From: Oligoflexia bacterium
GTDB taxonomy: Bacteria > Bdellovibrionota > Bdellovibrionia > JABDDW01
Assembly: GCA_020847095.1 (NCBI GenBank)
Contig: JADLCR010000014.1
Location: 33,647 to 97,646, forward strand
Direction: 5' to 3'
DNA: 64,000 bases
The notes beneath the pieces were generated by a model. That model did no database searches. It had not been told where the DNA came from and saw only the letters and a list, made by a program, of their open reading frames with translations. Each line of letters begins with the position of its first letter. Positions within the stretch are counted from its first letter, which is position 1. Below, piece by piece: positions 1 through 64,000 of this stretch. Both the position numbers and the translations under genes were made by a program.

Positions 1-1007
1 GGCTAGGAGCCCTACTACACGACGTAGGTCATGGTCCCCTGAGCCACACCACAGAAGAAGTCATGCCTCCCCTTTCTCAACTAAAACTCAAACTAGATCG
101 CCCCCAAAAGGAGAGAAAGGCAAATCACGAAGACTACACGCTCAAACTCATTTCAGATTCAACACTTACTGAAACTCTTAAGAGCGAGTTTATCGATCTT
201 AAACCCCTTCATGTTTGCGAGTTAGTTGATAAAGATCTGGTTTCCCAAGACGACTTTTTTGTCGACGGAGGCAATGACCTGCGTCCCATTTTATCCCAAA
301 TTGTCAGTAGTGAACTGGATGTCGATCGAATGGATTATCTGGCGCGCGATAGCTACTATTGCGGAGCCTCGTATGGAAAAGTTGACTCTGACTGGCTGAT
401 TGGAAATTTAACTCACTTCAATGAATCCGGTCGGGTTTATCTAGGACTTAACCGACGGGCGCTTTATACCTTTGATGACTTTTTGATCAGCCGCTATCAC
501 ATGTATTTGATGATCTACTTTCACCATAAGAGTGTCATTTACGATGAAATGCTCCAGCGCTACCTTCGCTCTCCGGATTGCGACTTCCACCTGCCCTCGG
601 AAATTGAGAAGTATATTGATTTTGATGACCACCGTCTGTTCAGCCAAATGCGCGAAAGCAAAAATCCTTGGGCTCAGCATATTTCGAGGCGCCAACCTTA
701 TCGGATGCTCTTAGAAATTCATGACGAGGGATCAGAATGCTTAAAAGATGAAGTGTCCGTGCTTAAAAAGGCCGGGATTGATTTGATTCACACAAGTTCA
801 ACCGGACGACTGAGCAAGTACTACAGCACCGGAATTAAACCTCGAGACCCCATTTTTGTAATCGACAAAGACCGCGGCAAAAAAGTTCAAGTATCACCCA
901 TCGAAGATTCGTCAAAAATATTTGCAAAATATGAAAGCTCAAGAAAGATCGAACGTTTGTACGTGAGTCGAGATAATTTTACTCAGGCACAAAGCCTTAT
1001 TGGTTAA
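1..1007 (+). CDS. HD-domain phosphohydrolase (dNTP triphosphohydrolase-like), 5'-truncated at window edge
   Basis: The frame of ORF 63..1007 stays open back to position 3 and translates LGALLHDVGHGPLSHTTEEV (HD motif). Downstream MDYLARDSYYCG is typical of dGTPase/SAMHD1-like HD hydrolases. Confidence 0.7.
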   Translation, partial: LGALLHDVGHGPLSHTTEEVMPPLSQLKLKLDRPQKERKANHEDYTLKLISDSTLTETLKSEFIDLKPLHVCELVDKDLVSQDDFFVDGGNDLRPILSQIVSSELDVDRMDYLARDSYYCGASYGKVDSDWLIGNLTHFNESGRVYLGLNRRALYTFDDFLISRYHMYLMIYFHHKSVIYDEMLQRYLRSPDCDFHLPSEIEKYIDFDDHRLFSQMRESKNPWAQHISRRQPYRMLLEIHDEGSECLKDEVSVLKKAGIDLIHTSSTGRLSKYYSTGIKPRDPIFVIDKDRGKKVQVSPIEDSSKIFAKYESSRKIERLYVSRDNFTQAQSLIG

Positions 1008-2871
1008 TGGAGAGTTTGTTCACCGATTCTAGAAGCCGATCTTTTTCAGCTCTCAGAACTTCGAGTTTGAATTGATTGTAAAGCACATCGGAAATGTAGT
1101 CAGACTCTAAACTCTCAACCGCTCCCCGAGCCTTATCCAATTCAAAGTCAAAGTAAGCCCGAATTCCCTCTACCAACAACACGCGCTTCTGTTCGCGAAG
1201 AGTAAGATCACGGATTCTTTGAATTTCAATTAGTCTCTGCTGAAACACCTGGATTTGCTGATCTTCAGCAACCCTTTGCGCCACCTCCTTGCGCATGTCC
1301 ATTATAGCGGCGACGACTTCGGGATCGTACTTCTGAAGCTCCGATGGTTCATAGCGAATATTCAAATAAGCTCGAGTGACAATATTGTACAAAGCAAACT
1401 GAACGGCCAGTTTGGCCTCCATGATATTGATCCATGTATTTCGGAGCAAATGGTATTCGGTCCTGGTTGACTCGTCGATCATCACAAGCTGTATCGATTT
1501 AACTGCTGGGTGATCAAAGGACTTCATCATCGAAAGCTGCATGGCGATGGCGCTCGGGAGTGCATCAATCAAGGGAGGGACATAAAACCCCGAGTGATTT
1601 TCTAATGCCCGAACCACCATCGTGGCGCAATCATTTACAAATGTAATATTCGTGTAACGCATCGCCACCGCTTCTTCGAGCTGCCTTTTAAGTCGCAAAA
1701 CATTTTCCGGCGGAAGTTCTAGTGTCACCACGTGAACTGACCGAGGAAGCCTTCCCAACCGGTCTGTTAGAGGCTTTGAGGCCTTGACTGAAGACTGTTT
1801 CATTTTACCAGTAAAATGTTGAGGCTCAACTTCCGGTTCAGTTGCAAGCAACCCTCGCAGTTCAAGTTGCTTCTGAATCTCATTAACCATCATGTATTCG
1901 GTGGTTGGAGTTGCGGTCACATGACTAACACCATAAGAATAAACACGATCGCCTATTCTCATGGCCAGGTGTGGAAACGGCACGCTTTCGACAATGATCT
2001 GAACCTGATTGCGCCTAAGAACCTGCGAATGGAGATATTGTTGACCGCTTATCTGTGGCGTCGTGGCCAGATGAACTCCATGATTGGCTGCGGCCAAATA
2101 GGCCGCCAACACAACAGCTCTTGTCGATTGTTGGATAAACTTTCGAAATTTAACCCAACGATTGTGACCTCTTAAAAAGTTTGATCGGTCTTGGTATCTT
2201 TCAAGGACTCCGTAAGATTCCAAAGCCTGCTTCTCGGCCGGCTCTAAGTTTACTGCTGGATCGGACCACTGCTTTTCAAAAATCTTGCTTGTGGACGTTG
2301 CCACCCTGGGTAGAGGCACCGGCGCCAGAAATCTGATTGGGCCATTGAAAATCGCTTTAAAAAGGAGGTTAAGTTTTCCAACCAAAGTTGGCTCGGAAGA
2401 TAACGTCCAACTCGACTCAACGGCCGTCCAATGATGATGGACTTTCTTGGAAATGGCGTAAAGTCCGCTCAAAACCCAGCGCGCCCGAAGGGATGTTTCG
2501 TAAATACCTAATCGCTCTTTGGTAGCAGCAACGGACCGATACTCCAGGGCGGTCAGCGGTCGCTCTGGCTCAGTCACTACCGCTCTAATAACCTCCCAAA
2601 AGTAATCTCGATCAGAAATGAGAAGCGCCTCAGGGCCAGTTTCCATTTGCTTCATTATTTCGCTTAGCTTTGTCATGGCGGCCACATGGGCGTTGATGAG
2701 GGGCCATCGTTTGCTGTGACTTGTCTCAAGCAAAAGACTGTCAGAAGTCGATTGGGCTGATAGGTCTTCAAGTGAGTCCCAACAAGACAACGATCCATGA
2801 GCGATCTGTCCAAAAGTCAAAAACAGACCCAATAGGGAACTAATAATTAGACGATCTAATATTTTTTTCAT
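997..2871 (-). CDS. hypothetical secreted protein (624 aa) with N-terminal signal peptide
   Basis: Long ORF. N-terminus MKKILDRLIISSLLGLFLTFGQIAHG is signal-like. No motif I can assign. Confidence 0.5.
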   Translation of the reverse strand: MKKILDRLIISSLLGLFLTFGQIAHGSLSCWDSLEDLSAQSTSDSLLLETSHSKRWPLINAHVAAMTKLSEIMKQMETGPEALLISDRDYFWEVIRAVVTEPERPLTALEYRSVAATKERLGIYETSLRARWVLSGLYAISKKVHHHWTAVESSWTLSSEPTLVGKLNLLFKAIFNGPIRFLAPVPLPRVATSTSKIFEKQWSDPAVNLEPAEKQALESYGVLERYQDRSNFLRGHNRWVKFRKFIQQSTRAVVLAAYLAAANHGVHLATTPQISGQQYLHSQVLRRNQVQIIVESVPFPHLAMRIGDRVYSYGVSHVTATPTTEYMMVNEIQKQLELRGLLATEPEVEPQHFTGKMKQSSVKASKPLTDRLGRLPRSVHVVTLELPPENVLRLKRQLEEAVAMRYTNITFVNDCATMVVRALENHSGFYVPPLIDALPSAIAMQLSMMKSFDHPAVKSIQLVMIDESTRTEYHLLRNTWINIMEAKLAVQFALYNIVTRAYLNIRYEPSELQKYDPEVVAAIMDMRKEVAQRVAEDQQIQVFQQRLIEIQRIRDLTLREQKRVLLVEGIRAYFDFELDKARGAVESLESDYISDVLYNQFKLEVLRAEKDRLLESVNKLSINQ

Positions 2872-3012
2872 ACCCAGGTAATCTCAAGTACTTAGAACTT
2901 CAATTTATATGCCCACAGACGAATTCACCCCTACTCCATTCGGTATCAAAATTGTAATAAGCCAGGAGTCAACCAATCGTTTTTAAACCCCTGATTTTGA
3001 AGGAGACCCTCG

Positions 3013-4116
3013 ATGTTGAGTCTAAACACTAGAAAATCCCTGGCAGTTATTATGGCCGTAGCTGTTGGTTTTTCGACATCCCTGCCCATTTTCGCACAGG
3101 CCGAGTCCGTAGCCAGTGAAAGCGCCGTTCAAGTTTCAGTTAATGAAACTCAGCGCGCCGCCCTTCGCTTGCTGATTTATAACGCTGTTCTTAGTCGCAA
3201 AGTAGGCGGTGTGGTGGAAATCACCCCCGAGATGAGAGCTAAATATACGCGCGTTAGAATGTCTGTTTACGGCTCACCTTCTTTCTTAGTAGCCGGAGCC
3301 GGTTCGTGGGCCTTAGCTCAAAAGGGTTCTGAAAAAGTAGAATTTATTTGGAGAATCCTAACTAACGTTGTTCGCGTTATCGCTGAATCCATGGAGCGTT
3401 CTTCACGGGTCAGTTGGGATTTTTTCGAAGACATCGCAAAGGCCCTTAAGCTTGATGTTTCTAGTGAAAAATCAGCCGATAGCGTTCGCTGGACTTGGGA
3501 CCATTTGCTAATGCCTATTTTCAATATTTCGATGAACGGCGCCGTCAAATACTGGCTTGGCGCGTCCGCTGTTGGAACCTCGGGATATGCTTCCTATCTC
3601 ATGTATAGCGACCCCCAAGAAGCTTTGAATCATCGCGTGGTGAGAAAGATTCTCGGAAAAGACGCTCAGATGAGAAAGCAAGTTGAATCTATTGCAAATG
3701 AAATGGCAGGAATCTTCTTGTTAAACCCTGACCAGCAGTCGGCTTTCAAATCGGCTCTTAGCGAAGAGATTCTTCGTCAAGCTTTGGCTAAAGGATTTGA
3801 CCCAAAGACTGAGTACCAAGTTGATGTGGTTGAAATTCTTGAATCACGCCAGTTGATCAATTCTGACGTCGCTTCTACGGCGCGCAGTCTCCGCGCCATA
3901 GTTCAAGAAGTTGCAACAAGTCGACCGGCTTCAGAAGTTGGCGCAAGCACAAAAGATCTCTTATCATCGCAACTTGACGCCATTGCGGTTTTGGCCGCTC
4001 AACTAGAAGAGATTCTCGCAACAGGCAAGCTCTCTCGAGAAGATCGAAAAGAAGCTTTGATCTTGCTTGAAGACACAAAGCGAGTTCTCTCTTTAGTGGC
4101 TTCAAACGTAAACTGA
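3013..4116 (+). CDS. hypothetical secreted protein (367 aa)
   Basis: RBS GAAGGAGAC upstream. Signal peptide MLSLNTRKSLAVIMAVAVGFSTSLPIFAQA. Followed by a rho-independent terminator. Confidence 0.5.
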   Translation: MLSLNTRKSLAVIMAVAVGFSTSLPIFAQAESVASESAVQVSVNETQRAALRLLIYNAVLSRKVGGVVEITPEMRAKYTRVRMSVYGSPSFLVAGAGSWALAQKGSEKVEFIWRILTNVVRVIAESMERSSRVSWDFFEDIAKALKLDVSSEKSADSVRWTWDHLLMPIFNISMNGAVKYWLGASAVGTSGYASYLMYSDPQEALNHRVVRKILGKDAQMRKQVESIANEMAGIFLLNPDQQSAFKSALSEEILRQALAKGFDPKTEYQVDVVEILESRQLINSDVASTARSLRAIVQEVATSRPASEVGASTKDLLSSQLDAIAVLAAQLEEILATGKLSREDRKEALILLEDTKRVLSLVASNVN

Positions 4117-4146
4117 ATACGTGAGTTTATTTGACTTGATCCAAAA

Positions 4147-4177
4147 GGCCCCCTCAAAAAGATGGGGGCCTTTTTTT
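4147..4177 (+). terminator. rho-independent terminator
   Basis: GGCCCCC-tcaaaaagat-GGGGGCC hairpin followed by TTTTTTT, 30 nt after the stop of 3013..4116. Confidence 0.65.
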
Positions 4178-4267
4178 GTCTCTTTTTAGTAAAATCTTGT
4201 GTCTAACTGCTCAAACTTTCAATGCTTTAGCCTTTAACGAGGCCTATCTCTTGCAGATTTTGGGAGT

Positions 4268-5089
4268 ATGGTCGTGATGGTGACATTGTTAAAGATTTTC
4301 ATGAGTGCCGCTATCGCCTCGACCAATTGCCTGGACGGCATGTCGCAGCTCCATCCCCGCTCTCAATCTATTTACGAATTGGCTACCTGGAACGGCGCTC
4401 TTGAGGCTGCTCGAAAGGAAATCTCGAGAAGACTAAGAAATCCCGAGGCGGAGTTTGCCCGCCTTCACGCCAAAGCGCCTATGGTTCGTGAAGTTCTTGT
4501 CGATGTGGGACATGACCCTGGGGCAGCCAGCGCAGGAGTTTTTCGCGTCAAAACCAATCACGGAACTATGATCCTTAAAATTGTATTGAGTTCGCCGGAT
4601 CCTGACAAAATAGTCAATAAGCTCACTGTCACGAAATCCCTCGTCATTCAAGATGCCTTAAGTCAATTGTCAGGTTATTCATTGTCTCCTGATGTCTACG
4701 GAGTTCTCACTGAGGTTGAAGTCAAAACAGTTATGGAACGATCTGAGTTATTGAAAGACTATAAAGATCCTCTTGGGCGTACTCCGATCTTTGGCGTCCT
4801 AATGCAAGAAATCCCTAATTCTTGGGCTCCAGTAAGATCGTTTCGCAAACCGTTTGAATGGTCACCGTCGCAGGTGGGCCGAGTCCTTGCGCAGCTTGAA
4901 GCAATAAAAGTCATTCTTGATAAAATAGGCCTCGAAGCTCGAGACCTAAATCCACTCATTGATGCCGACGGGCGTGTCTATCTGATTGATTTTGACGAGG
5001 CGGTTCTACTGGCGGAATCGTTAAGAGCAAAGGTTAAAAACAATATTGAAACGGCGACTCAGCAGATCCTGACTGTCCACGGCCATTAA
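4268..5089 (+). CDS. hypothetical protein with protein-kinase-like / aminoglycoside-phosphotransferase-like motifs
   Basis: GVFRVKTNHGTMILKIV (Gly-loop plus VAIK-like Lys), LNPLIDADGRVYLIDFDEA (catalytic-loop-like and DFD). Small atypical kinase fold is an inference. Confidence 0.4.
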   Translation: MVVMVTLLKIFMSAAIASTNCLDGMSQLHPRSQSIYELATWNGALEAARKEISRRLRNPEAEFARLHAKAPMVREVLVDVGHDPGAASAGVFRVKTNHGTMILKIVLSSPDPDKIVNKLTVTKSLVIQDALSQLSGYSLSPDVYGVLTEVEVKTVMERSELLKDYKDPLGRTPIFGVLMQEIPNSWAPVRSFRKPFEWSPSQVGRVLAQLEAIKVILDKIGLEARDLNPLIDADGRVYLIDFDEAVLLAESLRAKVKNNIETATQQILTVHGH

Positions 5090-5403
5090 GTGCTTTTTAA
5101 GTACTCCGCATAGCCGCCTTCGAGCACGACAACATTCATGTATCCAAGTTTTTCTAGCTCTGTGGCAACCATTCTTGAAAGACTTTCGCCATTGTCATAG
5201 AGCACAATGGGTGTGTCGATTTTCTTAAAGTTTTCTCTGATTTTTTCTATGGCCAGTTCCGATGAAAAGTTAAACGCATTTTTAATATGGCCTTTTTCAA
5301 AATCGTCGCGTGATCGAACATCAATCAAAGCAAACATGACATGAAGCATCGTCATCCGCTTAAGCTTCTGGGCATCAATTGTCATGATTTCAATGGGCGA
5401 CAT
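5086..5403 (-). CDS. rhodanese-domain protein
   Basis: LIDVRSRDDFEKGHIKNAFNF ... VLYDNGESLSRMVATELEKLGYMNVVVLEGGYAEY. The track's upstream extension overlaps the MFS gene, so I chose the internal Met at 5403. Confidence 0.6.
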   Translation of the reverse strand: MSPIEIMTIDAQKLKRMTMLHVMFALIDVRSRDDFEKGHIKNAFNFSSELAIEKIRENFKKIDTPIVLYDNGESLSRMVATELEKLGYMNVVVLEGGYAEYLKST

Positions 5404-6592
5404 GAGACCTTCCCCGACGCTCAGGAATTTTGGTAGCAATTGAGACCACCAATAAAAAACCAATGAGTGAAGCTCCGCCGCCTATGAGATAAGGCGCTTC
5501 AATTCCCCAGTGCTTGAAAAAAAATCCGCCAGAAACAGGCCCTAAAATTCTGGCAAGGCTCCCCACACTTTGAGTGACTCCCAAGACGATTCCCTGGCGA
5601 TTGTCAGAAGACAATAAACTGATGCTGCCTAACAAGGCGGGATTAGTAATGCCCGTTCCAATAGCCACAAAAACCAATACGGCAGCTAAGGTTCCCCAAG
5701 TTGGGCTCCAGGCAACGGCCGAAAATCCAACAGCCGCGATCAGTGGTCCCCAAACCATCATCATCCGCTCTCCTATTCTGGGGATCAGTTTGCGAATTAA
5801 GTAGCCTTGTGTGATAGCCATGATGACGCCGACGAACGCGAATAGCTGCCCTGTTTCGCGAACGCCAAACGAAAAGCGTCGCTCGGAAAATAGGGCCAGA
5901 GTTGATTCTAAATTTGCCAACGAGAAGGTACACAAAAAGTAAACCAGCATTAAGGCGGCAATCTGCGGACTTTCAAAAACTCTCTTTAAAGCCTCGAATC
6001 GCCCAATAAACTCTTTTCGCTCTTCCGCTTTTTCTCCCTTTTTTAGGGTTTCAGGAAGCCAAAACAGTGCCATGACAAAATTAATCAGGCATACAAGGCC
6101 CGCCATGGTCGCAGGAAACCCCATTCCAAAACCCAAAATGCTGAGTTGGGCTCCAAAAAACGGACCGAATATAAACCCTAATCCAAAAGCCGCCCCAACA
6201 ATTCCCATTCCTTTGGCTCGATCTTTTTCTGCTGTTAAGTCGGCAACGCATGCCTGAGCCACGCCAAAATTTGCTGTGAAAATGCCTTGAAAAATACGCG
6301 ATGCGAAAAGCCAACTCAAAGACTGGGCCCATCCGAAAACGAAGTAGCTGATAGAGCTTCCTAGCAAACTCATCAACAGCACCGGCCGGCGCCCAAACCG
6401 ATCGCTCAGGCGACCCCATAGGGGAGCCACGATAAATTGCATGAGTGAAAAGCTTGCCTGAAGCAGTCCCACTTCTAAGGGTGACGCGCCAAAATGCTCG
6501 GCATAAAATGGGCTCAACGGCAAAATCATTCCAAACCCAATGAGGTCGATAAAGACTGTTAGAAAAATGATTGTCATGGGCGAACGTTTCAT
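5390..6592 (-). CDS. MFS transporter (drug-efflux/tetracycline-like)
   Basis: 12-TM-like hydrophobic pattern. MFS motif region GRLSDRFGRRPVLL. The true start may be a few codons in (MTIIFL). Confidence 0.8.
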   Translation of the reverse strand: MKRSPMTIIFLTVFIDLIGFGMILPLSPFYAEHFGASPLEVGLLQASFSLMQFIVAPLWGRLSDRFGRRPVLLMSLLGSSISYFVFGWAQSLSWLFASRIFQGIFTANFGVAQACVADLTAEKDRAKGMGIVGAAFGLGFIFGPFFGAQLSILGFGMGFPATMAGLVCLINFVMALFWLPETLKKGEKAEERKEFIGRFEALKRVFESPQIAALMLVYFLCTFSLANLESTLALFSERRFSFGVRETGQLFAFVGVIMAITQGYLIRKLIPRIGERMMMVWGPLIAAVGFSAVAWSPTWGTLAAVLVFVAIGTGITNPALLGSISLLSSDNRQGIVLGVTQSVGSLARILGPVSGGFFFKHWGIEAPYLIGGGASLIGFLLVVSIATKIPERRGRSHVAH

Positions 6593-6598
6593 GACAGT

Positions 6599-7525
6599 TT
6601 GACCACCTGTTTTAGAAAGGTTTTAGAAGTGAACCAACTGCTTGTGCATGTGGCTCTGATCTCAGTCAGTACACTCTACAGCATCGCCTATCTTGTCAAT
6701 AAATTCGTGATGGATCGCCTGCATCCGGCTGCGGTCGTCTATATTCGAGTATTAGGCGCAGCGGCAATTTTGACTGTCATTTTATTTCCAAAAATTCGAC
6801 GACATTTTCCAACCCGGTCTCAATGGCTTCAAATCACAACCATGTCGATTTTGGGTATAGTGCTCAATCTCATCCTTTTTATGGAGGGGTTGGCTCGAAC
6901 TTCTGCAACGCATGGAGCATTGATTAGTTCAACCATTCCAATAGTTGTACTTAGCTTCGCCAGCTTTCTTGGATACGAAAAACTAAACCCACGCAGAATT
7001 GCAGGAATTGCCCTGAGCATGGCTGGGGTATGGATGACTTTTTGGGCCTCCAAAACTGGCAGCGGCGAAGCCAAACTGTGGGGGGATTTTCTTTGCGTGC
7101 TCAACACGCTCTGCTTCAGCCTTTATTTAACTCTTTCACTAAAAATCAATCGATCCGTTCCACCGATGATCGTTACTTGGGGCATGATGGTTGCGGGCAC
7201 CGTACTTTTAATCCCTTACAGCTATTCAGAATTTGTTTCGATCCCATGGACGAGTTTAACCTGGGTTGACCATGGTGCCTTTGCGTATATCGTGCTGGGA
7301 TCCACTGTTGCGACTTATTTTTTAAACAATTGGGCCCTGTCGAAGGCCGAAAGTAGCTTCGTAGGACTTTATATTTTACTTCAGCCACTTATAACGAGCA
7401 TTTTGGATCGGATCTTTCGGGGGCAGATCTTGACAGGTCTGTCAGTTTGGGCTCTGGTGTTAATAATTCTCGGTGTGGTGATTGGACAAACTTCGAAAAG
7501 GAATAAAAATGGATCTCTCCATTAG
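6599..7525 (+). CDS. EamA/DMT-family transporter
   Basis: Ten-TM-like profile with two EamA-like halves. Divergent from the MFS gene with only 6 bp between the track starts, so one or both starts are probably further in. Confidence 0.7.
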
Positions 7526-9455
7526 CACCCTTTCAAATGAAAACAGAAAATTTACCCCGTCAACAGCCTTTGCCTCCCAGGCTAACCTCAAAAGTCACGA
7601 ACTCAACCAGCTTTGCGAATTGGCCAAATCTGATTGGGATGGGTTTTGGACAGCGCAAGGTTCAAAACTTAATTGGTCGCGCCCTTTTGAAAAAGTGATT
7701 CAATGGGAAGAGCCTTTTGCAAAGTGGTTCTTGGGCGGAAAACTAAATGCTAGTAGCCAATGCTTAGATAAAAACTTGCCTCAATTGAAGGACAAAACAG
7801 CTCTTATCTGGGAAGGGGAACCCGGAGAAGTTCGAAAGCTAACGTATCAAGAATTGTATCAACTCACTTGCCAGACAGCTCATGCGCTGAAAAATCTCGG
7901 CGTCAAGCGCGGTGATCGGGTTGCCATTTACATGCCCTTGGTTCCGGAAGCCATTGCCGCCATGCTGGCATGCGCTCGGATTGGTGCCGTTCATTCGGTG
8001 GTTTTTGCAGGCTTTAGCGCCGAATCGCTCAAAGAGCGCATCAATGACTCACAATGTGTGGCCGTTATCACGGCCGACGGAGGATACAGAAAAGGGGCGG
8101 TTATCAATCTGAAAGATGCCGTGGACCAAGCGCTCCTCAACACACCCTCGGTCAAGAAAACACTCGTATTAAAACGAACGGGCCAATCTATATCCATGAC
8201 CTCAGGCCGCGATTTTTGGTGGCATGATGTGGTTCATTCAGCATCGCCTGAAATCGCCGCCGAAGACATGGATTCCGAAGATTTGCTCTTTATTTTGTAC
8301 ACCAGCGGCTCGACCGGAAAGCCGAAGGGAATCGTGCACTCCACAGCCGGATTTTGCTTGTGGACCATGCTCACATCCCAATGGGTTTTCGATTTAAAAC
8401 CCCAAGACATTTACTGGTGTACGGCCGACATCGGTTGGATCACGGGGCATAGTTATTTGGTTTACGGACCCCTTCAAAACGGGGCCACCTTGTTTATGTA
8501 CGAAGGAGCTCCCAATCATCCTGATTTTGGGCGATTCTGGAAGATGATTGAAAGCCACAAGATCACCATTCTCTATACGGCACCAACGGCCATTCGAGCG
8601 TTTATGCGGGCCGGAGACGAGTTTGTGAACAAGCACAACTTAAGTTCACTAAGATTACTTGGATCCGTAGGCGAACCGATTAATCCAGAGGCGTGGATTT
8701 GGTACAATAAGAACATCGGAAAGGAAAAGTGTCCCGTGGTGGACACTTGGTGGCAAACCGAAACCGGAGGTATTTTGCTTAGTCCGGTTCCTGGAGTCAC
8801 CGCCACAAAGCCGGGAAGCTGCACCCAACCACTTCCGGGAATCTTTCCGAAAGTTGTCAAAAAAGATGGAACCGCATGCAAACCTAATGAAGGTGGATAT
8901 CTCATTCTCGAAAAGCCCTGGCCTAGTATGACTAGGGGTATTTATGGTGATCCGGAACGATTCAAAAAAACTTACTGGTCTGAGTTTAAAGGAAAGTATT
9001 TTACTGGCGACGGAGCCCGCCAAGATGCCGATGGCTACTTCTGGGTTATCGGGCGCGTCGATGATGTTCTCAATGTATCAGGGCATAGGCTAGGAACAGC
9101 CGAAATCGAAAGCGCGTTGGTCAGTCACCCCATGGTGGCCGAGGCCGCCGTTGTCGGACGCCCCGACGAAATCAAGGGACAAGGAATCGTCGCATTCGTG
9201 ACTCTTAAAGCCCAGTTTTCGGGCCAAGATGTTAGCGCCGAGCTTAAATCCCATGTTGCCAAGGAAATTGGCGCACTGGCCCGTCCCGATGACATTCGCT
9301 TTACCGATGCTCTGCCCAAGACCCGATCTGGAAAAATTATGAGACGCCTTTTGCGTGAACTTGCCTCTCAGGGTAAGATTCAAGGCGATACAACGACGCT
9401 TGAAGATATGAATGTGATTAACAAACTAGCTTCCGCCTATGAAGATGAAGAATAG
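7509..9455 (+). CDS. acs: acetyl-CoA synthetase (AMP-forming)
   Basis: [14 protein letters not shown]-binding motif, WWQTETGG, C-terminal GKIMRR. Length about 650 aa. The track ORF starts at 7482; the internal Met at 7509 fits better. Confidence 0.9.
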
Positions 9456-10449
9456 CTTTTTGATATTTTGGTTTTTGCTGACCGCAACCGGGGCAACCGC
9501 CGGTCCATTGGGTCATCAGTCCGGATCACTGGTTTCAATTTTTGATGTCGGCTACCTCACTTCTACAAAAAATTTTGATGACACAGGTCAAGTCATGGCG
9601 CTCTCGAGATCCAATGAATTTTCACAATGGCGCCTGAGAGGACAAGCCGAATACGACCTCTCTGATCAATGGGGAGTATTTGGAGCCTTCAGCTACAAGC
9701 GAGCCAACGCCTTTGCCACGACGGCCAGCCGCTTCAACAACAACCTTTCTGACTTCTTTTTGGGAACCGACGTCGCCGTTTGGAATGGATGGATTCGCAT
9801 TACGCCTGAGGTCATGATTTCGATTCCGACTTATCCTAAACCGGGTACTGAGGATTCCGCCCTTCTTGGTGATGGGGCTTCCACCATCAGCTTCGCATTG
9901 AATGGCGCTAAAGACTGGGGCGCTTTTGGCCTCAACGGGTATGTTGGCTATCGTGCGCGCAGCGAAGGCTACAGTTCGTCGTGGCTGTTTGGGTTGCAAG
10001 CTCAGTATATGCCCGAAATTCCGCTGTTCGCCTTTTTTGGACTCTATAATGACTGGTCTCTCAATAATGACTCCTACACTTCGGCCAATCGTATAACCCC
10101 TGCATTAAACTATAACGGCGGAAGTCTCATTTATAGTTCGATAAATCCGAGCTTGAACGTCATTGAAGCGGGTGCGGGTTATAAGATTTCAGAGTCTTTT
10201 TTCATAACAGGTTCCATTGAAACCACCATCATGGGAGTGCGGACGGCCCAGTACACTCAATTCTTGGTCGGTGTTGGCTATACTGATCGTAACTTGTACT
10301 CCACGAACTCTCGAGAGGCCGCTCCGGATTTTACTCCATTGGATTCCTTTGAAGAAAAGGCACCTGAAAAAGGGGCCAAGAAGACGTTTGTCCCCAAGGC
10401 TCAGAAGTCCATTCCAAGTCGATTCTTGCCAATCAGACGGTTTTTTTAA
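9439..10449 (+). CDS. outer-membrane beta-barrel protein (hypothetical)
   Basis: Signal peptide. Alternating amphipathic strands. C-terminal ...RRFF aromatic terminus typical of OMPs. Confidence 0.5.
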
Positions 10450-10753
10450 TGATCTCAATTAACCCTTCAGGGTTTTGATTAAAAATCGTAAGGGTCTTAC
10501 GCCGGCCCGTTAGCCCGTGAGTAATTTCTATGGCCCTCTTGGGAATTCCCAATAGTTTCGCCAACCAAGAAATCAATTCTTCATTGGCCTTTCCGTCTAC
10601 CGGCGGGGCGTGAATCGCGACTTTTAAGGCCCCATCATGGAGTCCCATTATTTGTGTTTTTTTGGCCCCAGGCTTAGCGTAAATATTAATCACCAAACGG
10701 CCTTTGCCAGCCACCATGTAAGAATGCGCTTCTTTACAAATCTTTGAAGTCAT
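10433..10753 (-). CDS. DUF167 (YggU-family) protein
   Basis: VINIYAKPGAKKTQIMGLHDGALKVAIHAPPVDGKANEELISWLAK is the DUF167 signature. Confidence 0.7.
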   Translation of the reverse strand: MTSKICKEAHSYMVAGKGRLVINIYAKPGAKKTQIMGLHDGALKVAIHAPPVDGKANEELISWLAKLLGIPKRAIEITHGLTGRRKTLTIFNQNPEGLIEIIKKTV

Positions 10754-10789
10754 GTTTGATGTATATCAAATTCATTCATAGGAGAGAAT

Positions 10790-10900
10790 ATGGGTCGCGG
10801 AGACAATCGCAAAACTTTGAAAATGAGACGCCGAGTTGCCAAGAAAAAGAAGAAAACAAGAATCCAGCGTCAGATTACCGAAGCCAAAAAGAAGAAGTAA
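10790..10900 (+). CDS. 36-aa highly basic protein, ribosomal protein THX-like (not in ORF track)
   Basis: GGAGAG RBS 4 nt before the ATG. MGRGDNRKTLKMRRRVAKKKKKTRIQRQITEAKKKK resembles bTHX (MGKGDRRTRRGK...). It lies in a different frame from track ORF 10744..10938. Confidence 0.4.
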   Translation: MGRGDNRKTLKMRRRVAKKKKKTRIQRQITEAKKKK

Positions 10901-11434
10901 TTAAGTTTCGAGAACCGGTTTACCCTGACGCAAGTTAGGAGTGCTTCCACCCTGAACCGCCTCGGTTGGGGTCGCAATATGGGGCAAGTAACCGTTGTTT
11001 CGCTCAATAAGCTCCAAATGCGCGGTCAGTAAGTTCTTTAGGGCCACTTCAAACTGTGTTTTTTGGCGCTTAAGTTCAGTGATCTCTTGATAGGTTTTTT
11101 TCAGCGAGTCTCTTGAATCTCGAATGATGGCATCAGCTTTTTGTTGTGCATCGTTTAAAACCAAGGCGGCTTCGCGCTCTGCATCTTTTCTCAAATTTTC
11201 AGTCATTTTGTGCGCGGTCATCAAAGTTTCTTTCAAGGCTTTGTCTTTTTCCTTAAATTCCAAAACTTGAAGCTCTCGCTCGCGTAGCATCTCCTTCAAT
11301 TGATTTCGCTCACGAATGACGCCTTCCATTTCAGAAGCGACTTCCTTCAAAAACGAAGCAACTTCTTCGGCATCTAATCCACCGAGTCGTCGACCAAAAG
11401 TTTTGTGAGCAATATCTATTGGAGCTATTTTCAT
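10901..11434 (-). CDS. divIVA: DivIVA-domain cell-division protein
   Basis: N-terminal MKIAPIDIAHKTFGRRLGGLDAEEVASFLKEVA (DivIVA lipid-binding domain) followed by coiled coil. RBS AGGAGGGCAGGC. Confidence 0.75.
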   Translation of the reverse strand: MKIAPIDIAHKTFGRRLGGLDAEEVASFLKEVASEMEGVIRERNQLKEMLRERELQVLEFKEKDKALKETLMTAHKMTENLRKDAEREAALVLNDAQQKADAIIRDSRDSLKKTYQEITELKRQKTQFEVALKNLLTAHLELIERNNGYLPHIATPTEAVQGGSTPNLRQGKPVLET

Positions 11435-11495
11435 GCCTGCCCTCCTTGGACGTGCTTGTACTGATGCTTTTCTTATTTTATATGGTTTTTAAAGC

Positions 11496-12308
11496 CTAGC
11501 GCAATGCCCGAGACAATTCGCGACTGCGATTGCGGGCTCCATCTAGCCCAGCTTTCAATGCAGAGTCCAGTCTGCGCTCACGCATCGACTTAAGTCCAGC
11601 CAGTGTGGTTCCCTTTTTACTTGTGACCTGAGATAAGAGCCTTTCAAAAGAACTGCCAGAATCTTCTGCCAGAAGCGCTGCCCCCAAGAAAACTTTCTGA
11701 ATCGTCTGTTGAGCTTCCAGTTTTGAAAGCCCTTGAGAACAAAGCCACTGAAAGTAAATTTCCATAAACCAAAATAGAAAACCGACTCCTGAAGATGACG
11801 CCGCCAAAACAACGTCAACCAGCTTCTCTGATTTAAGTGTCACGACAAATCCAAGCGACTTTAATGTCTTGATGATGTTCGACTCAGAAGAGCGGACCCG
11901 CGATTCGAAGTAAACACCTAGAACTCCCTTTCCGAGCCGAATTGGCAAGTTCGTCATCACTCGCCCCACCGATCGCGCGCCTACAAGTCTTTTCGAGATG
12001 GCTTTTGAAGAATGCCCGGCAGCAAGACTCAAAAATATTTTACCTCGAGCATAAGGATGAATTTCATCAAGAATTGCCATTAAGTCTTGTGGCTTGGCAC
12101 CCAAGACGATGATGTCGCACTTTTTAACGAGGTCAATATTAGTCGCTGCTTTACGTATTCCCGTTTGTCGCACAAACTTATCAAGTTTCGATTTCGTTCG
12201 ATTGGTGGCAAAAATCTGGCCAGAAGACAACGCCTTAGTACGGAGAAGTCCGGTTATCATTGCTTGCGAAAGATTTCCGCACCCCAAAAAACCCCATCGA
12301 CTTTTCAT
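11496..12308 (-). CDS. proC: pyrroline-5-carboxylate reductase
   Basis: N-terminal Rossmann GxGxxS (FLGCGNLSQAMI). P5CR-length protein with conserved C-terminal dimerisation region. Confidence 0.8.
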   Translation of the reverse strand: MKSRWGFLGCGNLSQAMITGLLRTKALSSGQIFATNRTKSKLDKFVRQTGIRKAATNIDLVKKCDIIVLGAKPQDLMAILDEIHPYARGKIFLSLAAGHSSKAISKRLVGARSVGRVMTNLPIRLGKGVLGVYFESRVRSSESNIIKTLKSLGFVVTLKSEKLVDVVLAASSSGVGFLFWFMEIYFQWLCSQGLSKLEAQQTIQKVFLGAALLAEDSGSSFERLLSQVTSKKGTTLAGLKSMRERRLDSALKAGLDGARNRSRELSRALR

Positions 12309-13015
12309 CTCGCTTCCCCTCGACGACCAAAGATGGCTGTCCCTACTCGAATCATAGTGGCGCCTTCTTCAATAGCAATATCAAAGTCAAAAGTGGTTCC
12401 CATGCTCAATTCTTCGAACTTCATTTGTTGCGATTCAAACTTCTTCAGAAGCTCTTCTTTTAGTTTTCTGAGTTGAACAAAATAATGGCGAGACGCTTCA
12501 GGCTCTGCATCTAGAGGAGGTAGACTCATAAGTCCCACCACTTGCAACCTCTCTAGTCCCTGCATCTGCCCCAAAAGCACATCTAGAGCGCCAACGGGTA
12601 CTCCGGATTTTGTGGGTTCGTCGCCGAGCTTAACTTGAATCATGATTTTCTGAATCACCTGTGCTTCGGCCGCTCGCTTGTTGAGAATTTTAGCGAGATC
12701 AATCCGATCAACCGATTGAATTGTATCAAAGCGGCCAACTGCATATTTTGATTTGTTGGTTTGAAGCGGACCAATGAGATGCCAATGCACATCTAGATTT
12801 TGTAATTTGGCCCGTTCAATTTTCCGAGTGGCCTCTTGAATGTAATTTTCGCCGAAATGCCTAAGGCCCAAGTCATAGGCTTCTTGAATATGTTCGAAGC
12901 TTTTAGTTTTTGAAACAGCAATGAGCTTAGTGGCCCCCTGAGGACGGCCGGATTTTTTCTCAGCTTGAGCGATGCGATCGACTATGCCTGCGATTCGATC
13001 TTGAAGTTCTGACAT
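12305..13015 (-). CDS. yggS: YggS-family PLP-binding protein
   Basis: KLIAVSKTK (PLP-Lys), GHLQSNK-like (IGPLQTNKSKY), alanine-racemase-fold N-terminal pattern. Confidence 0.85.
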   Translation of the reverse strand: MSELQDRIAGIVDRIAQAEKKSGRPQGATKLIAVSKTKSFEHIQEAYDLGLRHFGENYIQEATRKIERAKLQNLDVHWHLIGPLQTNKSKYAVGRFDTIQSVDRIDLAKILNKRAAEAQVIQKIMIQVKLGDEPTKSGVPVGALDVLLGQMQGLERLQVVGLMSLPPLDAEPEASRHYFVQLRKLKEELLKKFESQQMKFEELSMGTTFDFDIAIEEGATMIRVGTAIFGRRGEAR

Positions 13016-13607
13016 TCCATCCCTTTTTTTCTAAAAGCCTTTGAACTTGACGCAGCGGAAGCCCCACGACGTTGAGAAAATCTCCATCCACCGATTTTAT
13101 GAAACTGGCGCCAAGCCCTTGAATTCCGTAGGACCCTGCTTTATCAAACGGCTCCCCCGAGTCAATGTACTTCTGGATCTCCGCGTCGGTCAGCCTGTGA
13201 AACTTCACAAGAGTCGATTCAATATGAATGACTGATTCTTCCGTACTTGAATTCAGAAGGCAAATCGCCGTCTTAACGCAATGAGTCTTGTTTCGAAGAC
13301 GTCCCAGCATGGCCTTGGCGTCTCGCGCGTTTCGAGGCTTACCAAGGACCAGTTTTCCGAGGCAAACGACAGTGTCCGCACTCAAAACAATAAATCCGTC
13401 GTTGTTTCGAGAGCTTAGTTTCGAAAATGCCGCCCAAGCCTTATCCATAACTACTCGCGTCAAATTCTCTTCCAGAGTCAGGTTTTCACTGAATGATTCC
13501 GATGAGTTGGGTGTCATGACAAGGAACTCAAAACCAGAGTCTTTGAGTATTTGCTTTCGTCGCGGCGATGACGAGGCCAGCACTAGCTGGAGTTGGTTCT
13601 TTTTCAT
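12960..13607 (-). CDS. maf: Maf-like nucleoside-triphosphate pyrophosphatase
   Basis: LVLASSSPRRKQIL, GADTVV, GKPRNARDAKAML, YGIQG motifs. Confidence 0.8.
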   Translation of the reverse strand: MKKNQLQLVLASSSPRRKQILKDSGFEFLVMTPNSSESFSENLTLEENLTRVVMDKAWAAFSKLSSRNNDGFIVLSADTVVCLGKLVLGKPRNARDAKAMLGRLRNKTHCVKTAICLLNSSTEESVIHIESTLVKFHRLTDAEIQKYIDSGEPFDKAGSYGIQGLGASFIKSVDGDFLNVVGLPLRQVQRLLEKKGWNVRTSRSNRRHSRSHRSS

Positions 13608-13636
13608 ACGGGGCTTGGTAGCACAATCGAAAGGCA

Positions 13637-14536
13637 TTGGCCATGGCTAACATCTTGCTCATCACGGGAACGGTTTTATCCGGATACGCGGTCTATTTGA
13701 TTGTGTCATCGGTTCTTGCTTCGTTGGGACAGACTCAAGAGATTCAATTGTCGTGGGCCTCGGGAGAAGCTCCTCAAAAATCCAAATCTGGAGTGATTCG
13801 ACTCACACGCCCACTCCTGCACCGCCTGATTCCGTTTACAAATCGCTTTCAGCTGACTGAGTACAAAGAAAAAATCAAAAGAAACATTCAAGCGGCCGGC
13901 CTTGCGGCAGAGCTTAACGAAAATGAATACGTCGCATTGCAAGTCGCCCTTGGATTTATTTTTCCGATCATGATCACCGTTTTAAATTTGTTATTCAACC
14001 TTGGCTACCCTTGGATCATGGTTTTATTTTTCGCAGTGTTTGGCTTTATGTACCCGTACTTGTACGTCAAGGGAGAAAAAGACACGCGCAAAACCCAAGT
14101 TCTTATTGACCTCCCATTTGTCGTCGACTTGCTGGCTCTCTCAACAGAAGCCGGTCTGGATTTCATAGGAGCCATTGGAAAGGTCGTCGACAAAATGACC
14201 GGTGGCCCATTGGCTGAAGAGCTCGGACAAGTGCTGCGCGATCTTAAACTCGGAAGTTCTCGAGCAGAAGCGCTCAACGCGCTGGCCTGGAGACTTAATA
14301 TGAGTGAGGTCTCCAGCTTCATCGCGGTTCTTGTGACAGCTGACTCCCTCGGTGCGAGCATCGGAACCGTTTTGAGACAACAATCTGAACAAATGCGCCA
14401 GGAACGATTTACCAAAGCAGAAAAAATGGGCGCTCAAGCTTCGCAAAAAATATTCTTGCCGTTAGTTTTGTTTATTTTGCCGGCCGTGCTTCTTGTGGTG
14501 TTTGGTCCGGTCATTTTGCAATTTATTGGATCTTGA
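13637..14536 (+). CDS. type II secretion system F-domain (TadB/TadC-like) membrane protein, orphan
   Basis: A single GspF-type domain of about 300 aa with TM helices at both ends. No tadA/cpaF ATPase upstream; the divergent neighbour is maf. Confidence 0.6.
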   Translation: MAMANILLITGTVLSGYAVYLIVSSVLASLGQTQEIQLSWASGEAPQKSKSGVIRLTRPLLHRLIPFTNRFQLTEYKEKIKRNIQAAGLAAELNENEYVALQVALGFIFPIMITVLNLLFNLGYPWIMVLFFAVFGFMYPYLYVKGEKDTRKTQVLIDLPFVVDLLALSTEAGLDFIGAIGKVVDKMTGGPLAEELGQVLRDLKLGSSRAEALNALAWRLNMSEVSSFIAVLVTADSLGASIGTVLRQQSEQMRQERFTKAEKMGAQASQKIFLPLVLFILPAVLLVVFGPVILQFIGS

Positions 14537-14538
14537 AA

Positions 14539-14892
14539 ATGGTGAAAGTGATGAACCAAAGAACTGGAATACTTTTAGGTGATCAAGTTGAGATTGCTCA
14601 AACCTTCTCAACACGCCTCATTGGATTAATCGGCCGCAAAGAACTCAAGTCCGGCGAAGGCCTTTTGATCAAAGGCAGCGGCAATTCCATTCACACTTGC
14701 TTTATGAAATTTCCAATTGACGCCGTTTTTTTTGATTCAAAGGGACAAGTTATTCACCTCGCCAAGGGCCTACACCCGTGGCGAATGACGATTGCAAAAT
14801 CGCTGAAACGAACTGATGTACTTGAGCTACCGATGGGTGCCATCGAAGCTTCAGATACTCGAATTGGAGATCACGTCAGTGTTACGACTTAA
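14539..14892 (+). CDS. DUF192-domain protein
   Basis: RLIGLIGRKELKSGEGLLIKGSGNSIHTCFMKFPIDAVFFD is the DUF192 signature. Overlaps the TadC-like stop. Confidence 0.6.
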   Translation: MVKVMNQRTGILLGDQVEIAQTFSTRLIGLIGRKELKSGEGLLIKGSGNSIHTCFMKFPIDAVFFDSKGQVIHLAKGLHPWRMTIAKSLKRTDVLELPMGAIEASDTRIGDHVSVTT

Positions 14893-16447
14893 GATTATTA
14901 AAGGCCCCGGCCTTGGACAAACAATTCAGTTGAAGCCCGGCGAAAACATCGTTGGACGAGTAGCTCCGAGCGAAGTGATTCTGGGTTCTTCAGGCGTAAG
15001 CAAAAAGCACGCAAAACTCACGGTGTCAGGTGATACCTGCGTCGTTTCGGATTTAGGATCAAGCAATGGCACTTATGTTAATGGCGTAAAAATAAAAGAT
15101 CGCATTGTAAAGCCCGGCGATCGCATCGGCTTTCATGATGTTATCGTGGAGCTGATTAGCGACACTCAATCCGCAAGGCTTCCGATGCCAACGCAACCAC
15201 CCTCACAGTGGAACCAACCGTTACCGTTTCAAAACCAAGGCCCCTTTTCGGCGCCAACAGGAGCTTCTCCGCAGCAACCAACACCCGCTCAAAATAAGTC
15301 CTTTATGGATTACTTAAAGGCGTACGTGGATAAAGTTGTTTTGCCTGGTGTCTACCGATTGAATGAAATGTATTCGATGAATCTTCTCATCGGCGTGTTT
15401 CTCGCCCTTTTTGTTTTAATTGTCACTGTCTTATCAACTATTCCCATGGCTGAGCTGACTCGCGACGGAGTGCAAAAAGAAGCTCAACGTCGAGCCCTGA
15501 CCGTGGCAAGGCAAATGGCCTTCTTTGCTGAAAAGAGTTTGATCGCCGGACAAGAATCAACAATTCGCACAGACTTTGCTGAATCGGAAGAAGGCGTTAA
15601 AGCAGCCCTCGTCATTTCAAGAGAAGATGGTCGAATCATAGCGCCGCTGACAAAGGCACAGAGCTATTCAAATGAAACTTTTGTCGCAAAAGCGCGCACA
15701 CATGATGAAACCTACGTTGAACAAATCTCAGATACCTTGGTCGGCGCTAGCGTTCCGATCCGATCGTTCTCGCCTGAAATTGGCGCACAAACAATCGCCT
15801 ATTATTCTGTCGTGATCTACAAAATGGACTCGCTCAATTACAGCGCTACCGTTGCTTTATTTGCCAGAATCTTGATCATCGCGGCCGTGATCGGAGGCAT
15901 ACTCTATTTCCTTTTATACAAGTTAGTCAGCCATCCCATTCAAGCAGCGGTCATGCAAATGGATGAAGCGCTACGCGGTGACAGAGACACTTTAGAATCC
16001 AAGTATGATTACGAACCGTTTTCAAAACTCATCGACTCAATCAACTCGGCACTTTCAAGAATGGGTTCACCAAGTCAGCAGGCCTCTCAGAACATCGATC
16101 GCACTTCAGAAGTTTCAAATTTGGTTCGCATTATCGCCAACCCCGCGTTTGCCCTTGATGAAAACGGAAAGTTTATTCAAGTGAATGCCGCTTTTGAAGA
16201 GCTTACCGGAATGCGACTGCTCACCCTTCAGGGGCAGGGGCTCGAGACATTGCAAGATCAAGCATTGAAGCTCAATATTGATGATCTCGTTAGTAAAGCG
16301 CGGGGCCAATTGGGCCTGATTCAGACAAATGAGCTCGAAATTGGCGGGCTCAATTACGAAATCGACGTCCAAGCAAGTGCCAAAGAAAATTCACCAGGCG
16401 AAGTGCAGTATTACTTTGGCACTATACAGAGGAGGGCGGCCGCTTGA
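14879..16447 (+). CDS. FHA-domain membrane protein with C-terminal PAS-like region
   Basis: N-terminal FHA (GENIVGRVAPSEVILGSSGVSKKHAKLTVSGDTCVVSDLGSSNGTYVNG), Pro/Gln linker, two TM segments, PAS-like C-terminus. A GTG start at 14879 avoids the long overlap with DUF192. Confidence 0.65.
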   Translation: MLRLKIIKGPGLGQTIQLKPGENIVGRVAPSEVILGSSGVSKKHAKLTVSGDTCVVSDLGSSNGTYVNGVKIKDRIVKPGDRIGFHDVIVELISDTQSARLPMPTQPPSQWNQPLPFQNQGPFSAPTGASPQQPTPAQNKSFMDYLKAYVDKVVLPGVYRLNEMYSMNLLIGVFLALFVLIVTVLSTIPMAELTRDGVQKEAQRRALTVARQMAFFAEKSLIAGQESTIRTDFAESEEGVKAALVISREDGRIIAPLTKAQSYSNETFVAKARTHDETYVEQISDTLVGASVPIRSFSPEIGAQTIAYYSVVIYKMDSLNYSATVALFARILIIAAVIGGILYFLLYKLVSHPIQAAVMQMDEALRGDRDTLESKYDYEPFSKLIDSINSALSRMGSPSQQASQNIDRTSEVSNLVRIIANPAFALDENGKFIQVNAAFEELTGMRLLTLQGQGLETLQDQALKLNIDDLVSKARGQLGLIQTNELEIGGLNYEIDVQASAKENSPGEVQYYFGTIQRRAAA

Positions 16448-17454
16448 GTACGCAGCTCGCTCAAGCCCAACGGGCACAAAACTCCGAGGTTCTGATCACG
16501 GTTCTTTCTGGTCCGGAGAGCGGCGTTGTGTATAAACTCCTCAACAACCAAATCACATTGGGCCGAGCCCAAGACAATGACATCGTTCTTCAAGATCCCA
16601 AAGCAAGTCGCCATCACGCCAAAATAGAAAATCAAGGCGCCAAGTTTGTGATCACTGATTTGGGAAGTCAAAACGGCATCATGGTCAACAATCAAATTGT
16701 CACTCATTCAGATTTGAAGCCTGGGGATCTTTTTATGGTGGGTTCGACCCAAATGAAATTTGGTCCGCCCCAATCAATGGCCTTAGTCAATGCGGCCCCT
16801 CCGGTTTTGCAAGCAAAGCCCGGTTTACCCGCAACACCGCGACCAAAATCCCCACTGGCAAGCCCGCAACCTTGGTCTTCGCCATCTTCTTTGTCTTTAC
16901 CCAAAAAAATCAATCTTCAAGACAAAACCACCAGAAACTTCATCGTGGGCGGAGTGATTATTGCCGTTCTTGTTGTGCTCAGCCAGGTAGGCCCCACAAG
17001 ACGTCAAGGAATTAGCATTAAAGATGATGCGGCCCTTCAAGAAGAAATTGATCAGACAATCGAGAGCAACGAAAAGAAACAAGAAGAAATCTCCAAAAAA
17101 GGTCTCGATACTCAGCAGTATCTTGAGGCGAATGCCTTTTATATGCGCGGTTTCAGAGAGTATCGCGAAGGTAACTTTCCTCGAAGTATTCAAAACTTTG
17201 AAGCCGCTTTAGCTCTTTATCCCAGTCACCCGTTGGCAAAACGTTACCTTGAGCGGTCGAGACTTAAGCTCAATGAACTGATCACAGCAGCCCTTGAGCG
17301 AGGCGAGCGTGCATTTCAGCTTCAACAATACAACAAAGCCAAGAGTGAATACAAAATGGTTTTGTTTTTAACAGGCGACCAAAAATCGAAAAGCGGTCAG
17401 TTGGCGGAAAAACGACTTGAAGCCATTCGCCTCATTCAGGCGACTGGAAGATGA
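16444..17454 (+). CDS. FHA-domain protein with TM segment and TPR-like C-terminus
   Basis: The TTG start overlaps the upstream stop and follows a GAGGAGGG RBS. FHA motif ITLGRAQDNDIVLQDPKASRHHAKIENQGAKFVITDLGSQNG. Confidence 0.7.
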   Translation: MSTQLAQAQRAQNSEVLITVLSGPESGVVYKLLNNQITLGRAQDNDIVLQDPKASRHHAKIENQGAKFVITDLGSQNGIMVNNQIVTHSDLKPGDLFMVGSTQMKFGPPQSMALVNAAPPVLQAKPGLPATPRPKSPLASPQPWSSPSSLSLPKKINLQDKTTRNFIVGGVIIAVLVVLSQVGPTRRQGISIKDDAALQEEIDQTIESNEKKQEEISKKGLDTQQYLEANAFYMRGFREYREGNFPRSIQNFEAALALYPSHPLAKRYLERSRLKLNELITAALERGERAFQLQQYNKAKSEYKMVLFLTGDQKSKSGQLAEKRLEAIRLIQATGR

Positions 17455-17461
17455 GTTGACT

Positions 17462-19348
17462 ATGGCAAAGTTGAGAATATTTCAACAAGGTGTACCGGTA
17501 ACTGAGAAGGATCTTGATACTTCTCAAACATATGTCATTGGCCGCGGAAGCCAGTGTGACATTGTCTTGGATCACCCCGAAGTGTCACGACAACACACAA
17601 AAATTCGCCATGACGGACAAAACTGGATTGCCGAAGTTCTTTCTCGTTTTGGGCGCATAATCGTTCACGGAACTCCGGTTGAATCAGTTTCATTAAGTCA
17701 CGGCGCCGTTTTTTACATTCCACCATTTGAAATTCGTATGGAAGAAACTGCCACTTCAGGGCTGAGCCAAACAATACCCATTCAAGCAACCAACCAATCC
17801 GCCGCAGAATTCTCCGATAAAACAAAGGTGGCGGAGGTTTCACTAAAGTCTGCACTTTTTAGGCTCGACGCTACCGGAGAGCCCGTTGAGGAGATTACTT
17901 TAGGCGCTGGAGTGATTGAAGCAGGGAGAAGTCGCTCGTGTCCGATTCAGCTTAAAGAAGAAGCGGCCAGTCGAAAACACTTCACGATTCTATTCGATGG
18001 AAGTCAGTTTATTTTACAAGATCAAAACGGAAGCTTACCTACACTGGTCAACGGCTCGCCCATTTCGACCCATGTTTTGCAAACCGGTGATGAAATCAGT
18101 GTCGGCCTAGATCGGTTTCGCTTTGAGCTCGTCAATCCAGAATTCGAGAACCTGCCGGCGGTCATCGAGGACGTTTCGGAGAAGACCGAACCTCATGTTC
18201 TTAAAATGACCCCTGAGCAAGTCCCCGCCATTTATCAACATGCGCCGCCAGTTAGCTATGAAGAAAGTCCGTATGGACGCCAAAAGCCCCATTCAAAGAA
18301 GAATACTTTTCGCATTGCCATTTTAGCTTTGGCCGTTGTTGCAGGGATTGGCTACGTCTTTAAAGGTCAGGAGCCCCAACAAACTCAAACCCGTGTGCCC
18401 GCCGGCCAGGGAGCTGTTGCCGTTGCCACTTATGAAAAGCTTTCTGAGCAAGACAAGAAGCTTATTGAAGACACGTACAATTTGGCTCAGTCCCTTTATA
18501 CGAGCGGCAAATACGAATTGGCGGCCATTGAACTCGAAAAACTGTTAAAAATTTATCCCAAACACAAAAAGGCATTAGAGCTTCAAAGTTTCAGCCAGCA
18601 AGCGCTTGAGAGAAAGCGAGAACTAGATGATATCGAACGACGAGATAAAGAACAGGCGGAGTTGCAGTCACGCATAAACGCAACTCTCGACTCTTGTGAA
18701 CGGCTCTATCGTGGAGGGCGCCATGGCGAGGTCGAAGGCTGTGTGAGCCAAATTTCTGATCTCGATCCTGAAAACGAAAGAGCACAAGAACTCAACGCCA
18801 TGGCCCAGCAAGCCATGGAACAAATCGCCCTCACTAACGAACAGCGAGCAGCTGCTTCGCGACGCCGACAGCAGGCGAAAAGTGCCTTCGAAGTCGGGAA
18901 AAAGGCTTTTAATGAAAAACGCTACCCCGCTGCCATTTCTCAATTTCAAAAAGTCATTCAAACCCCGTTTGCTGATAGCGAAGGCATGAAGGCTAAGTCA
19001 AAACTTGGAATCCAGGCCGCAAAAGAACGGATGCAAGAACAAAGCGGACAGCTGGTGCGCGAAGGAAAAGGTCACCTTGATAACAAAGACTACAAAAATG
19101 CCATTTCCAAATTCAAAAAGGCCTTGACTATGTTTCCAAATAACGGAGACGCATCCATTCTTTTGGAAAAAGCTCAAAAGGATTCAAACGTTGAACTCAA
19201 GAACTTGTATGCGGAAAGCGTTCTCGAAGAAAATCTTGGAAACATTGATTCGGCAAAGCGCAAATGGAAGACCATCCTTGATTCTGGACTGGTCGATAGC
19301 GAGTACTATCGAAAGGCCAAAAGCAAACTAGGAAAGTACGAGCGATGA
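17462..19348 (+). CDS. tandem-FHA-domain membrane protein with TPR repeats
   Basis: Two FHA cores (YVIGRGSQCDIVLDHPEVSRQHTKI..., ITLGAGVIEAGRSRSCPIQLKEEAASRKHFTI...). TM helix. C-terminal TPR-like repeats. Confidence 0.7.
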   Translation: MAKLRIFQQGVPVTEKDLDTSQTYVIGRGSQCDIVLDHPEVSRQHTKIRHDGQNWIAEVLSRFGRIIVHGTPVESVSLSHGAVFYIPPFEIRMEETATSGLSQTIPIQATNQSAAEFSDKTKVAEVSLKSALFRLDATGEPVEEITLGAGVIEAGRSRSCPIQLKEEAASRKHFTILFDGSQFILQDQNGSLPTLVNGSPISTHVLQTGDEISVGLDRFRFELVNPEFENLPAVIEDVSEKTEPHVLKMTPEQVPAIYQHAPPVSYEESPYGRQKPHSKKNTFRIAILALAVVAGIGYVFKGQEPQQTQTRVPAGQGAVAVATYEKLSEQDKKLIEDTYNLAQSLYTSGKYELAAIELEKLLKIYPKHKKALELQSFSQQALERKRELDDIERRDKEQAELQSRINATLDSCERLYRGGRHGEVEGCVSQISDLDPENERAQELNAMAQQAMEQIALTNEQRAAASRRRQQAKSAFEVGKKAFNEKRYPAAISQFQKVIQTPFADSEGMKAKSKLGIQAAKERMQEQSGQLVREGKGHLDNKDYKNAISKFKKALTMFPNNGDASILLEKAQKDSNVELKNLYAESVLEENLGNIDSAKRKWKTILDSGLVDSEYYRKAKSKLGKYER

Positions 19349-20031
19349 GTTTTCGAGTAGCAGAAAAAACCTACCCAGGCTCCATCCCTCGGCCCAGTGT
19401 TTCCGTCATGTCGCATGAAGAAACCCGTCTTTTAATCGCCACGACTTCATGGGGAGTCACTGAGGGTTCGCAACTAACTCAGCAAATCATAAAAGATTTT
19501 TACGGAACTTCAATGATCGATCCAGAGGCCACATCACCTTACGCGAAGCTCCCTGATTTATCTGAAAGTGCTAATAGCCTTAGAGCCGCCATGCTCTTAG
19601 CAAACGGAACACTGTTTCAAAAGCTCAACACGCCAACCTACCAATCCGGGGTCGAAACCGTCGCATTGGCCCTACATCAACGCGAACTCGTTTGGGTTCA
19701 GGCTGGTCTACCTAATCTCTTTTTATTGAGATCAGGGACCGTGATTCCGCTGCATTTTCAACATGATCTTTCTTCTGAAATGAATATGAAATATCCGTTG
19801 CCCGCGAAACTTCTGGGCACAACCGCCCAGCTTGATATTGAGACTAAGTCCTTTGTCATTAAAGAGGGCGACAAAATTATTTTGCTCTCACGAAGCAAGC
19901 CGGCGCGTACTTTGTTGGCGAAATCCTACTCCGAATCTGAAAGCTCTAAACTCTGCCAAATGATGTTGGATCAGATCGTCAAAGAAAATGAAGAGCTTCC
20001 GTTTTGGATTGCCGTTATCGATCTCGATTGA
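19345..20031 (+). CDS. hypothetical protein, possibly a degenerate PP2C-like (pseudo-phosphatase) fold
   Basis: ATGA overlap with the FHA gene. Layout resembles PP2C (LIATTSWGVTEG..., VALALHQRELVWVQAGLPNLFLLRSG), but the metal-binding Asp residues are not evident. Confidence 0.4.
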   Translation: MSFRVAEKTYPGSIPRPSVSVMSHEETRLLIATTSWGVTEGSQLTQQIIKDFYGTSMIDPEATSPYAKLPDLSESANSLRAAMLLANGTLFQKLNTPTYQSGVETVALALHQRELVWVQAGLPNLFLLRSGTVIPLHFQHDLSSEMNMKYPLPAKLLGTTAQLDIETKSFVIKEGDKIILLSRSKPARTLLAKSYSESESSKLCQMMLDQIVKENEELPFWIAVIDLD

Positions 20032-20032
20032 T

Positions 20033-20626
20033 TCAATCAAATTCTGAAAAGTCTTCGGCGTTTTTCTCTTTGAAGCGACTTGGTGCGCTTTTGTGGCCGC
20101 CAAAATGATAAAGCACCCCAATTCCCACGCCGACACCAAATGAATTTTTAGATTTGGCATACAGTGTTGGGGCTACCTCTAAATTCACTGACCAAGGAGA
20201 TTGGGTGATCACATACTCAACGCCAAAGGTTCCACGAAACCCAATTTGATAATTGTCATTTGGATCGGAGCCAGATACTCCAACGCCGCCCAATACACCC
20301 GGGCCCAAATAGAGCATAAGAGAATTCCAAAAATTATCACTCAAACGGCGATCTTGGGCATCAAAGAAGTAAAATAGATAGTCGGCGCTTCCTAAAACAA
20401 CTCGATTCGCTATTGAATAGCCCGCTGAAAAAGACAGGGCCCTCTTCCAAGCGCTGTAGTATTGGACCCGCGCCAAACTGGGTTCACCTGCAATAACTCC
20501 TAACCCCCAAGTGCCCTCTCTGTAGCCCGAGAACTTTTTTGACTTTGGAGCAAAGCTGGCTCCTAAGACCTCAAAACTGAATAAGCCAATAAGCATTGAC
20601 ATAAACAAGATAACGATGGTTTTCAT
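20033..20626 (-). CDS. outer-membrane beta-barrel protein (OmpW/opacity-like)
   Basis: The internal Met at 20626 gives signal peptide MKTIVILFMSMLIGLFSFEVLGA. Gly/aromatic-rich strands follow. Confidence 0.55.
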   Translation of the reverse strand: MKTIVILFMSMLIGLFSFEVLGASFAPKSKKFSGYREGTWGLGVIAGEPSLARVQYYSAWKRALSFSAGYSIANRVVLGSADYLFYFFDAQDRRLSDNFWNSLMLYLGPGVLGGVGVSGSDPNDNYQIGFRGTFGVEYVITQSPWSVNLEVAPTLYAKSKNSFGVGVGIGVLYHFGGHKSAPSRFKEKNAEDFSEFD

Positions 20627-20727
20627 AGGGCTAGTTTGCGGCAAAATTCCCGTAATTCCAATGCTTTTCAGCAGACCCTCAGTGGCGCTGACCTTGCAGT
20701 CAAAAGCCCATCGTAGGTGGAGAGTTA

Positions 20728-21921
20728 ATGAATCGCCTTTTAAGAATTTGGATTTGGCCAAGAGGCCCAATTTTGGCACTAGTGTCTGGGCTATTGTCGG
20801 CCCTGATCTCACTGTCGGCATGGGCCAACACGCCATTTATTTCTCAAGATGACTGCGCGCCGCAGCTGTTGAAGCTGTCTAATGGCAGTCCCATTAAACC
20901 CGATTTAAATAACTTCGGCTCGGCCCGCGGTTATGCCTGGGCCGTAAGAAACATTGTGAAAACCCGCGCCGGAGACTTTTTGATCGATGCCGAAAGAACC
21001 TCAACAAATGAGCAATATCGCAAAGACTCTAAGCCTTACCCCGTATCACCCGAAGCCCGTGAACCGTACTTTTTTGAAACTTTAGGGCGAGCAGCTCAAA
21101 TCTTCGGATTTAAAAAAGTAAGCATTAAGCGATGGCTCTTACCGTCCGTTGAACTCATCAACGCGACTATTGACCTGTACAACGCAACGCTTAGCCCTAA
21201 GCTGAAAAGTTACTCCTTTGGCTTTAAGTATTATTGGAGCCATCGCTCCGAACTTGACCCTCGCACTTATGCCAAACGATACGCTGAGCTTGGTGAACTG
21301 CCCGTTGCATCTTTCAGCGATTCCACTCCTCGGGAATCAGGACAAGAAAGTCCATATACAGCCCATTTGTTTTTTCATGACCTCTACCACATCGGAGATT
21401 TCGCTCCCGCGCCGCTCATTCGGATTTCTCGGACCCAAGCCGCAATTCTTGTCGCCTTTGAGGAGTTTCTGAGAAAGGAAAAACCCGCTCTCGCTCAAGA
21501 ACTCGATCGGGATCAAGCATTTTGGATGGATTATTATGATTTTTGGTCGAAGGGGTTTGATTCAGGCCAAGGAAATTTAAACTTATCCGTTTACCTCAAA
21601 TATTCAAACCTCTTTTCGAACGAGACTCCTGGTATAGCCGAAGCTCTCCATCGTATGATTCAGGATAGCCGCACTCCGCAGGAATTTCTTTCGCTTGCCG
21701 TTGGTGACGCATTTTCAGGTTTTCATATTCCACATTCTATCATTCGAGAACTACGGCTGGCTGAAAAAGACTTTTTAGCGAAGCATGGCTCCAAATTTGA
21801 TCTTAAAGACGACTTCGAATGGTATAAGTCACAAACTGACGCGTCACTAGATCAAGCCGTCAGTCATAAAAGACGAACCATGATTGACACTCTCACTCAA
21901 TTGATCAAAGACCTTGAATAG
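20728..21921 (+). CDS. hypothetical secreted protein (397 aa)
   Basis: RBS GGTGGAGAG. Signal peptide. No assignable motif. Confidence 0.5.
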   Translation: MNRLLRIWIWPRGPILALVSGLLSALISLSAWANTPFISQDDCAPQLLKLSNGSPIKPDLNNFGSARGYAWAVRNIVKTRAGDFLIDAERTSTNEQYRKDSKPYPVSPEAREPYFFETLGRAAQIFGFKKVSIKRWLLPSVELINATIDLYNATLSPKLKSYSFGFKYYWSHRSELDPRTYAKRYAELGELPVASFSDSTPRESGQESPYTAHLFFHDLYHIGDFAPAPLIRISRTQAAILVAFEEFLRKEKPALAQELDRDQAFWMDYYDFWSKGFDSGQGNLNLSVYLKYSNLFSNETPGIAEALHRMIQDSRTPQEFLSLAVGDAFSGFHIPHSIIRELRLAEKDFLAKHGSKFDLKDDFEWYKSQTDASLDQAVSHKRRTMIDTLTQLIKDLE

Positions 21922-21967
21922 TCTCTTACTAGTTGATTAATAGGCAAAAGAACCGTATTTTCCAAAT

Positions 21968-22780
21968 ATGGAATTTCCAAAATCGACGCCAGAATATCAA
22001 GAGCTTAAAGAGCTCAAAGAACCTTGGGGCATTAGTTACGGGCCCATTGAGAGTCGTCGGCTTGGGCTTAGCTTAGGGATCAATTTATTAGGCGGTGGAG
22101 AAAAGGTTTGTAGCTACGACTGTCCGTATTGTGAATTGGGTTTTACGACTTTAAAGCTTTCGCAGATAAAAAAAACCATTAATTTTCCGACGCTTCAACA
22201 AGTCGATGATGCGATTCGTCAGCACATTCTTAAATTAAACAAAGAGGGCGTTACCTTAGACTCTCTTTCGATCGTGGGTAATGGCGAGCCCACGCTGTAC
22301 CCGGATTTTCCTGAGGCCGTTGAAGTGGTGATCAAAATTCGCGATGAATTGTCACCGCAATCTAAGGTCTCGATCCTCAGCAATGGGACCACCCTTGATA
22401 ACAATAAAATTATCCGCGCATTAAACCGTTTAGATGATCGAATGATCAAGCTCGACGCCGGCAATGATGAAATGCTCAAAAAAATTGATAACCCACTCGT
22501 TCGCATGAGCATTGCCAAGCTTGTTCAATCAACAAAAGGATTAAAAGACGTTATTTTGCAGTCATTTTTTGTTCAAGGAGTCATCGACAATACGGCGACC
22601 AATGAGGTTGAAGATTGGATCGAGACCGTGGGCTTGATCAAACCCAAGCTCGTGCATATTTATGGTCTAGATCGCGTTCCCCCGCTAGCCGGCCTCAAAC
22701 AAGTTCCACCGCAAAAACTTAAAGAGATCTCTCAGAAGCTAACAAAAAAGACCGGAATCAAAGCCCTCGTTTTTGCCTGA
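21968..22780 (+). CDS. radical SAM protein, minimal single-cluster type
   Basis: GPIESRRLGLSLGINL...CSYDCPYC (CX3CX2C). No further Cys cluster, so not a SPASM/anSME type. Confidence 0.7.
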   Translation: MEFPKSTPEYQELKELKEPWGISYGPIESRRLGLSLGINLLGGGEKVCSYDCPYCELGFTTLKLSQIKKTINFPTLQQVDDAIRQHILKLNKEGVTLDSLSIVGNGEPTLYPDFPEAVEVVIKIRDELSPQSKVSILSNGTTLDNNKIIRALNRLDDRMIKLDAGNDEMLKKIDNPLVRMSIAKLVQSTKGLKDVILQSFFVQGVIDNTATNEVEDWIETVGLIKPKLVHIYGLDRVPPLAGLKQVPPQKLKEISQKLTKKTGIKALVFA

Positions 22781-24656
22781 AATATCCAGAAAATTCATTA
22801 TCCTCACAAAGCGCAAGCACTTGATCCAAAACAGATGGACCTTCTAACAACGCTGGGTCAAAATCCCAGGTGGCACCGTCAGTCCAAAAGATCTTTGCAA
22901 ACTCGACTTGCTCTTGTCGCCTTAACGTCAAGCTCAAGGCCGACTCGGCAAACTCTTGAGCCTCTCGATGGGCGCCGCGTTTAGAGGCCGCAAACGAAAG
23001 AAGCCAATATTGTACTTCTTGATCCACACACTCTTTAGTCCGTGCTAATGACTCGATCTCTTTTGGCGTGAGTCCGCCGAGAGCAGCGCCCAATTTCAAA
23101 CAACCATTGACCGAAGACGCCGGAAAATTTTTGGGAGGCTCCACTCTTAAACGCCTATACGCCGTGAACAGCCATTGGTACTTTTCATCGACAGCGGCGG
23201 GAAGAAGCGGCTTAGCGTCTCGTAACACGCTCGGAATTAGAGGCCAATCACCTTTCTCAAAAGCAATTCTGATCAACCATTGCACGACTTGCCAATCATC
23301 GGGCCGGCGAAGCCTGAGCTCTTGCAGTTCTTGCTTTTGGCTTTCATAGGTCGTGTACCGAGAAAAAACGTTGCGGGCCACTCTAAGTTTTTCTCCTAAT
23401 GAATAACTCAAAGTCGTCGGTTGTCGGTCTTTAAAATAAAGGTCCTTGATGGCCTCCCAATGGCCAGAAATTTTTTTAAATGATGTGTAGTCTTTCGAAA
23501 ATAGATTCTGTTGTTCCATGCGATCGGTATAAGTATTAAAAAGCCTCGGCTCCGTTCCGTCCCAAAACATGAGCTCACCAAGCCTCAGTGAAATCTGCAC
23601 ATCTCCCCAACCGCGTAAAACCGGCAAGTATGACTCAATCACGAGTGGAAGATTGTTTTCACCCAAACCGCGCCCTTCGATGGCGGGCTTTAGACTCCGA
23701 TGCTTGAAATGCCGAGGAATATTCTTCTCAACATTGATGAGTTCAAATAGTGTCACGCCTAAGTCAGCCAATGATACGGAAGTATCAATCGACCAAGATG
23801 GAACTTTATCTCTCACAGGTGTTGAGGGCTTTATGACTAGCGGGACTTGCGCCACCTCGTTGTAGAGATTGATGCCTTTTGAAAGACTTTCGTGTTCGTT
23901 ACGGGCCAGACCCTGTAACCCGACAAGGACAACCGTTGTGGGTTCCCAGATGCGCCTCTTTTTTAAATATTCCCGCAACTTTAGAATGGCTAAATCAATA
24001 TCCTGGAGTTTTCCGTTATAGGCCCCTTCAAGGCTTTCAACGGAAGCTTTTAACGGGCCCGGAAGTTCCGGAAATAAGAGGTCGTTAAAATATAAGACTG
24101 AAAAAAATGATGCCCCTTCTGCACGGTCTTCGAGCAACTGAATAAATCGTTCGACGACGGCTTCGGCGGGCCTATAAAAACGGCCGCCCTCACGAACCGA
24201 GTCGTCAAAGTCTCCAAATCCCTTTGCTAAGGCCGATTTTCGCAACACGGGCACTCCACCGCTGACGAGTATGGTCTCCATTCCTTTTTCGCGGGCAAGT
24301 TGGGCCAGGCTCTTCACCGATTCGGAGTATCGACTGACACCATCCGTACGCACGCCCGACTCAAGGGGGACCAGACCGGTAAGGATGGAACTAATGGCCG
24401 CATTTGTTGCCACGGAAGTGGTGTAAGCATGGGTAAATCGCACGCCTTCGGAGCACAGGCGATCAAGATTTGGGGTAATGCTTTCTTGAAGCGCGCCGCA
24501 ATTGACGGCGTCAGCCCGCAGGCTTGGGACCGCAATGACGATGACCGATCCGTTTCCGCCGGGCCCAGGACTTGAGCAAGCAAGACTCAAAGACAAACTG
24601 ACCAAGAGAACTATGTTTTGACTCAGCCGCGTCATGAGTTTTCCCTTCAAGTGCAT
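22758..24656 (-). CDS. alkaline-phosphatase-superfamily (sulfatase/phosphotransferase-like) lipoprotein with C-terminal helical-repeat domain
   Basis: Lipobox LSLACSS. N-terminal sulfatase-like core (VIAVPSLRAD...YTTSVATNAAISSILTG, Thr/Ser rather than Cys at the nucleophile position). Helical repeats in the C-terminal half. Confidence 0.55.
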   Translation of the reverse strand: MHLKGKLMTRLSQNIVLLVSLSLSLACSSPGPGGNGSVIVIAVPSLRADAVNCGALQESITPNLDRLCSEGVRFTHAYTTSVATNAAISSILTGLVPLESGVRTDGVSRYSESVKSLAQLAREKGMETILVSGGVPVLRKSALAKGFGDFDDSVREGGRFYRPAEAVVERFIQLLEDRAEGASFFSVLYFNDLLFPELPGPLKASVESLEGAYNGKLQDIDLAILKLREYLKKRRIWEPTTVVLVGLQGLARNEHESLSKGINLYNEVAQVPLVIKPSTPVRDKVPSWSIDTSVSLADLGVTLFELINVEKNIPRHFKHRSLKPAIEGRGLGENNLPLVIESYLPVLRGWGDVQISLRLGELMFWDGTEPRLFNTYTDRMEQQNLFSKDYTSFKKISGHWEAIKDLYFKDRQPTTLSYSLGEKLRVARNVFSRYTTYESQKQELQELRLRRPDDWQVVQWLIRIAFEKGDWPLIPSVLRDAKPLLPAAVDEKYQWLFTAYRRLRVEPPKNFPASSVNGCLKLGAALGGLTPKEIESLARTKECVDQEVQYWLLSFAASKRGAHREAQEFAESALSLTLRRQEQVEFAKIFWTDGATWDFDPALLEGPSVLDQVLALCEDNEFSGYFRQKRGL

Positions 24657-24711
24657 TATGCCCCCTGTTACACTTTTGGTTCAGGCGTTCGACTTAAGGA
24701 GACACTAAACT

Positions 24712-25338
24712 ATGCTAACTCAAAAACTCTTATCCGTCACGAGCGGCGGAGCCGAATGGATTCTGTATCTGCTCATTTTTCTATCCGTTTGTTCAGTAGC
24801 CATAATCATTGAACGTTATCTGGCGCTTAAACATATCTTAAAAGCGACGAATATGATTTCTGACCGAGCCAAAGAGGCCCTAAAGGCCAATGACTTTCAG
24901 GCCATTGAGGAAATTGGAAAAATCCATGAATCGTTTGAGGGTCGCCTTGTGGCTCACGCAATCCGACACCTCAACAACAAGGGCCGTTCGATTGAAGAGG
25001 TTATCGGCGGATTTGTTAACCTTGAGCGCCCTATTCTTGAAAAAAACCTGGCCTTCTTGGGAACTCTCGGAAACAGCGCCCCGTTTATTGGACTTTTGGG
25101 AACCGTTCTCGGAATCGTCAAGGCATTTGCTGATCTCGCCGGCGCTCAAGGCAACCCGAGTGTGGTTATGGCAGGTATTTCTGAGGCGCTCGTCTCAACG
25201 GCGGTCGGTCTCTTTGTGGCCATTCCCGCAGCCATTGCTTACAATTTTTTCCAACGCCAAGTTCGTCGAGTGATGCAAAGTGCAGATAGCATGAAACAAC
25301 TGTGCATCGCTTACGCGAAAGAAAAGGGACTTCGTTAA
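24712..25338 (+). CDS. MotA/TolQ/ExbB-family proton channel
   Basis: RBS AAGGAG. Three TM helices. Conserved C-terminal NSAPFIGLLGTVLGIVKAF motif. Confidence 0.8.
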   Translation: MLTQKLLSVTSGGAEWILYLLIFLSVCSVAIIIERYLALKHILKATNMISDRAKEALKANDFQAIEEIGKIHESFEGRLVAHAIRHLNNKGRSIEEVIGGFVNLERPILEKNLAFLGTLGNSAPFIGLLGTVLGIVKAFADLAGAQGNPSVVMAGISEALVSTAVGLFVAIPAAIAYNFFQRQVRRVMQSADSMKQLCIAYAKEKGLR

Positions 25339-25757
25339 TGGCTGGCGGATCTTTCAATTCTCAAGACGAAGATCAGCTCATCACTGATATTAACGTAACC
25401 CCGTTAGTTGACGTTGTCTTGGTTTTGCTTATCATTTTCATGGTCACAACGCCCATGATCATGAAGCCCTCGATTAACGTGAATCTGCCAAAGGCGGCGA
25501 GTGCTGATCAAGCAAGTCCCGGTGAACTTCAAGTGACGATCAGCAAAGACGGAAAAATTTTTGCCAACGGAAATCAAGTCGGTGAAGATGGTCTCAAAGC
25601 CGTGGCAACAGAGTTAGTAACAGCCAATGCCGAGACTCAGGCCATGATTAGCGCCGATAAAGACACTCCTCACGGGATTGTTATTTCAGCGATTGATATC
25701 ATTAAGGGTGCCGGCATTAAGCGGTTTGCCATCAATATCGAAAAGAAAAATAAGTAG
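25338..25757 (+). CDS. ExbD/TolR-family protein
   Basis: TAATG overlap with the upstream gene. INVTPLVDVVLVLLIIFMV single TM signature. Confidence 0.8.
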   Translation: MAGGSFNSQDEDQLITDINVTPLVDVVLVLLIIFMVTTPMIMKPSINVNLPKAASADQASPGELQVTISKDGKIFANGNQVGEDGLKAVATELVTANAETQAMISADKDTPHGIVISAIDIIKGAGIKRFAINIEKKNK

Positions 25758-26087
25758 TTATTTGGTCATTCGAACCAAAAGGCTCACCCCAACAAATAAA
25801 TAAAGAATGGTCAAAAAGTTGTGCCACTGGGTACCCGTTAATCCCCACAAGATGCTTTCAGCAAGCGGTGCCGAAAGCGTCCATCGCCAAGAATAGAATA
25901 TGAGATCCGACACTAGCGACAGTAGCGAAAGTGCGGTCATCCAGCTTCGCCCAGTTGTTTGATACGAAACACGCATCGCAAGCACCGCTGCCGCGATAAA
26001 AAGGACCCCCGCAATTTTTCCGGCCTGCGCCGCGGGCAAGAACCAGAAAAATGCTGGAGCACTAAATCCCAAAATAAAATAGGCCAT
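25758..26087 (-). CDS. small hypothetical membrane protein
   Basis: Three or four hydrophobic helices. The internal Met was chosen to avoid overlap with lipB. Confidence 0.35.
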   Translation of the reverse strand: MAYFILGFSAPAFFWFLPAAQAGKIAGVLFIAAAVLAMRVSYQTTGRSWMTALSLLSLVSDLIFYSWRWTLSAPLAESILWGLTGTQWHNFLTILYLFVGVSLLVRMTK

Positions 26088-26098
26088 CACCCTAGACT

Positions 26099-26764
26099 TT
26101 ATTTCCACGGTTCCAAAACCTCCCTCAAACATTCCGCAAGCCGTTCTTTGACATTTTCCATCAGTGGACGCTTTTTAACTTCCCAGAGCTCTTGGTAGCG
26201 AGCAGTCCATTGACTCATCATATTGGTCATGACCTCTGAATCAAATCCACAAGGTTGAATAGATTTAAATTCGTTCAAGTCGCAAGTTACGTTTAGGGCC
26301 ACTCCGTGATAAGTAACCCACTTCTTGGCCGCAATTCCTAAACTTGCGATTTTTTTATCTAGTTTGGTCGCGAGATCGGTTACCCAAACTCCGGTTTTCC
26401 CATCCACGCGCTTTGATTCAATTCGAAAATCATGGAGCGTATTGATCACGCCCTCTTCAAGGGCGCGCATAAATTTATGTAAGTCTTTTGTCCGTTTATT
26501 TAAATTAAACACCGGATAGGCAACAACCTGGCCCGCCGTGTGGAGCGTGGCCCGTCCGCCACGACTAACCATGACGACCGGTATTTCGGTAGCACTAACT
26601 TCGCTCGAAGCTCCCGATGCTCTCCCAACCGTGATCACTGAAGGGTGTTCGCATATAAGAATAAATTCACGCTCGGGATCGTTTTGACATTCTGCCACCC
26701 GGGCTTCTTGAATTTTAAGAGCCTCTGAATACTCGATGAGCCCAAGGTTTTTAGAGATAATCAT
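26099..26764 (-). CDS. lipB: lipoyl(octanoyl) transferase
   Basis: LipB motifs (HPSVITVGR, RGGRATLHTAGQVVAYP, DLHKFMRALE). Confidence 0.85.
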   Translation of the reverse strand: MIISKNLGLIEYSEALKIQEARVAECQNDPEREFILICEHPSVITVGRASGASSEVSATEIPVVMVSRGGRATLHTAGQVVAYPVFNLNKRTKDLHKFMRALEEGVINTLHDFRIESKRVDGKTGVWVTDLATKLDKKIASLGIAAKKWVTYHGVALNVTCDLNEFKSIQPCGFDSEVMTNMMSQWTARYQELWEVKKRPLMENVKERLAECLREVLEPWK

Positions 26765-26770
26765 GACTCA

Positions 26771-28210
26771 CTACGTTCTGGCGCTGGCTCGAGGTTCCCT
26801 GTCGCGCGGTGGCTTTACGACAATGTGGATGGCGTGCCCAGTGGTAGCCTCGGCCGCTTCCATCATCATTTCTCCCAATGTGGGATGTGGATGAATAGTC
26901 CGTGCAATATCCTCAGCCGTTGCGCCCATTTCTATGGCTAAGGCCGCCTCACTAATCAAATTACTCGCTTCATAGCCGACAATATGAACGCCCAAAACAA
27001 TGTCGGTTTTTTTATCGACAATGACTTTGATGAAGCCATCAGAATCCATCATCGAAAGCGCCCGTCCATTGGCCACATAAGGAAAGGTCCCTGATTTCGT
27101 TTCATATCCTTTAAGTTTGGCTTCCTCTTCGGTCATCCCGCTTGAAGCAATTTCCGGATCGGTAAAAACAACCGCGGGGATTGTTTTGACATCCATTGCA
27201 GAATTCTTGCCGGCAATAACCTCGGCAGCGACGATTCCTTCGCGGCTGGCTTTATGGGCCAACATGGGCTGTCCCGCCACATCACCAATTGCAAAAATAT
27301 GATTAACATTGGTTCTCATTTGGGAATTAACCGGAATGAATCCCTTTGAATCGGTTTTCACGCCGGCCTTTTCGAGCCCCAAGTTTTCGCTATTGGGACG
27401 TCGACCGACGGTAACCAAAATTTTGTCGCATAAAACTGTTTGATCAGTTCCATTAACCTGCACTTGAACAGCCAAATCCGATCCTTGTTTTTTGAATCCA
27501 ATCGCTTTGGCTTCTGTCAGGAGTTTTACGTTCTTCTTTTTTAGCTTACGAGAAACGACTTGAGCGCAATCCGGGTCGGTGACACCAGTTAGGATCGCCT
27601 TGTTAGCCTCAAGAACAGTCACATCGGTACCGAGTTTTGCCAGAAAACTTCCAATTTCAAGACCGATATACCCGCCACCAATCACAACGACCCGTTGATT
27701 GAATTGTGAAATTTCTAAGGCTTCGGTGCTGCTCAAAACATATTTCTTGTCAAAAGCAAATCCCGGAATTTCGATTGGGCGTGAACCGGTTGCGATAATA
27801 AAGTTTTTCGCATTTATTTTTTCTACGCCAGCTTGAGTTTTAACCTCAACCTCATTGGGAGAAATGAACTTAGCCTCTCCCATCAGTGACTCAACCCCAT
27901 TCGCTTTAAAGAGCTGGCTAATGCCCCCGGTAAGTTTATTGACGATCGCCTGCTTCCAAGTTTGAAGCTGGCCACCATCAACCGTAACGGCCGGAATTCG
28001 AATTCCCATTTCAGAAGCCGATTTCATTTTATCCAAAAAATGAGCGGCGGTAATCAAGGCCTTAGAGGGAATGCAGCCCACATTGAGACAAACGCCACCG
28101 ATGGTTTGTTTTTCAACCACCAAAGTTTTTTTGCCGAGCTGAGCCGCCTTGATTGCGGCGACGTATCCGCCAGGGCCAGATCCAATTACACACAAATCAA
28201 CTTGTTTCAT
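26771..28210 (-). CDS. lpdA: dihydrolipoyl dehydrogenase (E3)
   Basis: GGVCLNVGCIPSK redox disulfide. FAD and NAD Rossmann motifs. HPHPTLGE near the C-terminus. Confidence 0.9.
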   Translation of the reverse strand: MKQVDLCVIGSGPGGYVAAIKAAQLGKKTLVVEKQTIGGVCLNVGCIPSKALITAAHFLDKMKSASEMGIRIPAVTVDGGQLQTWKQAIVNKLTGGISQLFKANGVESLMGEAKFISPNEVEVKTQAGVEKINAKNFIIATGSRPIEIPGFAFDKKYVLSSTEALEISQFNQRVVVIGGGYIGLEIGSFLAKLGTDVTVLEANKAILTGVTDPDCAQVVSRKLKKKNVKLLTEAKAIGFKKQGSDLAVQVQVNGTDQTVLCDKILVTVGRRPNSENLGLEKAGVKTDSKGFIPVNSQMRTNVNHIFAIGDVAGQPMLAHKASREGIVAAEVIAGKNSAMDVKTIPAVVFTDPEIASSGMTEEEAKLKGYETKSGTFPYVANGRALSMMDSDGFIKVIVDKKTDIVLGVHIVGYEASNLISEAALAIEMGATAEDIARTIHPHPTLGEMMMEAAEATTGHAIHIVVKPPRDREPRASART

Positions 28211-28224
28211 AGACCGGTCCTTTC

Positions 28225-29535
28225 TTAGGCTAAATCAAGAAGTAGGCTTTGCGGATGAGAAAGCCGGGGTGCAAGTTTATTGACGAAACGGGCTGCTGCC
28301 GCACCGTCGATTAATCGATGATCGCATGTGGCAGTTAATCCCATCATATCGCGAACGACGACCTCACCCTTCTCATTGACAACGGGCTTTTTCACGATCT
28401 TAAACACACCAATAATGGCCACCTCGGGATGATTAATAATGGGCGTGGCTGAAATCCCGCCAATACTTCCGATGTTTGTGACGGTAATGGTGCCACCTTT
28501 CATATCATCAGGAGCAAGCTTTCCGGCCCGAGCCTTATCGGCGAGCTGCAATAACTCGTGAGCCACTTCTAAGACGTTTTTACTTTCTACGTTTTTAATT
28601 ACCGGCACAACGAGCCCTTCTGGCGTATCGGCGGCGAATCCAATGTTGTGGTGATGTTTATAGACAATTTCGCTTGCCGCATCGTCAATGGAGGCGTTGA
28701 ATTGCGGGAACTCTCTCATCGTGACCGATACGGCTTTAATAATAAACGGCAAGTAAGTAAGTTTAACTCCCCTTGCGGCGGCCTCATCTTTCATGAGCGT
28801 TCTCCACACCACAAGATCAGTCACATCAATTTCATCGGTATGGGTGAAGTGTGGAATAATCTGCTTAGACCGCTGCAAATTTTCTGCAATCTTACGGCGG
28901 ATTCCCCGAAGCGGTTTTCGCTCTTCAGCTTGCCCCGTGGGCAACGAAATTTTTGGTGACGGCTTAAAGGCAGGTATGGCCATTCCTGCACTGCTGGCAC
29001 CGGCAGGCACCGTGTGGCCGTTACCGGTAGTGGCACGACTCACATCTTCGCGGGTCACGCGACCTGCAGGTCCGCTTCCTCGAATATTATTGAGATCAAC
29101 GCCAGCTTCACGAGCAAATCTTCTGGTCGCCGGAGTAGCAAGCACATGGGCGGCGGCTGGCGGTGGAACCACTGTGGCTCGAGATGGTACGGCGACCTCT
29201 GCGGATGACGTCGTCATCACCGATTGAGTTTTTGGAGCAGAGGGCGGCGGTGCGCTTTGCCCTGAAGGCGCCGCCTTTGCGGCATGGCCGCCTGCTTGCG
29301 CATCTATAGTGCACAAAAGGCCTCCAACCTTAATAACTTCGCCTTCTTTAGCTGATATTTTTTGAATTTTGCCATCAACAACCGATGGAATTTCAACGGT
29401 GGCTTTGTCCGTCATGACTTCAACCAATGGCTGGTCATGGGTTACTGCATCTCCCTCTTTGACGAGCCATTTAACAATTTCGCCTTCGGTGACGCCTTCG
29501 CCAATATCAGGAAGCTTAAACTCAGTTGTTGCCAT
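28225..29535 (-). CDS. dihydrolipoamide acyltransferase (E2) of a 2-oxo-acid dehydrogenase complex
   Basis: N-terminal lipoyl domain (EVMTDKATVEIPS), Ala/Pro linker, E3-binding domain, catalytic DHRLIDG. Confidence 0.9.
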   Translation of the reverse strand: MATTEFKLPDIGEGVTEGEIVKWLVKEGDAVTHDQPLVEVMTDKATVEIPSVVDGKIQKISAKEGEVIKVGGLLCTIDAQAGGHAAKAAPSGQSAPPPSAPKTQSVMTTSSAEVAVPSRATVVPPPAAAHVLATPATRRFAREAGVDLNNIRGSGPAGRVTREDVSRATTGNGHTVPAGASSAGMAIPAFKPSPKISLPTGQAEERKPLRGIRRKIAENLQRSKQIIPHFTHTDEIDVTDLVVWRTLMKDEAAARGVKLTYLPFIIKAVSVTMREFPQFNASIDDAASEIVYKHHHNIGFAADTPEGLVVPVIKNVESKNVLEVAHELLQLADKARAGKLAPDDMKGGTITVTNIGSIGGISATPIINHPEVAIIGVFKIVKKPVVNEKGEVVVRDMMGLTATCDHRLIDGAAAARFVNKLAPRLSHPQSLLLDLA

Positions 29536-30487
29536 TTTGCTCTCCTCCGGCGGCTCGCGCCCTTCGAATCATGCCTTCCATAAAAAATTCCCCTGCTCGA
29601 TAGCTGCTTCTCACTAGTGGGCCACTGGCCACATAGAGAAAGCCCATACCTTCGGCCACCGACTTCCAGTTTTGAAAGGCTTCCGGCGTTAGGTATTCTT
29701 GTACTTTGAGATGTCTCTTGGTGGGCTGAAGATACTGACCAAAAGTAACCACGTCACATCCAACCGCTCGCAGATCGCTCAAGGTCTCAATCACTTCGTC
29801 ATGGGTTTCGCCAAGTCCGAGCATGATCGAAGACTTGGTGAACCTTCGAGAATCGATTTCTTTGACAGTCTTTAAAACAGACAGGCTCTGGTCGTATTTA
29901 GCGCGCGGATCGCGAACCGTTTTTGTGAGTCTTCTCACGGTTTCGATATTGTGAGCAAAGACATCAGGTTTTGCATTTACGATTTTTGTGATCCATTCGG
30001 GATTTCCCAAAAAATCTGGGGTTAAGACTTCAATGAGAACATTGGGATCTTCTTTTTTGATTCTAGAAATTGTTTCTGCAAAATGCCCAGACCCATGATC
30101 TTGAAGGTCATCACGATCAACGCTGGTGATGACAACATATTTAAGGCCCAGTTGCCCGATTGCGTGCGCTAGTTTTTGAGGTTCTTCGTGATCCAAAACG
30201 CCTTTAGGATTTCCGGTCTTGATGGCACAAAATCGACAACCTCTTGTGCAGACATCACCCATCAGCATGACGGTTGCCGTTCCACCACCCCAACACTCGG
30301 AGACATTAGGACAACGGGCCTCTTCGCAAACGGTGTAGAGATTAAGTTTTCTGAGTAAGGCCTTAAGCTCCAAGTAGTTTGAGCCAGACGGCGGGCGAAT
30401 TTTTAGCCATTCGGGCTTTGTGGGCTTAGGGGATACTTCTTTTTCTAACATGCATTTCTTTTTGCCAGCTTTGGCTAGCCTTGGCAA
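29522..30487 (-). CDS. lipA: lipoyl synthase
   Basis: CPNVSECW, MLMGDVCTRGCRFCAI (radical-SAM CX3CX2C). The start may be the internal MLEKE. Confidence 0.9.
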   Translation of the reverse strand: MPRLAKAGKKKCMLEKEVSPKPTKPEWLKIRPPSGSNYLELKALLRKLNLYTVCEEARCPNVSECWGGGTATVMLMGDVCTRGCRFCAIKTGNPKGVLDHEEPQKLAHAIGQLGLKYVVITSVDRDDLQDHGSGHFAETISRIKKEDPNVLIEVLTPDFLGNPEWITKIVNAKPDVFAHNIETVRRLTKTVRDPRAKYDQSLSVLKTVKEIDSRRFTKSSIMLGLGETHDEVIETLSDLRAVGCDVVTFGQYLQPTKRHLKVQEYLTPEAFQNWKSVAEGMGFLYVASGPLVRSSYRAGEFFMEGMIRRARAAGGEQNGNN

Positions 30488-30588
30488 TGTGATTTGAGCT
30501 TATGACGCATTGGGCAACGACGGCGTAACCCGAAGTCTCCTTGCTTTAAGATGGAGACTGTTTTACGTCCAGATTCATCAAAGGAGCA

Positions 30589-31443
30589 TTGCCCATGAGT
30601 CAGACTTCAAAAAGATCTGTTTTGATCACCGGAGCCTCAACAGGAATAGGTGCGGCCTGCGCCATTGAACTTTCAAAAAAGGGTTTTAGTGTCTTTGCGG
30701 GAGTGAGAAAAACTCAAGATGGCGAGGCCCTTCTGGCTCAGGCTAAAGATATTATCCCCATTATCTTAGACGTCGAAAAGCCCGATCAAATCAGCGATGC
30801 GGTTCGAACAGTTCAATCGAAGTGTGACGGCCTTGACGGCTTGGTTAATAATGCGGGAATTGTCGTTGCGGGCCCACTTGAATATCTGCCACCGGAAGAT
30901 TTGAAACGTCAGTTTAACATCAACGTTTTTGGGTTGATGGAAGTAACTCAAAAGTTTCTACCTTTATTGCGACTCAAAAAAGGTCGGATCATTAATATGA
31001 GTTCAGTTAGTGGACTAAGTTCGGCTCCATTTTTAGGTCCCTACTGTTCGTCGAAATTTGCCGTTGAAGCCCTGAGCGATGCACTTAGGCTTGAGCTTTT
31101 GCCTTTTGGAATTGAAGTGATCCTGATTGAACCGGGATCTATTAAGACCCCCATTTGGGATAAAACGGCCGAAGACTCAGAACAGATTTTAAAGCGCATG
31201 AGTCCTTTGGCTGAACAGCATTACGGTAAAGCATTTGCGGCCATGAGAAAGCTGGCGAACAAGCTTCGTGATACAGCCGCACCAGTATCAGAGGTCACCC
31301 GGGTGGTGGAACATGCTTTGACCGCGCCCACTCCATGCGTTCGCTACAAAGTTGGTTCTGGATATCGCATTCAACTATTAATTGAAAAACTTCCGACGCG
31401 GCTTCGCGATCGGATTTTGTATAACGGCATGCTTTCGCAATGA
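30589..31443 (+). CDS. short-chain dehydrogenase/reductase (SDR)
   Basis: TGASTGIG, NNAG, YCSSK catalytic motif. Confidence 0.8.
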   Translation: MPMSQTSKRSVLITGASTGIGAACAIELSKKGFSVFAGVRKTQDGEALLAQAKDIIPIILDVEKPDQISDAVRTVQSKCDGLDGLVNNAGIVVAGPLEYLPPEDLKRQFNINVFGLMEVTQKFLPLLRLKKGRIINMSSVSGLSSAPFLGPYCSSKFAVEALSDALRLELLPFGIEVILIEPGSIKTPIWDKTAEDSEQILKRMSPLAEQHYGKAFAAMRKLANKLRDTAAPVSEVTRVVEHALTAPTPCVRYKVGSGYRIQLLIEKLPTRLRDRILYNGMLSQ

Positions 31444-32141
31444 ACTTAGGAACAAGCATTTTTGAGGGAGTGCTCATCAACCGCTATAAACGGTTTTTGT
31501 CGGACATTAAACTTGATTCCGGCGAAACCATCACCGCCCATGTTGCCAATCCTGGATCAATGGAAGGGGTCAAAGACCCAGGCAGCCGAGTGCGACTGAC
31601 TAAAAGTTCTGATGCCAAAAGAAAACTTCCGTTTTCGCTAGAAATGGTGAGAACGACCAAAGGAACTTGGGTTGGGGTCAACACGTCGAGAACTAACAAG
31701 ATAGTTGAGGAAGCCTTTTTTAATAAGGTGATTCCTCACTGGTCTCGTTTTGAAAACCTCAAAGCTGAAGTTAAAATAAATGCGAAAACTCGGTTAGACT
31801 TTTGCTTGAGTGACAATCAGGATCGACTTCATTATGTCGAAGTTAAAAATGTATCGATGGCAAAACCTCCGTTAGCCATATTTCCCGATTCGGTAACGGT
31901 GAGGGGACAAAAACACCTTCAAGAGTTAATGGAACTTCAAAAGCAAGGGCACTCGACTGAAATATTATTTGTGGTGCAGCGAGAAGACTGCGACTCATTT
32001 TCTCCGGCTGATGATATTGATCCTGAATACGGACGGCTTTTGCGGATGGCCGCAAGCCAAGGAGTTAAAATCAGTTGTTGGACTTGCCGAATTCATCTCG
32101 ATTCAATAACGCTCGACGCGCCTATAAAGATTCAGCTCTGA
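31440..32141 (+). CDS. sfsA: sugar fermentation stimulation protein A homolog
   Basis: SfsA-family pattern (RYKRFLSDI, VANPGSMEG, VEVKNV) and length. Confidence 0.75.
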   Translation: MNLGTSIFEGVLINRYKRFLSDIKLDSGETITAHVANPGSMEGVKDPGSRVRLTKSSDAKRKLPFSLEMVRTTKGTWVGVNTSRTNKIVEEAFFNKVIPHWSRFENLKAEVKINAKTRLDFCLSDNQDRLHYVEVKNVSMAKPPLAIFPDSVTVRGQKHLQELMELQKQGHSTEILFVVQREDCDSFSPADDIDPEYGRLLRMAASQGVKISCWTCRIHLDSITLDAPIKIQL

Positions 32142-32412
32142 ATTGGTTAACCGACTTTGATCGGAACCTTTAGGGCATCAACTATGGGCTCTTGCAGATA
32201 GATACAAAGTCATTTTTCGAAGTTAATACAATTTTTGTTTATCCCCCGCTCAGAAATTTGAATTTCGTATCCAAGTGTATTCAATGAATCGATGCTGCAA
32301 GAGGATAGTTCGAAATCGGCCTGAACACGTTGGCACTTGCCTTGGTCGCCTCACCAGGGGTTAAAACCATTTGGTTTTGGACCTAGTGAAGGACTCATGA
32401 TATGTAAGCTCA

Positions 32413-33768
32413 ATGAAAAAATTGGTTTTTTCTCTCATTCTATATGCCATTCCTAGTCTATGCTCAGCTGCAACAGGAAGGGTATTTTCTGGAACTCCGC
32501 CAAATTGCAGTATCATTCTTGATGAACTTTCAGATCTCCCAAAAGGCGCTAAGCACCTTTCAAGCCCCTCCTTTAAAGTTTATAGCGTCACTGCAAAAGA
32601 TTTTAACCAAGGCAAACAACTAGCCAAAGCCAACCCATCTGGAAATTTTGATTATTTCCCCGGTAATCCTGAATTTGCGGAAGCTAATGCCTATTATCAT
32701 CTCAATAGATTTACAGACTTCATGAAGTCTTTGGGATTCAAGGGATTCTCTCATCAGGTTCCAGTGGCGGTCAATTTTAGGCCTAATCCAGGTGAGTTCC
32801 CTTTGGCAGGAGCTACGGATATAGGAGGCAAACCTGGTCTTTTCATTACAATTCAAAATGATATCAATCTTGCATTCGATATCGCAATCATCTCACATGA
32901 ATTGTTTCACATCATCCAAGGAACCATCACTCGAGTGCTGGATTTTCACTTTGATAAATTGGGCGCAAACAATTCTTCGTTGGCCATAGCAGAATCCACT
33001 GCAGACTACTTTGCTGCTTCTTACATAGGTAATCCAAATATTGGTGAATATGGAGCGAAGGCTATCCAGGCACCTTACTTAAGCACTCTGTTAAATGGGG
33101 CCCGCCATCCTATACACCGAATTGGCCAGAGCCATTTTGATGGGCAAGCTATTTCAGGGGCGCTATGGGAATTGAGATCAGTATATGGAGCCAAAATTGT
33201 CGATCTCACTGTGTTTCGATCCTTAGGCGACATTGAGCGTGAGTACGTGGAGGTCCTTAAGCCAAATAAAGAGATTTTTAGAATTTCACATTTTGCAAGA
33301 GCTGTCTTGCTTAACATTAAGAACCAAGTTGGGGAAAGTCGTTCTGAAATGGCGAAAGAAATTCTATTAGATCGCGGCCTATTGATGGACTCACGCATAG
33401 CTCCATTGTCGCCGAATAGAGAAAACGAGGTTTGGGTAAATGCAGCTGATCCTACTATTGGATATTCTTCTTCTTCGATTCAAATGAAATTTAGAGTCCC
33501 GCAAAACGCAGAAGACGCCGTCTTGAACCTTAGCCATGATGGAAATTCAAGTGATCTTAGCAAGGTGAAACTTTATTTGAAAGTTGATGAGCCTATTCTT
33601 TTTAACGAGGATGGATCAATTGCAAGTTTCACTCATGAATTTTCTGCTGCAGATATGATTATATTGAAGTCGCAATTACTTCAACTCAGAGGCAAAGAAA
33701 TCTTTATGTCATTTCTCAATACTGATAGTTCTGAACTCCAACTAACAGTGCAGCTTCATCTTAAATAA
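32413..33768 (+). CDS. secreted zinc metalloprotease (HExxH)
   Basis: Signal peptide. HELFH zincin motif in IISHELFHIIQG. Confidence 0.6.
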   Translation: MKKLVFSLILYAIPSLCSAATGRVFSGTPPNCSIILDELSDLPKGAKHLSSPSFKVYSVTAKDFNQGKQLAKANPSGNFDYFPGNPEFAEANAYYHLNRFTDFMKSLGFKGFSHQVPVAVNFRPNPGEFPLAGATDIGGKPGLFITIQNDINLAFDIAIISHELFHIIQGTITRVLDFHFDKLGANNSSLAIAESTADYFAASYIGNPNIGEYGAKAIQAPYLSTLLNGARHPIHRIGQSHFDGQAISGALWELRSVYGAKIVDLTVFRSLGDIEREYVEVLKPNKEIFRISHFARAVLLNIKNQVGESRSEMAKEILLDRGLLMDSRIAPLSPNRENEVWVNAADPTIGYSSSSIQMKFRVPQNAEDAVLNLSHDGNSSDLSKVKLYLKVDEPILFNEDGSIASFTHEFSAADMIILKSQLLQLRGKEIFMSFLNTDSSELQLTVQLHLK

Positions 33769-34150
33769 AGTTACTGCCAAAGAATCACTCATTTCATGAC
33801 CTGACAGAGCTTATAAATGCACGTTCCGAAAAAGTCTGCCTTTCGCAAAAGATACAAATCGCTTTGTCCATGAAGGCGTAGAATACATTGGCATTCTCGC
33901 ATCGAGCCGAGGGCAATGTACTAAAATTTTCTACGAATGCTTTCGATGATTCTCGAGTGCCCCTTCACCTTGGAAGGGGTCACGAGAAAATCGAGAAAGG
34001 ACGCCCCACTTGAAGCTCGATGCCTTGACTCCCTTTTCTTGGCACAGTTGCTGCTCTGTAAACCAAAGAAATGTTTGGCCTTTTTGAGCTCAAACTAAAG
34101 CGCAAAGGAAGTCGAAACATTTCAGGAATTTACACTTTGGAGGCCCAAAA

Positions 34151-34702
34151 ATGTCACTTCGAGCCTTGATTTTAATTTGTTTGGGATTTGGTCCTTCGTT
34201 GGCCACGGCCGCAACCTCCCAAGATTTCAAAACAGTCATGATGCTCGACGCGCTCGAAATGGAGCGCTTTGTAGCCGCCCAAATGCTGGCGGTTTCAAAA
34301 AATAGTGACGACCAAGCATTTGCCGCAAAAGCCTGTGAGATGGCCGAAATGGCCTTTTCGCATCCGAAATTCACCGAACGAGAAGCAGGACTTCGAGAAA
34401 TTCGATCGCGCGTAGGTGATGAATACCCCACAATTTTACGACGGGCTGCTCAAGAACTCTTAGCTCAGGCCAAAAGTGAAACTCCATCAGAGCAGGCTAC
34501 GGCCCTTGTCGCTTTAACGAACTTGGTCATCGAAGCCCGTGCTAATCAAACTGATGATTATTCTGACGTCATGAAAATGGTGGCCGAGGCCAATCTAGAG
34601 GTTTCTGAAGAAGCTCAAGACTTTGCTCGCTACCCGCTTAAAAAGCTTATATCCCCGAGCCTAGAGGCCAAACGCAGTCTGGGCGAGCCAGAAGAAGAAT
34701 AA
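34151..34702 (+). CDS. hypothetical secreted helical protein
   Basis: Signal peptide MSLRALILICLGFGPSLATA. Otherwise unassigned. Confidence 0.45.
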   Translation: MSLRALILICLGFGPSLATAATSQDFKTVMMLDALEMERFVAAQMLAVSKNSDDQAFAAKACEMAEMAFSHPKFTEREAGLREIRSRVGDEYPTILRRAAQELLAQAKSETPSEQATALVALTNLVIEARANQTDDYSDVMKMVAEANLEVSEEAQDFARYPLKKLISPSLEAKRSLGEPEEE

Positions 34703-34754
34703 CAATACCTAAATCCCTCGACAAAACAAGCCTTTATGGGTACAAAACCCGGGC

Positions 34755-37550
34755 ATGAAAAACAAAAAACCCGATCTTAAAGTTCTCGAAAAAATCGCAT
34801 GGCGCGCCCACTTTTTCGCCATGCAAATGATCGACATTGCCAATCACAAGCGACCAAAAGATCGCACTGACCCAAAAGTGGGCGGTCATCCAGCGGCATG
34901 CGCTTCAGCGCTACACATTTTGGGCGCCCTCCATCTTTGGGTCAAAGGGCCGTTCGATCATATCGCTGTCAAACCTCACGCGAGCCCAGCTGATCATTCC
35001 TATAACTATTTGCTTAAAAATCTATTTAAGCCCGGAACAGTCGAACGCCTCGCTGAAGAAGAAATGAAAACGGCCATGCACGGTTTAAGAAAATTTTCTG
35101 AAAACGGTGAGCCGGTATTTCAAAGTTACCACTCGGGTTGGGACCCAGACGGACTCAACTTTTTTCCATCGGGAAGCGTCGGTATTCCGCCTGTGCAAGC
35201 GGTTTATTTGGCCCATGCTTATCGCTTTGCCGAAGAGCACGGTTACGATCTTCCAAAAGGAGCCCACTTCTGGTCGCTTATTGGAGATTCAGAGTTCCGC
35301 GAAGGTTCACTTTACGAAGCTATTCCAGATGCCGCCGAACGAGAAATTGGCAATCTCACTTGGATCGTTGATTACAATCGTCAGTCCCTTGACGGTCACC
35401 GCATCACCAATCGCAACATCATGCACGGTACCGACGATCAACGCATTGAACGCACCGCCACCGCTAATGGTTGGGAAGTGATTCAAGTGCGCCATGGGCG
35501 CTTGCGGCAAAATCTCTTTGAACTCAAAGATGGAAAGCTTTTTCAAGAAACTTTAGAAAACGGTTTTGACGATTACGAATTTCAAGGACTGTTGCGCTCT
35601 CGTGACCCTAAAGAAATCCGAGAATCTTTTTTGACAAAACAACCTCGACTCAAAACATTCTTGACCGGCCTGAAAGATCTAGACCTCGTGAAAGCCTTTT
35701 GCGATCTCGGTGGTCATGACATCGGCCTTGTCATTGAAGCACTCGAAAAATCAAAAATAAATAAGCGCACGCCGACTCTCGTTGTTTGTCATACGGTTAA
35801 GGGATGGGGTCTCGAGTGCATGGCCGTTAGCGGAAACCACAGCACACTCCCCGAAGAAGCCGAGATTAAAAAACTTCGCGAAGCCCAGGGCATCGATGAA
35901 ACCGATTTATTTAAACGATTCGATTCGGGAAGTGCTGAGGCCGATTTCTTAGACGCTCGCGGAAACGAGCTCCACGCTGGCTATAAAACCCAAAATCAAA
36001 TTAAAGAAAAAAATAAATCGAGATTTATCGAGCTCATTCAGTCTGAAGGTGGCTTGCCCGCCTCACTAAATATCAATCTCAAAATGGTTCCCATCGTGCA
36101 CACCCAATGGATGTTGGGGCAGCTCGTGGCCAAACTCAATCGCATTGCCAATACCTCTAAAGCTCAGGATCAGATCAAAACGGGTCAAAAAGCATTGGCC
36201 GAAGAGGAGCTCCGCTGGAAGACAACAAGCGAACTACTCCTCACGATGGCTCCAGACGTAGGAACCTCAACAAACTTGAACCCAGCCATGGACGGAAAGA
36301 TTTTTGGCCCTGAGGTTGTTGAAGATTTTGAATCGGCCTATCATGTGAAAGACGAAAAGAGCCCAGACATTGTTCCTGGCGAACAGGTATCTCACCGCCA
36401 TCTGCGTTTTGAAATTGCCGAAGGCAATGCCATGAGTTGCGTTGGATCGTACGGAAAAATGAGAGATATCACGGGCATTCCATTAGTCCCAGTTATGACC
36501 GTTTACGACTTTTTCATCAAACGTGCGCTCGATCAGCTTTTTTACAATCTTTACTGGGGAGCAAGTTTTATTTTAGTCGGCACACCAAGTGGAGTTTCTC
36601 TTTCTCCAGAGGGAGCTCAGCACGGCTGGAAAAGTGATATTCAAATCCCCAACCAAATCACCTGGGAGCCCATGTATGCTCTAGAGCTTGACTGGATTTT
36701 GTGTGAAAGCGTTCGTCGCCACGTTTTGTGCGACAATCAAGGTCGCTCTGGAGTTGTGATCCGCGCCGTTACTCGAGGCGTGGAGCAAAATGAATTGATA
36801 AAACGACTTCGCGCGCACACGCGCTTTAAATCCGATTCACAACTAGAAATCACTTCTCAAAAAGCTCCGATTGAAGGAAAGCCGTTAGAAACCGATGTGC
36901 CTTCGCTTCCGGATCAAGAAATCCTTGAGGCCACAAGACAAGATTGTTTGAACGGCGCTTACTTCCTGGTGGATTATCGCGGATATGCTGGATACGAACC
37001 CGGGGACAATGTCGTTAATATTTTTGCCATGGGAACAATGGGAACCGAAGCCCTCAAGGCCAGCGATTCTTTATTGGCAAAAGGAATTTATGCCAATGTC
37101 ATTATGGTTTCCTCTCCAGATCTCTTGATCGGAAATCTCGGCTATGAAACCGGTTTTCAGCACCTTAAGTCCCTTGGGCTCAACGGGGACTTGTATTTGA
37201 AGCATGACATGAATGGAAACACCTCCACCGCCGACCTTGTTACACTCTCGGGTCGGCGCGTGCCTGTGGTGAGTGTTCATGACGGTGAACCAGGACTTTT
37301 AGATAATATTGGCAGCATCCTTGGTGTTAAACACGAAACACTAGCTGTCCGGCATCATTCCAAATCAGGCCGACCTGACGAAATTTATCGATATCACTCG
37401 ATCGACAGCGACTCGGTCATTGCGGCATGTGGAAAAGTGTTGGCTGAAACAGCTTTAGAAGGGGTGCATTTGTCGCCACAAACCGTTCAATTAGCGGCCC
37501 AAGTGGCCACGCGACCACCAATGACAACTTCGGAGCTCTGGCCCCATTGA
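34755..37550 (+). CDS. aceE: pyruvate dehydrogenase E1 component, homodimeric (AceE) type
   Basis: Blockwise similarity to AceE: GGHPAACAS (GGH), IGDSEFREGS (TPP-binding GDGE-like), VDYNRQSLDGHRIT, NGWEVIQV. About 930 aa. Confidence 0.8.
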   Translation: MKNKKPDLKVLEKIAWRAHFFAMQMIDIANHKRPKDRTDPKVGGHPAACASALHILGALHLWVKGPFDHIAVKPHASPADHSYNYLLKNLFKPGTVERLAEEEMKTAMHGLRKFSENGEPVFQSYHSGWDPDGLNFFPSGSVGIPPVQAVYLAHAYRFAEEHGYDLPKGAHFWSLIGDSEFREGSLYEAIPDAAEREIGNLTWIVDYNRQSLDGHRITNRNIMHGTDDQRIERTATANGWEVIQVRHGRLRQNLFELKDGKLFQETLENGFDDYEFQGLLRSRDPKEIRESFLTKQPRLKTFLTGLKDLDLVKAFCDLGGHDIGLVIEALEKSKINKRTPTLVVCHTVKGWGLECMAVSGNHSTLPEEAEIKKLREAQGIDETDLFKRFDSGSAEADFLDARGNELHAGYKTQNQIKEKNKSRFIELIQSEGGLPASLNINLKMVPIVHTQWMLGQLVAKLNRIANTSKAQDQIKTGQKALAEEELRWKTTSELLLTMAPDVGTSTNLNPAMDGKIFGPEVVEDFESAYHVKDEKSPDIVPGEQVSHRHLRFEIAEGNAMSCVGSYGKMRDITGIPLVPVMTVYDFFIKRALDQLFYNLYWGASFILVGTPSGVSLSPEGAQHGWKSDIQIPNQITWEPMYALELDWILCESVRRHVLCDNQGRSGVVIRAVTRGVEQNELIKRLRAHTRFKSDSQLEITSQKAPIEGKPLETDVPSLPDQEILEATRQDCLNGAYFLVDYRGYAGYEPGDNVVNIFAMGTMGTEALKASDSLLAKGIYANVIMVSSPDLLIGNLGYETGFQHLKSLGLNGDLYLKHDMNGNTSTADLVTLSGRRVPVVSVHDGEPGLLDNIGSILGVKHETLAVRHHSKSGRPDEIYRYHSIDSDSVIAACGKVLAETALEGVHLSPQTVQLAAQVATRPPMTTSELWPH

Positions 37551-38263
37551 TGCCAAAATTTGAAATTGATTTTCACCAGTGCCCTGCCCCTCAAGCCAAA
37601 GATCGTCCCCTTGTTTTGTTTGTGCACCACTACGGCGGTTCGCGCAAATCAATGAAACGCCATGTGGGACTCGTCAACGAACTGGGGTTTGATGCCGCAA
37701 CGTTTGATCTCACACAGAAATTTTATGGAACGCAAAAGCGTTGGAGCCTTCAGATTGACGAGGCCCTCAACTATTTTCCTGATCGCAAAAAGATTTTATT
37801 CGCATTTTCGGGCCCTAGCTCAAGCTCACTTCGCAGTGTCGCGCGAAGGTTTTTGAAAGGTATGAACGACGTTGTTGGGATTGTCTGCGATTCGGGACCC
37901 TTTATGGATGCGTGGTACTGCACCCGTATCATGCTTAGGGATGTCGAAGGATTGACAAACGCTTTACTGAGAGAGGCTATTCTTGCCGTCATGATGCTGC
38001 GCTGGGATTCTCGTCACCCAAAGCCAACCTTAAGAGCACTGAAGACTATTAAATCATTAAACCCTAACTTCCCTATACTATCTATTCAAGGTGCTAAAGA
38101 CCAAATTGTACCGCCATGGCAAATTCAACCGGTTTTCGCGCAGGCAGAACTTCAGCAGTACCAAGAACATGTGCTACCAGAAGCGGGGCACTTGAATGGA
38201 CTCAAAGTGAGCAAAGAAGCATACACGCAAATTGTAAAAAACTTTTTTCAGAGGTGGGCCTGA
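37550..38263 (+). CDS. alpha/beta-hydrolase-fold protein (hypothetical)
   Basis: ATG overlaps the aceE stop. VLFVHHYGGS oxyanion-like motif. Confidence 0.45.
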   Translation: MPKFEIDFHQCPAPQAKDRPLVLFVHHYGGSRKSMKRHVGLVNELGFDAATFDLTQKFYGTQKRWSLQIDEALNYFPDRKKILFAFSGPSSSSLRSVARRFLKGMNDVVGIVCDSGPFMDAWYCTRIMLRDVEGLTNALLREAILAVMMLRWDSRHPKPTLRALKTIKSLNPNFPILSIQGAKDQIVPPWQIQPVFAQAELQQYQEHVLPEAGHLNGLKVSKEAYTQIVKNFFQRWA

Positions 38264-38917
38264 TTGACTAATCGTCTTATTATTTTCGATCTAGATGGAA
38301 CTTTAGTCGACTCAGCTCCCGACATTCATGCCGCTGCGACAAACGCGATGATTGAGCACGGGCTTGAGCCTGTAAGCCTTGAAGAAATTGTGAGAAGCAT
38401 TGGAGACGGCTTGAAGGAGTTCGTTGCGCGAATCACAGGAGCCAAAGGGGAAGATCTAAAATTCGTAGACTCTTTAATGAGCTCTTTCACCCGTCACTAT
38501 GAAAACCTGATGTGCGACAAGACGGTTCTGTACCCAGGTGTGGTCGATTTTATTTCAAACTACCTGACTCAATCCCATCATCGGGTTGGCGTTGTAACAA
38601 ATAAACGCGAAGGGCCCGCACGAAAAATTCTAAGACACTTTGGGCACGAGAAAACATTTACTGAGATTTTTGGCGCCGATACGTTTGAAGTCAAAAAGCC
38701 CCACCCTAAACCACTTATCGAAATGATGAAGCTCGCTGGAAGCACTCCAGAGACCACTTTGATGATTGGAGATAGTCGTCAAGACCTCGAGGCGGCCCAA
38801 GCTGCCGGCACTCATTTCGTGGCCGTTAGCTTTGGGTATAACTCCGAAGAAAAGTTGCGCCAGCTAGGGGCAAAGAAGTTTATCCACCATTATTCCGAGC
38901 TTCACCGGTACTGGTGA
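38264..38917 (+). CDS. HAD-superfamily phosphatase (phosphoglycolate phosphatase-like)
   Basis: IIFDLDGTLVDS (DxDGT), VVTNK, MIGDSRQDLEAA motifs. Confidence 0.8.
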   Translation: MTNRLIIFDLDGTLVDSAPDIHAAATNAMIEHGLEPVSLEEIVRSIGDGLKEFVARITGAKGEDLKFVDSLMSSFTRHYENLMCDKTVLYPGVVDFISNYLTQSHHRVGVVTNKREGPARKILRHFGHEKTFTEIFGADTFEVKKPHPKPLIEMMKLAGSTPETTLMIGDSRQDLEAAQAAGTHFVAVSFGYNSEEKLRQLGAKKFIHHYSELHRYW

Positions 38918-39117
38918 TCATCAAAACTCATTGAAAAAACCTCGTACAGTTACTGACATTTTTAGGCCTGGGGCCCTGCGTAACCTCCAGAATTTCCTCA
39001 AGAATTCTCAAATTCAATCTATTCGATCTAATTCTTTTTATAGACGATCCTAAGTTTTGCGGCTCCGATTAAATGGCTTGGGAATTGAACTTCTGACCTT
39101 GCGGACGAGAGGACGAA

Positions 39118-42100
39118 GTGCAGGTTTCAGTGAAGGGTAAATTTCTGCGGCTATTATTGACCGTCACCTTAGTGACCGGTCTGTGGCCTCAAACTATTTA
39201 CGCCGATAGTAGTTCTGATTACGGACTTCCCAATCCAATCAACACGACTGAAGAAAATCCAGAACTCCGCGCTGTTCAAAAGCAAACAGAAGAAAAAATC
39301 GCCGATCTCACCGAAGCTGGCCCACGCGATCTTCCGGCGGTTCCAAGCGATGTCTTTCGATTGGCCGGCCAAAAAGTTGTTATTGAGAGGGCAGGACAAA
39401 TTGTAGAAACCTATGCTCTCGACGACGTTAACGTTAATTTGCCTCTTGTTCCATTTGACCCAAAGTCTATTCGCATTGAAGTTGATGCAAGCAAGCGCAA
39501 TTTCGCCATCGTCAGTGACCTTAGTGGCAAAGAGGTCATGGGTCATTTCACCGAACATTTTCGAAAAGCTGTTTTAGGCCAAGGCATCGCACGCCACATT
39601 TTTAACGGTATTGTTCCTTTGGCCTACACCTGGGATAACGAACTCTTGATCGTCATCGACCAGAATCGAAAGATATTTGCCATCGACATGGGATTCGCGT
39701 CTCTGGGAAATGCAGCATTTCGTTCGGCCATTCCGGTGGTCCAAGTGGGAGAGCTTCCAAAAACAGTCAAACCGAATGCACAGATTAGCGCCACATTTCT
39801 TACCCGCGGCTTAAAACCCTTTGCCCCCGTACCGACTTCCAAAGAAGCGATCATGCCCCAAGATCTTCCGGAGTCAGAAATCTACAAAGCCGGGCAGCTC
39901 GTGGTTTATGAAGCAAGCCCAGAGGGTCGATCGATTGTCGGCATCTATGACCGCGGCGTGATTGCCCAATATGTCATTGCGGGTCTTCTTATGGTCATGT
40001 GGCAAGCCTATATTGTGGCTCCAAGAGATGAAGCGCCCGATCTTTTTAAAATTATTGAAACCTTGCTAAAAGACACTCGACTCCATCCCAAAGACACACT
40101 CATGGCCGATCAGTTGGATTTGCCCACCTCAAAAGCCCTGGCGGCTTATTCAGCGGAACAAGTCACCGCTCTCGGTGTCCGCATTCAAGCCCTTGCTCGA
40201 TCCGCGAGAGACCAGAAGGATCGATTTACTTTAGAAGAATGGTGGAAAACTTTCTTAGAGTTGCGAGAAGAAGCGGCCAAGTCCCTTGAAAAAACCCCAG
40301 ATGCGGAATTGAAAAACGACTATTTAGCCGATGACCTCGGAAGATCGAATCGCGAACTTTTGGAATCAGCAAAACAAAATAAAATGGCCGAAGCGCAGAG
40401 GGATCAGATGGAGCGAGAGGCAGGAATCGTGCGCCGCTCGGTTTATCGCGTGATGAACTCGCGAGCCATGCGCATTCTGGCCGCTCTTGCTGCCGGTGGT
40501 GCTTTAGCTAAAGCGGCTTCAAGTCTTATGGCTGACACGGGTCCTGCCTGGGGCCGTCATTTGGGCGATTGGATTTACTCGAAACTGCCTGAAGTGCTAA
40601 AAACTCCCGCCACCGATGGATATCCGGCTTACCGAGTTACTCTTTTAAAACACATGATTGCCATGAGCCTCATGGTGCAGTTTGCAAAACTCATGGCCGT
40701 GATGTCAGCGCCTCACCTCAAATGGGACTTTCGAAAAAAAGGCGCGGTGTTTGCGATGCGTGTTTCGTCTTTGCTTCAATTTCCCGATCTTCACGTTTTT
40801 GCGAAGGCGGCCATGCAACCAAATTTTCTGGCCTCAATAAAAGCCGGAATTAATCCCGTCGGAAGAATCAAGGCCGACTCCCCAGTTGGCAGGCGCCTAG
40901 GCCTGACTCGCGATCTTCGCGCGCCGGGGCTCTCTAACCCATTTTCTTCGGCAAGACATGAAACCAATTACCTCAAGCACCAGGCGCTATCGGCTGTCGC
41001 CCAAGATCGACTCACCGCCACTCGTAACGCCGGCCTATTGGCACTTAGAGTCGCCAGCGAAAGATACAAAACCGATTTGCCAACGCTTTTAATGGTGGCA
41101 GATGCGATTCAGCGCAAAGAAAACGAACTTCGTCAGACAGGCGACACCGTTAAACCTGAAGTCATTGAACAGGCCCTGAGAAAAACCGCCGAAGAAACAG
41201 TTTCTCATCCAGACTTTTACGGACTTTGGTGTGCAACGGCTCTTGAACTGCTGCCGATTTTAACAAACGATCCAAAAGCTTTGGATCCAAAATTTAATGA
41301 ACTCAACAACCCGGATTTTCAAAAATATATCGTCATCGCGAGAGAAGCGGCCGAGCGAGTGGAACAGGCTAAGAAAAAAAATCCGCTTTTGACAAAATTG
41401 AGAACGAAGTTTCGCATGATGCTCAACCAGGGATTGCGATCTTTCGTCGATTTCGGCTATCGAGAATCGATTCAGCTCGCCTCCGCAATTCCTGGGCGAT
41501 TTGTTTACCAACAAGCCTGGCGATCATTCATGGTCGACTTTCATCTCACGGTTATGACCGAATCCTTATTTGGAACTAGAGCCAATCCTAACGAACCTGA
41601 AAAACTTGTGGCCGATCCCCGTTGGACTCACATGTACACGAGCAGCCTTCAAATGGCCGATAAATTCAACATGTGGAGAAGCTACCTCATCACAAATCCT
41701 GCCGCCCTTCATATCATGTATGCCAGAGATCAAGCGGGACGCGAAAATCGGTATCGACCAGTTGAAGAGATCACTCTAACAAGCACCATGCGCCCCGAAA
41801 GTTTTGTCCAAGGGGTTTGGAATTGGCTAAAAGACGTTTCAAATCTTAGCGAAAACGACTTTGGAAACCTGTTTATAAGATCTTTTAAAAACAAATGGCG
41901 AACGTGGAGAACCCCGTTTTTGTTTTTCCTCCTGTTTCGCACTCTTCATGGCCAACCTACCGGTGAAATTGTCCATCAGTTTTTAGTATTTAACGTTGCG
42001 GCTGGAATGACTTATGGTTGGCTCTCACTTTTAGGAGAACTAGGAAATCGCGGCTACATGGATCGATTCGACTCGAGAAATCGAGCCTTCATGGCATCTA

Positions 42101-42606
42101 AAGTCAAATTTAGCCAGGCCATCAGACTAGGCACCGACCAAGAAATCATTGAAGCAAGCCAAGAACTGGCAAAGCTTTACAATTATGAAGACTCCGAAAG
42201 CGCAGACATTAAATTTTTGACAACCACTATTGATGAAGTTCTCAAAATGCCACCAGAGCAAAAGAAGGCCGAGCTCGAAAAGCTTTTGAAACGGGCACAG
42301 GAAAAACCGCCGTTTCCCAATGCTCCCAACTCGAAGGTGTTAAACGCGGCGATTGCTGTGGTTTCAATTTCAACAACTGTATTGGCAACGCCCTTGTATA
42401 CTCATGGCGGCGATATGGCACTTCTACCACTCATTTTACAAGCAGGTCTTGTATACAGTTTTGCTTACGCATTTCAAAATCAACTTCTTCCGCGCATGCA
42501 ACAGTGGACCGCACCCCTCAAGGCGCGCCGCGAAGAAAACCGCGCAAGAGCGGAAGCCTGGCATTGTAGCGGCCTTCTTCTCAACCTCAAAGGCCACTCG
42601 TTTTAA
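39118..42606 (+). CDS. large (1162 aa) secreted/membrane-anchored hypothetical protein
   Basis: Signal peptide. Long helical middle. Several hydrophobic segments near the C-terminus. No assignable catalytic motif. Confidence 0.55.
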   Translation: MQVSVKGKFLRLLLTVTLVTGLWPQTIYADSSSDYGLPNPINTTEENPELRAVQKQTEEKIADLTEAGPRDLPAVPSDVFRLAGQKVVIERAGQIVETYALDDVNVNLPLVPFDPKSIRIEVDASKRNFAIVSDLSGKEVMGHFTEHFRKAVLGQGIARHIFNGIVPLAYTWDNELLIVIDQNRKIFAIDMGFASLGNAAFRSAIPVVQVGELPKTVKPNAQISATFLTRGLKPFAPVPTSKEAIMPQDLPESEIYKAGQLVVYEASPEGRSIVGIYDRGVIAQYVIAGLLMVMWQAYIVAPRDEAPDLFKIIETLLKDTRLHPKDTLMADQLDLPTSKALAAYSAEQVTALGVRIQALARSARDQKDRFTLEEWWKTFLELREEAAKSLEKTPDAELKNDYLADDLGRSNRELLESAKQNKMAEAQRDQMEREAGIVRRSVYRVMNSRAMRILAALAAGGALAKAASSLMADTGPAWGRHLGDWIYSKLPEVLKTPATDGYPAYRVTLLKHMIAMSLMVQFAKLMAVMSAPHLKWDFRKKGAVFAMRVSSLLQFPDLHVFAKAAMQPNFLASIKAGINPVGRIKADSPVGRRLGLTRDLRAPGLSNPFSSARHETNYLKHQALSAVAQDRLTATRNAGLLALRVASERYKTDLPTLLMVADAIQRKENELRQTGDTVKPEVIEQALRKTAEETVSHPDFYGLWCATALELLPILTNDPKALDPKFNELNNPDFQKYIVIAREAAERVEQAKKKNPLLTKLRTKFRMMLNQGLRSFVDFGYRESIQLASAIPGRFVYQQAWRSFMVDFHLTVMTESLFGTRANPNEPEKLVADPRWTHMYTSSLQMADKFNMWRSYLITNPAALHIMYARDQAGRENRYRPVEEITLTSTMRPESFVQGVWNWLKDVSNLSENDFGNLFIRSFKNKWRTWRTPFLFFLLFRTLHGQPTGEIVHQFLVFNVAAGMTYGWLSLLGELGNRGYMDRFDSRNRAFMASKVKFSQAIRLGTDQEIIEASQELAKLYNYEDSESADIKFLTTTIDEVLKMPPEQKKAELEKLLKRAQEKPPFPNAPNSKVLNAAIAVVSISTTVLATPLYTHGGDMALLPLILQAGLVYSFAYAFQNQLLPRMQQWTAPLKARREENRARAEAWHCSGLLLNLKGHSF

Positions 42607-42625
42607 TTCCTCTTTATATCTCCAG

Positions 42626-42744
42626 CTTAAAGCAACAAGGCTTCAAACTTTAGCTCCGGGGAAAGCTCCTCCATGAGGCGGCGGCTGGCCGTCCCTGGCC
42701 AGAGCCTCCCCTTCGCCAAAGTCTGCAAGCCTCGTTGCTTTAAG
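42626..42744. repeat. about 119-nt imperfect palindromic element (long stem-loop)
   Basis: CTTAAAGCAACAAGGCTTC ... GCAAGCCTCGTTGCTTTAAG arms, 17 of 18 complementary, around a GC-rich core. Immediately 3' of the 1162-aa gene. Confidence 0.35.
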
Positions 42745-42818
42745 AGGGGATCGACTCAATTGTTTCAAGTCTTTCTAAAATGAGAATCGAACCGCCAAAA
42801 TTTGGACATCAAAAACTG

Positions 42819-42929
42819 AGGGGAGCTGTTTTGGCCTTTTCGAAAGACAGGCTCCGATGCCAGGATGGCCTCCGAATCGGCCGAGCCATGGATGGCGTCC
42901 TGTCTGGAGAAAGGGCCAAAACAGCTCCC
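42819..42929. repeat. about 111-nt element bounded by perfect 17-bp inverted repeats (MITE-like element or structured RNA)
   Basis: GGGGAGCTGTTTTGGCC at 42819-42835 and its exact reverse complement at 42913-42929. Additional inner complementarity (GACAGG/CCTGTC). Confidence 0.4.
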
Positions 42930-43039
42930 CTCAACTTTTATTGGTTCCACATTTTTGAGGAGGGATTGAATGTCACCGGGTGGTGCCAAATTCCAACCCA
43001 AATTGACACCGACATGACGCGCTAAGATCTGGAATTTGT

Positions 43040-43069
43040 TTTGACATTTCAAAATGACTCTCCATAGAC
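43040..43069 (+). promoter_or_regulatory. candidate sigma70-type promoter of the opp operon
   Basis: TTGACA, 18-nt spacer, TAGACT, about 40 nt upstream of the oppA RBS GGCAGGGGG. Confidence 0.3.
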
Positions 43070-43106
43070 TTAAGGCGAGGAACTTCAAAGGCAGGGGGTG
43101 CCAAAA

Positions 43107-44879
43107 ATGAAACTGAGCCGTGTTGTCCTAGTTGCGCTTGTGAGTCTTGGAATTTCAGCTTGCACAAAAAAAGAAGACAAAAAATTTGCCAATTATGTTC
43201 GTGAAGCACTCAAAACAAATATCAAAGGTCTCGATCCCGTCGTTTCAGGAGATCTTTATAGCAGCACGGTCATGGCGCAAATTTTTGGAACACTCACTCA
43301 GTACTCGTATCTCGAAAGGCCCACCAAAGTTGTTCCTTATCAAGCCGACGGAATGCCTCAAATCTCGAAAGATGGTCTCACCTATACATTTAAGATCAAA
43401 AAGGGCGTCTTGTTCCATGATGATGCCTGCTTTTCAAACGGAAAAGGCCGCGAGCTTGAAGCCGAAGATTTTATTTACTCGTTCAAACGATTAGCAGACC
43501 CCGCTTGGCAATCGGATGGATTTTGGATTTTTGAAGATAAGATTAAAGGATTTACGGCCTGGAGAAATGAAGCTTCGAAAGCCGGCAAGGCCGATTACTC
43601 TAAGCCCGTTCCCGGTCTTGAAGCCGTAGATAAGCATACTCTCAAGATCAGCTTAGAAAAGCCTTACCCCCAACTCCTCTATGTTTTGACCATGAGCCCA
43701 GCAATGGTCGTACCTCGCGAGTGTGTGGAAAAATACGGTAAGGACTTTCAAAACCATCCGGTGGGAACTGGCCCCTACAAGTTTCAAAGTTGGACTCGAA
43801 ATTCTCAAATCGTGTTAGAGCGCCACCCGGGCTACATGGAAGAATATTACCCCACCGTGGGAGAGCCGCAGGATCAAGCCAATGGATTGCTCGCCGACGC
43901 TGGCAAACGACTTCCACTCAACGACGGCGTCATTTTCACAGAGATTGTCGAAGATCAACCGCGATGGCTGAGCTTTAGAAAAGGTGAATTTGATTATCTA
44001 GAAATTCCCAAAGATTACTTCGACGGAGCTGTGGTCAGCGATGACCTTACGGCCGAGTACAAGAATGCTGGGGTATCGCTGTCAAAAACCGTTGGAACTG
44101 ACATTACATTTGTTTCGTTTAACATGGATGACCCGGTTGTTGGCGGACTTGGCGGAAAGGGCAAATACCTCCGGCAAGCTCTCAGCACGGCCTATAATAC
44201 GGAAGAGACAATCAAAAAGTTTTACAATGGAAGAGCGGTCTCCGCTCAAGGCCCCATTCCCCCAGGATTGGGAGGTTACGACCCGAATCGAGTTAATCCC
44301 TTTAAACAGCACAACATTGAAAAGGCCAAAGAGCTTCTTAAGAAAGCTGGCTATACAGAAGCCACAGCGCCAGAGATTCACATCGATTTGCCAAACGGCG
44401 TTACCTACCGCCAATTTGGCGAGTACTACCAACAGCTTTTCAACACCATTGGAGTCAAAGCGAAAGTTCAGCTTCATACCTGGCCAGAGTTTCAAGACAA
44501 GCACAAGAAAAGAAAGTCTCAAGTTTTCTCAATGGCTTGGGGAGCCGATTATCCGGATGCTGAAAACTTCCTTCAGTTGTTTTACGGCAAAAATGCAAGC
44601 CCAGGCCCGAATAATTCGAACTTCAATCATCCAGAATTTAACAAGCTTTTTGAAAAGGCCGCTGTCATGCAAGATGGCCCCGCTCGCAATGCGATCTACA
44701 ACAAAATGGTTGATATCGTAATTGACGAAACCCCATGGATCTTCGGAGTTCATCGAAAAGATTATTACCTCACTCACGGCTGGTTTAAGAATTACAAGCG
44801 AAATGGAATTATTCTCAACTACTCGAAGTATTACCGAGTCGATCAAGAGGCGAAGGACAAACTGAAGAAGAAGCTCTGA
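43107..44879 (+). CDS. ABC transporter substrate-binding lipoprotein, family 5 (OppA/DppA-like)
   Basis: Lipobox LGISAC. SBP_bac_5-like length and pattern. Confidence 0.85.
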   Translation: MKLSRVVLVALVSLGISACTKKEDKKFANYVREALKTNIKGLDPVVSGDLYSSTVMAQIFGTLTQYSYLERPTKVVPYQADGMPQISKDGLTYTFKIKKGVLFHDDACFSNGKGRELEAEDFIYSFKRLADPAWQSDGFWIFEDKIKGFTAWRNEASKAGKADYSKPVPGLEAVDKHTLKISLEKPYPQLLYVLTMSPAMVVPRECVEKYGKDFQNHPVGTGPYKFQSWTRNSQIVLERHPGYMEEYYPTVGEPQDQANGLLADAGKRLPLNDGVIFTEIVEDQPRWLSFRKGEFDYLEIPKDYFDGAVVSDDLTAEYKNAGVSLSKTVGTDITFVSFNMDDPVVGGLGGKGKYLRQALSTAYNTEETIKKFYNGRAVSAQGPIPPGLGGYDPNRVNPFKQHNIEKAKELLKKAGYTEATAPEIHIDLPNGVTYRQFGEYYQQLFNTIGVKAKVQLHTWPEFQDKHKKRKSQVFSMAWGADYPDAENFLQLFYGKNASPGPNNSNFNHPEFNKLFEKAAVMQDGPARNAIYNKMVDIVIDETPWIFGVHRKDYYLTHGWFKNYKRNGIILNYSKYYRVDQEAKDKLKKKL

Positions 44880-45814
44880 TGCTCACTTATATAGCGCGGC
44901 GAATTCTATATGTGATTCCCATTTTGTTCGGCGTGACGCTAATCACGTTCGTACTCTTTAACCTGGTTGGTGGAAATCCTGTTTATCAAAAACTTGGGAA
45001 ACACGGAAGCGAGGCCGAAATCCAGCTGCTGAGCAAGGAGTTAGGTCTTGATCGCCCCTTGCACGAACAATATCTATTTTTTCTTAAGCAATGTGTAACC
45101 CTAGATTTTGGAAGAAGCTGGTCGTCGAATCAAAAAATCACAGACATGCTTTCAAACGGTATCGGCGCCAGCCTTAGTCTTACCGTACCGGCTTTTACCA
45201 TTTCAGTTCTTTTATCGATTCTAATTGCACTCGGCGCGGCCTTCTTCAGGGGCACAATCATAGATCGAGGACTTGTGGTTTTTTGTCTCGCAGGAATGTC
45301 CATTAGCATGCTCGTGTACATAATCTTTTTTCAGTACATGTTTAGCTTTCGCTTGGGCGTGTTTCCCATCACCGGGTACGACCCTTCACTGGCGGGGCGT
45401 TGGACCTATTTGATTTTGCCTATGATCATTTGGATCGTCGTAAGTCTTGGCAGCGATATTTTGCTCTATCGCACCATCATGCTCGACGAAATCTTTCAGG
45501 ACTACGTTCGAACGGCGCGCGCCAAAGGTTTGAGCGAAAAGGTTGTCATGCTCAAGCATGTATTAAAAAACGCCATGATCCCGATTATCACCAATATTGT
45601 ATTAGAGATTCCATTTCTATACACAGGGTCACTTTTGCTTGAGGCCTTTTTTGGAATTCCCGGTTTGGGCGGAATGACGGTTCAAGCCTTATACAATTCT
45701 GATTTTCCTGTCATCAAAGCTATGACGTTTATAGGTTCAATGCTCTATGTTTTTTTCAACCTGGTGTCGGATGTGGCCTATGCCATTGTAGACCCCAGAA
45801 TAAAGTTGGAGTGA
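44879..45814 (+). CDS. ABC peptide transporter permease (OppB/DppB-like)
   Basis: BPD_transp_1 EAA-like region (YVRTARAKGLSEKVVMLKHVLKNA). N-terminal OppB-type domain. Confidence 0.85.
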   Translation: MLTYIARRILYVIPILFGVTLITFVLFNLVGGNPVYQKLGKHGSEAEIQLLSKELGLDRPLHEQYLFFLKQCVTLDFGRSWSSNQKITDMLSNGIGASLSLTVPAFTISVLLSILIALGAAFFRGTIIDRGLVVFCLAGMSISMLVYIIFFQYMFSFRLGVFPITGYDPSLAGRWTYLILPMIIWIVVSLGSDILLYRTIMLDEIFQDYVRTARAKGLSEKVVMLKHVLKNAMIPIITNIVLEIPFLYTGSLLLEAFFGIPGLGGMTVQALYNSDFPVIKAMTFIGSMLYVFFNLVSDVAYAIVDPRIKLE

Positions 45815-45815
45815 T

Positions 45816-46718
45816 TTGATGACGGTCGCCACCGCCACCATGAATCAAATTTCAACTCAGACCCAAATGCCCAAGAGCCTTTGGGCCGATGCAATCTCAA
45901 GAATAAAGAGAGATAAGCTTGCTCTCACTTGCGGGGCCATCATCATATTTTACGCCCTGCTCGCCTTGCTGGCCTCATTAGGTTTGATTGCTGCAGATTA
46001 TGCGCAAACAAATCCGCAGGGGTTCTCTCCCCCCTCACCGGATCATTGGTTTGGAACCGACATGTTTGGTCGGGACGTTTTTATGAGAACTGTTCATGGG
46101 ACCCGCATTGCGTTGTCGATCGGCCTCGTCACTTCTTTGATCGCCATTCCCATTGGCGTTTGCTTAGGCGCCATCGCAGGTTATTTTGGTGGAAAAGTCG
46201 ATGACTTGATCGTCTGGTTTTATACGACAGTCGATAGCATTCCTGACTTGCTTAAGATTATCGCCCTCAGCTACGTCATGGGCCGAGGAATTCTGAGCGT
46301 GTATGTCGCCATCGGATTTACAACCTGGGTTGGACTCTGCCGATTAATTCGCGCTGAGTTTATGAAACACAAATCCCGAGAATACGTTTTGGCGGCCAAT
46401 GCGTTAGGTGCGAGCCATACGCGCCGCATGTTTGTTCATATCTTGCCAAACGTATTTCATATTATCTTAATCAACTTTAGCCTGCGATTCATCATCGGCA
46501 TTAAGACTGAAGTTATTTTGAGCTACCTCGGTCTCGGCGTTGAGCCCGGTCAACCGAGCTGGGGCATTATGATTGACGATGCCAAGCAAGAATTGGCACA
46601 AGGTGTATGGTGGCAATTGGCCGCAGCCACTGGGGCCATGTTTTTTATTGTTTTGTCTTTTAACATCTTTGCAGATGCCTTACGCGATGCTCTTGATCCA
46701 AAATTGAGGAATAAATGA
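45816..46718 (+). CDS. ABC peptide transporter permease (OppC/DppC-like)
   Basis: OppC N-terminal region. EAA-like motif (EYVLAANALGASHTRRMFVHILPN). Confidence 0.85.
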   Translation: MMTVATATMNQISTQTQMPKSLWADAISRIKRDKLALTCGAIIIFYALLALLASLGLIAADYAQTNPQGFSPPSPDHWFGTDMFGRDVFMRTVHGTRIALSIGLVTSLIAIPIGVCLGAIAGYFGGKVDDLIVWFYTTVDSIPDLLKIIALSYVMGRGILSVYVAIGFTTWVGLCRLIRAEFMKHKSREYVLAANALGASHTRRMFVHILPNVFHIILINFSLRFIIGIKTEVILSYLGLGVEPGQPSWGIMIDDAKQELAQGVWWQLAAATGAMFFIVLSFNIFADALRDALDPKLRNK

Positions 46719-47620
46719 TTTCTCTTGAGGTGAAAAAGCTTGCCGACTCTTTGGTTGCAGCCAAAGTCTTAACGCCTCAACAGCTTGAAAAAGCACTCAA
46801 ACGAATGGAGCTCGACCAGTCTCCATCACTGGTCATCACTTTGCTGCAGATGGATTTTTTGAGTTATCAAATATTTGAAAAATTCATCACATCTAAAACC
46901 GGGTTAAAGTCCGCCATTATTGGAAATCGTCAAGCATCTCCACAACTGGTTGAGTCTGTTACTGAAGCCATTATGAATCAACGAATGGTGTTTCCACTGG
47001 GAATAAAAGAGGCCGGCGGCAACCGCACTCTCGCCCTAGGAATGGTCGACCCCCTTAACCAAGAAACCATTGACCTCGTTGCCAAGAAAACGGCTTGCAC
47101 CATTTTGCCCGTTCTCATTTCGCTTCCTGATTTTCGGCAGGCCATGCTTCGCGTCTCTCCAACTTCACAGTCTGGAAAACTCGAGGTGAGCTCCGCTGAC
47201 AAAGATAAGTTGGTGGTCATTCGGCCGGGCGGCGGGGAAGAAGAGCTGATCACAAAATCTTTAGATAAAAAATTCCAAACTCAACCCTCGGTATCAATTG
47301 AGCGCGCCGTTGAAAAAACTGAGATTCCGCTTTTAGGGGCCAAAATTCCAAAGTTCCGAGAAGAGATTGCCATTAAATTGGGAATCGAAGCAAAGGCCGG
47401 AGAAGTTCTCAAAGAAGAAAAGTACACCCGGGAAAGGCTTTTTGTTGAGCTAAAGAACCAACATCTCCGTGAGCTCGAAGTGGCATTTGACAAGCTGAGT
47501 AATGACGGAAAGATTGAAGCCCTCGCCAATCTTCTGATAAAAACAGGAGTGATAACCAAGCGCGATCTCATGGCCTCAGCGGCGATTAGCCTTGTATTTA
47601 GAGATGGTGAAAAGTCATGA
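46715..47620 (+). CDS. T2SS-E N-terminal (GspE_N/MshEN-like) domain protein embedded in the opp operon
   Basis: ATGA overlaps at both ends. The first 150 aa match the T2SSE_N pattern ([14 protein letters not shown]...[49 protein letters not shown]). A second partial repeat is C-terminal. Confidence 0.55.
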
Positions 47621-48597
47621 ACCCCATTCTTGAAGTTAAAAATCTAAGAACCAAGTTCACCACCCATGATGGTTCATTTTATGCTGTAGACGACATTAGC
47701 TTTAAAGTTTACGAAGGCAAAACTTTGGGACTCGTCGGCGAGTCAGGATGTGGGAAAAGTGTTTCATCCCTATCAGTTATGAGACTCATTCCCAGCCCCC
47801 CAGGAGTTATCGAATCCGGAGAAATAATCTTCAAGGGACGAGACTTGCTCAAGCTTTCCATGGATGAAATGCGTTCCATTCGGGGTAATCAGATTGGAAT
47901 GATTTTTCAAGAACCCATGACATCGTTAAATCCTGTTTTCACCATTGGCGATCAGATTGAGGAGTCACTCAAACTGCATAAAAAGGACTTAAGCGGAAAG
48001 CAAATTCGCGAACGCGCCATTGATATGATTCGATTAGTAGGTATTCCAAGTCCGGAAAAGAGATTTTTTGATTACCCTCATCAGCTTTCCGGGGGGATGA
48101 GACAGCGCGTGATGATCGCAATGGCGCTGAGTTGCAGTCCTGACTTGCTGATCGCTGACGAACCAACTACAGCGCTCGACGTAACGATTCAGGCACAGAT
48201 ATTAGAATTGATCAAAAAACTACAAACCGAACTTAACACCGCTATGATTCTCATCACCCATGATTTGGGGGTCGTCGCTGAGACGTGCCATGAGGTTGCA
48301 GTCATGTATGCAGGAAAGATTGTTGAGTATGGCACGGTTGAAGAAATTTTTAATTCACCACAACATCCTTACACCAAAGGTCTTCTGAATTCGGTTCCAC
48401 ACTTTGAAACTGGCAGCCGTAGAAAGAAACTTGAAACCATTCCTGGGATTGTACCGAGTCTGGTGAATTTGCCTCCCGGTTGTCGCTTTAGCGATCGATG
48501 TGGATTCAAAACAGACATTTGTTCAAAGCAAGAGCCCAAACTTGAAACCCACGGCGGTCATTTGACCGCCTGTCACAATCCAGTAGGAGCTCCATGA
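47617..48597 (+). CDS. ABC transporter ATP-binding protein (OppD/DppD-like)
   Basis: Walker A GESGCGKS, signature LSGGMRQR, Walker [14 protein letters not shown]-terminal oligopeptide-ABC extension. Confidence 0.9.
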
Positions 48598-49571
48598 GCG
48601 CCTTAGTTGAAATTAAAGGGTTAACAAAACACTTTCCTATTAAGGGTGGCCTTTTTCAAAGACAAACGGGCTCGGTTCAAGCTGTCACCGATGTCAGCTT
48701 TTCAATTAAAAAAGGTGAAACTCTTGGACTGGTTGGAGAGTCTGGCTGCGGAAAGTCCACGTTGGGACGGTGTCTTATTCGCCTTTTAGAACCCACTAGC
48801 GGACAAATCTTTTTTGAAGGCAAAGATATTACCAATCTCAAAGGCGAGGCGTTGAGAAGCCTTCGGCGAAAGATGCAAATCATTTTTCAAGATCCTTACG
48901 CCAGCCTCAATCCGCGCATGACCGTTGGAAGCATCATCTCCGAACCCCTTGAAATTCATCGCATTGGCGAGTCAAAGAGGGATCGTATCAATCGAGTGCA
49001 AGAGCTACTTGAAGTCGTTGGACTTCGCAAAGAGGCGGCGTTCAGGTACCCTCATGAGTTTTCAGGCGGGCAAAGACAGCGCATAGGAATAGCGCGTGCT
49101 TTGGCGGTTCAACCCGAACTCATTGTTTGTGATGAGCCGGTTTCTGCTCTTGATGTTTCAATTCAAGCGCAAGTCATCAATCTTTTAATGGATCTTCAAC
49201 AAAAATTTGGACTCACATATTTGTTTATTGCCCACGACCTTAAAGTGGTCGAGCATATTTCCACAAGAGTTGCGGTCATGTACTTAGGAAGAATAGTTGA
49301 AATGGCCGAAAGCGAAGAGCTCTACAAACATCCGCAACATCCGTACACTCAAGCACTTTTGTCGGCGATTCCTGTTCCGAAAGTTGGAGGCAAGAAACAA
49401 CGGGTTATCTTAACGGGCGATGTTCCCAGCCCCGTCAATCCTCCAAGTGGATGTTATTTCAACCCTCGCTGTCCCATTGCTGATGGCGGGTGTAAGGTCA
49501 CCCAACCTGAGCTTTTGACCACTCGACCTCAACACGAAACAAGATGCTTAAAGGTTTCAGCGCAGCTTTAA
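48594..49571 (+). CDS. ABC transporter ATP-binding protein (OppF/DppF-like)
   Basis: Walker [10 protein letters not shown], signature FSGGQRQR, Walker [13 protein letters not shown]. Confidence 0.9.
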
Positions 49572-50060
49572 GAGAGTGCGGACACTACTTTTGATTTCAT
49601 CGACATCAAACGGTTTTTTAATATAGTCGTCACAACCCACATCAAAACCCCGTCTCACATCAAGATCGGTCGTTTTACCTGAAACAAAAACAACCGGAAT
49701 TCCCCGAAGGTCTTCATTTTCTTTTAGCAAGGTGCAGAGTTCAAAGCCGTTTATCCAGGGAAGACCCACATCCAATACGATCAGCTCAATGGGCCCATCA
49801 TCTAAGACTTGAGAGAGTTGAGTGCCGTCAGCGGCGGCGAGAACACGATAACCATCACTTTCAAAAATTCGCTTAAGCGCAAGTCGCATGGTTTCGTCGT
49901 CTTCAATTATGAGAATGGTTTTGGGGTCGTCCTTTTTTTTGAGCGCACGAAAGTCGTCGAGAGAAACAACTTTCTCACGAGACATCTTTTCTTTGGTTAT
50001 CTTATCGATCTTTTCGACAAGCTTTTTTGTATTGATTGATTTGCCGGAGCCCCGAGACAT
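49557..50060 (-). CDS. single-domain response regulator (CheY-like receiver)
   Basis: [29 protein letters not shown] receiver motifs. GGGAGG RBS before the internal Met at 50060. Its 3' end overlaps oppF convergently. Confidence 0.8.
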
Positions 50061-50197
50061 CCTTGTCCCTCCCACCGCTACGCCTCATTAGTGTCCCTTC
50101 AGTATAAACCAGCGTCAAGAATTGTGTTCAAACTTTGAACCTCGACTCAGGTCCAGGCTGAAATGACTGGGAATTTTTGAGGTGCTTTGATCAGCGC

Positions 50198-51118
50198 TTA
50201 GTGCTGATGGGCCTCAAGGTAGCGCTCAGCCTCAAGGGCCGCCATGCAACCCGTACCTGCAGCCGTGACCGCTTGTCGGTAGACATGATCTTGCACATCG
50301 CCGGCAGCAAAAACTCCCGCAATATTTGTTTGAGTGGTGCCAGGCTTAGTCAAAATATAACCGGTTTCATTCAGATCAAGAATGCCTTTGAAAATTGAAG
50401 TGTTGGGCTGATGTCCAATGGCGACAAATAGCCCGTCTACTTTGAGCTCTTGTACGGCACCGGTCTTTAGGTTTTTGATTTTGGCTGACTGAACAAAAGG
50501 TGATCCCCCAAGACTGACCACTTCAGAATCTAAGATGAGCTTGATTTTAGGATTCTTTTTCACGCGTTCTTGCATAATTTTACTGGCTCTAAAAGTATCG
50601 CGACGATGAACCAGATAAACGGTTTTTGCAAATCGCGTTAAAAATGAAGCTTCCTCCATTGCCGTATCGCCACCACCGACAACGATGACGTCTCGATTCT
50701 TATAAAAGGCCCCATCGCAAGTGGCACAGGCTGAAACTCCTTTACCCATGTAAGTCTGCTCAGATTCAATACCAAGCCATTTTGCACTCGCGCCGGTTGT
50801 GATAATCACGGTTTGCGCTTGATGCAATTCTTCATCAACCCAAACTTTGAATGGGGCTTTTGAGAAATCAACTTTTGTAGCGTTTTGGGTAATAAATCGT
50901 GTTCCAAATCGCTCCGCTTGTTTTCGCATAACTGCCATGAGTTCGGGCCCCGTTACTCCCTCAGCAAATCCAGGGTAATTTTCTACATCAGATGTGATCA
51001 TCAGCTGCCCACCCGGGGTAAGACCGTCGATCATCAGGGGGTTAAGATTTGCTCTCGCCGCATAAATGGCCGCCGTAAGACCCGCAGGACCCGATCCAAT
51101 AATGATGACGTTTTCCAT
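50198..51118 (-). CDS. trxB: thioredoxin reductase
   Basis: IIGSGPAG, redox-active CATCDG, GGGDTAMEEA NADPH motif. Confidence 0.9.
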   Translation of the reverse strand: MENVIIIGSGPAGLTAAIYAARANLNPLMIDGLTPGGQLMITSDVENYPGFAEGVTGPELMAVMRKQAERFGTRFITQNATKVDFSKAPFKVWVDEELHQAQTVIITTGASAKWLGIESEQTYMGKGVSACATCDGAFYKNRDVIVVGGGDTAMEEASFLTRFAKTVYLVHRRDTFRASKIMQERVKKNPKIKLILDSEVVSLGGSPFVQSAKIKNLKTGAVQELKVDGLFVAIGHQPNTSIFKGILDLNETGYILTKPGTTQTNIAGVFAAGDVQDHVYRQAVTAAGTGCMAALEAERYLEAHQH

Positions 51119-51131
51119 GTCGTTACTCCTT

Positions 51132-51869
51132 TTATCCGATAACCCGATGCCAATGAGACTCTTTTTTGAGCCACCGATAGAGTGCTTGCGCTGCTGTGTC
51201 TGGAAGCAAAAGCTTCACTCCCGACTGCCGAACCTGAGCTTGAGGCGGCAGCATCTCGGTATCCATATAACCAGGGGAATATAAAAGCACCTTGTTCGGA
51301 TTTATTTCAAGCTCACTCTGAAGACTTCCTACAAAACCCACCAAACCATGTTTACCCGCCGCATAACTTGCTGCCCCGGGGTCAGGGTTTAAGCCGGCCA
51401 CACGACTTCCCACAATCACAAAGCGCCCTGAGCGGTTTTGAGCTCGACCCTCTAGCCAACCATGCACAAGTCGCATCGGACTCAAGAGCCCCACCTGAAG
51501 AGACCAATGATGATCTTTCCATTGCTTCTCGGCAAAACTTCCATAAGGCCCACCACCAGCCACATAAAGAACTAAGTCCGGAGCCTCAGACCCAAGCTTT
51601 TGAGTAAGCTTTTCGACTTCTTGGGAATTGGACAAATCGACAGCGCAGGTCTGGACATTGTTGATTTTGTGATTGATCGACCGCCCGTCAGGGTTTGTTA
51701 AAGAGCGTGCATCCTGGGCCGCTTGCTCCAAAAGTTCTTGTTTTCGTGAAAGTAACGTGAGCGATTCGACTTTAGGAAAGTGAGTGGACAAATAGCGCGT
51801 CAGAGAGCGCCCAAGCCCCCGGCTGGCCCCCAAAATCCAAGCGGATCTTACACTCTCCTCGGTTAACAC
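51132..51869 (-). CDS. SDR-family oxidoreductase
   Basis: GASRGLG glycine motif. YAAGK catalytic Tyr-x3-Lys. Confidence 0.7.
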   Translation of the reverse strand: MLTEESVRSAWILGASRGLGRSLTRYLSTHFPKVESLTLLSRKQELLEQAAQDARSLTNPDGRSINHKINNVQTCAVDLSNSQEVEKLTQKLGSEAPDLVLYVAGGGPYGSFAEKQWKDHHWSLQVGLLSPMRLVHGWLEGRAQNRSGRFVIVGSRVAGLNPDPGAASYAAGKHGLVGFVGSLQSELEINPNKVLLYSPGYMDTEMLPPQAQVRQSGVKLLLPDTAAQALYRWLKKESHWHRVIG

Positions 51870-51916
51870 CGATCCTCCCTTTGGACCGCTCGTGCATTTA
51901 TGCTAGAGTTTCTGTG

Positions 51917-52204
51917 ATGCCCAAGTTGACTGTTCTTCCGAGTGGGGCGTCTTTGGACGTCGCGGTCGGAACCAATTTGATGGAAGCCATTCAAAAGCTG
52001 GGACTTCCTATCGGAAGTTCTTGCGGGGCCATTGCCGTGTGCGCCAAATGCGGAGTAGAAATTGTGGGGGGCCATGAAAACCTGAGCCCAGCTACGGCGC
52101 TCGAAGAAAAACTCCTCGCCCGAGATCACCTTGGTAAAAGTGTTCGCCTGACTTGCATCACTCGAATTCATGGCGACGTCACCGTAAAGGCCTCCTACTG
52201 GTGA
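51917..52204 (+). CDS. 2Fe-2S ferredoxin
   Basis: Cys pattern SSCGAIAVCAKCG ... LTCI (four Cys, Cx5Cx2C...C). About 95 aa from the internal Met. Confidence 0.65.
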   Translation: MPKLTVLPSGASLDVAVGTNLMEAIQKLGLPIGSSCGAIAVCAKCGVEIVGGHENLSPATALEEKLLARDHLGKSVRLTCITRIHGDVTVKASYW

Positions 52205-52920
52205 GATTGCGGTTTCAATAGCTGGACGTAATTAATCCGAACCCCTTGCTTAATAAAAATGCGCTCAAAAGCCGTCACAAAGTTTTCATCAGCCCATGGA
52301 CTCTGATGGAGATCTCGAGATTCCCTGAGTATTTTGTAAGGACTTTTCTTAATTTCTTCTACGGCAAATTCAAAATACGGAAGATCATCGGTCTTAATTG
52401 TCACGATCGAACCCGGTTTTTGAATTCGATAGAGCTTTTCAAAAAAATCTAGTTTCATCAGACGGTTTTTTTGCTGCTTTTTTCGGGGCCACGGATCGGG
52501 GAAAAAAATAAAAACGTTATCTAATTCGTTTTCGCCAAAAAGAAGCTCAATTTGTCGTGCTTGAAATCTAATACCTTTGGCGTTGGGAAGAAGATCTTTG
52601 CGCACCCTTCTTACCGTTTGCACGAGGGGCTTATACTTAAGTTCAATTCCCAATAGATTTCTGTTTGGTTCTTTTCGAGCTTGATAATCAAAAAAAGTCC
52701 CATTCCCGCAACCGATCTCTAGGTCCAAGGGAAGGCTTGGATTAGAAAAGATTTGGCGCCATTCGCCCCTCTGACTGGCCGCCTCTTCGTCCACGAAGAT
52801 CCATCCCTTATACTCCGGAAGCATCTGCACGTAGATGTTTGGAAAAGGGATATTCCTGGTTAAGCTCATCTTTAATTGCGACATGTGACGCTGGATATCA
52901 TTCCCCATTAAAAAGAGCAA
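52195..52920 (-). CDS. trmB: tRNA (guanine46-N7)-methyltransferase
   Basis: LEIGCGNG SAM motif, FFPDPWPKK-like (FFPDPWPRKKQQKNR). Confidence 0.8.
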   Translation of the reverse strand: MLFLMGNDIQRHMSQLKMSLTRNIPFPNIYVQMLPEYKGWIFVDEEAASQRGEWRQIFSNPSLPLDLEIGCGNGTFFDYQARKEPNRNLLGIELKYKPLVQTVRRVRKDLLPNAKGIRFQARQIELLFGENELDNVFIFFPDPWPRKKQQKNRLMKLDFFEKLYRIQKPGSIVTIKTDDLPYFEFAVEEIKKSPYKILRESRDLHQSPWADENFVTAFERIFIKQGVRINYVQLLKPQSHQ

Positions 52921-52998
52921 CGGCCAAAGACCCTTTCCCGATTCACAGACCTGGTATAAGATGCTGAAATATTTGAATATTTTTTATGGAGGCACGAA

Positions 52999-53922
52999 AT
53001 GAGAATTCTTGTTACTGGCGGCACGGGCTTTATCGGAAATGCCATTATTTCAAGAATCCTTCAAGAGCCCGAACTGGAGGCCTGTTGCCTCACGCGCAAT
53101 CCAAGTTCTGGAAGAGCCAAACTTCCTGCCCGGGTTCAATTATTAAAGGGCGATGTGACGAACAAAAGCTCCCTTCCGCTAATGCAAAGCTTTGACGTCA
53201 TCATTCATTGCGTTCAATTTCCAAATCACCCTGTTCAGAACCCGTCTCGGGGTTACACTTACGAGAAGTACGACGCCGAAGGCACGGAGAACCTCATTGC
53301 TCATCTCAAAGAGCAACTCCACCGTGGCTTGAAGCGATTTATTTATATTTCTGGCGCGGGCACCGCCGCAGGAAAGAGCGAGCCGTGGTTTAAAGCCAAG
53401 TGGCGCGCTGAAGAGGCCATAAGAAAATCGGGGTTTCCGTTTGTAATCGTGCGACCAAGCTGGGTCTATGGTCCCGGAGACAAAAGCATGTCCAAATTCA
53501 TTGCCTTTGCTAAGCTCCTTCCATTCATGCCCGTTCTTGGAGACGGTCAGGGTAGAGTAAGCCCACTTTTCGTCAACGATCTTTCAGAAATTGTTTTTAA
53601 GTGTCTTCGCTCGCCTGAAGTACTCAATCAAACGATTGAAGTGGGCGGACCTGAAAACTTGAAAATGGAAGACATCCAAAAACAAGTGCTCCGCTGTCTA
53701 GGGAAATCCAAACCCCTTTGGCATCAGCCCATAGCCCTATTAAAGCCACTTTCGGGGATGATGGCGGCCGTTTTGCCTACCCCGCCACTGTCTCCCGAGG
53801 CATTAGATTTTATTACGATGGACGCTCCAGTGACGAATTCCTCAATTATAAACCAGCTGGGCATTCAATTAACAAAGTTGCCCGAGGGCCTGGCCCGGTA
53901 TGCAGTTGACTCCTCGCAGTAA
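52999..53922 (+). CDS. NAD(P)-dependent epimerase/dehydratase-family (NmrA-like) protein
   Basis: ILVTGGTGFIGNAII Rossmann motif. YxxxK-like region. Confidence 0.75.
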   Translation: MRILVTGGTGFIGNAIISRILQEPELEACCLTRNPSSGRAKLPARVQLLKGDVTNKSSLPLMQSFDVIIHCVQFPNHPVQNPSRGYTYEKYDAEGTENLIAHLKEQLHRGLKRFIYISGAGTAAGKSEPWFKAKWRAEEAIRKSGFPFVIVRPSWVYGPGDKSMSKFIAFAKLLPFMPVLGDGQGRVSPLFVNDLSEIVFKCLRSPEVLNQTIEVGGPENLKMEDIQKQVLRCLGKSKPLWHQPIALLKPLSGMMAAVLPTPPLSPEALDFITMDAPVTNSSIINQLGIQLTKLPEGLARYAVDSSQ

Positions 53923-53969
53923 ATTCCCTATAGGCTTAAGGAACATCTTGATGACGAAAGGGTCAAAAA

Positions 53970-54320
53970 ATGAGTGAAGAAAAGAAAGAAGAAACCAAAT
54001 CACCAGTTCAAGAGTTTCGACTACGTTTGAAAGATATTAAGAAACTTAAAGAAACCGTGCTTGAAGGTCTGGGCGCAAAGAACGGAAAAATCCGTGCCCT
54101 AGCTGCTAAAGCCGCTTTCAAACTTAAGGACCACGCATTCGTTAAGAAAAACGTGCTCCCGTTGATTGAATCCGAAAAGAGCACCAAGGTGCTTAAAGCT
54201 ATTGGAGATAAAATTAAGCGCGATAAGCTTTTTAAAAATCTGGAAAAGCTTTATTCGGCAAAGCCAAAGGCTAAAAAAGCAGAGGCCGCCGAAGGATCCG
54301 CAGAAGCTCCAAAGGCCTAA
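53970..54320 (+). CDS. Lys/Ala-rich hypothetical protein with histone-H1-like C-terminal tail
   Basis: C-terminus AKPKAKKAEAAEGSAEAPKA. Overall K-rich. Function is inferred only. Confidence 0.45.
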   Translation: MSEEKKEETKSPVQEFRLRLKDIKKLKETVLEGLGAKNGKIRALAAKAAFKLKDHAFVKKNVLPLIESEKSTKVLKAIGDKIKRDKLFKNLEKLYSAKPKAKKAEAAEGSAEAPKA

Positions 54321-54336
54321 AGCAGCTCCCATTTAA

Positions 54337-54958
54337 ATGACTAAGACCAAAGCAAACCCAAAAAAAAGGAGGCATTTCAAAAGCCTCCTTAAACTTTTTC
54401 TGATGGCGTGCGTGGCATGGGGCGGCGCTGTTTGGTATTACAATCGACTGCTGCATTTTCCGCCTTGGTATAAACCTCTTGGACCCATGCACCAGGAGTG
54501 TCGATCGGATAATCAATTTAACGATCGATTTGACCTCTCGAAAGTCGCAATCAAAAAGCACGTCATTTTGCCTGATAATGATCCGGAATATCCTCTGTAC
54601 GCCTGGCATTTTAAGCCCGTTAAAGGCTCGCGAGTTCAAGGCGTTGTTCTCGTTCATGGGGCCGGAATGGATCTACCTACCGAAGTTGTTTAAGAGTGCA
54701 CTCGTTCACTCTGTTCTCTATTTTAACAAGGCCATTGATCTTCCGGGCATCAACCTTCTTACTCCACCCCAACAGCCCCGCATTCTTTTACTGTACGGCG
54801 ACGAAGATCTCTTAACACCGTCGTTTCAAAGTGAACTCCTCAAAGAAGTTTGGCCTCCGTTTGAAACCGTGGTTTTCAAAGGCGCCAAGCACTCTAAGTT
54901 AATCAATCACGCCCCTCACAAACTTGAATCGGTCGTTTTGGATTTTCTGGAAAAATAA
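54337..54958 (+). pseudogene. alpha/beta hydrolase interrupted by a frameshift (or sequencing error)
   Basis: ORF 54337..54693 ends ...VVLVHGAGMD (HG oxyanion motif) and ORF 54479..54958 continues in the +2 frame (LLLYGDEDLLTP...FKGAKHSKL). The two halves make one hydrolase-sized protein. Confidence 0.45.
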
Positions 54959-54990
54959 AAAAGGCGATCAAAACTGATCGCCCTTTTCGC
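54955..54990. terminator. bidirectional rho-independent terminator between convergent genes
   Basis: GGCGATCA-aaac-TGATCGCC hairpin flanked by an A-run 5' and a T-rich stretch 3'. Serves the hydrolase (+) and the histone-fold gene (-). Confidence 0.55.
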
Positions 54991-55009
54991 GGTCTATTTA
55001 ATTTCTAAA

Positions 55010-55192
55010 TTAGAAATCGTTTGCGCGAACGGTTTTTCGGCCGTTTGATTTTGCGCGAGCAACAGCTTTTGAAACATGATGCTCTACAACGCTGGTCAAT
55101 GCACCCATCACGTCGGAAGCGCAGTTCATTTTATTTTTCTTGATTAGAGCCTTCACTTTAGCTTGAACTACCAATGCTTCTTTCTTTGCCAT
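55010..55192 (-). CDS. histone-fold DNA-binding protein (bacterial histone, HBb/Bd0055-like)
   Basis: RBS AAGGGAG. 60 aa: MAKKEALVVQAKVKALIKKNKMNCASDVMGALTSVVEHHVSKAVARAKSNGRKTVRANDF. The ...A.GRKT(V/I)...D motif matches the archaeal HMfB histone-fold loop L2/alpha3 (AGRKTIKAEDI). Confidence 0.6.
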   Translation of the reverse strand: MAKKEALVVQAKVKALIKKNKMNCASDVMGALTSVVEHHVSKAVARAKSNGRKTVRANDF

Positions 55193-55289
55193 AATAATCT
55201 CCCTTTAGATTCATATTATTGTGTCTTGTCGAAGGAAATTATGAATTTGACTCTGCGAGTTTGTCAAGACGGATTGGGTTTGATCTCAA

Positions 55290-55985
55290 TCAAATCTTTT
55301 TCCAGTACCAGCTCTCAGTTAACACTCCCGCCCAATCAGTCTCAAGAAAGTCTACCATCGGAATTAGAGCTTCTAGACTTTGATGAAGGTCCTGACGACA
55401 CACCGCCGGGCCCTGTGGACTCAACACTTGCATCTTTTTGGTACGACTGAGCCCCTTGAGCTTTTGAGAATGGATTCCGCAAGAAAAGATACGACTTTGA
55501 ATAGAAAGTCGTTTCAAATTATCAATCTGATTTTTTGACTCAAATACGGGATTTTCCAGAACGAGGCGGGCTACCCTTTTGGGGTTTTTCTTCGCAAACC
55601 GAGCCGCTATTTGCGCTTGTTCAAAACCGCCATACACAAGCACCGGAAGGGAATTAAATCTCATCTTAACTTCTCGAAGGGTCACTTTTAGAGACCGGTT
55701 CCAATCAGTTGATTTAAAATTTTGAGAATCCATAACTGCTACGGTAGAAAATCCCCGACGACAAAATTCCCGAGATACCTGACGGACTGACTTTAACCCC
55801 TGGCTCGTAACGAAAAGCACCGCAGCCCCTTGGGGCGAAAAAGCGTTCATTCTCATCAGACGAATGGGTTGGCCGCCTTTATATTCATGATTGACGATTT
55901 GAACATCGCAAGGTGCGGCTAAGAGCAAGCTGGGGATGCCTGCGAAAATAATATTTAAAACCAATACGGCCAATGCCCATCGCAT
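55290..55985 (-). CDS. DUF218 (SanA/YdcF/ElyC-family) protein
   Basis: Signal/TM N-terminus. Central DUF218-like block (VLFVTSQGLKSVRQVSREF...LPVLVYGGFEQAQIAARFAK). The C-terminal extent is uncertain. Confidence 0.55.
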   Translation of the reverse strand: MRWALAVLVLNIIFAGIPSLLLAAPCDVQIVNHEYKGGQPIRLMRMNAFSPQGAAVLFVTSQGLKSVRQVSREFCRRGFSTVAVMDSQNFKSTDWNRSLKVTLREVKMRFNSLPVLVYGGFEQAQIAARFAKKNPKRVARLVLENPVFESKNQIDNLKRLSIQSRIFSCGIHSQKLKGLSRTKKMQVLSPQGPAVCRQDLHQSLEALIPMVDFLETDWAGVLTESWYWKKI

Positions 55986-56096
55986 AAGCCTTTACTAAGG
56001 CAATTGCCGTACCGTCTCAGACCCGTCTCATAGGATTTAAATGATCTCAATGATCAAAAACGACTTCAGTCGGATGCCGTTTTTTGGCACTTTCCA

Positions 56097-57893
56097 CTAT
56101 TTAGAAAGGCCGCCTAAACCATTAGCCCCGCTGCATTTGAGAAAGTCATTTTTTCTCTGGACGACTTCGGCAACCGTTTGGCGCGCTTGTCTTCTGAGAC
56201 CTTCATAGGCCCCCCGAGAAATATCGGCCAGTTCAGGATCTAGCCAAATCAATATTTGCTCTTGGTTGTTATCGGCATTGGCGCTTTGGTTATAAGATGA
56301 TCCCAAAGTTGTGACGGGGCCCACAATGAGTAGTTTGTGATGAACTTTGGCAGCCACCTTAACAGTGGTACCGTCTAGCAAAGGAACCTGAAACTCACGA
56401 TAGTTTAAAGGGCTCACGAAAATTTCAGATCGCAGTTTTTTAATTCCCTCTTCGCCAAGAAGCTTAAACCACGGACTTTTTTTGTTTTCGCGATACTCTT
56501 TTGTTTCGGGGTCGCGCTCAAAGCCTGACATGCTTAAAAAGCCACTCCATTCAGCGACAGCAAATACCCGATCGCCTATGGCATGGAATTCAAATTCTTT
56601 TCCTTCACGCACTCGGGTCTCGGCAATCTGAAGCAAAGTAGCCTCGAGGTCATCTGAAGAATTCGCAAAGGCCATCATGTAAATGGGTTGATCCGGATAT
56701 TTGTAAAGGACTCGAGAAAGCATATCCCTGTTAATGTTTCCGTATCCTCCTCGGGGAGTAAATGCGACAGTGAGATTAGTTCCATTTGGTCCCTCAATGC
56801 GGTAAGCCCCTCCCAATGGGTAATCACTTCCGCGAAGCTTGAGCACCAAAGTTTTAGTGAGTTCGTGAGCAACAAGCTCAGCGAAAATCGGACTTTGAAT
56901 CACCATCAGGTGATTGGCATTAGGCTTTCCAAGCTTTCGATATTTCGGATCGTATTTAAGTCCCTCTAGATCCCCTTCACAACTCGAACATGACGCCGTC
57001 AAATTGGCGGATGCGGCTATGACAGTGCCTTTGCCGGGAATAAGGCGATCAAAAACCCCGAGCTTTTGGTGATTCAGATTTACTGGATCTACGAGTTCGA
57101 CTTGAACACCGTTGTCTTTTAGTTTTTTAACAACGCGCTTAACCGGCTCTCTCGCCGTTTCTCCTTCGGCCATGTTTTTATCAATACCAATGATTCCTTT
57201 TACTCCACGGTCCTTGACAGCGCGTATGGCTGCATCAGCAACCCGCTCCAAGTCAAATTCGAATACATTGATCATAAAATCCGATTTGGTTTTATCCAGC
57301 TCTTCAATCCACTTTGAAGCCAAGTCTACCGGAGGCACCAACGCGCCATTTGGAGCAACGGTCAAATGACTAAAGTAAACCTGACGGCCCAAAATTCCAG
57401 GTGAACCGTCCGCAGTCTTAAGTATCATTGGTCTTGTGGGATCGTTGATCTTGCTAAATATTTCTACAATGTCTTTGGCTTCAAAAAGATCTTTAAATTT
57501 TTCCTTAAATTCTTTTCTTAAAGCTTTGATTTTTTCCGTGTCTTCTTCTGGATTCTCTGGAATGGCCTCTAGGTACTTTTTAAGCAGCGGCCAATGCTGG
57601 GGGAATTTTTGAAGCAGCAAAACAAATTGGGCCTCTGACATTTCTTTGATTTGATCGGGAAGACCATATTTTTTTGCCACCTCTGGGTCAATGGTGAGCT
57701 CGTCGGCAAACATCTCTTTTAAAAATTTCTTTACTGTAGGCCGGCCAATTAGGGTCTCTCGAGCGAGTTCAAAAATCTGGCGATAGTCGTAAGTGGCCTC
57801 TGGTTTTGCAACAGCTGCCGATTGGTTAAGCAAGATTGCTGAAAGAATTACAAAAATGCCTACGCGAATGGGGCCTACAATTGAATTTATCAT
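56097..57893 (-). CDS. phospholipase D-family (HKD) protein, secreted
   Basis: HKD motifs: HQKLGVFD...GSANLT and HHKLLIVGPVTTLGSSYNQSANADNN. The internal Met at 57893 gives a signal peptide. Confidence 0.7.
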   Translation of the reverse strand: MINSIVGPIRVGIFVILSAILLNQSAAVAKPEATYDYRQIFELARETLIGRPTVKKFLKEMFADELTIDPEVAKKYGLPDQIKEMSEAQFVLLLQKFPQHWPLLKKYLEAIPENPEEDTEKIKALRKEFKEKFKDLFEAKDIVEIFSKINDPTRPMILKTADGSPGILGRQVYFSHLTVAPNGALVPPVDLASKWIEELDKTKSDFMINVFEFDLERVADAAIRAVKDRGVKGIIGIDKNMAEGETAREPVKRVVKKLKDNGVQVELVDPVNLNHQKLGVFDRLIPGKGTVIAASANLTASCSSCEGDLEGLKYDPKYRKLGKPNANHLMVIQSPIFAELVAHELTKTLVLKLRGSDYPLGGAYRIEGPNGTNLTVAFTPRGGYGNINRDMLSRVLYKYPDQPIYMMAFANSSDDLEATLLQIAETRVREGKEFEFHAIGDRVFAVAEWSGFLSMSGFERDPETKEYRENKKSPWFKLLGEEGIKKLRSEIFVSPLNYREFQVPLLDGTTVKVAAKVHHKLLIVGPVTTLGSSYNQSANADNNQEQILIWLDPELADISRGAYEGLRRQARQTVAEVVQRKNDFLKCSGANGLGGLSK

Positions 57894-58045
57894 GATCACT
57901 CCCTCAGCCGGACTCTCTGTGCAATCACGACGCCAATTTGCACATAACGGGTCTTTGAGATCCCGAAAGTTCACCTTTTTTGTCCAAATATTTTTCACTT
58001 TCCGCTGGTTTAAAGTCCCGCGCCCTATCGGCCGAACTCTGGGTT

Positions 58046-59176
58046 ATGAAGAAGTTGTGGGGAACGAGCGGACTTGCGCTGCTCGGAATATTTGTATTTT
58101 CTGGCTGTCAAGAAACAGGAAGCAGTTTTAAATCCGTTTCCTCTGCAGGAGGCGCGTTATCGGCACCAAGACCTTCGCCGTCAGGGTTTCCGACCCCCTA
58201 TTCTCCAACTCCACCGCCACCAAGTCCTTCTCCAACGTCAACTCCATTGCCGCCTGGACTTACTCAAGGACCGCTGCGCGTTCAAGGTCGGCAATTCGTC
58301 GATAAGACTGGCACACCGGTTTACCTCACCGGAGCCATCATTTGCTGCGAACTCGCCAAAGAAAATGGCTGGCCCTTTATTAGCATCGAAGCTCTCGAAA
58401 AAATAGCAAACCATAAAGCGAACTTTACCCATGTGAGACTAGGACCAAACACCCCTGATTCTGAGGGCCCTGAGTTTGTGGCTTATTTAAATGTGGGAAA
58501 TAATAAAGTTGATCTCTATCAATGGAATCCTGACTTTTGGATTCGACTTCGCCAAATTCTTCAGAGGGCTCGCGAGTTAGGGATCTATGTTGAAATTTCG
58601 TTAATTGACGCTTGGGTATTAGAGCGACCTGATATTCACGCTTGGGCCGCTCAGAACAACATCAACGGTATTGATGAAGGAAATTGCGACATGATGCGTG
58701 CCCATCCACGTGGCATACACGAGGCGTGGATCCGAAAAATAGCTCAGGAAACGGGCGAATTCGACAACGTGATGTATGAAATCGGTAATGAAACATTTGA
58801 TTGCGGCGGAACCGTGACTCCTGAATGGGAGCTCGGAATTGCTCGAATCATGCGAGATGAGCTTCAAAAAAGAGGCTTCGGTTTGCGTCCCATCGGAACC
58901 AATTCTCATGAGTCTTCAATCGAAGATCATTTCGAAATCGATTATATCAATCGTCACGTACAAAAAGTTCTCAGCGGCGGATCAAAGCCCATGCTCGTCA
59001 ACGAATACAACGGGGACTTTATTGCGAATTTGACTGCTGATCAATTTCTGAGTCATCTTAGAGAGGCCTATAGCAAAGGGACTGTCTTTCACCTTTGGCG
59101 AGGCGATCTCGGTGAAAACAAGTGGAACAAGTTCTTAATAAAGCTTCGAGATTTTCACTCTGAGATCGGTCATTGA
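58046..59176 (+). CDS. lipoprotein with Pro/Ser-rich linker and GH5-like TIM-barrel glycoside-hydrolase domain
   Basis: Lipobox VFSGCQ. PSPSP...TPPPP linker. LRVQGRQFVDKTGTPVYLTGAI, YEIGNET (acid/base-like) and LVNEYNGD (nucleophile-like). Confidence 0.5.
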   Translation: MKKLWGTSGLALLGIFVFSGCQETGSSFKSVSSAGGALSAPRPSPSGFPTPYSPTPPPPSPSPTSTPLPPGLTQGPLRVQGRQFVDKTGTPVYLTGAIICCELAKENGWPFISIEALEKIANHKANFTHVRLGPNTPDSEGPEFVAYLNVGNNKVDLYQWNPDFWIRLRQILQRARELGIYVEISLIDAWVLERPDIHAWAAQNNINGIDEGNCDMMRAHPRGIHEAWIRKIAQETGEFDNVMYEIGNETFDCGGTVTPEWELGIARIMRDELQKRGFGLRPIGTNSHESSIEDHFEIDYINRHVQKVLSGGSKPMLVNEYNGDFIANLTADQFLSHLREAYSKGTVFHLWRGDLGENKWNKFLIKLRDFHSEIGH

Positions 59177-59222
59177 CCGATTAGTTACCAATTCACCAGA
59201 AACCAATCTGGGCTCGCTCAAA

Positions 59223-59573
59223 TCAAAACGGCTCGATTTGAGGATTTGCCCAGTTTGTGTAACGACCATCGGATTCAATGCGCTCGATCGAAGCCGCTAA
59301 AGCTTTTTCGCATTCATAATCAACGACGACAATGGAAACGCCATGGTAGGGAGCATCTTTATATGGGAAGTAATCCTTTTCCGTTGTTCTTGCTCTACAG
59401 CCATTAGACAACTTGATTTCGAAAGTTAAATCTTGTCTGGCCTGCAAAATTTCTTGGTCTGTTTGTACATGGCTTTTATCGATTGAAACCATAAGAGGAG
59501 ACTCTTTAGCAAAAGAAACCGAAGTCACTATCGTTATTGCCCAAAAGACCACCGAGAAAATACGGCAAAACAT
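59223..59573 (-). CDS. small secreted hypothetical protein
   Basis: Signal peptide MFCRIFSVVFWAITIVTSVSFA. Four Cys. Confidence 0.4.
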   Translation of the reverse strand: MFCRIFSVVFWAITIVTSVSFAKESPLMVSIDKSHVQTDQEILQARQDLTFEIKLSNGCRARTTEKDYFPYKDAPYHGVSIVVVDYECEKALAASIERIESDGRYTNWANPQIEPF

Positions 59574-59636
59574 GCATCTTACTCCTTTAAAACATAGGAA
59601 TTTGCTGCGATGTGTATCAGAAAAAATTGGAAAGCT

Positions 59637-59927
59637 CTACAGCTTCTCCAAAAAGGAATCGAGCAGAGGCTTCAAGTCCTCAACAACAACTTCGCTATAT
59701 TGTTCGTGGGTGGGTTCAAAGGTCACCACTGTTCCTTTTGTGCTGCAATAGCTCTGGCACTTTGTCCGACTGACCCAAATTTCAGTACTTTTACCTCGCG
59801 CCCTCAGTTCATCCCGAAGCCAAGTGACACACTTTTCACCCTCGCCGGCCAGGCACGACTCTTTTGGGGCCGGCTTTTCGTTGACGCAGACGAATATGCG
59901 CGCCTTGGGCAACTGTTCTTTTTTCAT
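59637..59927 (-). CDS. thioredoxin-like [2Fe-2S] ferredoxin-domain protein
   Basis: RIFVCVNEK...CLAGEGEKC...KCQSYC Cys spacing is typical of thioredoxin-like ferredoxins. Confidence 0.5.
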   Translation of the reverse strand: MKKEQLPKARIFVCVNEKPAPKESCLAGEGEKCVTWLRDELRARGKSTEIWVSRTKCQSYCSTKGTVVTFEPTHEQYSEVVVEDLKPLLDSFLEKL

Positions 59928-59975
59928 AACTCAGACCTCTTTTCTCGGACAGGATTTTGATGTAGATAGTCTCTC

Positions 59976-60224
59976 ATGACTGATATCGAAATCCAAAAGC
60001 GACTTCAAGAAAAGTGGCCTGGCACCCAGGTTATTACCGAAGATCTTACCGGAACCAAAGATCATTGGTCGGTAACGATTATTTCAGAAGCCTTTAATGG
60101 CAAATCCATGCTTGATTGCCATCGCATGGTGAAGGCGCTTTTTGATCAAGACATTGCATCGGGCGATGTTCACGCCTTGTCAATTAAGACATTCACCCCT
60201 GACCAATGGTCAAAAAGGAGCTAA
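59976..60224 (+). CDS. BolA-family protein
   Basis: BolA pattern (DHWSVTIISEAFNGKSMLDCHRMV, GDVHALSIKTFTPDQW). Confidence 0.8.
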   Translation: MTDIEIQKRLQEKWPGTQVITEDLTGTKDHWSVTIISEAFNGKSMLDCHRMVKALFDQDIASGDVHALSIKTFTPDQWSKRS

Positions 60225-60225
60225 T

Positions 60226-60537
60226 GTGGAACAAGACGCACTTAAAAAGAAAATTGAAGAGACCGTAAAATCGAATCCCATCGTCATATTCATGAAAGGC
60301 ACAAAAGAATTCCCAATGTGTGGTTTTTCAGCAAGGGCCGTTCAGGTTCTTCAAACCCTTAAAAAACCCATTTTCGACATTGATGTTTTATCAGACGACC
60401 CACTTTGGGGTGCTCTCGAGGAGTACACCCAATGGCCAACGGTTCCTCAAATCTTTATTAATGGCGAATTTGTTGGGGGTTGCGACATTGTGACCGAGCT
60501 TCATGAGCGCGGTGAACTCGAAAAAATGGCGCAATAA
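60226..60537 (+). CDS. grxD: monothiol glutaredoxin (Grx4-type)
   Basis: AAAGGAG RBS then a GTG start 1 nt after the BolA stop. CGFS active site. WPTVPQIFINGEFVGGCDI. Confidence 0.85.
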   Translation: MEQDALKKKIEETVKSNPIVIFMKGTKEFPMCGFSARAVQVLQTLKKPIFDIDVLSDDPLWGALEEYTQWPTVPQIFINGEFVGGCDIVTELHERGELEKMAQ

Positions 60538-60659
60538 CTAATATATTTGTTATTAAATAAAATATAATCGTTTTAATGGTAGCGGTGTTTCTTTTTAAAA
60601 CCCCTGTGGGTTAACCTATTAAATATCGTATCTATCTGTAATCACTCAACTTTGACCTA

Positions 60660-60687
60660 TTTACACGTTGTGTCAATATAGTATAAT
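60660..60687 (+). promoter_or_regulatory. candidate sigma70 promoter (TTTACA-16-TATAAT)
   Basis: Near-consensus -35 and -10 elements in an AT-rich 130-bp intergenic region upstream of the PA14/FN3 lipoprotein gene. Confidence 0.4.
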
Positions 60688-60724
60688 GATAGATGGCTCA
60701 AAGAGCCAGTTGGGGGATACATAT

Positions 60725-61846
60725 ATGAACCGTTTAATGGTTCGTATTTTGGGGATAACAGCCACATTGATAATGGCCGCAGGGTGCGAAACCGGCGACT
60801 CCACATCGACGGCGCCAGGTTCAGGCGTTGAACTGCGCCCACCTGGATCAAATGTAGTCTGCGATCCATTTGGTGGAGATCCAGCCTTACAAGGCCGAGG
60901 CCTCCTAGGTAATCTCTATTATCTTTCTGACGATCAGCCACGCTATCCAAGTGCCAAGGATTATGTGACTTACGGTCACCCCGTTGACGCTGATCTCTAT
61001 TTCAACGAACTTAACACTCCCACCCGACCGTTTGACCGTGGGTTTGTAAATCAAAATGGTGAAGTGTTTTTGAACGCCAATGGCACAACCTTATATGAGT
61101 ACTTTGGCATTCATCTAGAAACCAATTTCGAGCTGGCACCTGAGGATGCACCTGGTGATTACCAGTTTGCGATGCTTACTGACGACGGGTCGGTTCTCGA
61201 GGTAAGTGATTCTTTGGCCGGTTATCGAGTCCTGGTGAATAACGATGGCGTTCATCCAACTCGCCTTGGCTGTTCAACAACTCCCGTGTACTTCAGTGGC
61301 GAAGCAGAAATGCCTATGAAAATTGATTATTACCAGGGTCCTAGATTTCATATCGCCCTAATGCTGCTCTATCGACCGTGGCCAACAGTACATCCGGTAA
61401 ATGATCCTCATTGCGGAACCCAAGGCAACAGTCGCTTTTTTGATTCAACACAAAATCCGCCTACCCCTCAGGCCGCCTACAACGATTTGATGTCGAGGGG
61501 ATGGAAACAAGCTACCTGGAAAAACTATAAGCTTCCTGGCTTCAACAATCCTTGCGTCGTCGGCGAACCTCCGGTGATTTCAGACGTAGCGGTCTCAAAT
61601 ATTACTTCTAACTCTGTGGATATTTCATGGACGACCGATATTCCGAGCACTTCGCAGGCCGCATTTGCCGTGTCTGGATCGGGAAGTTATTCGTTCTCCA
61701 CTGAAGATTCTGGCCTCACGACCACGCATAATGTGACGCTCTCTGGACTAAGCACTTTCACGTTGTATGACTTCTACGTGATTTCAAAGGGTGCTGATAA
61801 TCAAAGTTCTCAAAGCGCTCCAAACACATTTAGAACGCTTCGCTAA
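60725..61846 (+). CDS. lipoprotein with PA14-like and fibronectin-type-III domains
   Basis: The internal Met gives lipobox IMAAGCE. PA14-like block (GNLYYLSDDQ...GDYQFAMLTDDGSVL). C-terminal FN3 (PVISDVAVSNITSNSVDISWTT...YDFYVISKG). Confidence 0.6.
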   Translation: MNRLMVRILGITATLIMAAGCETGDSTSTAPGSGVELRPPGSNVVCDPFGGDPALQGRGLLGNLYYLSDDQPRYPSAKDYVTYGHPVDADLYFNELNTPTRPFDRGFVNQNGEVFLNANGTTLYEYFGIHLETNFELAPEDAPGDYQFAMLTDDGSVLEVSDSLAGYRVLVNNDGVHPTRLGCSTTPVYFSGEAEMPMKIDYYQGPRFHIALMLLYRPWPTVHPVNDPHCGTQGNSRFFDSTQNPPTPQAAYNDLMSRGWKQATWKNYKLPGFNNPCVVGEPPVISDVAVSNITSNSVDISWTTDIPSTSQAAFAVSGSGSYSFSTEDSGLTTTHNVTLSGLSTFTLYDFYVISKGADNQSSQSAPNTFRTLR

Positions 61847-61879
61847 ACAAAATCTAGCCTCGACCAGAGTCCTGTTTTG

Positions 61880-61914
61880 GTGAGACCAGTATGGGTCTCA
61901 CTTTCTTTATTTCC
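61880..61914 (+). terminator. rho-independent terminator
   Basis: GTGAGACC-agtatg-GGTCTCAC hairpin followed by TTTCTTTATTTCC. Confidence 0.5.
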
Positions 61915-61925
61915 GAAAAGAAAGT

Positions 61926-64000
61926 GTGGACAAGTATTTGGTTTCATTGGCACTTATTCTGCTTTCGCTAGAAGTCGGCTGGCTGCTGCAAGACCTCAAT
62001 CTTGTCGACGTGCCCGGCCTTTTTTCAGAATCCAAGATCACTCCAGACAAGCCCATCGGTGCCGTTCAAGAAACCAAGAGACAAGTTCGCCGTAAGCCCT
62101 CTCGAAGTTTTATTTGGGAGCAAGCCGCTACCGATGAAAATGTTTATGCCTTTGATTCTGTTTTGACTCTGGAACAGAGTGCCGCACACATCAAATTAAA
62201 TTCGGGAACCGAAATTGAATTGCATGAAAATACCCTTATCACTTTAGAACCATCTTCTCCGGACGACATCAGCGGAACGGTCCGCCTACGGTTTAGAAAA
62301 GGAAATCTTGGGGGAAAACTCTCGAGCGGCCAAAAAGTCTCCGCGGGCGATTGGCTTGTTGAAGCGGATGGAAATGCCAATCTATCTCTGAGAGGCGGAA
62401 ACGACGGGCAGTTTCAAATTGAAAACCGGTCAGGAAACATCAAGATCATTTCGGCCCGAAATCCAGCACAAGTGGTTGAGTTGAATTCCGGACAAAGCAT
62501 TGATGTCAACAATCAGGGGCTGACGCAAATCAATGACAATCTTAAACTTGACTGGAAATCACCACCAGATGGCGTGAGATTTTACTCACACCAAGAACCT
62601 TTCTCAGTTCCGTTTCAGTGGGATGGCCGAATTACAGAAATTCAAATTTATGATTCTAAATCTGCAAAACCTCAAATCACAACGATTCAACCGCCAGAGA
62701 ATCAAAAGGAAGTACGTTTAAGTTACGGAAGTTATACGGTAAGACTTGCCAACGAATTGTCGCCAACATTTGCCCGCAATTTTGCAATTTGGCAGGCACC
62801 CAAGATCTATATTCTCAATCCGCTTCCTCGTCATCGCGTTAAAAGAAATTCTGAATTTAAACTTCGATGGACCAAAACAAAAGACGTTGCACGATATGTG
62901 TATGAAGTTTCTCCGGATCCTCACTTTAATTCAGTTATTCAAAAGGGGGAAACAGAAAATCTAGAAGCTGATCTCGAGAATCTCCCGTTGGGCGAATATT
63001 ACTTTCGCGTGAAAGGACTGGATCAACAGGGTTTTGAAATTCCGGCTCTCTATATCAATAAGTTTTTTGTTATCGATCAGCCTCTCGCTCCACCAAAATT
63101 AAAATCACCTGTGATTAAGCGAGATCAGTCTCAAAGTTGGTTTAGAAAAATTTGGGAGCTTGTTTTACCTTCGGCTCGAGCCCAAGATTCGGGATACTTC
63201 GCTGAATTTGTTTGGGAACCCGTTGAAGGAGCTGACGGCTACTTAATCGAAATCAGTGCCTCACCGGATTTTCAAAACCTTGTAGTCGATCAATCCGTCA
63301 GCACGCCGACTTTTAGATGGCCTAACTTTCAAAAAGGAAAATATTATTGGCGCGTAGCTGGAAAAGCTGGTCCTGCCGTTGGTTTGTACAGCGAAGTGGC
63401 GTACACCGATTTAACAGAGATTCCTAAGCGACCGATAACACCTCAAGCGGCCCCAGTTCAGGCCGCAAAGACACGGCCCACACCACTTAAAGCAAAAGCT
63501 GTCGAGAGCGCGCAAAAGCCGTTGCCCCAACCCAAACCCAAGCTTCATATTCATGAGACTCCTTTTGTCCCTTGGACTTATCAAATTGAGTTTGGAGGCT
63601 ACGGTGTCTTTCAACACTTTCGTGGCGACGACTATACAGCCAGACAGGTCGGGTTTGCCCCAGGGGTTTTAAGATTTACCGAATCAGCCGACCCCACACG
63701 GGAGTCGTGGAGATGGGAAGCCGAAATCAGCCGTCGCGTTGTGCGACCCAAGAGTGCACAACAGTTACCATTCCAAGATCCTGCAATTATGTATGGCGGG
63801 CGATTGACTTTCATCAACGAGAGTCCAAACGTGGATTCCTGGAGCTGGGGTGCAACTATTCACAATCAGCAAATCACCTATAAGAGATCCGGATTGGAAA
63901 CACTCGAAACCCAAGCTCTACCGTGGGTGGGCGGTCATCTCTCTCAACGCAACTACTCTTCACGGGATGAAACTGAACTTCGCTTCTCGGGTTTTGCTGG
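61926..64000 (+). CDS. large secreted protein with repeated FN3/Ig-like modules, 3'-truncated at window end (absent from ORF track)
   Basis: The frame runs from stop TGA 61881-61883 to position 64000 with no stop. It has no ATG, so the start is probably GTG 61926 or TTG 61938. It gives VDKYLVSLALILLSLEVGWLL (signal anchor), then modules ending in EYYFRVKGLD and KYYWRVAGKAG. Confidence 0.5.
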   Translation, partial: MDKYLVSLALILLSLEVGWLLQDLNLVDVPGLFSESKITPDKPIGAVQETKRQVRRKPSRSFIWEQAATDENVYAFDSVLTLEQSAAHIKLNSGTEIELHENTLITLEPSSPDDISGTVRLRFRKGNLGGKLSSGQKVSAGDWLVEADGNANLSLRGGNDGQFQIENRSGNIKIISARNPAQVVELNSGQSIDVNNQGLTQINDNLKLDWKSPPDGVRFYSHQEPFSVPFQWDGRITEIQIYDSKSAKPQITTIQPPENQKEVRLSYGSYTVRLANELSPTFARNFAIWQAPKIYILNPLPRHRVKRNSEFKLRWTKTKDVARYVYEVSPDPHFNSVIQKGETENLEADLENLPLGEYYFRVKGLDQQGFEIPALYINKFFVIDQPLAPPKLKSPVIKRDQSQSWFRKIWELVLPSARAQDSGYFAEFVWEPVEGADGYLIEISASPDFQNLVVDQSVSTPTFRWPNFQKGKYYWRVAGKAGPAVGLYSEVAYTDLTEIPKRPITPQAAPVQAAKTRPTPLKAKAVESAQKPLPQPKPKLHIHETPFVPWTYQIEFGGYGVFQHFRGDDYTARQVGFAPGVLRFTESADPTRESWRWEAEISRRVVRPKSAQQLPFQDPAIMYGGRLTFINESPNVDSWSWGATIHNQQITYKRSGLETLETQALPWVGGHLSQRNYSSRDETELRFSGFA

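Follow-up and report, generated by a model that had tools for sequence, protein, structure and literature searches.

The tadC operon of an uncultured Oligoflexia bacterium is the counterpart of Bdellovibrio Bd0470-Bd0475 and encodes a predicted PP2C-fold pseudophosphatase

We identified a six-gene operon of an uncultured Oligoflexia bacterium as the counterpart of the Bd0470-Bd0475 'tadC locus' of Bdellovibrio bacteriovorus, and the product of its last gene is predicted, from sequence and a structural model, to be a catalytically dead PP2C-type phosphatase. As the orthologous operon is required for prey invasion, the system itself is already known. An earlier note on the same 64-kb window (the whole stretch of DNA analysed) had taken the block for a phospho-signalling or secretion-regulation module of unknown function; the guess of such a module pointed in the right direction, while at the system level a function is on record, Bd0470-Bd0475 being required for predation (PMC6561027). 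Our preferred reading, to which we assign a probability of about 60%, is that the block is the tadC locus of a predatory Tad machine (Kil-like, a type IVc pilus) with FHA adaptors and a non-catalytic PP2C regulator.

The genes occupy positions 13637-20031 of the plus strand in the order tadC, DUF192, FHA-TM-periplasmic-TM-PAS, FHA-TM-TPR, 2xFHA-TM-TPR and the gene for a 228-aa PP2C-fold protein. ORF calls and sequence agree that all six are intact, consecutive and overlapping or abutting, as the earlier note had described.

13608..13636, no strand: maf-tadC divergent spacer, very short, taken from the sequence itself; maf probably starts with the Met at 13607 (minus strand)
13637..14536, plus: tadC, Tad (type IVc) pilus inner-membrane platform protein with a single T2SSF domain (Pfam 9.4e-18)
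14533..14892, plus: DUF192 (COG1430) gene, 117-119 aa (Pfam DUF192 2.2e-20)
14879..16447, plus: Bd0472-like gene (Pfam FHA 2.3e-15, PAS 1.3e-5); likely start GTG 14879, longest ORF from 14816
16444..17454, plus: Bd0473-like gene (Pfam FHA 2.6e-19, Yop-YscD_cpl 8.4e-23, TPR_2 6.7e-7)
17462..19348, plus: Bd0474-like gene (Pfam FHA 2.9e-27 in two stretches, several TPR families); start ATG 17462
19345..20031, plus: Bd0475-like predicted pseudophosphatase gene, stand-alone PP2C fold, 228 aa (AF2 model and Foldseek)

The start of tadC at TTG 13637 fits the N-terminal length of its orthologs (alternative ATG 13643). TTGA overlaps join tadC to the DUF192 gene (14533-14536; alternative DUF192 start ATG 14539) and the FHA-PAS to the FHA-TPR gene (16444-16447, with AGAGGAGGG ahead of it), an ATGA overlap at 19345-19348 joins the 2xFHA gene to the PP2C-fold gene, and 7 nt separate the FHA-TPR gene from ATG 17462 of the 2xFHA gene, for which in-frame TTG alternatives exist at 17456 and 17417. 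The FHA-PAS gene had been said to start on a GTG within the DUF192 stop; the overlap is real, and its exact geometry is one of 14 nt, with GTG 14879 lying 11 nt ahead of TAA 14890-14892. An overlap of 14 nt at this junction is also found in the B. bacteriovorus locus L055. The maf-tadC spacer (35 and 30 nt in the relatives L001 and L087) is so short that any operon promoter must overlap the maf coding sequence. No consensus sigma-70 site was found on the plus strand within it, and promoter- and terminator-like sites within the block did not exceed shuffle expectation.

A TadC profile scan with one genome per species yielded 80 Bdellovibrionota loci, and the block with its flanks recurs in essentially every testable one of them; the synteny check proposed in the earlier note thus returned a conserved unit. 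The order tadC-DUF192-FHA_PAS-FHA_TPR-2xFHA_TPR-pseudoPP2C is kept throughout: the DUF192 gene is immediately 3' of tadC in 78/78 testable loci, the Bd0472-, Bd0473- and Bd0474-like genes follow in 71/71, 67/67 and 59/59, and the pseudophosphatase gene comes directly after the 2xFHA gene in 53/54. In L007, a close relative (TadC 63% identical), this last gene is absent altogether, indicating that the module can do without it. The recurring flanks, B. bacteriovorus included, are DivIVA-ProC-YggS-Maf upstream (Maf 74/74, YggS 67/71, ProC 64/65, DivIVA 54/61 testable loci) and a sulfatase and ExbBD downstream.

In B. bacteriovorus HD100, Bd0470-Bd0475 show the identical six-gene order, overlaps and flanks. 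TadC is 49-50% identical to its counterparts in the B. bacteriovorus loci L055 and L056, with full synteny, and for the remaining five products identity to L055 is 26-36% over nearly their full length. The downstream products of L055 (386, 674 and 228 aa) are exactly as long as Bd0473, Bd0474 and Bd0475 in the literature (PMC12034629). The two systems differ in that the FHA proteins are shorter here (522, 336 and 628 aa versus 557, 386 and 674 aa in L055), that B. bacteriovorus carries extra DNA between yggS and maf, and that our host is an uncultured Oligoflexia MAG, known from genes alone. In B. bacteriovorus, a Bd0470::tn mutant shows no prey attachment, killing or rounding, whereas a Bd0474::tn mutant attaches but fails to kill or round prey, and both were complemented (PMC6561027). 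Furthermore, tadC lies apart from tad locus 1, its deletion was unobtainable, and TadC-mCherry foci are seen at the invasive pole (bioRxiv 10.64898/2026.07.08.737194). Bd0474 interacts by BACTH with Bd0075, a validated partner, and an AlphaFold-Multimer prediction for Bd0473 with Bd0475 gave a borderline ipTM of 0.60 (PMC12034629).

The TadC protein itself has TM segments by hydropathy and is 49-74% identical to proteins named 'tight adherence protein C'. No TadA, TadB or secretin is encoded within the 64-kb window. The idea of a lone orphan has to be given up all the same, because in Bdellovibrionota tadC is always separate from the main tad locus, in this operon (bioRxiv 10.64898/2026.07.08.737194). 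The DUF192 protein carries neither a signal peptide nor a TM segment and is therefore predicted to be cytoplasmic; DUF192 genes adjoin tad genes in Firmicutes too (PMC12786226).

Pfam and hydropathy support three membrane proteins with four FHA domains between them, and the domain searches confirmed the FHA, T2SSF and DUF192 assignments of the earlier note. The FHA proteins have two, one and one TM segments, in gene order. The Bd0472-like protein consists of a cytoplasmic FHA domain (nt 14948-15133), a TM segment, a periplasmic segment of ~135 aa, a second TM segment and a C-terminal PAS domain (nt 16115-16429). In the Bd0473-like protein, a Pro-rich linker and a single TM segment connect the cytoplasmic FHA domain (nt 16552-16743) to periplasmic TPRs (TPR_2 at nt 17128-17229). 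The Bd0474-like protein carries a pair of FHA domains on the cytoplasmic side (nt 17522-17740 and 17921-18106), followed by one TM segment and a long periplasmic TPR region (~nt 18476-19165), in agreement with Bd0474 as described in PMC12034629. The phosphate-contacting Arg and Ser, and Asn (GR, SxxH, NG), are at least 90% conserved in three of the four FHA domains across 52-73 orthologs, which suggests that these domains bind phosphothreonine. The motifs GR / SKxH / SsNGT of the Bd0472-like domain reach at least 90% (n=73 orthologs), the Bd0473-like domain conserves GR, SRxH and Asn, and in the Bd0474-like protein FHA-2 retains GR, SR and S-x-NGT and FHA-1 retains GR and SRxH without the conserved Asn.

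The statement that the operon lacks a kinase also holds. No Pfam Pkinase match was obtained in a scan of the window that took in every ORF ≥150 aa but one (44041-44721), and tblastn with PknB returned nothing in the window and 86 related loci (1.42 Mb in all; in the loci, ~10 kb around the operon). ORF 4268-5089, earlier labelled kinase-like, has no Pfam match even at E 0.05, which leaves that label unsupported.

A different account, possible but to our minds considerably less probable, takes the FHA-TM-TPR proteins as phospho-independent ring or alignment-complex parts of the Tad machine, like SctD (YscD/PrgH) of the T3SS; as the SctD FHA-like domain does not bind phosphothreonine, no kinase would be needed and the dead PP2C would be a structural subunit. 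The topology is indeed identical (N-terminal cytoplasmic FHA-type domain, single TM, periplasmic domain), and the Pfam model of the T3SS YscD domain, Yop-YscD_cpl, scores about as well as FHA and at least equals it on all three proteins (8.4e-23 versus 2.6e-19 for the fourth protein of the operon). Neither a kinase nor an active phosphatase was found in the 1.42 Mb of window and related loci, the phosphatase of the operon appears dead, Bd0474 and Bd0075 make contact in the periplasm via TPRs (PMC12034629), and Kil-type systems are without TadD, TadG and RcpB, leaving room for substitute envelope-spanning parts (PMC8460266). However, the TIGR02500 SctD model has a cut-off of 86 bits and reaches only 18-25 bits here, and in place of ring-building motifs the periplasmic parts are made of TPRs or associated with PAS. 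The phosphothreonine-contacting Arg, Ser and Asn, which YscD- and PrgH-type domains no longer have, are kept in all but one of the four FHA domains described above. The two accounts are not exclusive, and a phospho-regulated scaffold is possible.

It is improbable that the FHA and PP2C-like proteins form a cell-division or polarity module with DivIVA-ProC-YggS-Maf that is merely co-transcribed with tadC. FhaA/FhaB-PstP-PknA/B of Mycobacterium are located among division genes, the adjacency to Maf, YggS, ProC and DivIVA is kept in 54-74 loci, FhaB/FipA (Rv0019c) is the best NCBIfam match of the FHA domains, and the 228-aa protein has PstP as its best structural match. Yet the NCBIfam scores of the FHA proteins are all under cut-off (48-77 bits versus 125 for FhaB) and concern the FHA core only, the translational coupling is to tadC with the division cluster on the opposite strand, the transposon mutants of Bd0474 and Bd0470 came from a host-independent background, and in Myxococcus kilH has FHA genes on its flanks and no division genes close by.

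The evidence on the 228-aa protein strengthens the earlier call of a degenerate PP2C. Its AF2 model (pLDDT 87.5) matched PstP, PppA and tPphA in a Foldseek search of the PDB (E 6e-13 to 1e-11, TM 0.63-0.73), with PstP first and PppA second (6jkv, E 7.6e-13), while Pfam PP2C-type models remained under threshold (SpoIIE at E 0.008 and 16.6 bits versus a cut-off of 25). Throughout 152 family representatives the four canonical metal-ligand Asp positions are non-acidic (D25 replaced by I/V, D38 by T, D192 by R/H/S and D229 by F), which argues for a pseudophosphatase. A conserved loop, D59-x-E-x-T63-S-P-Y/F, is encoded at nt 19519-19542 and contains an invariant Thr (T63, codon 19531-19533). That the protein is instead an atypical active phosphatase using E104, D59 and E61, paired with the FHA proteins and served by a remote kinase, is very unlikely: the fold is intact and confidently modelled, E104 (151/152), D59 (135/152) and Glu/Asp at position 61 (148/152) are conserved and R16 (129/152) may, by motif spacing only, correspond to the phosphate-binding Arg20 of PstP, but the metal-ligand positions and sub-threshold Pfam scores speak against activity, and D59 and E61 belong to an inserted loop that PstP lacks, away from the active-site positions.

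The family comprises 444 clusters in the representative library, the best 150 of these 444 being 108-253 aa long. The C-terminal domain of E. coli RssB and the eukaryotic TAB1 are degenerate PP2C folds that serve as binding or adaptor modules, not as enzymes. Together with eukaryotic PHLPP2, described as a PP2C-fold pseudophosphatase (PMC12002173), they share the degenerate metal site but have no detectable sequence relationship to the 228-aa family, which differs from them in being stand-alone, ~225 aa long and encoded 3' of a 2xFHA gene throughout the loci examined. A literature search found nothing tying Bdellovibrio to PP2C or a pseudophosphatase, and Bd0475 is described as a hypothetical protein (PMC12034629).

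Among other known systems, the Kil machine of Myxococcus xanthus is likewise a Tad-derived predation machine, in cluster 2 of which the TadC homologue KilH (MXAN_4650, the reciprocal best match of Bd0470; eLife PMC8460266, supplementary file 2) lies beside the FHA and FHA+TPR genes MXAN_4649 and MXAN_4648, and FHA domains are over-represented without an assigned dedicated kinase (PMC8460266). By published description, kilH differs in being beside kilG (TadB), kilB and pilin genes, whereas tadC is split off here; the Kil ATPase bears its own FHA domain, and no DUF192 or PP2C-like gene is listed for the Kil clusters. The H1-T6SS of Pseudomonas aeruginosa, with its threonine phosphorylation pathway (kinase PpkA, PP2C phosphatase PppA, Fha1), also combines FHA and PP2C-fold proteins with a contact-responsive trans-envelope nanomachine, but it has a kinase in the cluster and an active PppA, in contrast to the PP2C fold without metal ligands and the lack of a kinase here. 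Furthermore, the machine here is a Tad pilus, not a T6SS (TagH model TIGR03354, 42.8 bits versus a cut-off of 120).

Under our preferred reading of a predatory Tad machine, TadC would be the second inner-membrane platform subunit, partnering TadB, a TadA-type ATPase, secretin and pilins encoded elsewhere in the genome, and the DUF192 protein would be a cytoplasmic accessory factor that recurs with Tad systems. Each of the three FHA membrane proteins would be an accessory adaptor spanning the envelope, with TPR or sensor-like parts in the periplasm that touch periplasmic and outer-envelope partners (Bd0075 in the case of Bd0474), while the cytoplasmic FHA domains, with canonical residues kept, would dock phosphorylated proteins at the machine's base; the kinase writing the phosphothreonine would be encoded elsewhere. 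Such docking could couple prey contact to the post-attachment step, i.e. prey remodelling and entry, and the PP2C-fold protein would most likely act on the FHA proteins without catalysis, as a regulator or adaptor, possibly via its invariant Thr loop. We believe that the new detail added here to a known system is that the product of its last gene is a predicted catalytically dead PP2C-type phosphatase.

The six-gene block on the forward strand of the window (13637-20031) is the orthologue of Bd0470-Bd0475, a known and experimentally studied predation operon of B. bacteriovorus. Its TadC is 49-50% identical over 95% of its length to those of two B. bacteriovorus loci (L055 and L056), and the homologues are named "tight adherence protein C" in the sources. 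The products further downstream in L055 measure 386, 674 and 228 aa, the published lengths of Bd0473, Bd0474 and Bd0475, which share an operon with Bd0470-Bd0472 (PMC12034629); Bd0470 is TadC. The earlier note had described a module of unknown function with an orphan TadC. The orthology and the literature overturn the first description, and the second is not sustained either, as a tadC within this operon turned out to be the normal arrangement in the phylum (80 Bdellovibrionota loci). All six ORFs are intact, and their domains, called with Pfam and NCBIfam scans, are as follows.

Genes and junctions of the operon, 13637-20031 (+)
Gene 1 (+), TadC of about 299 aa with one T2SSF domain (Pfam T2SSF 9.4e-18), of the TadB/TadC type and not the two-domain GspF/PilC type; TTGA overlap with gene 2 at 14533
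Gene 2 (+), DUF192 protein of 117-119 aa (Pfam DUF192 2.2e-20); gene 3 begins with GTG 14879, 14 nt inside its end
Gene 3 (+), protein with an FHA and a C-terminal PAS domain (Pfam FHA 2.3e-15, PAS 1.3e-5); TTGA overlap with gene 4 at 16444, preceded by AGAGGAGGG
Gene 4 (+), protein with FHA and TPR (Pfam FHA 2.6e-19, TPR_2 6.7e-7); 7-nt gap, then ATG 17462 of gene 5
Gene 5 (+), protein with FHA in two stretches and many TPR matches (Pfam FHA 2.9e-27); ATGA overlap with gene 6 at 19345
Gene 6 (+), 228-aa protein whose sole Pfam match, SpoIIE, is sub-threshold (E 0.008; 16.6 bits where 25 are required)

These junctions show translational coupling of the six genes, and a scan of the block for promoter-like and terminator-like sites found no excess over shuffles. 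A hydropathy scan placed two transmembrane segments in protein 3, giving the order FHA, transmembrane segment, about 135 periplasmic residues, transmembrane segment, PAS, and one each in proteins 4 and 5, with FHA on the cytoplasmic and the TPR region on the periplasmic side. The last protein and the DUF192 protein have no transmembrane segment, and the latter has no signal peptide. Thus, the coupled operon with its proposed domains was borne out in all essentials.

A scan with a TadC profile of one genome per species returned 80 loci, all from Bdellovibrionota, which we compared by tblastn with the window proteins and then, for weak cases, with family HMMs, counting only loci long enough to be informative for the gene in question. 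DUF192 follows tadC in 78/78 testable loci, and the genes for FHA-PAS (71/71), FHA-TPR (67/67), 2xFHA-TPR (59/59) and the 228-aa protein (53/54) recur in the same order, confirming that the block is kept as a unit. By tblastn alone the pseudophosphatase gene and the DUF192 gene each appeared to be absent from four loci; the family HMMs recovered all but one of these, indicating that such absences are artefacts of sensitivity. The only real loss of the last gene among the 54 testable loci is in the close Oligoflexia relative L007 (13656-16099; TadC 63% identical), where the operon stops at the 2xFHA-TPR gene and a convergent OMP-like gene follows 11 nt on. The last protein is identical to the hypothetical protein IT289_02540 of an Oligoflexia MAG, and for a homologue with 37% identity, on a metagenome contig of 214 kb, both the six-gene block and its flanks are as in the window. 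It is therefore the whole block, beyond tadC alone, that is close to universal in Bdellovibrionota, an argument for counting DUF192, the three FHA proteins and the last gene as integral parts of the machine.

The block is flanked on both sides by genes on the opposite strand.

Flanks of the operon
10901-13637 (-), genes for Maf, a YggS-type PLP protein, ProC and DivIVA, upstream and divergent from the operon
20033-20836 (-), convergent OMP-like gene, 1-nt gap after the final stop codon of the operon

With a mere 30-35 nt or so between the starts of maf and tadC, the control regions of the two transcription units must be shared or overlap. The series DivIVA-ProC-YggS-Maf stands beside tadC in most Bdellovibrionota loci (Maf upstream in 74/74 testable loci, YggS in 67/71, ProC in 64/65 and DivIVA in 54/61). 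In four loci of B. bacteriovorus and close Bdellovibrio relatives (L055, L056, L061 and L067), yggS and maf are separated by about 1.5-3.5 kb of additional DNA, which the window lacks and which may house the histidine-kinase-type gene drawn near tadC in bioRxiv 10.64898/2026.07.08.737194. On the other side, the product of 20033-20836 (-) resembles a small outer-membrane beta-barrel and is without a Pfam match; within the longest ORF a signal-peptide-like segment begins at residue 71, which puts the probable true start near 20626. Counterparts occur at the same place in L007 and in three further related loci (L001, L023 and L065). An unknown gene, a radical-SAM gene, a sulfatase, ExbB/ExbD and lipoate and 2-oxoacid-dehydrogenase genes come next. 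Synteny of the radical-SAM gene, the sulfatase and ExbB/ExbD (21968-25757) in many Bdellovibrionota loci indicates that the conserved neighbourhood reaches well past six genes.

The association of DUF192 with Tad genes is wider than this phylum. In Erysipelotrichales and Helcococcus, DUF192 genes consistently adjoin tad genes (2025 paper, PMC12786226), and this recurrent adjacency in Firmicutes was all that our search of the literature on DUF192 turned up; phmmer of the protein against PDB sequences gave no match. As DUF192 is present in every testable locus here and adjoins tad genes in Firmicutes, the most fitting reading is that of a recurrent accessory protein of Tad systems.

A published system with a similar arrangement is the Kil predation system of Myxococcus, where KilH is the reciprocal best hit of Bd0470 and is followed by MXAN_4649 (FHA) and MXAN_4648 (FHA and TPR) (PMC8460266). 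The excess of FHA proteins in Kil has been noticed and a signalling role proposed (PMC8460266; review PMC12428579). The PpkA/PppA/Fha1 pathway of T6SS differs in that a Hanks kinase is encoded together with the FHA protein and the phosphatase, a feature missing here. Membership of other FHA-bearing families was rejected on NCBIfam scores: matches to T3SS SctD (TIGR02500; 17.6, 24.6 and 18.9 bits, with the cut-off at 86) covered the N-terminal domain only, those to the gliding motility protein GltG (NF033760; 36.6-46.1 bits against 650) the FHA region only, and those to TagH and OdhI, far below the cut-offs, the FHA core only.

The three FHA proteins score 57, 70 and 95 bits with PF00498 (cut-off 20.7). 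In alignments of 52-73 orthologues, the Bd0472-like and Bd0473-like domains conserve Gly-Arg, Ser-x-x-His and Asn(-Gly) at 90% or more; the second FHA domain of the Bd0474-like protein keeps the motif residues with the exception of His, and the first keeps GR and SRxH and has no Asn. In SctD of T3SS, the FHA-like domains are phospho-independent and have lost the Gly-Arg, Ser-x-x-His and Asn residues. A rival explanation is that the operon encodes an SctD-like scaffold acting independently of phosphorylation; since the pocket residues lost in SctD are largely kept here, phosphothreonine binding is the better inference, and we regard these domains as putative phosphothreonine readers.

These pockets look competent for phosphothreonine, yet no kinase is linked to the operon in the genomes examined, as the earlier note had observed for the operon itself. 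Pfam detected no Pkinase domain in the scanned ORFs of at least 150 aa in the window, and for the ORF 4268-5089 (+) the label kinase-like finds no support, as Pfam gave no match to it even at E 0.05; its neighbour 3013-4116 (+) is likewise without a match at that threshold. Searching 1.42 Mb (the window and 86 loci) by tblastn with the PknB kinase domain, verified against PDB, and with PstP, verified against 2cm1, gave 0 matches at E <=1; within the limited sensitivity of single queries, no locus has a Hanks kinase or an active PP2C in the roughly 10 kb around the operon. A literature search returned no relevant Bdellovibrio Ser/Thr kinase tied to FHA proteins. Seemingly competent pockets without a linked kinase mean that the search for the source of the signal should go genome-wide.

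The product of the last gene is predicted to be a PP2C-fold pseudophosphatase. Pfam PP2C, PP2C_2 and SpoIIE all stay below threshold, and the fold became apparent from an AlphaFold2 model (pLDDT 87.5, pTM 0.87; nine homologues), which has the beta-sandwich of PP2C with helix pairs on its flanks. A Foldseek search of PDB returned 157 matches at E <=0.001 with bacterial PP2C phosphatases at their head, namely PstP (1txo, 6e-13), the T6SS regulator PppA (6jkv, 7.6e-13) and tPphA (TM up to 0.73), followed by MspP, SpoIIE and Stp1. Catalytic residues were mapped by a profile search of PDB sequences, which aligned the C-terminal half with tPphA, and by hhalign to PstP; the latter alignment, of the family profile with a single sequence, is weak (E 0.05) and served for column mapping only, together with the tPphA hmmsearch alignment and Foldseek. 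Where PstP has D38 (DGMGG), the family has Thr in its motif A-T-P-W-G; D118 falls on a variable residue and D192 (the Asp of SDG) on Arg, His or Ser, while motif spacing places D25 (NED) at Ile/Val and D229 (DN) at Phe in P-F-W. At none of the mapped positions is an acidic residue dominant, either in 53 syntenic orthologues or in 152 representatives of an exhaustive search that yielded 444 clusters, the best-scoring 150 of the 444 all measuring 108-253 aa. A PP2C-like protein without metal-binding Asp had indeed been suspected, and the Foldseek matches and the replacement of four PstP Asp (D25, D38, D192 and D229) agree with it. An atypical but active phosphatase is the rival at this point, and the PP2C matches would accommodate it; the non-acidic residues at the metal-ligand positions of this fold point to a pseudophosphatase instead.

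Conservation in the family lies elsewhere: W36 is kept in 152/152 representatives, E104 in 151/152, G121 in 150/152 and T63 in 146/152, the last within a D-x-E-x-T-S-P-F loop that hhalign places as an insertion relative to PstP. Bd0475 has been termed a hypothetical protein (PMC12034629), and our literature search found no relevant mention of a PP2C or pseudophosphatase for Bdellovibrio and none describing Bd0475 in this way. Bd0475 as a predicted PP2C-fold pseudoenzyme with a nearly invariant Thr loop offers concrete targets for point mutants.

What the operon does is documented in B. bacteriovorus, the only organism for which the requirement for predation, at attachment or entry, is known (PMC6561027; bioRxiv 10.64898/2026.07.08.737194). 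A Bd0470::tn mutant loses prey attachment, killing and rounding, while Bd0474::tn attaches to prey without killing or rounding it (PMC6561027). Bd0474 binds the TPR protein Bd0075 in BACTH, and the interaction of Bd0473 with Bd0475 predicted by AlphaFold-Multimer is borderline (ipTM 0.60) (PMC12034629). In HD100, tadC is separate from tad locus 1 and has genes for FHA, TPR and PAS proteins in its vicinity; it could not be deleted, for which its authors' interpretation is that tadC is essential, and TadC fused to mCherry is found at the invasive pole (bioRxiv 10.64898/2026.07.08.737194). The window shows the same separation: among its scanned ORFs of at least 150 aa, tadC stands apart from tadB, tadA, rcpA and flp, and no other tad/pil gene, pilus ATPase, secretin or pilin was found. 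A division or polarity module is a further rival explanation, and an improbable one.

Elsewhere in the window are genes for transporters and metabolism and several unknown genes, among which the following stand out.

Other features of the window
46715-47620 (+), 301-aa protein with MshEN (9.7e-10) as its sole match, its gene inserted in an operon for an Opp/Dpp-type ABC transporter, between those for the permease and the ATPase
34755-37550 (+), 931-aa protein of unusual architecture, with a short partial Transketolase_N (residues 318-413) as its sole Pfam match
39118-42606 (+), 1162 aa, no Pfam family at E <=1e-5
997-2871 (-), 624 aa, no Pfam family at E <=1e-5
32413-33768 (+), 451 aa, no Pfam family at E <=1e-5
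57980-59176 (+), 398 aa, no Pfam family at E <=1e-5

MshEN, the domain at the N-terminus of MshE-type pilus ATPases, binds c-di-GMP.

For the operon, we envisage that at the invasive pole TadC unites with TadB, the ATPase and the secretin, and that the three FHA membrane proteins would link their periplasmic modules, TPR or sensor-like, with the machine's cytoplasmic face via phosphothreonine-dependent contacts. The FHA proteins may govern a post-attachment step, which fits the Bd0474 phenotype, with the dead PP2C as their non-catalytic partner and the kinase remote from the operon. The analysis shows orthology, conservation, fold and residue content; this phospho-dependence and the mode of action of the pseudophosphatase are what we infer. 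A more specific version, to which we give a probability of about 0.3, is that the Bd0475-family pseudophosphatase is the switch of a circuit with neither a local kinase nor an active phosphatase: its invariant surface Thr (T63; in B. bacteriovorus T61, within DVEVTSPF) would be phosphorylated by a remote kinase and read by one of the four FHA domains, or the dead active site would trap phosphothreonine partners, in either case gating the attachment-to-entry step of the Tad machine across Bdellovibrionota.

In research on bacterial predation the system is an established one, to which the window adds a distant orthologue and no new system. The remaining novelty is modest: a pseudophosphatase was assigned and its invariant Thr loop recognised, the six genes proved to be a near-universal unit, and a linked kinase was consistently lacking. 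We believe that these leads bear on how prey contact becomes invasion and will be of use for work on Bd0470-Bd0475 and on Kil.

Follow-up and report, generated by a model that had tools for sequence, protein, structure and literature searches.

A conserved MshEN-derived protein whose gene separates the permease genes from the ATPase genes of a PepT-type ABC importer operon in Oligoflexia is a candidate accessory subunit

Why would an MshEN-type module be encoded inside the operon of an ABC importer? To our knowledge, MshEN is one of just two c-di-GMP receptor domains with a wide distribution, and it has so far been known alongside the ATPases of pili and secretion systems, glycosyltransferases, and a small number of signaling domains. 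In the window analyzed here, a 64,000-nucleotide stretch of an Oligoflexia bacterium contig (JADLCR010000014.1), the initial annotation placed a 301-residue soluble protein with such a domain between the second permease and the first ATPase of an oppABCDF operon and proposed that it subjects peptide uptake to second-messenger or pilus-type regulation.

The operon has the layout of the PepT family (Opp/Dpp/Nik/Gsi), with a cluster-C SBP_bac_5 binding protein, two BPD_transp_1 permeases, and two ABC_tran plus oligo_HPY ATPases encoded in one direction (Table 1). The binding protein has a lipobox-like N terminus (...LGISAC, read off the sequence), and ATPase 2 passed NF008453 (425.8 bits, with a cutoff of 408). 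The oppABCDF label stood only as a PepT-type ABC operon and was looser than stated, since the binding protein scored far under the cutoff of each NCBIfam equivalog compared (DppA, GsiB, OppA, and NikA), the best scores against their cutoffs being 138.7/1005 for DppA, 127.7/594 for GsiB, and 104.2/947 for OppA.

Confirming the reported gene position, the open reading frame lies between permease 2 and ATPase 1 and encodes a soluble protein (maximum 19-residue Kyte-Doolittle window of 1.48; pI of 8.9), and the 4-nt ATGA overlaps claimed at both of its ends couple it tightly to its neighbors. At the 5' junction, the ATG at 46715 overlaps the TGA of permease 2, with a Shine-Dalgarno-like GAGGA 5 nt upstream of this ATG, and at the 3' junction, the TGA at 47618-47620 overlaps the ATG of ATPase 1 at 47617. 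Our promoter and terminator scan of the region yielded counts no higher than those of shuffled sequences and, within the operon, nothing worth weight. Pilus-type regulation found no footing, as we detected neither pilus nor T2SS genes near the operon, and an HMM search for the T2SSE ATPase domain (PF00437) in the 301-residue protein gave no match. Operon membership is evidence of coexpression and not of complex formation.

Table 1. Features of the importer operon and of the MshEN-family protein (positions are those of the window)
Feature	Positions	Residues	Strand	Remarks
Promoter-like site	43041-43070		+	TTGACA-18-TAGACT, 10/12; just 5' of the binding-protein gene; weak
Substrate-binding lipoprotein, SBP_bac_5	43098-44879		+	operon gene 1; Pfam SBP_bac_5, 263.5 bits
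Permease 1, OppB/DppB/NikB-like	44879-45814		+	BPD_transp_1 and BPD_transp_1_N; 65-79% identity in family loci
Permease 2, OppC-like	45816-46718		+	BPD_transp_1 and OppC_N; 73-78% identity in family loci
MshEN-family protein gene	46715-47620		+	301 aa; between permease 2 and ATPase 1
MshEN_N-like four-helix bundle	46715-46900	1-62	+	AF2 helices 4-15, 21-34, 39-45, 51-62; pLDDT ~90
Degenerate motif I	46736-46807	8-31	+	7/11 positions
Degenerate motif II	46826-46897	38-61	+	5/11 (45%) positions
MshEN_C / T2SSE-N1-like alpha/beta subdomain	46922-47164	70-150	+	PF05157, Foldseek
Disordered, length-variable linker	47165-47317	151-201	+	pLDDT 33-37
Conserved linker motif	47210-47251	166-179	+	family consensus VLIRPGGYEEEIAF; IRPGG(Y)EEE
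Family-specific helical C-terminal domain	47336-47608	208-298	+	pLDDT 71-90; helices 215-295
C-terminal SHOCT-like/motif-like hairpin	47519-47590	269-292	+	9/11 positions of the relaxed 24-residue MshEN motif
ATPase 1, OppD/DppD-like	47617-48597		+	ABC_tran and oligo_HPY; 70-78% identity in family loci
ATPase 2, OppF/DppF-like	48594-49571		+	final operon gene; ABC_tran and oligo_HPY

The family is small, with about 20 homologues among some 15 billion proteins, all without a name; 19 matches at E<1e-30, some of them fragments, were found among 1.84 billion representatives, and the family forms 12 clusters at 90% identity. Gene order was identical in all eight contexts that we examined (the window, P0002, P0003, P0004, P0005, P0009, P0013, and P0016), which belong to one syntenic clade so that the agreement partly reflects shared ancestry, and the junctions on both sides of the gene were 4-nt overlaps or gaps of ≤20 nt in each context. 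The gene-neighborhood check suggested at the outset thus yielded the same order in the window and seven relatives rather than a one-off insertion. We also rejected a recent horizontal insertion because GC content was even over the gene and its flanks and the position was conserved across deep family divergence. These observations describe a real conserved protein whose gene always follows permease 2 and precedes ATPase 1, and in most cases its start and stop codons overlap those of its neighbors. In agreement with the claim that this arrangement is undescribed, we came across no account of an MshEN-family gene within an ABC importer operon in the searchable literature.

We considered a rival in which the operon position reflects shared regulation only and the protein, although coexpressed with the transporter, works elsewhere, for instance as an adaptor that reports transporter expression or peptide availability to another machine or regulator. 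Unrelated passenger genes do occupy the same slot in other PepT operons (M24 peptidase, FAD oxidoreductase, amidohydrolase, an NTase/HEPN pair, and a 23S_rRNA_IVP protein), although most of these encode enzymes that process substrates or are mobile genes resembling toxin-antitoxin systems, rather than genes for signaling-type domains. The MshEN-family protein has also evolved much faster than the transporter core (33-43% identity across family loci versus 51-80% for the transporter proteins), yet its position and overlapping codons are strictly conserved among members with just 31-43% identity. ATPases 1 and 2 had no docking signature in the form of family-specific indels or substitutions relative to 13-80 paralogues, a result that fits action elsewhere; permease 2 differed from its paralogues by seven family-specific substitutions, which are confounded by phylogeny. 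Arguing instead for a tie to the importer, the fully syntenic locus L014 lacks the MshEN-family gene together with the binding-protein gene and both permease genes while keeping both ATPases. With these findings combined, we regard action away from the transporter as quite unlikely.

Pfam MshEN (PF05157) matched residues 70-150 of the window protein at 38.8 bits (gathering cutoff of 23.1; E of 9.7e-10) and all 20 family members, whereas TIGR02538 (PilB), which aligned residues 8-165 with PilB positions 1-153, reached 33.8 bits (cutoff of 675). A PDB profile search recovered PilF and PilB at E of ~1e-13. The AlphaFold (AF2) model, which turned confident when 20 sequences were used (pLDDT of 78.7 overall and >90 over residues 1-150), divides the protein into an MshEN fold (residues 1-150), a disordered linker, and a helical C-terminal domain, with the MshEN fold modeled as an N-terminal four-helix bundle and a C-terminal alpha/beta N1-like subdomain. 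Foldseek placed PilF GSPII-A (9g1w; TM-target of 0.79-0.82) first and ranked MshE, XpsE-N, and the complex of PilB-N with PilZ next, with a probability of 1.00 for 9g1w, 5htl, 2d28, and 7lkm. Pfam, the PDB profile, and Foldseek therefore agree with the MshEN/GspE_N-type domain originally claimed.

Beyond the MshEN fold, the RPGG core of the linker motif is common to free-standing MshEN proteins, and the C-terminal domain carries the hallmarks KFREEILAKL... and Y.RE.L.... This domain had no homologue in Pfam or the PDB, where the profile gave spurious helical matches (a designed repeat protein and ferritin), and a protein-database search with its profile returned nothing, family members included, probably because that search was insensitive. 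The second partial repeat that had been reported corresponds to one real helix-turn-helix hairpin that follows most of the relaxed motif (Table 1), but it is small and not a second MshEN domain. The SHOCT likeness of this hairpin is a resemblance only, with no above-gathering match to PF09851 or PF20612, an E of ~1e-3 to SHOCT_2 in 1 of 20 members, and E values of 0.017-0.074, under the gathering score, in the sister free-standing proteins. An NQRA_N match inside the disordered linker (17.1 bits, with a cutoff of 25) was rejected as noise.

Low identity among members and the long disordered linker could be read as marks of a decaying remnant or annotation artifact without function. However, each locus has an intact frame, each of the three regions contains conserved blocks, the AF2 model obtained with 20 sequences is confident, and starts are aligned at residue 1 in most members. 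The family alignment contains 18 invariant and 25 near-invariant columns, with indels only in the linker, and the reading as a nonfunctional remnant or artifact is effectively refuted. A PilB/GspE fragment or pseudogene was likewise rejected because the protein has no ATPase remnant, an intact frame, and its own conserved C-terminal domain. Among long top-scoring MshEN proteins, we found none fused to an ABC ATPase; T2SSE ATPases, one GT2, and one HDOD protein were seen.

The domain had been presented as a c-di-GMP receptor module, and a functional receptor in this position would switch peptide import according to c-di-GMP level. [quoted passage not shown] 2016, PMC5013675). Neither 24-residue motif was matched by any of the five members tested, so the initial annotation's own proposed alignment went against the receptor claim, and the spacer between motifs I and II in the window protein is 6 residues. 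In motif II, all 20 members have S, T, or N at position 1, never R or K, and I, M, V, or L at position 3, never Gly. Position 24 of motif I is A, V, M, C, or L, with Gln or a relaxed-set residue in 0/20 members, and Gln is gone from both motifs. Motif I is better kept in part, with K-L-G counted as retained in 18/20 members along with the hydrophobic ladder; its position 1 is variable (K in 10 members, N in 3, D in 2, S in 2, and R, A, and I in 1 each). Consistent with these losses, 10 of 11 members failed NF053729, the curated NCBIfam c-di-GMP_motif model (cutoff of 38 bits): nine scored 17.9-23.3 bits with half-length matches (the window protein at 23.1 bits over the first half only), P0009 had no match, and the basal member P0013 alone passed, at 40.9 bits.

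Considering that the MshEN fold is intact by AF2 and Foldseek and that canonical sites are present in the nearest relatives encoded elsewhere than in the operon, a functional receptor still deserves weighing. Equivalents of L10, L25, L29, L39, L54, and L58, which carry most of the MshEN c-di-GMP binding energy, are mostly still hydrophobic, and perfect motif conservation is perhaps not needed, as imperfect MshEN motifs may still bind c-di-GMP (Wang et al., PMC5013675). Very tight binding by PilF GSPII-B tolerates Lys or Leu at position 1 (PMC11731258), but the GSPII-A domain, with a near-perfect motif I and a motif II conserved at 45% of key positions, does not bind c-di-GMP in experiments (PMC11731258) and has the same pattern as the operon family. 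Furthermore, G40E, which abolishes binding, was named among the two most crucial changes in one nonbinding MshEN domain (PMC5013675 supplement). A c-di-GMP switch is thus unlikely in our judgment, and from the motif comparisons, the apparent loss of most c-di-GMP-binding residues makes an accessory or adaptor subunit more likely.

The asymmetry of this decay, in which L-G and the Leu ladder persist in motif I while motif II lost the backbone-presenting Gly, raises the idea that half-site I binds another small ligand that tunes import in place of c-di-GMP, with a single guanine nucleotide, pGpG, and (p)ppGpp as examples. It would make physiological sense for nutritional status to bear on peptide uptake, but the MshEN literature consulted offers no precedent for a half-site ligand, motif I position 1 varies across the family, and its Gln is lost; we consider such a ligand very improbable.

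The closest relatives that we found outside the operon are unnamed, free-standing proteins (P0069, P0053, P0043, P0050, P0041, P0038, and P0091) that share with the operon family an MshEN domain, an (I/L)VRPGG motif, a variable linker, and a C-terminal ...AL..L.KKG.I(S/T)..(E/D)(F/L) hairpin. Aligned by hhalign, the two groups matched with a probability of 99.85% over 262 columns, and at the sequence level, the operon family is a diverged branch of this wider MshEN-RPGG-hairpin family. Unlike the operon family, the free-standing group keeps canonical c-di-GMP motifs (63-77 bits on NF053729), lies outside ABC operons in 2/2 contexts examined, and lacks the KFREEILAKL...Y.RE.L helical region. 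These differences would make the operon family a clean natural case of a second-messenger receptor that lost its ligand site after recruitment, with sisters that keep the site and operon-embedded members that do not, and help calibrate which MshEN annotations denote c-di-GMP receptors.

Among characterized proteins, PilF GSPII-A of Thermus thermophilus (9g1w) was both the best structural and the best PDB sequence match, and like the window protein it combines an MshEN fold and a motif II that is degenerate (45% of key positions). GSPII-A heads a row of three tandem domains that precede a PilT-class ATPase in one fused chain, whereas the window protein is free-standing beside ABC ATPase genes, has a weakened motif I (7/11) in place of a nearly perfect one, and carries the linker motif and C-terminal domain in addition. 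The MshEN domains of MshE and PilB (5htl, PF05157, PMC5013675) have the two-subdomain fold in common with the window protein and lie directly N-terminal to a membrane-machine ATPase, much as the window gene lies directly upstream of an ATPase gene; in contrast, the window protein has neither the canonical tandem motif nor a T2SSE ATPase, and the neighboring ATPase belongs to the ABC superfamily. This parallel between gene order and domain order suggests ATPase control in trans. In the GspE-N1/GspL (2bh1 and 4pht) and PilB-N/PilZ (7lkm-7lko) complexes, which were among the Foldseek matches, the same subdomain fold serves purely for protein-protein docking, although neither GspL nor PilZ is encoded near the window gene. 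NfrB, a c-di-GMP-activated glycosyltransferase with a c-di-GMP-binding MshEN domain fused in cis (PMC8669469; NF008411), likewise ties an MshEN module to a membrane-embedded nucleotide-consuming machine of export or import, with weak sequence similarity (E of 7e-4), but the MshEN module encoded in the window forms a polypeptide of its own, and its site is degenerate.

From these comparisons, we lean toward the gene product being a cytoplasmic accessory subunit, specific to its lineage, that serves a single orthologous ABC importer of the PepT family (Opp/Dpp type) in an Oligoflexia clade (Bdellovibrionota). The protein is most likely a lineage-specific adaptor or regulatory subunit descended from a c-di-GMP receptor, with a mechanism and partner that we infer as follows. 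Once recruited to the operon, the MshEN module would have lost canonical c-di-GMP binding and may now be a protein-protein docking module, as GspE-N1 is on GspL and PilB-N on PilZ. Translational coupling would keep its production in step with that of the transporter subunits, and the protein may bind the cytoplasmic face of the transporter, either the nucleotide-binding subunits or permease loops, by way of its private C-terminal domain, its linker motif, or both. Peptide-type import could thereby be modulated, gated, or localized.

Regulation of ABC importers by cytoplasmic modules has precedents in EIIA-Glc acting on MalK, the C-terminal regulatory domains of MetN and ModC, and the CBS domains of OpuA and OpuC that bind c-di-AMP. 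By analogy, the accessory subunit that we propose would resemble these regulators in concept, as a cytoplasmic module acting on importer nucleotide-binding subunits, but their folds are unrelated, and none is known to be an MshEN protein or to have its gene between those of the permeases and the ATPases. A bolder form of the proposal, which we advance tentatively, is an undescribed class of ABC-importer subunit in which a former c-di-GMP receptor serves as a dedicated cytoplasmic gatekeeper or tether for a peptide-type importer and controls ABC ATPases in trans via a residual or noncanonical nucleotide ligand or a partner protein. If so, it would be the first link of nutrient uptake to MshEN modules of the signaling type. 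A conserved protein of MshEN descent that belongs to an ABC importer would widen the range of machines served by MshEN and give a well-studied transporter family a new type of accessory subunit.

The clade that holds the family is small, uncultured, and represented by metagenomes alone. A contig scan with the window protein, which needs shared 8-mers and so carries no information on absence, returned only an unrelated MshEN match in Cohnella.

The initial annotation described a 301-aa MshEN-family gene joined by 4-nt ATGA overlaps to both of its neighbors in a PepT-type (Opp/Dpp-like) ABC importer operon, and its position, strand, and length were exact. Its start codon, ATG, shares bases with the TGA stop of the permease gene upstream, and its stop codon, TGA, with the ATG start of the ATPase gene downstream. 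The anticipated PF05157 match was also found, scoring 38.8 bits (gathering score, 23.1), and residues 8-165 align to positions 1-153 of the PilB equivalog model TIGR02538. GC content is flat over the gene and its neighbors, and the 301 aa contain no hydrophobic segment of membrane-spanning length. In the source Oligoflexia (Bdellovibrionota) metagenome-assembled genome, the gene product is listed as a hypothetical protein (MCC6276798.1).

Features of the window operon, the MshEN-family protein, and compared loci (identities are those of family loci to the window; slot, between last permease and first ATPase)
Feature	Location	Observation
Transketolase_N-like protein, 931 aa	34755-37550 (+)	
1162-aa ORF	39118-42606 (+)	
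Binding protein	43098-44879	SBP_bac_5 (Pfam); 51-62% identity
Permease 1		BPD_transp_1 (Pfam); 65-79% identity
Permease 2	45816..46718	BPD_transp_1 (Pfam); 73-78% identity
MshEN-family protein	46715..47620 (+)	33-43% identity
ATPase 1	47617..48597	ABC_tran+oligo_HPY (Pfam); 70-78% identity
ATPase 2		ABC_tran+oligo_HPY (Pfam); 74-80% identity
Receiver-domain-only protein, 172 aa	49557-50075 (-)	
Four-helix bundle	residues 1-62	predicted structure
Alpha/beta subdomain	residues 70-150	predicted structure; PF05157 match
Disordered linker	residues 151-201	pLDDT 33-37
Linker motif, window copy	residues 166-179	
Helical domain	residues 202-298	pLDDT 71-90
C-terminal hairpin	residues 269-292	
Motif I position 1		K10 N3 D2 S2 R1 A1 I1 (20 members); canonical R
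Motif I position 3		G18 A2 (20 members); canonical G
Motif I position 24		A12 V5 M1 C1 L1 (20 members); canonical Q
Motif II position 1		S15 T4 N1 (20 members); canonical R
Motif II position 3		I16 M2 V1 L1 (20 members); canonical G
Motif II position 24		N7 T6 S4 K1 H1 A1 (20 members); canonical Q
M24 peptidase	L068:3874-4980	slot
FAD oxidoreductase	L069:3585-4973	slot
Amidohydrolase	L061:3514-5001	slot
Nucleotidyltransferase/HEPN-HTH_8 pair	L032:3899-4880	slot
23S_rRNA_IVP protein	L049:4455-4898	slot
Extra (second) binding protein	L091:3195-4931	slot

The family of operon-embedded proteins is very small. A word-indexed search of 5.8 billion clusters returned four relatives at 36-43% identity, and a profile search across 1.84 billion representative sequences recovered 19 proteins at E<1e-30 (a number that includes fragments), below which scores fell abruptly to generic MshEN domains matching profile positions 1-150 only. 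A second profile search returned 12 clusters, none of them named. We surveyed eight contexts that span the whole family: the window and the loci of homologs P0002, P0003, P0004, P0005, P0009, P0013, and P0016. As far as each contig reaches, gene order was identical in all eight (binding protein, permease, permease, MshEN-family gene, ATPase, ATPase), with 4-nt overlaps or gaps of ≤20 nt between the MshEN-family gene and each neighbor. The gene holds the same slot in the surveyed relatives, the point that the neighborhood survey proposed in the initial annotation was to determine. Synteny extends into the flanks, upstream to genes for a Transketolase_N-like protein and a HAD hydrolase and downstream to receiver-domain, thioredoxin-reductase-like, and SDR genes, indicating that all family loci form one clade and that the count of eight partly reflects shared ancestry. 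Since identity to the window is 33-43% for the MshEN-family protein versus 51-80% for the transporter proteins, the former has diverged far more rapidly than the core of the transporter. An alignment of 20 family sequences nevertheless retains 18 invariant and 25 near-invariant columns, with indels restricted to the linker.

For the converse comparison, a metagenome scan with ATPase 1 yielded 80 loci with ATPases 53-69% identical, and neither family members nor other MshEN ORFs were encoded in them. The permeases of these loci are only 29-41% identical to those of the window, identifying them as paralogous PepT systems. The permease directly abuts the ATPase in about 26 of the 80 loci, and a few others carry unrelated genes at this junction (Table). 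The last-permease/first-ATPase junction of PepT-type operons seems to receive insertions repeatedly, so that an extra gene there is not unusual per se and the novelty lies in the MshEN occupant. L014 (L014:1-10960; WBZN01000024.1) is the most informative of the loci; we compared it with window positions 34700-53000 and found it syntenic on both sides (Transketolase_N-like protein, 55%; HAD, 41%; ATPases, 69% and 69%; receiver, 66%; TrxB-like, 68%). In L014, both ATPase genes are kept and ATPase 1 directly follows the HAD hydrolase gene; within ±5 kb, the binding-protein gene, both permeases, the MshEN-family gene, and the 1162-aa ORF are jointly absent. L014 represents either an orphan ATPase pair after a deletion or an ancestral state predating insertion of the block. 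Among the loci compared, we found no orthologous operon with permeases that lacked the MshEN-family gene.

AlphaFold2 modeling with five sequences was confident for residues 1-149 only, and modeling with 20 sequences raised the mean pLDDT to 78.7, with residues 1-150 mostly >90. In Foldseek searches of the PDB, only MshEN/GSPII-type domains gave significant scores: PilF GSPII-A (9g1w; TM-target of 0.79-0.82), MshE with c-di-GMP (5htl), XpsE-N (2d27/2d28), the PilB-N/PilZ complex (7lkm-7lko), and PilF GSPII-B. The linker contains a conserved short motif with the family consensus VLIRPGGYEEEIAF. In the basal member P0014 (440 aa), the linker that joins the MshEN fold to the RPGG motif is about 130 residues longer and Pro/Ala/Lys-rich, indicating that linker length is free to vary with the flanking modules kept. 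The C-terminal domain follows the pattern KFREEILAKL ... Y.RE.L ... EAL.N.LI.KG..TK.D...S.AVS..F, and homologs of it were found in neither Pfam, the PDB, nor a database profile search, the last of which did not recover even family members. Its final hairpin accounts for the second partial repeat reported earlier: it matches 9 of 11 relaxed positions of the 24-residue MshEN motif, but it is a single hairpin and is also SHOCT-like below threshold.

Free-standing proteins of 245-304 aa among the generic MshEN matches share this architecture (MshEN, (I/L)VRPGG, a variable linker, and a C-terminal ...AL..L.KKG.I(S/T)..EF hairpin). Profile-profile comparison aligned the operon family with these sisters across 262 columns that take in both the RPGG motif and the hairpin, at a probability of 99.85%, and neither of two sister contexts examined was an ABC operon. 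On these grounds, the operon-embedded family looks like a branch of a wider free-standing family that gained an additional helical region and a constant location in a transporter operon. The sisters P0069, P0053, P0043, P0050, P0041, P0038, and P0091 (loci L011-L013) constitute an apparently unnamed family with a SHOCT-like C-terminal hairpin, and their genes are solitary, e.g., beside rmuC or fmt.

The initial annotation also suggested second-messenger or pilus-type regulation of peptide uptake, based on the role of MshEN as a c-di-GMP receptor module; our analysis weakened the c-di-GMP reading. None of five members fit the strict motif of Wang et al. or their relaxed motif for database searches, [RKPN]hGxxhhxx[GAS]hhxxxxhxxxhxx[QNKRYWST] (PMC5013675), and the motif II Arg and Gly are replaced in 20 of 20 members. 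The backbone amide of the position-3 Gly hydrogen-bonds guanine (PMC5013675), and G40E is named as one of the pair of changes that matter most in an MshEN domain with binding completely lost (PMC5013675 supplement). With NF053729, a curated NCBIfam c-di-GMP-motif model of 53 residues with a cutoff of 38 bits, 10 of 11 members scored below cutoff or not at all: the window protein at 23.1 bits, eight others at 17.9-23.3 bits (mostly first-half matches only), and P0009 with zero match. The basal member P0013 alone exceeded the cutoff (40.9 bits), against 63-77 bits over the full model length for the seven sisters; with their canonical motifs, the sisters are likely c-di-GMP receptors. PilF GSPII-A, ranked first by both structure and PDB sequence, combines a nearly perfect motif I with only 45% conservation of the key positions in motif II and shows no c-di-GMP binding by ITC (PMC11731258). 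Motif II of the window protein likewise matches at 5 of 11 positions, and its motif I (7 of 11) is weaker than that of GSPII-A. [quoted passage not shown]

The initial annotation knew of no published account of this arrangement, and full-text searches pairing MshEN or T2SSE_N with ABC transporter, oligopeptide, or permease likewise turned up none. Among long MshEN proteins, those with the closest scores were T2SSE ATPases, one GT2 glycosyltransferase, and one HDOD protein; none was an ABC fusion. The MshEN domain is already known; what is new is its genomic context, the added private domain, and the degraded ligand site, and probably also its functional context. The conservation is convincing; the clade is tiny and uncultured, the c-di-GMP reading is weakened, and the mechanism is inferred.

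The MshEN-family protein is conserved, is tightly coupled to its neighbors, and combines an MshEN fold with a degenerate ligand site and a private C-terminal domain, and its gene is present or missing jointly with those for the binding protein and the permeases. We propose that it may be a cytoplasmic accessory subunit of this ABC importer. MshEN-type domains are docking modules in solved complexes (GspE-N1 on GspL and PilB-N on PilZ), and in MshE, PilB, and NfrB they regulate the adjoining nucleotide-driven membrane machine. The gene order MshEN-ATPase mirrors, in trans, the domain order of MshE/PilB-type proteins. The C-terminal domain and the IRPGG(Y)EEE linker motif would be candidate contact elements; a search of the ATPases for a docking signature found none.

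Other genes around the operon were also observed. The 1162-aa ORF directly 5′ of it has a signal-peptide-like N terminus and hydrophobic C-terminal segments, with zero Pfam or NCBIfam matches, and 1151-aa proteins occupy its position at the P0003 locus. The receiver-domain-only protein, convergent to the operon end, has an N-terminal basic extension of about 50 aa, no output domain, and no kinase gene nearby, and its position is kept in L004, L007, L008, and L014 (61-69% identity). The 931-aa protein matches Transketolase_N only in part (residues 318-413) and is encoded upstream of the operon in L014 and in every longer family locus, at 49-55% identity.
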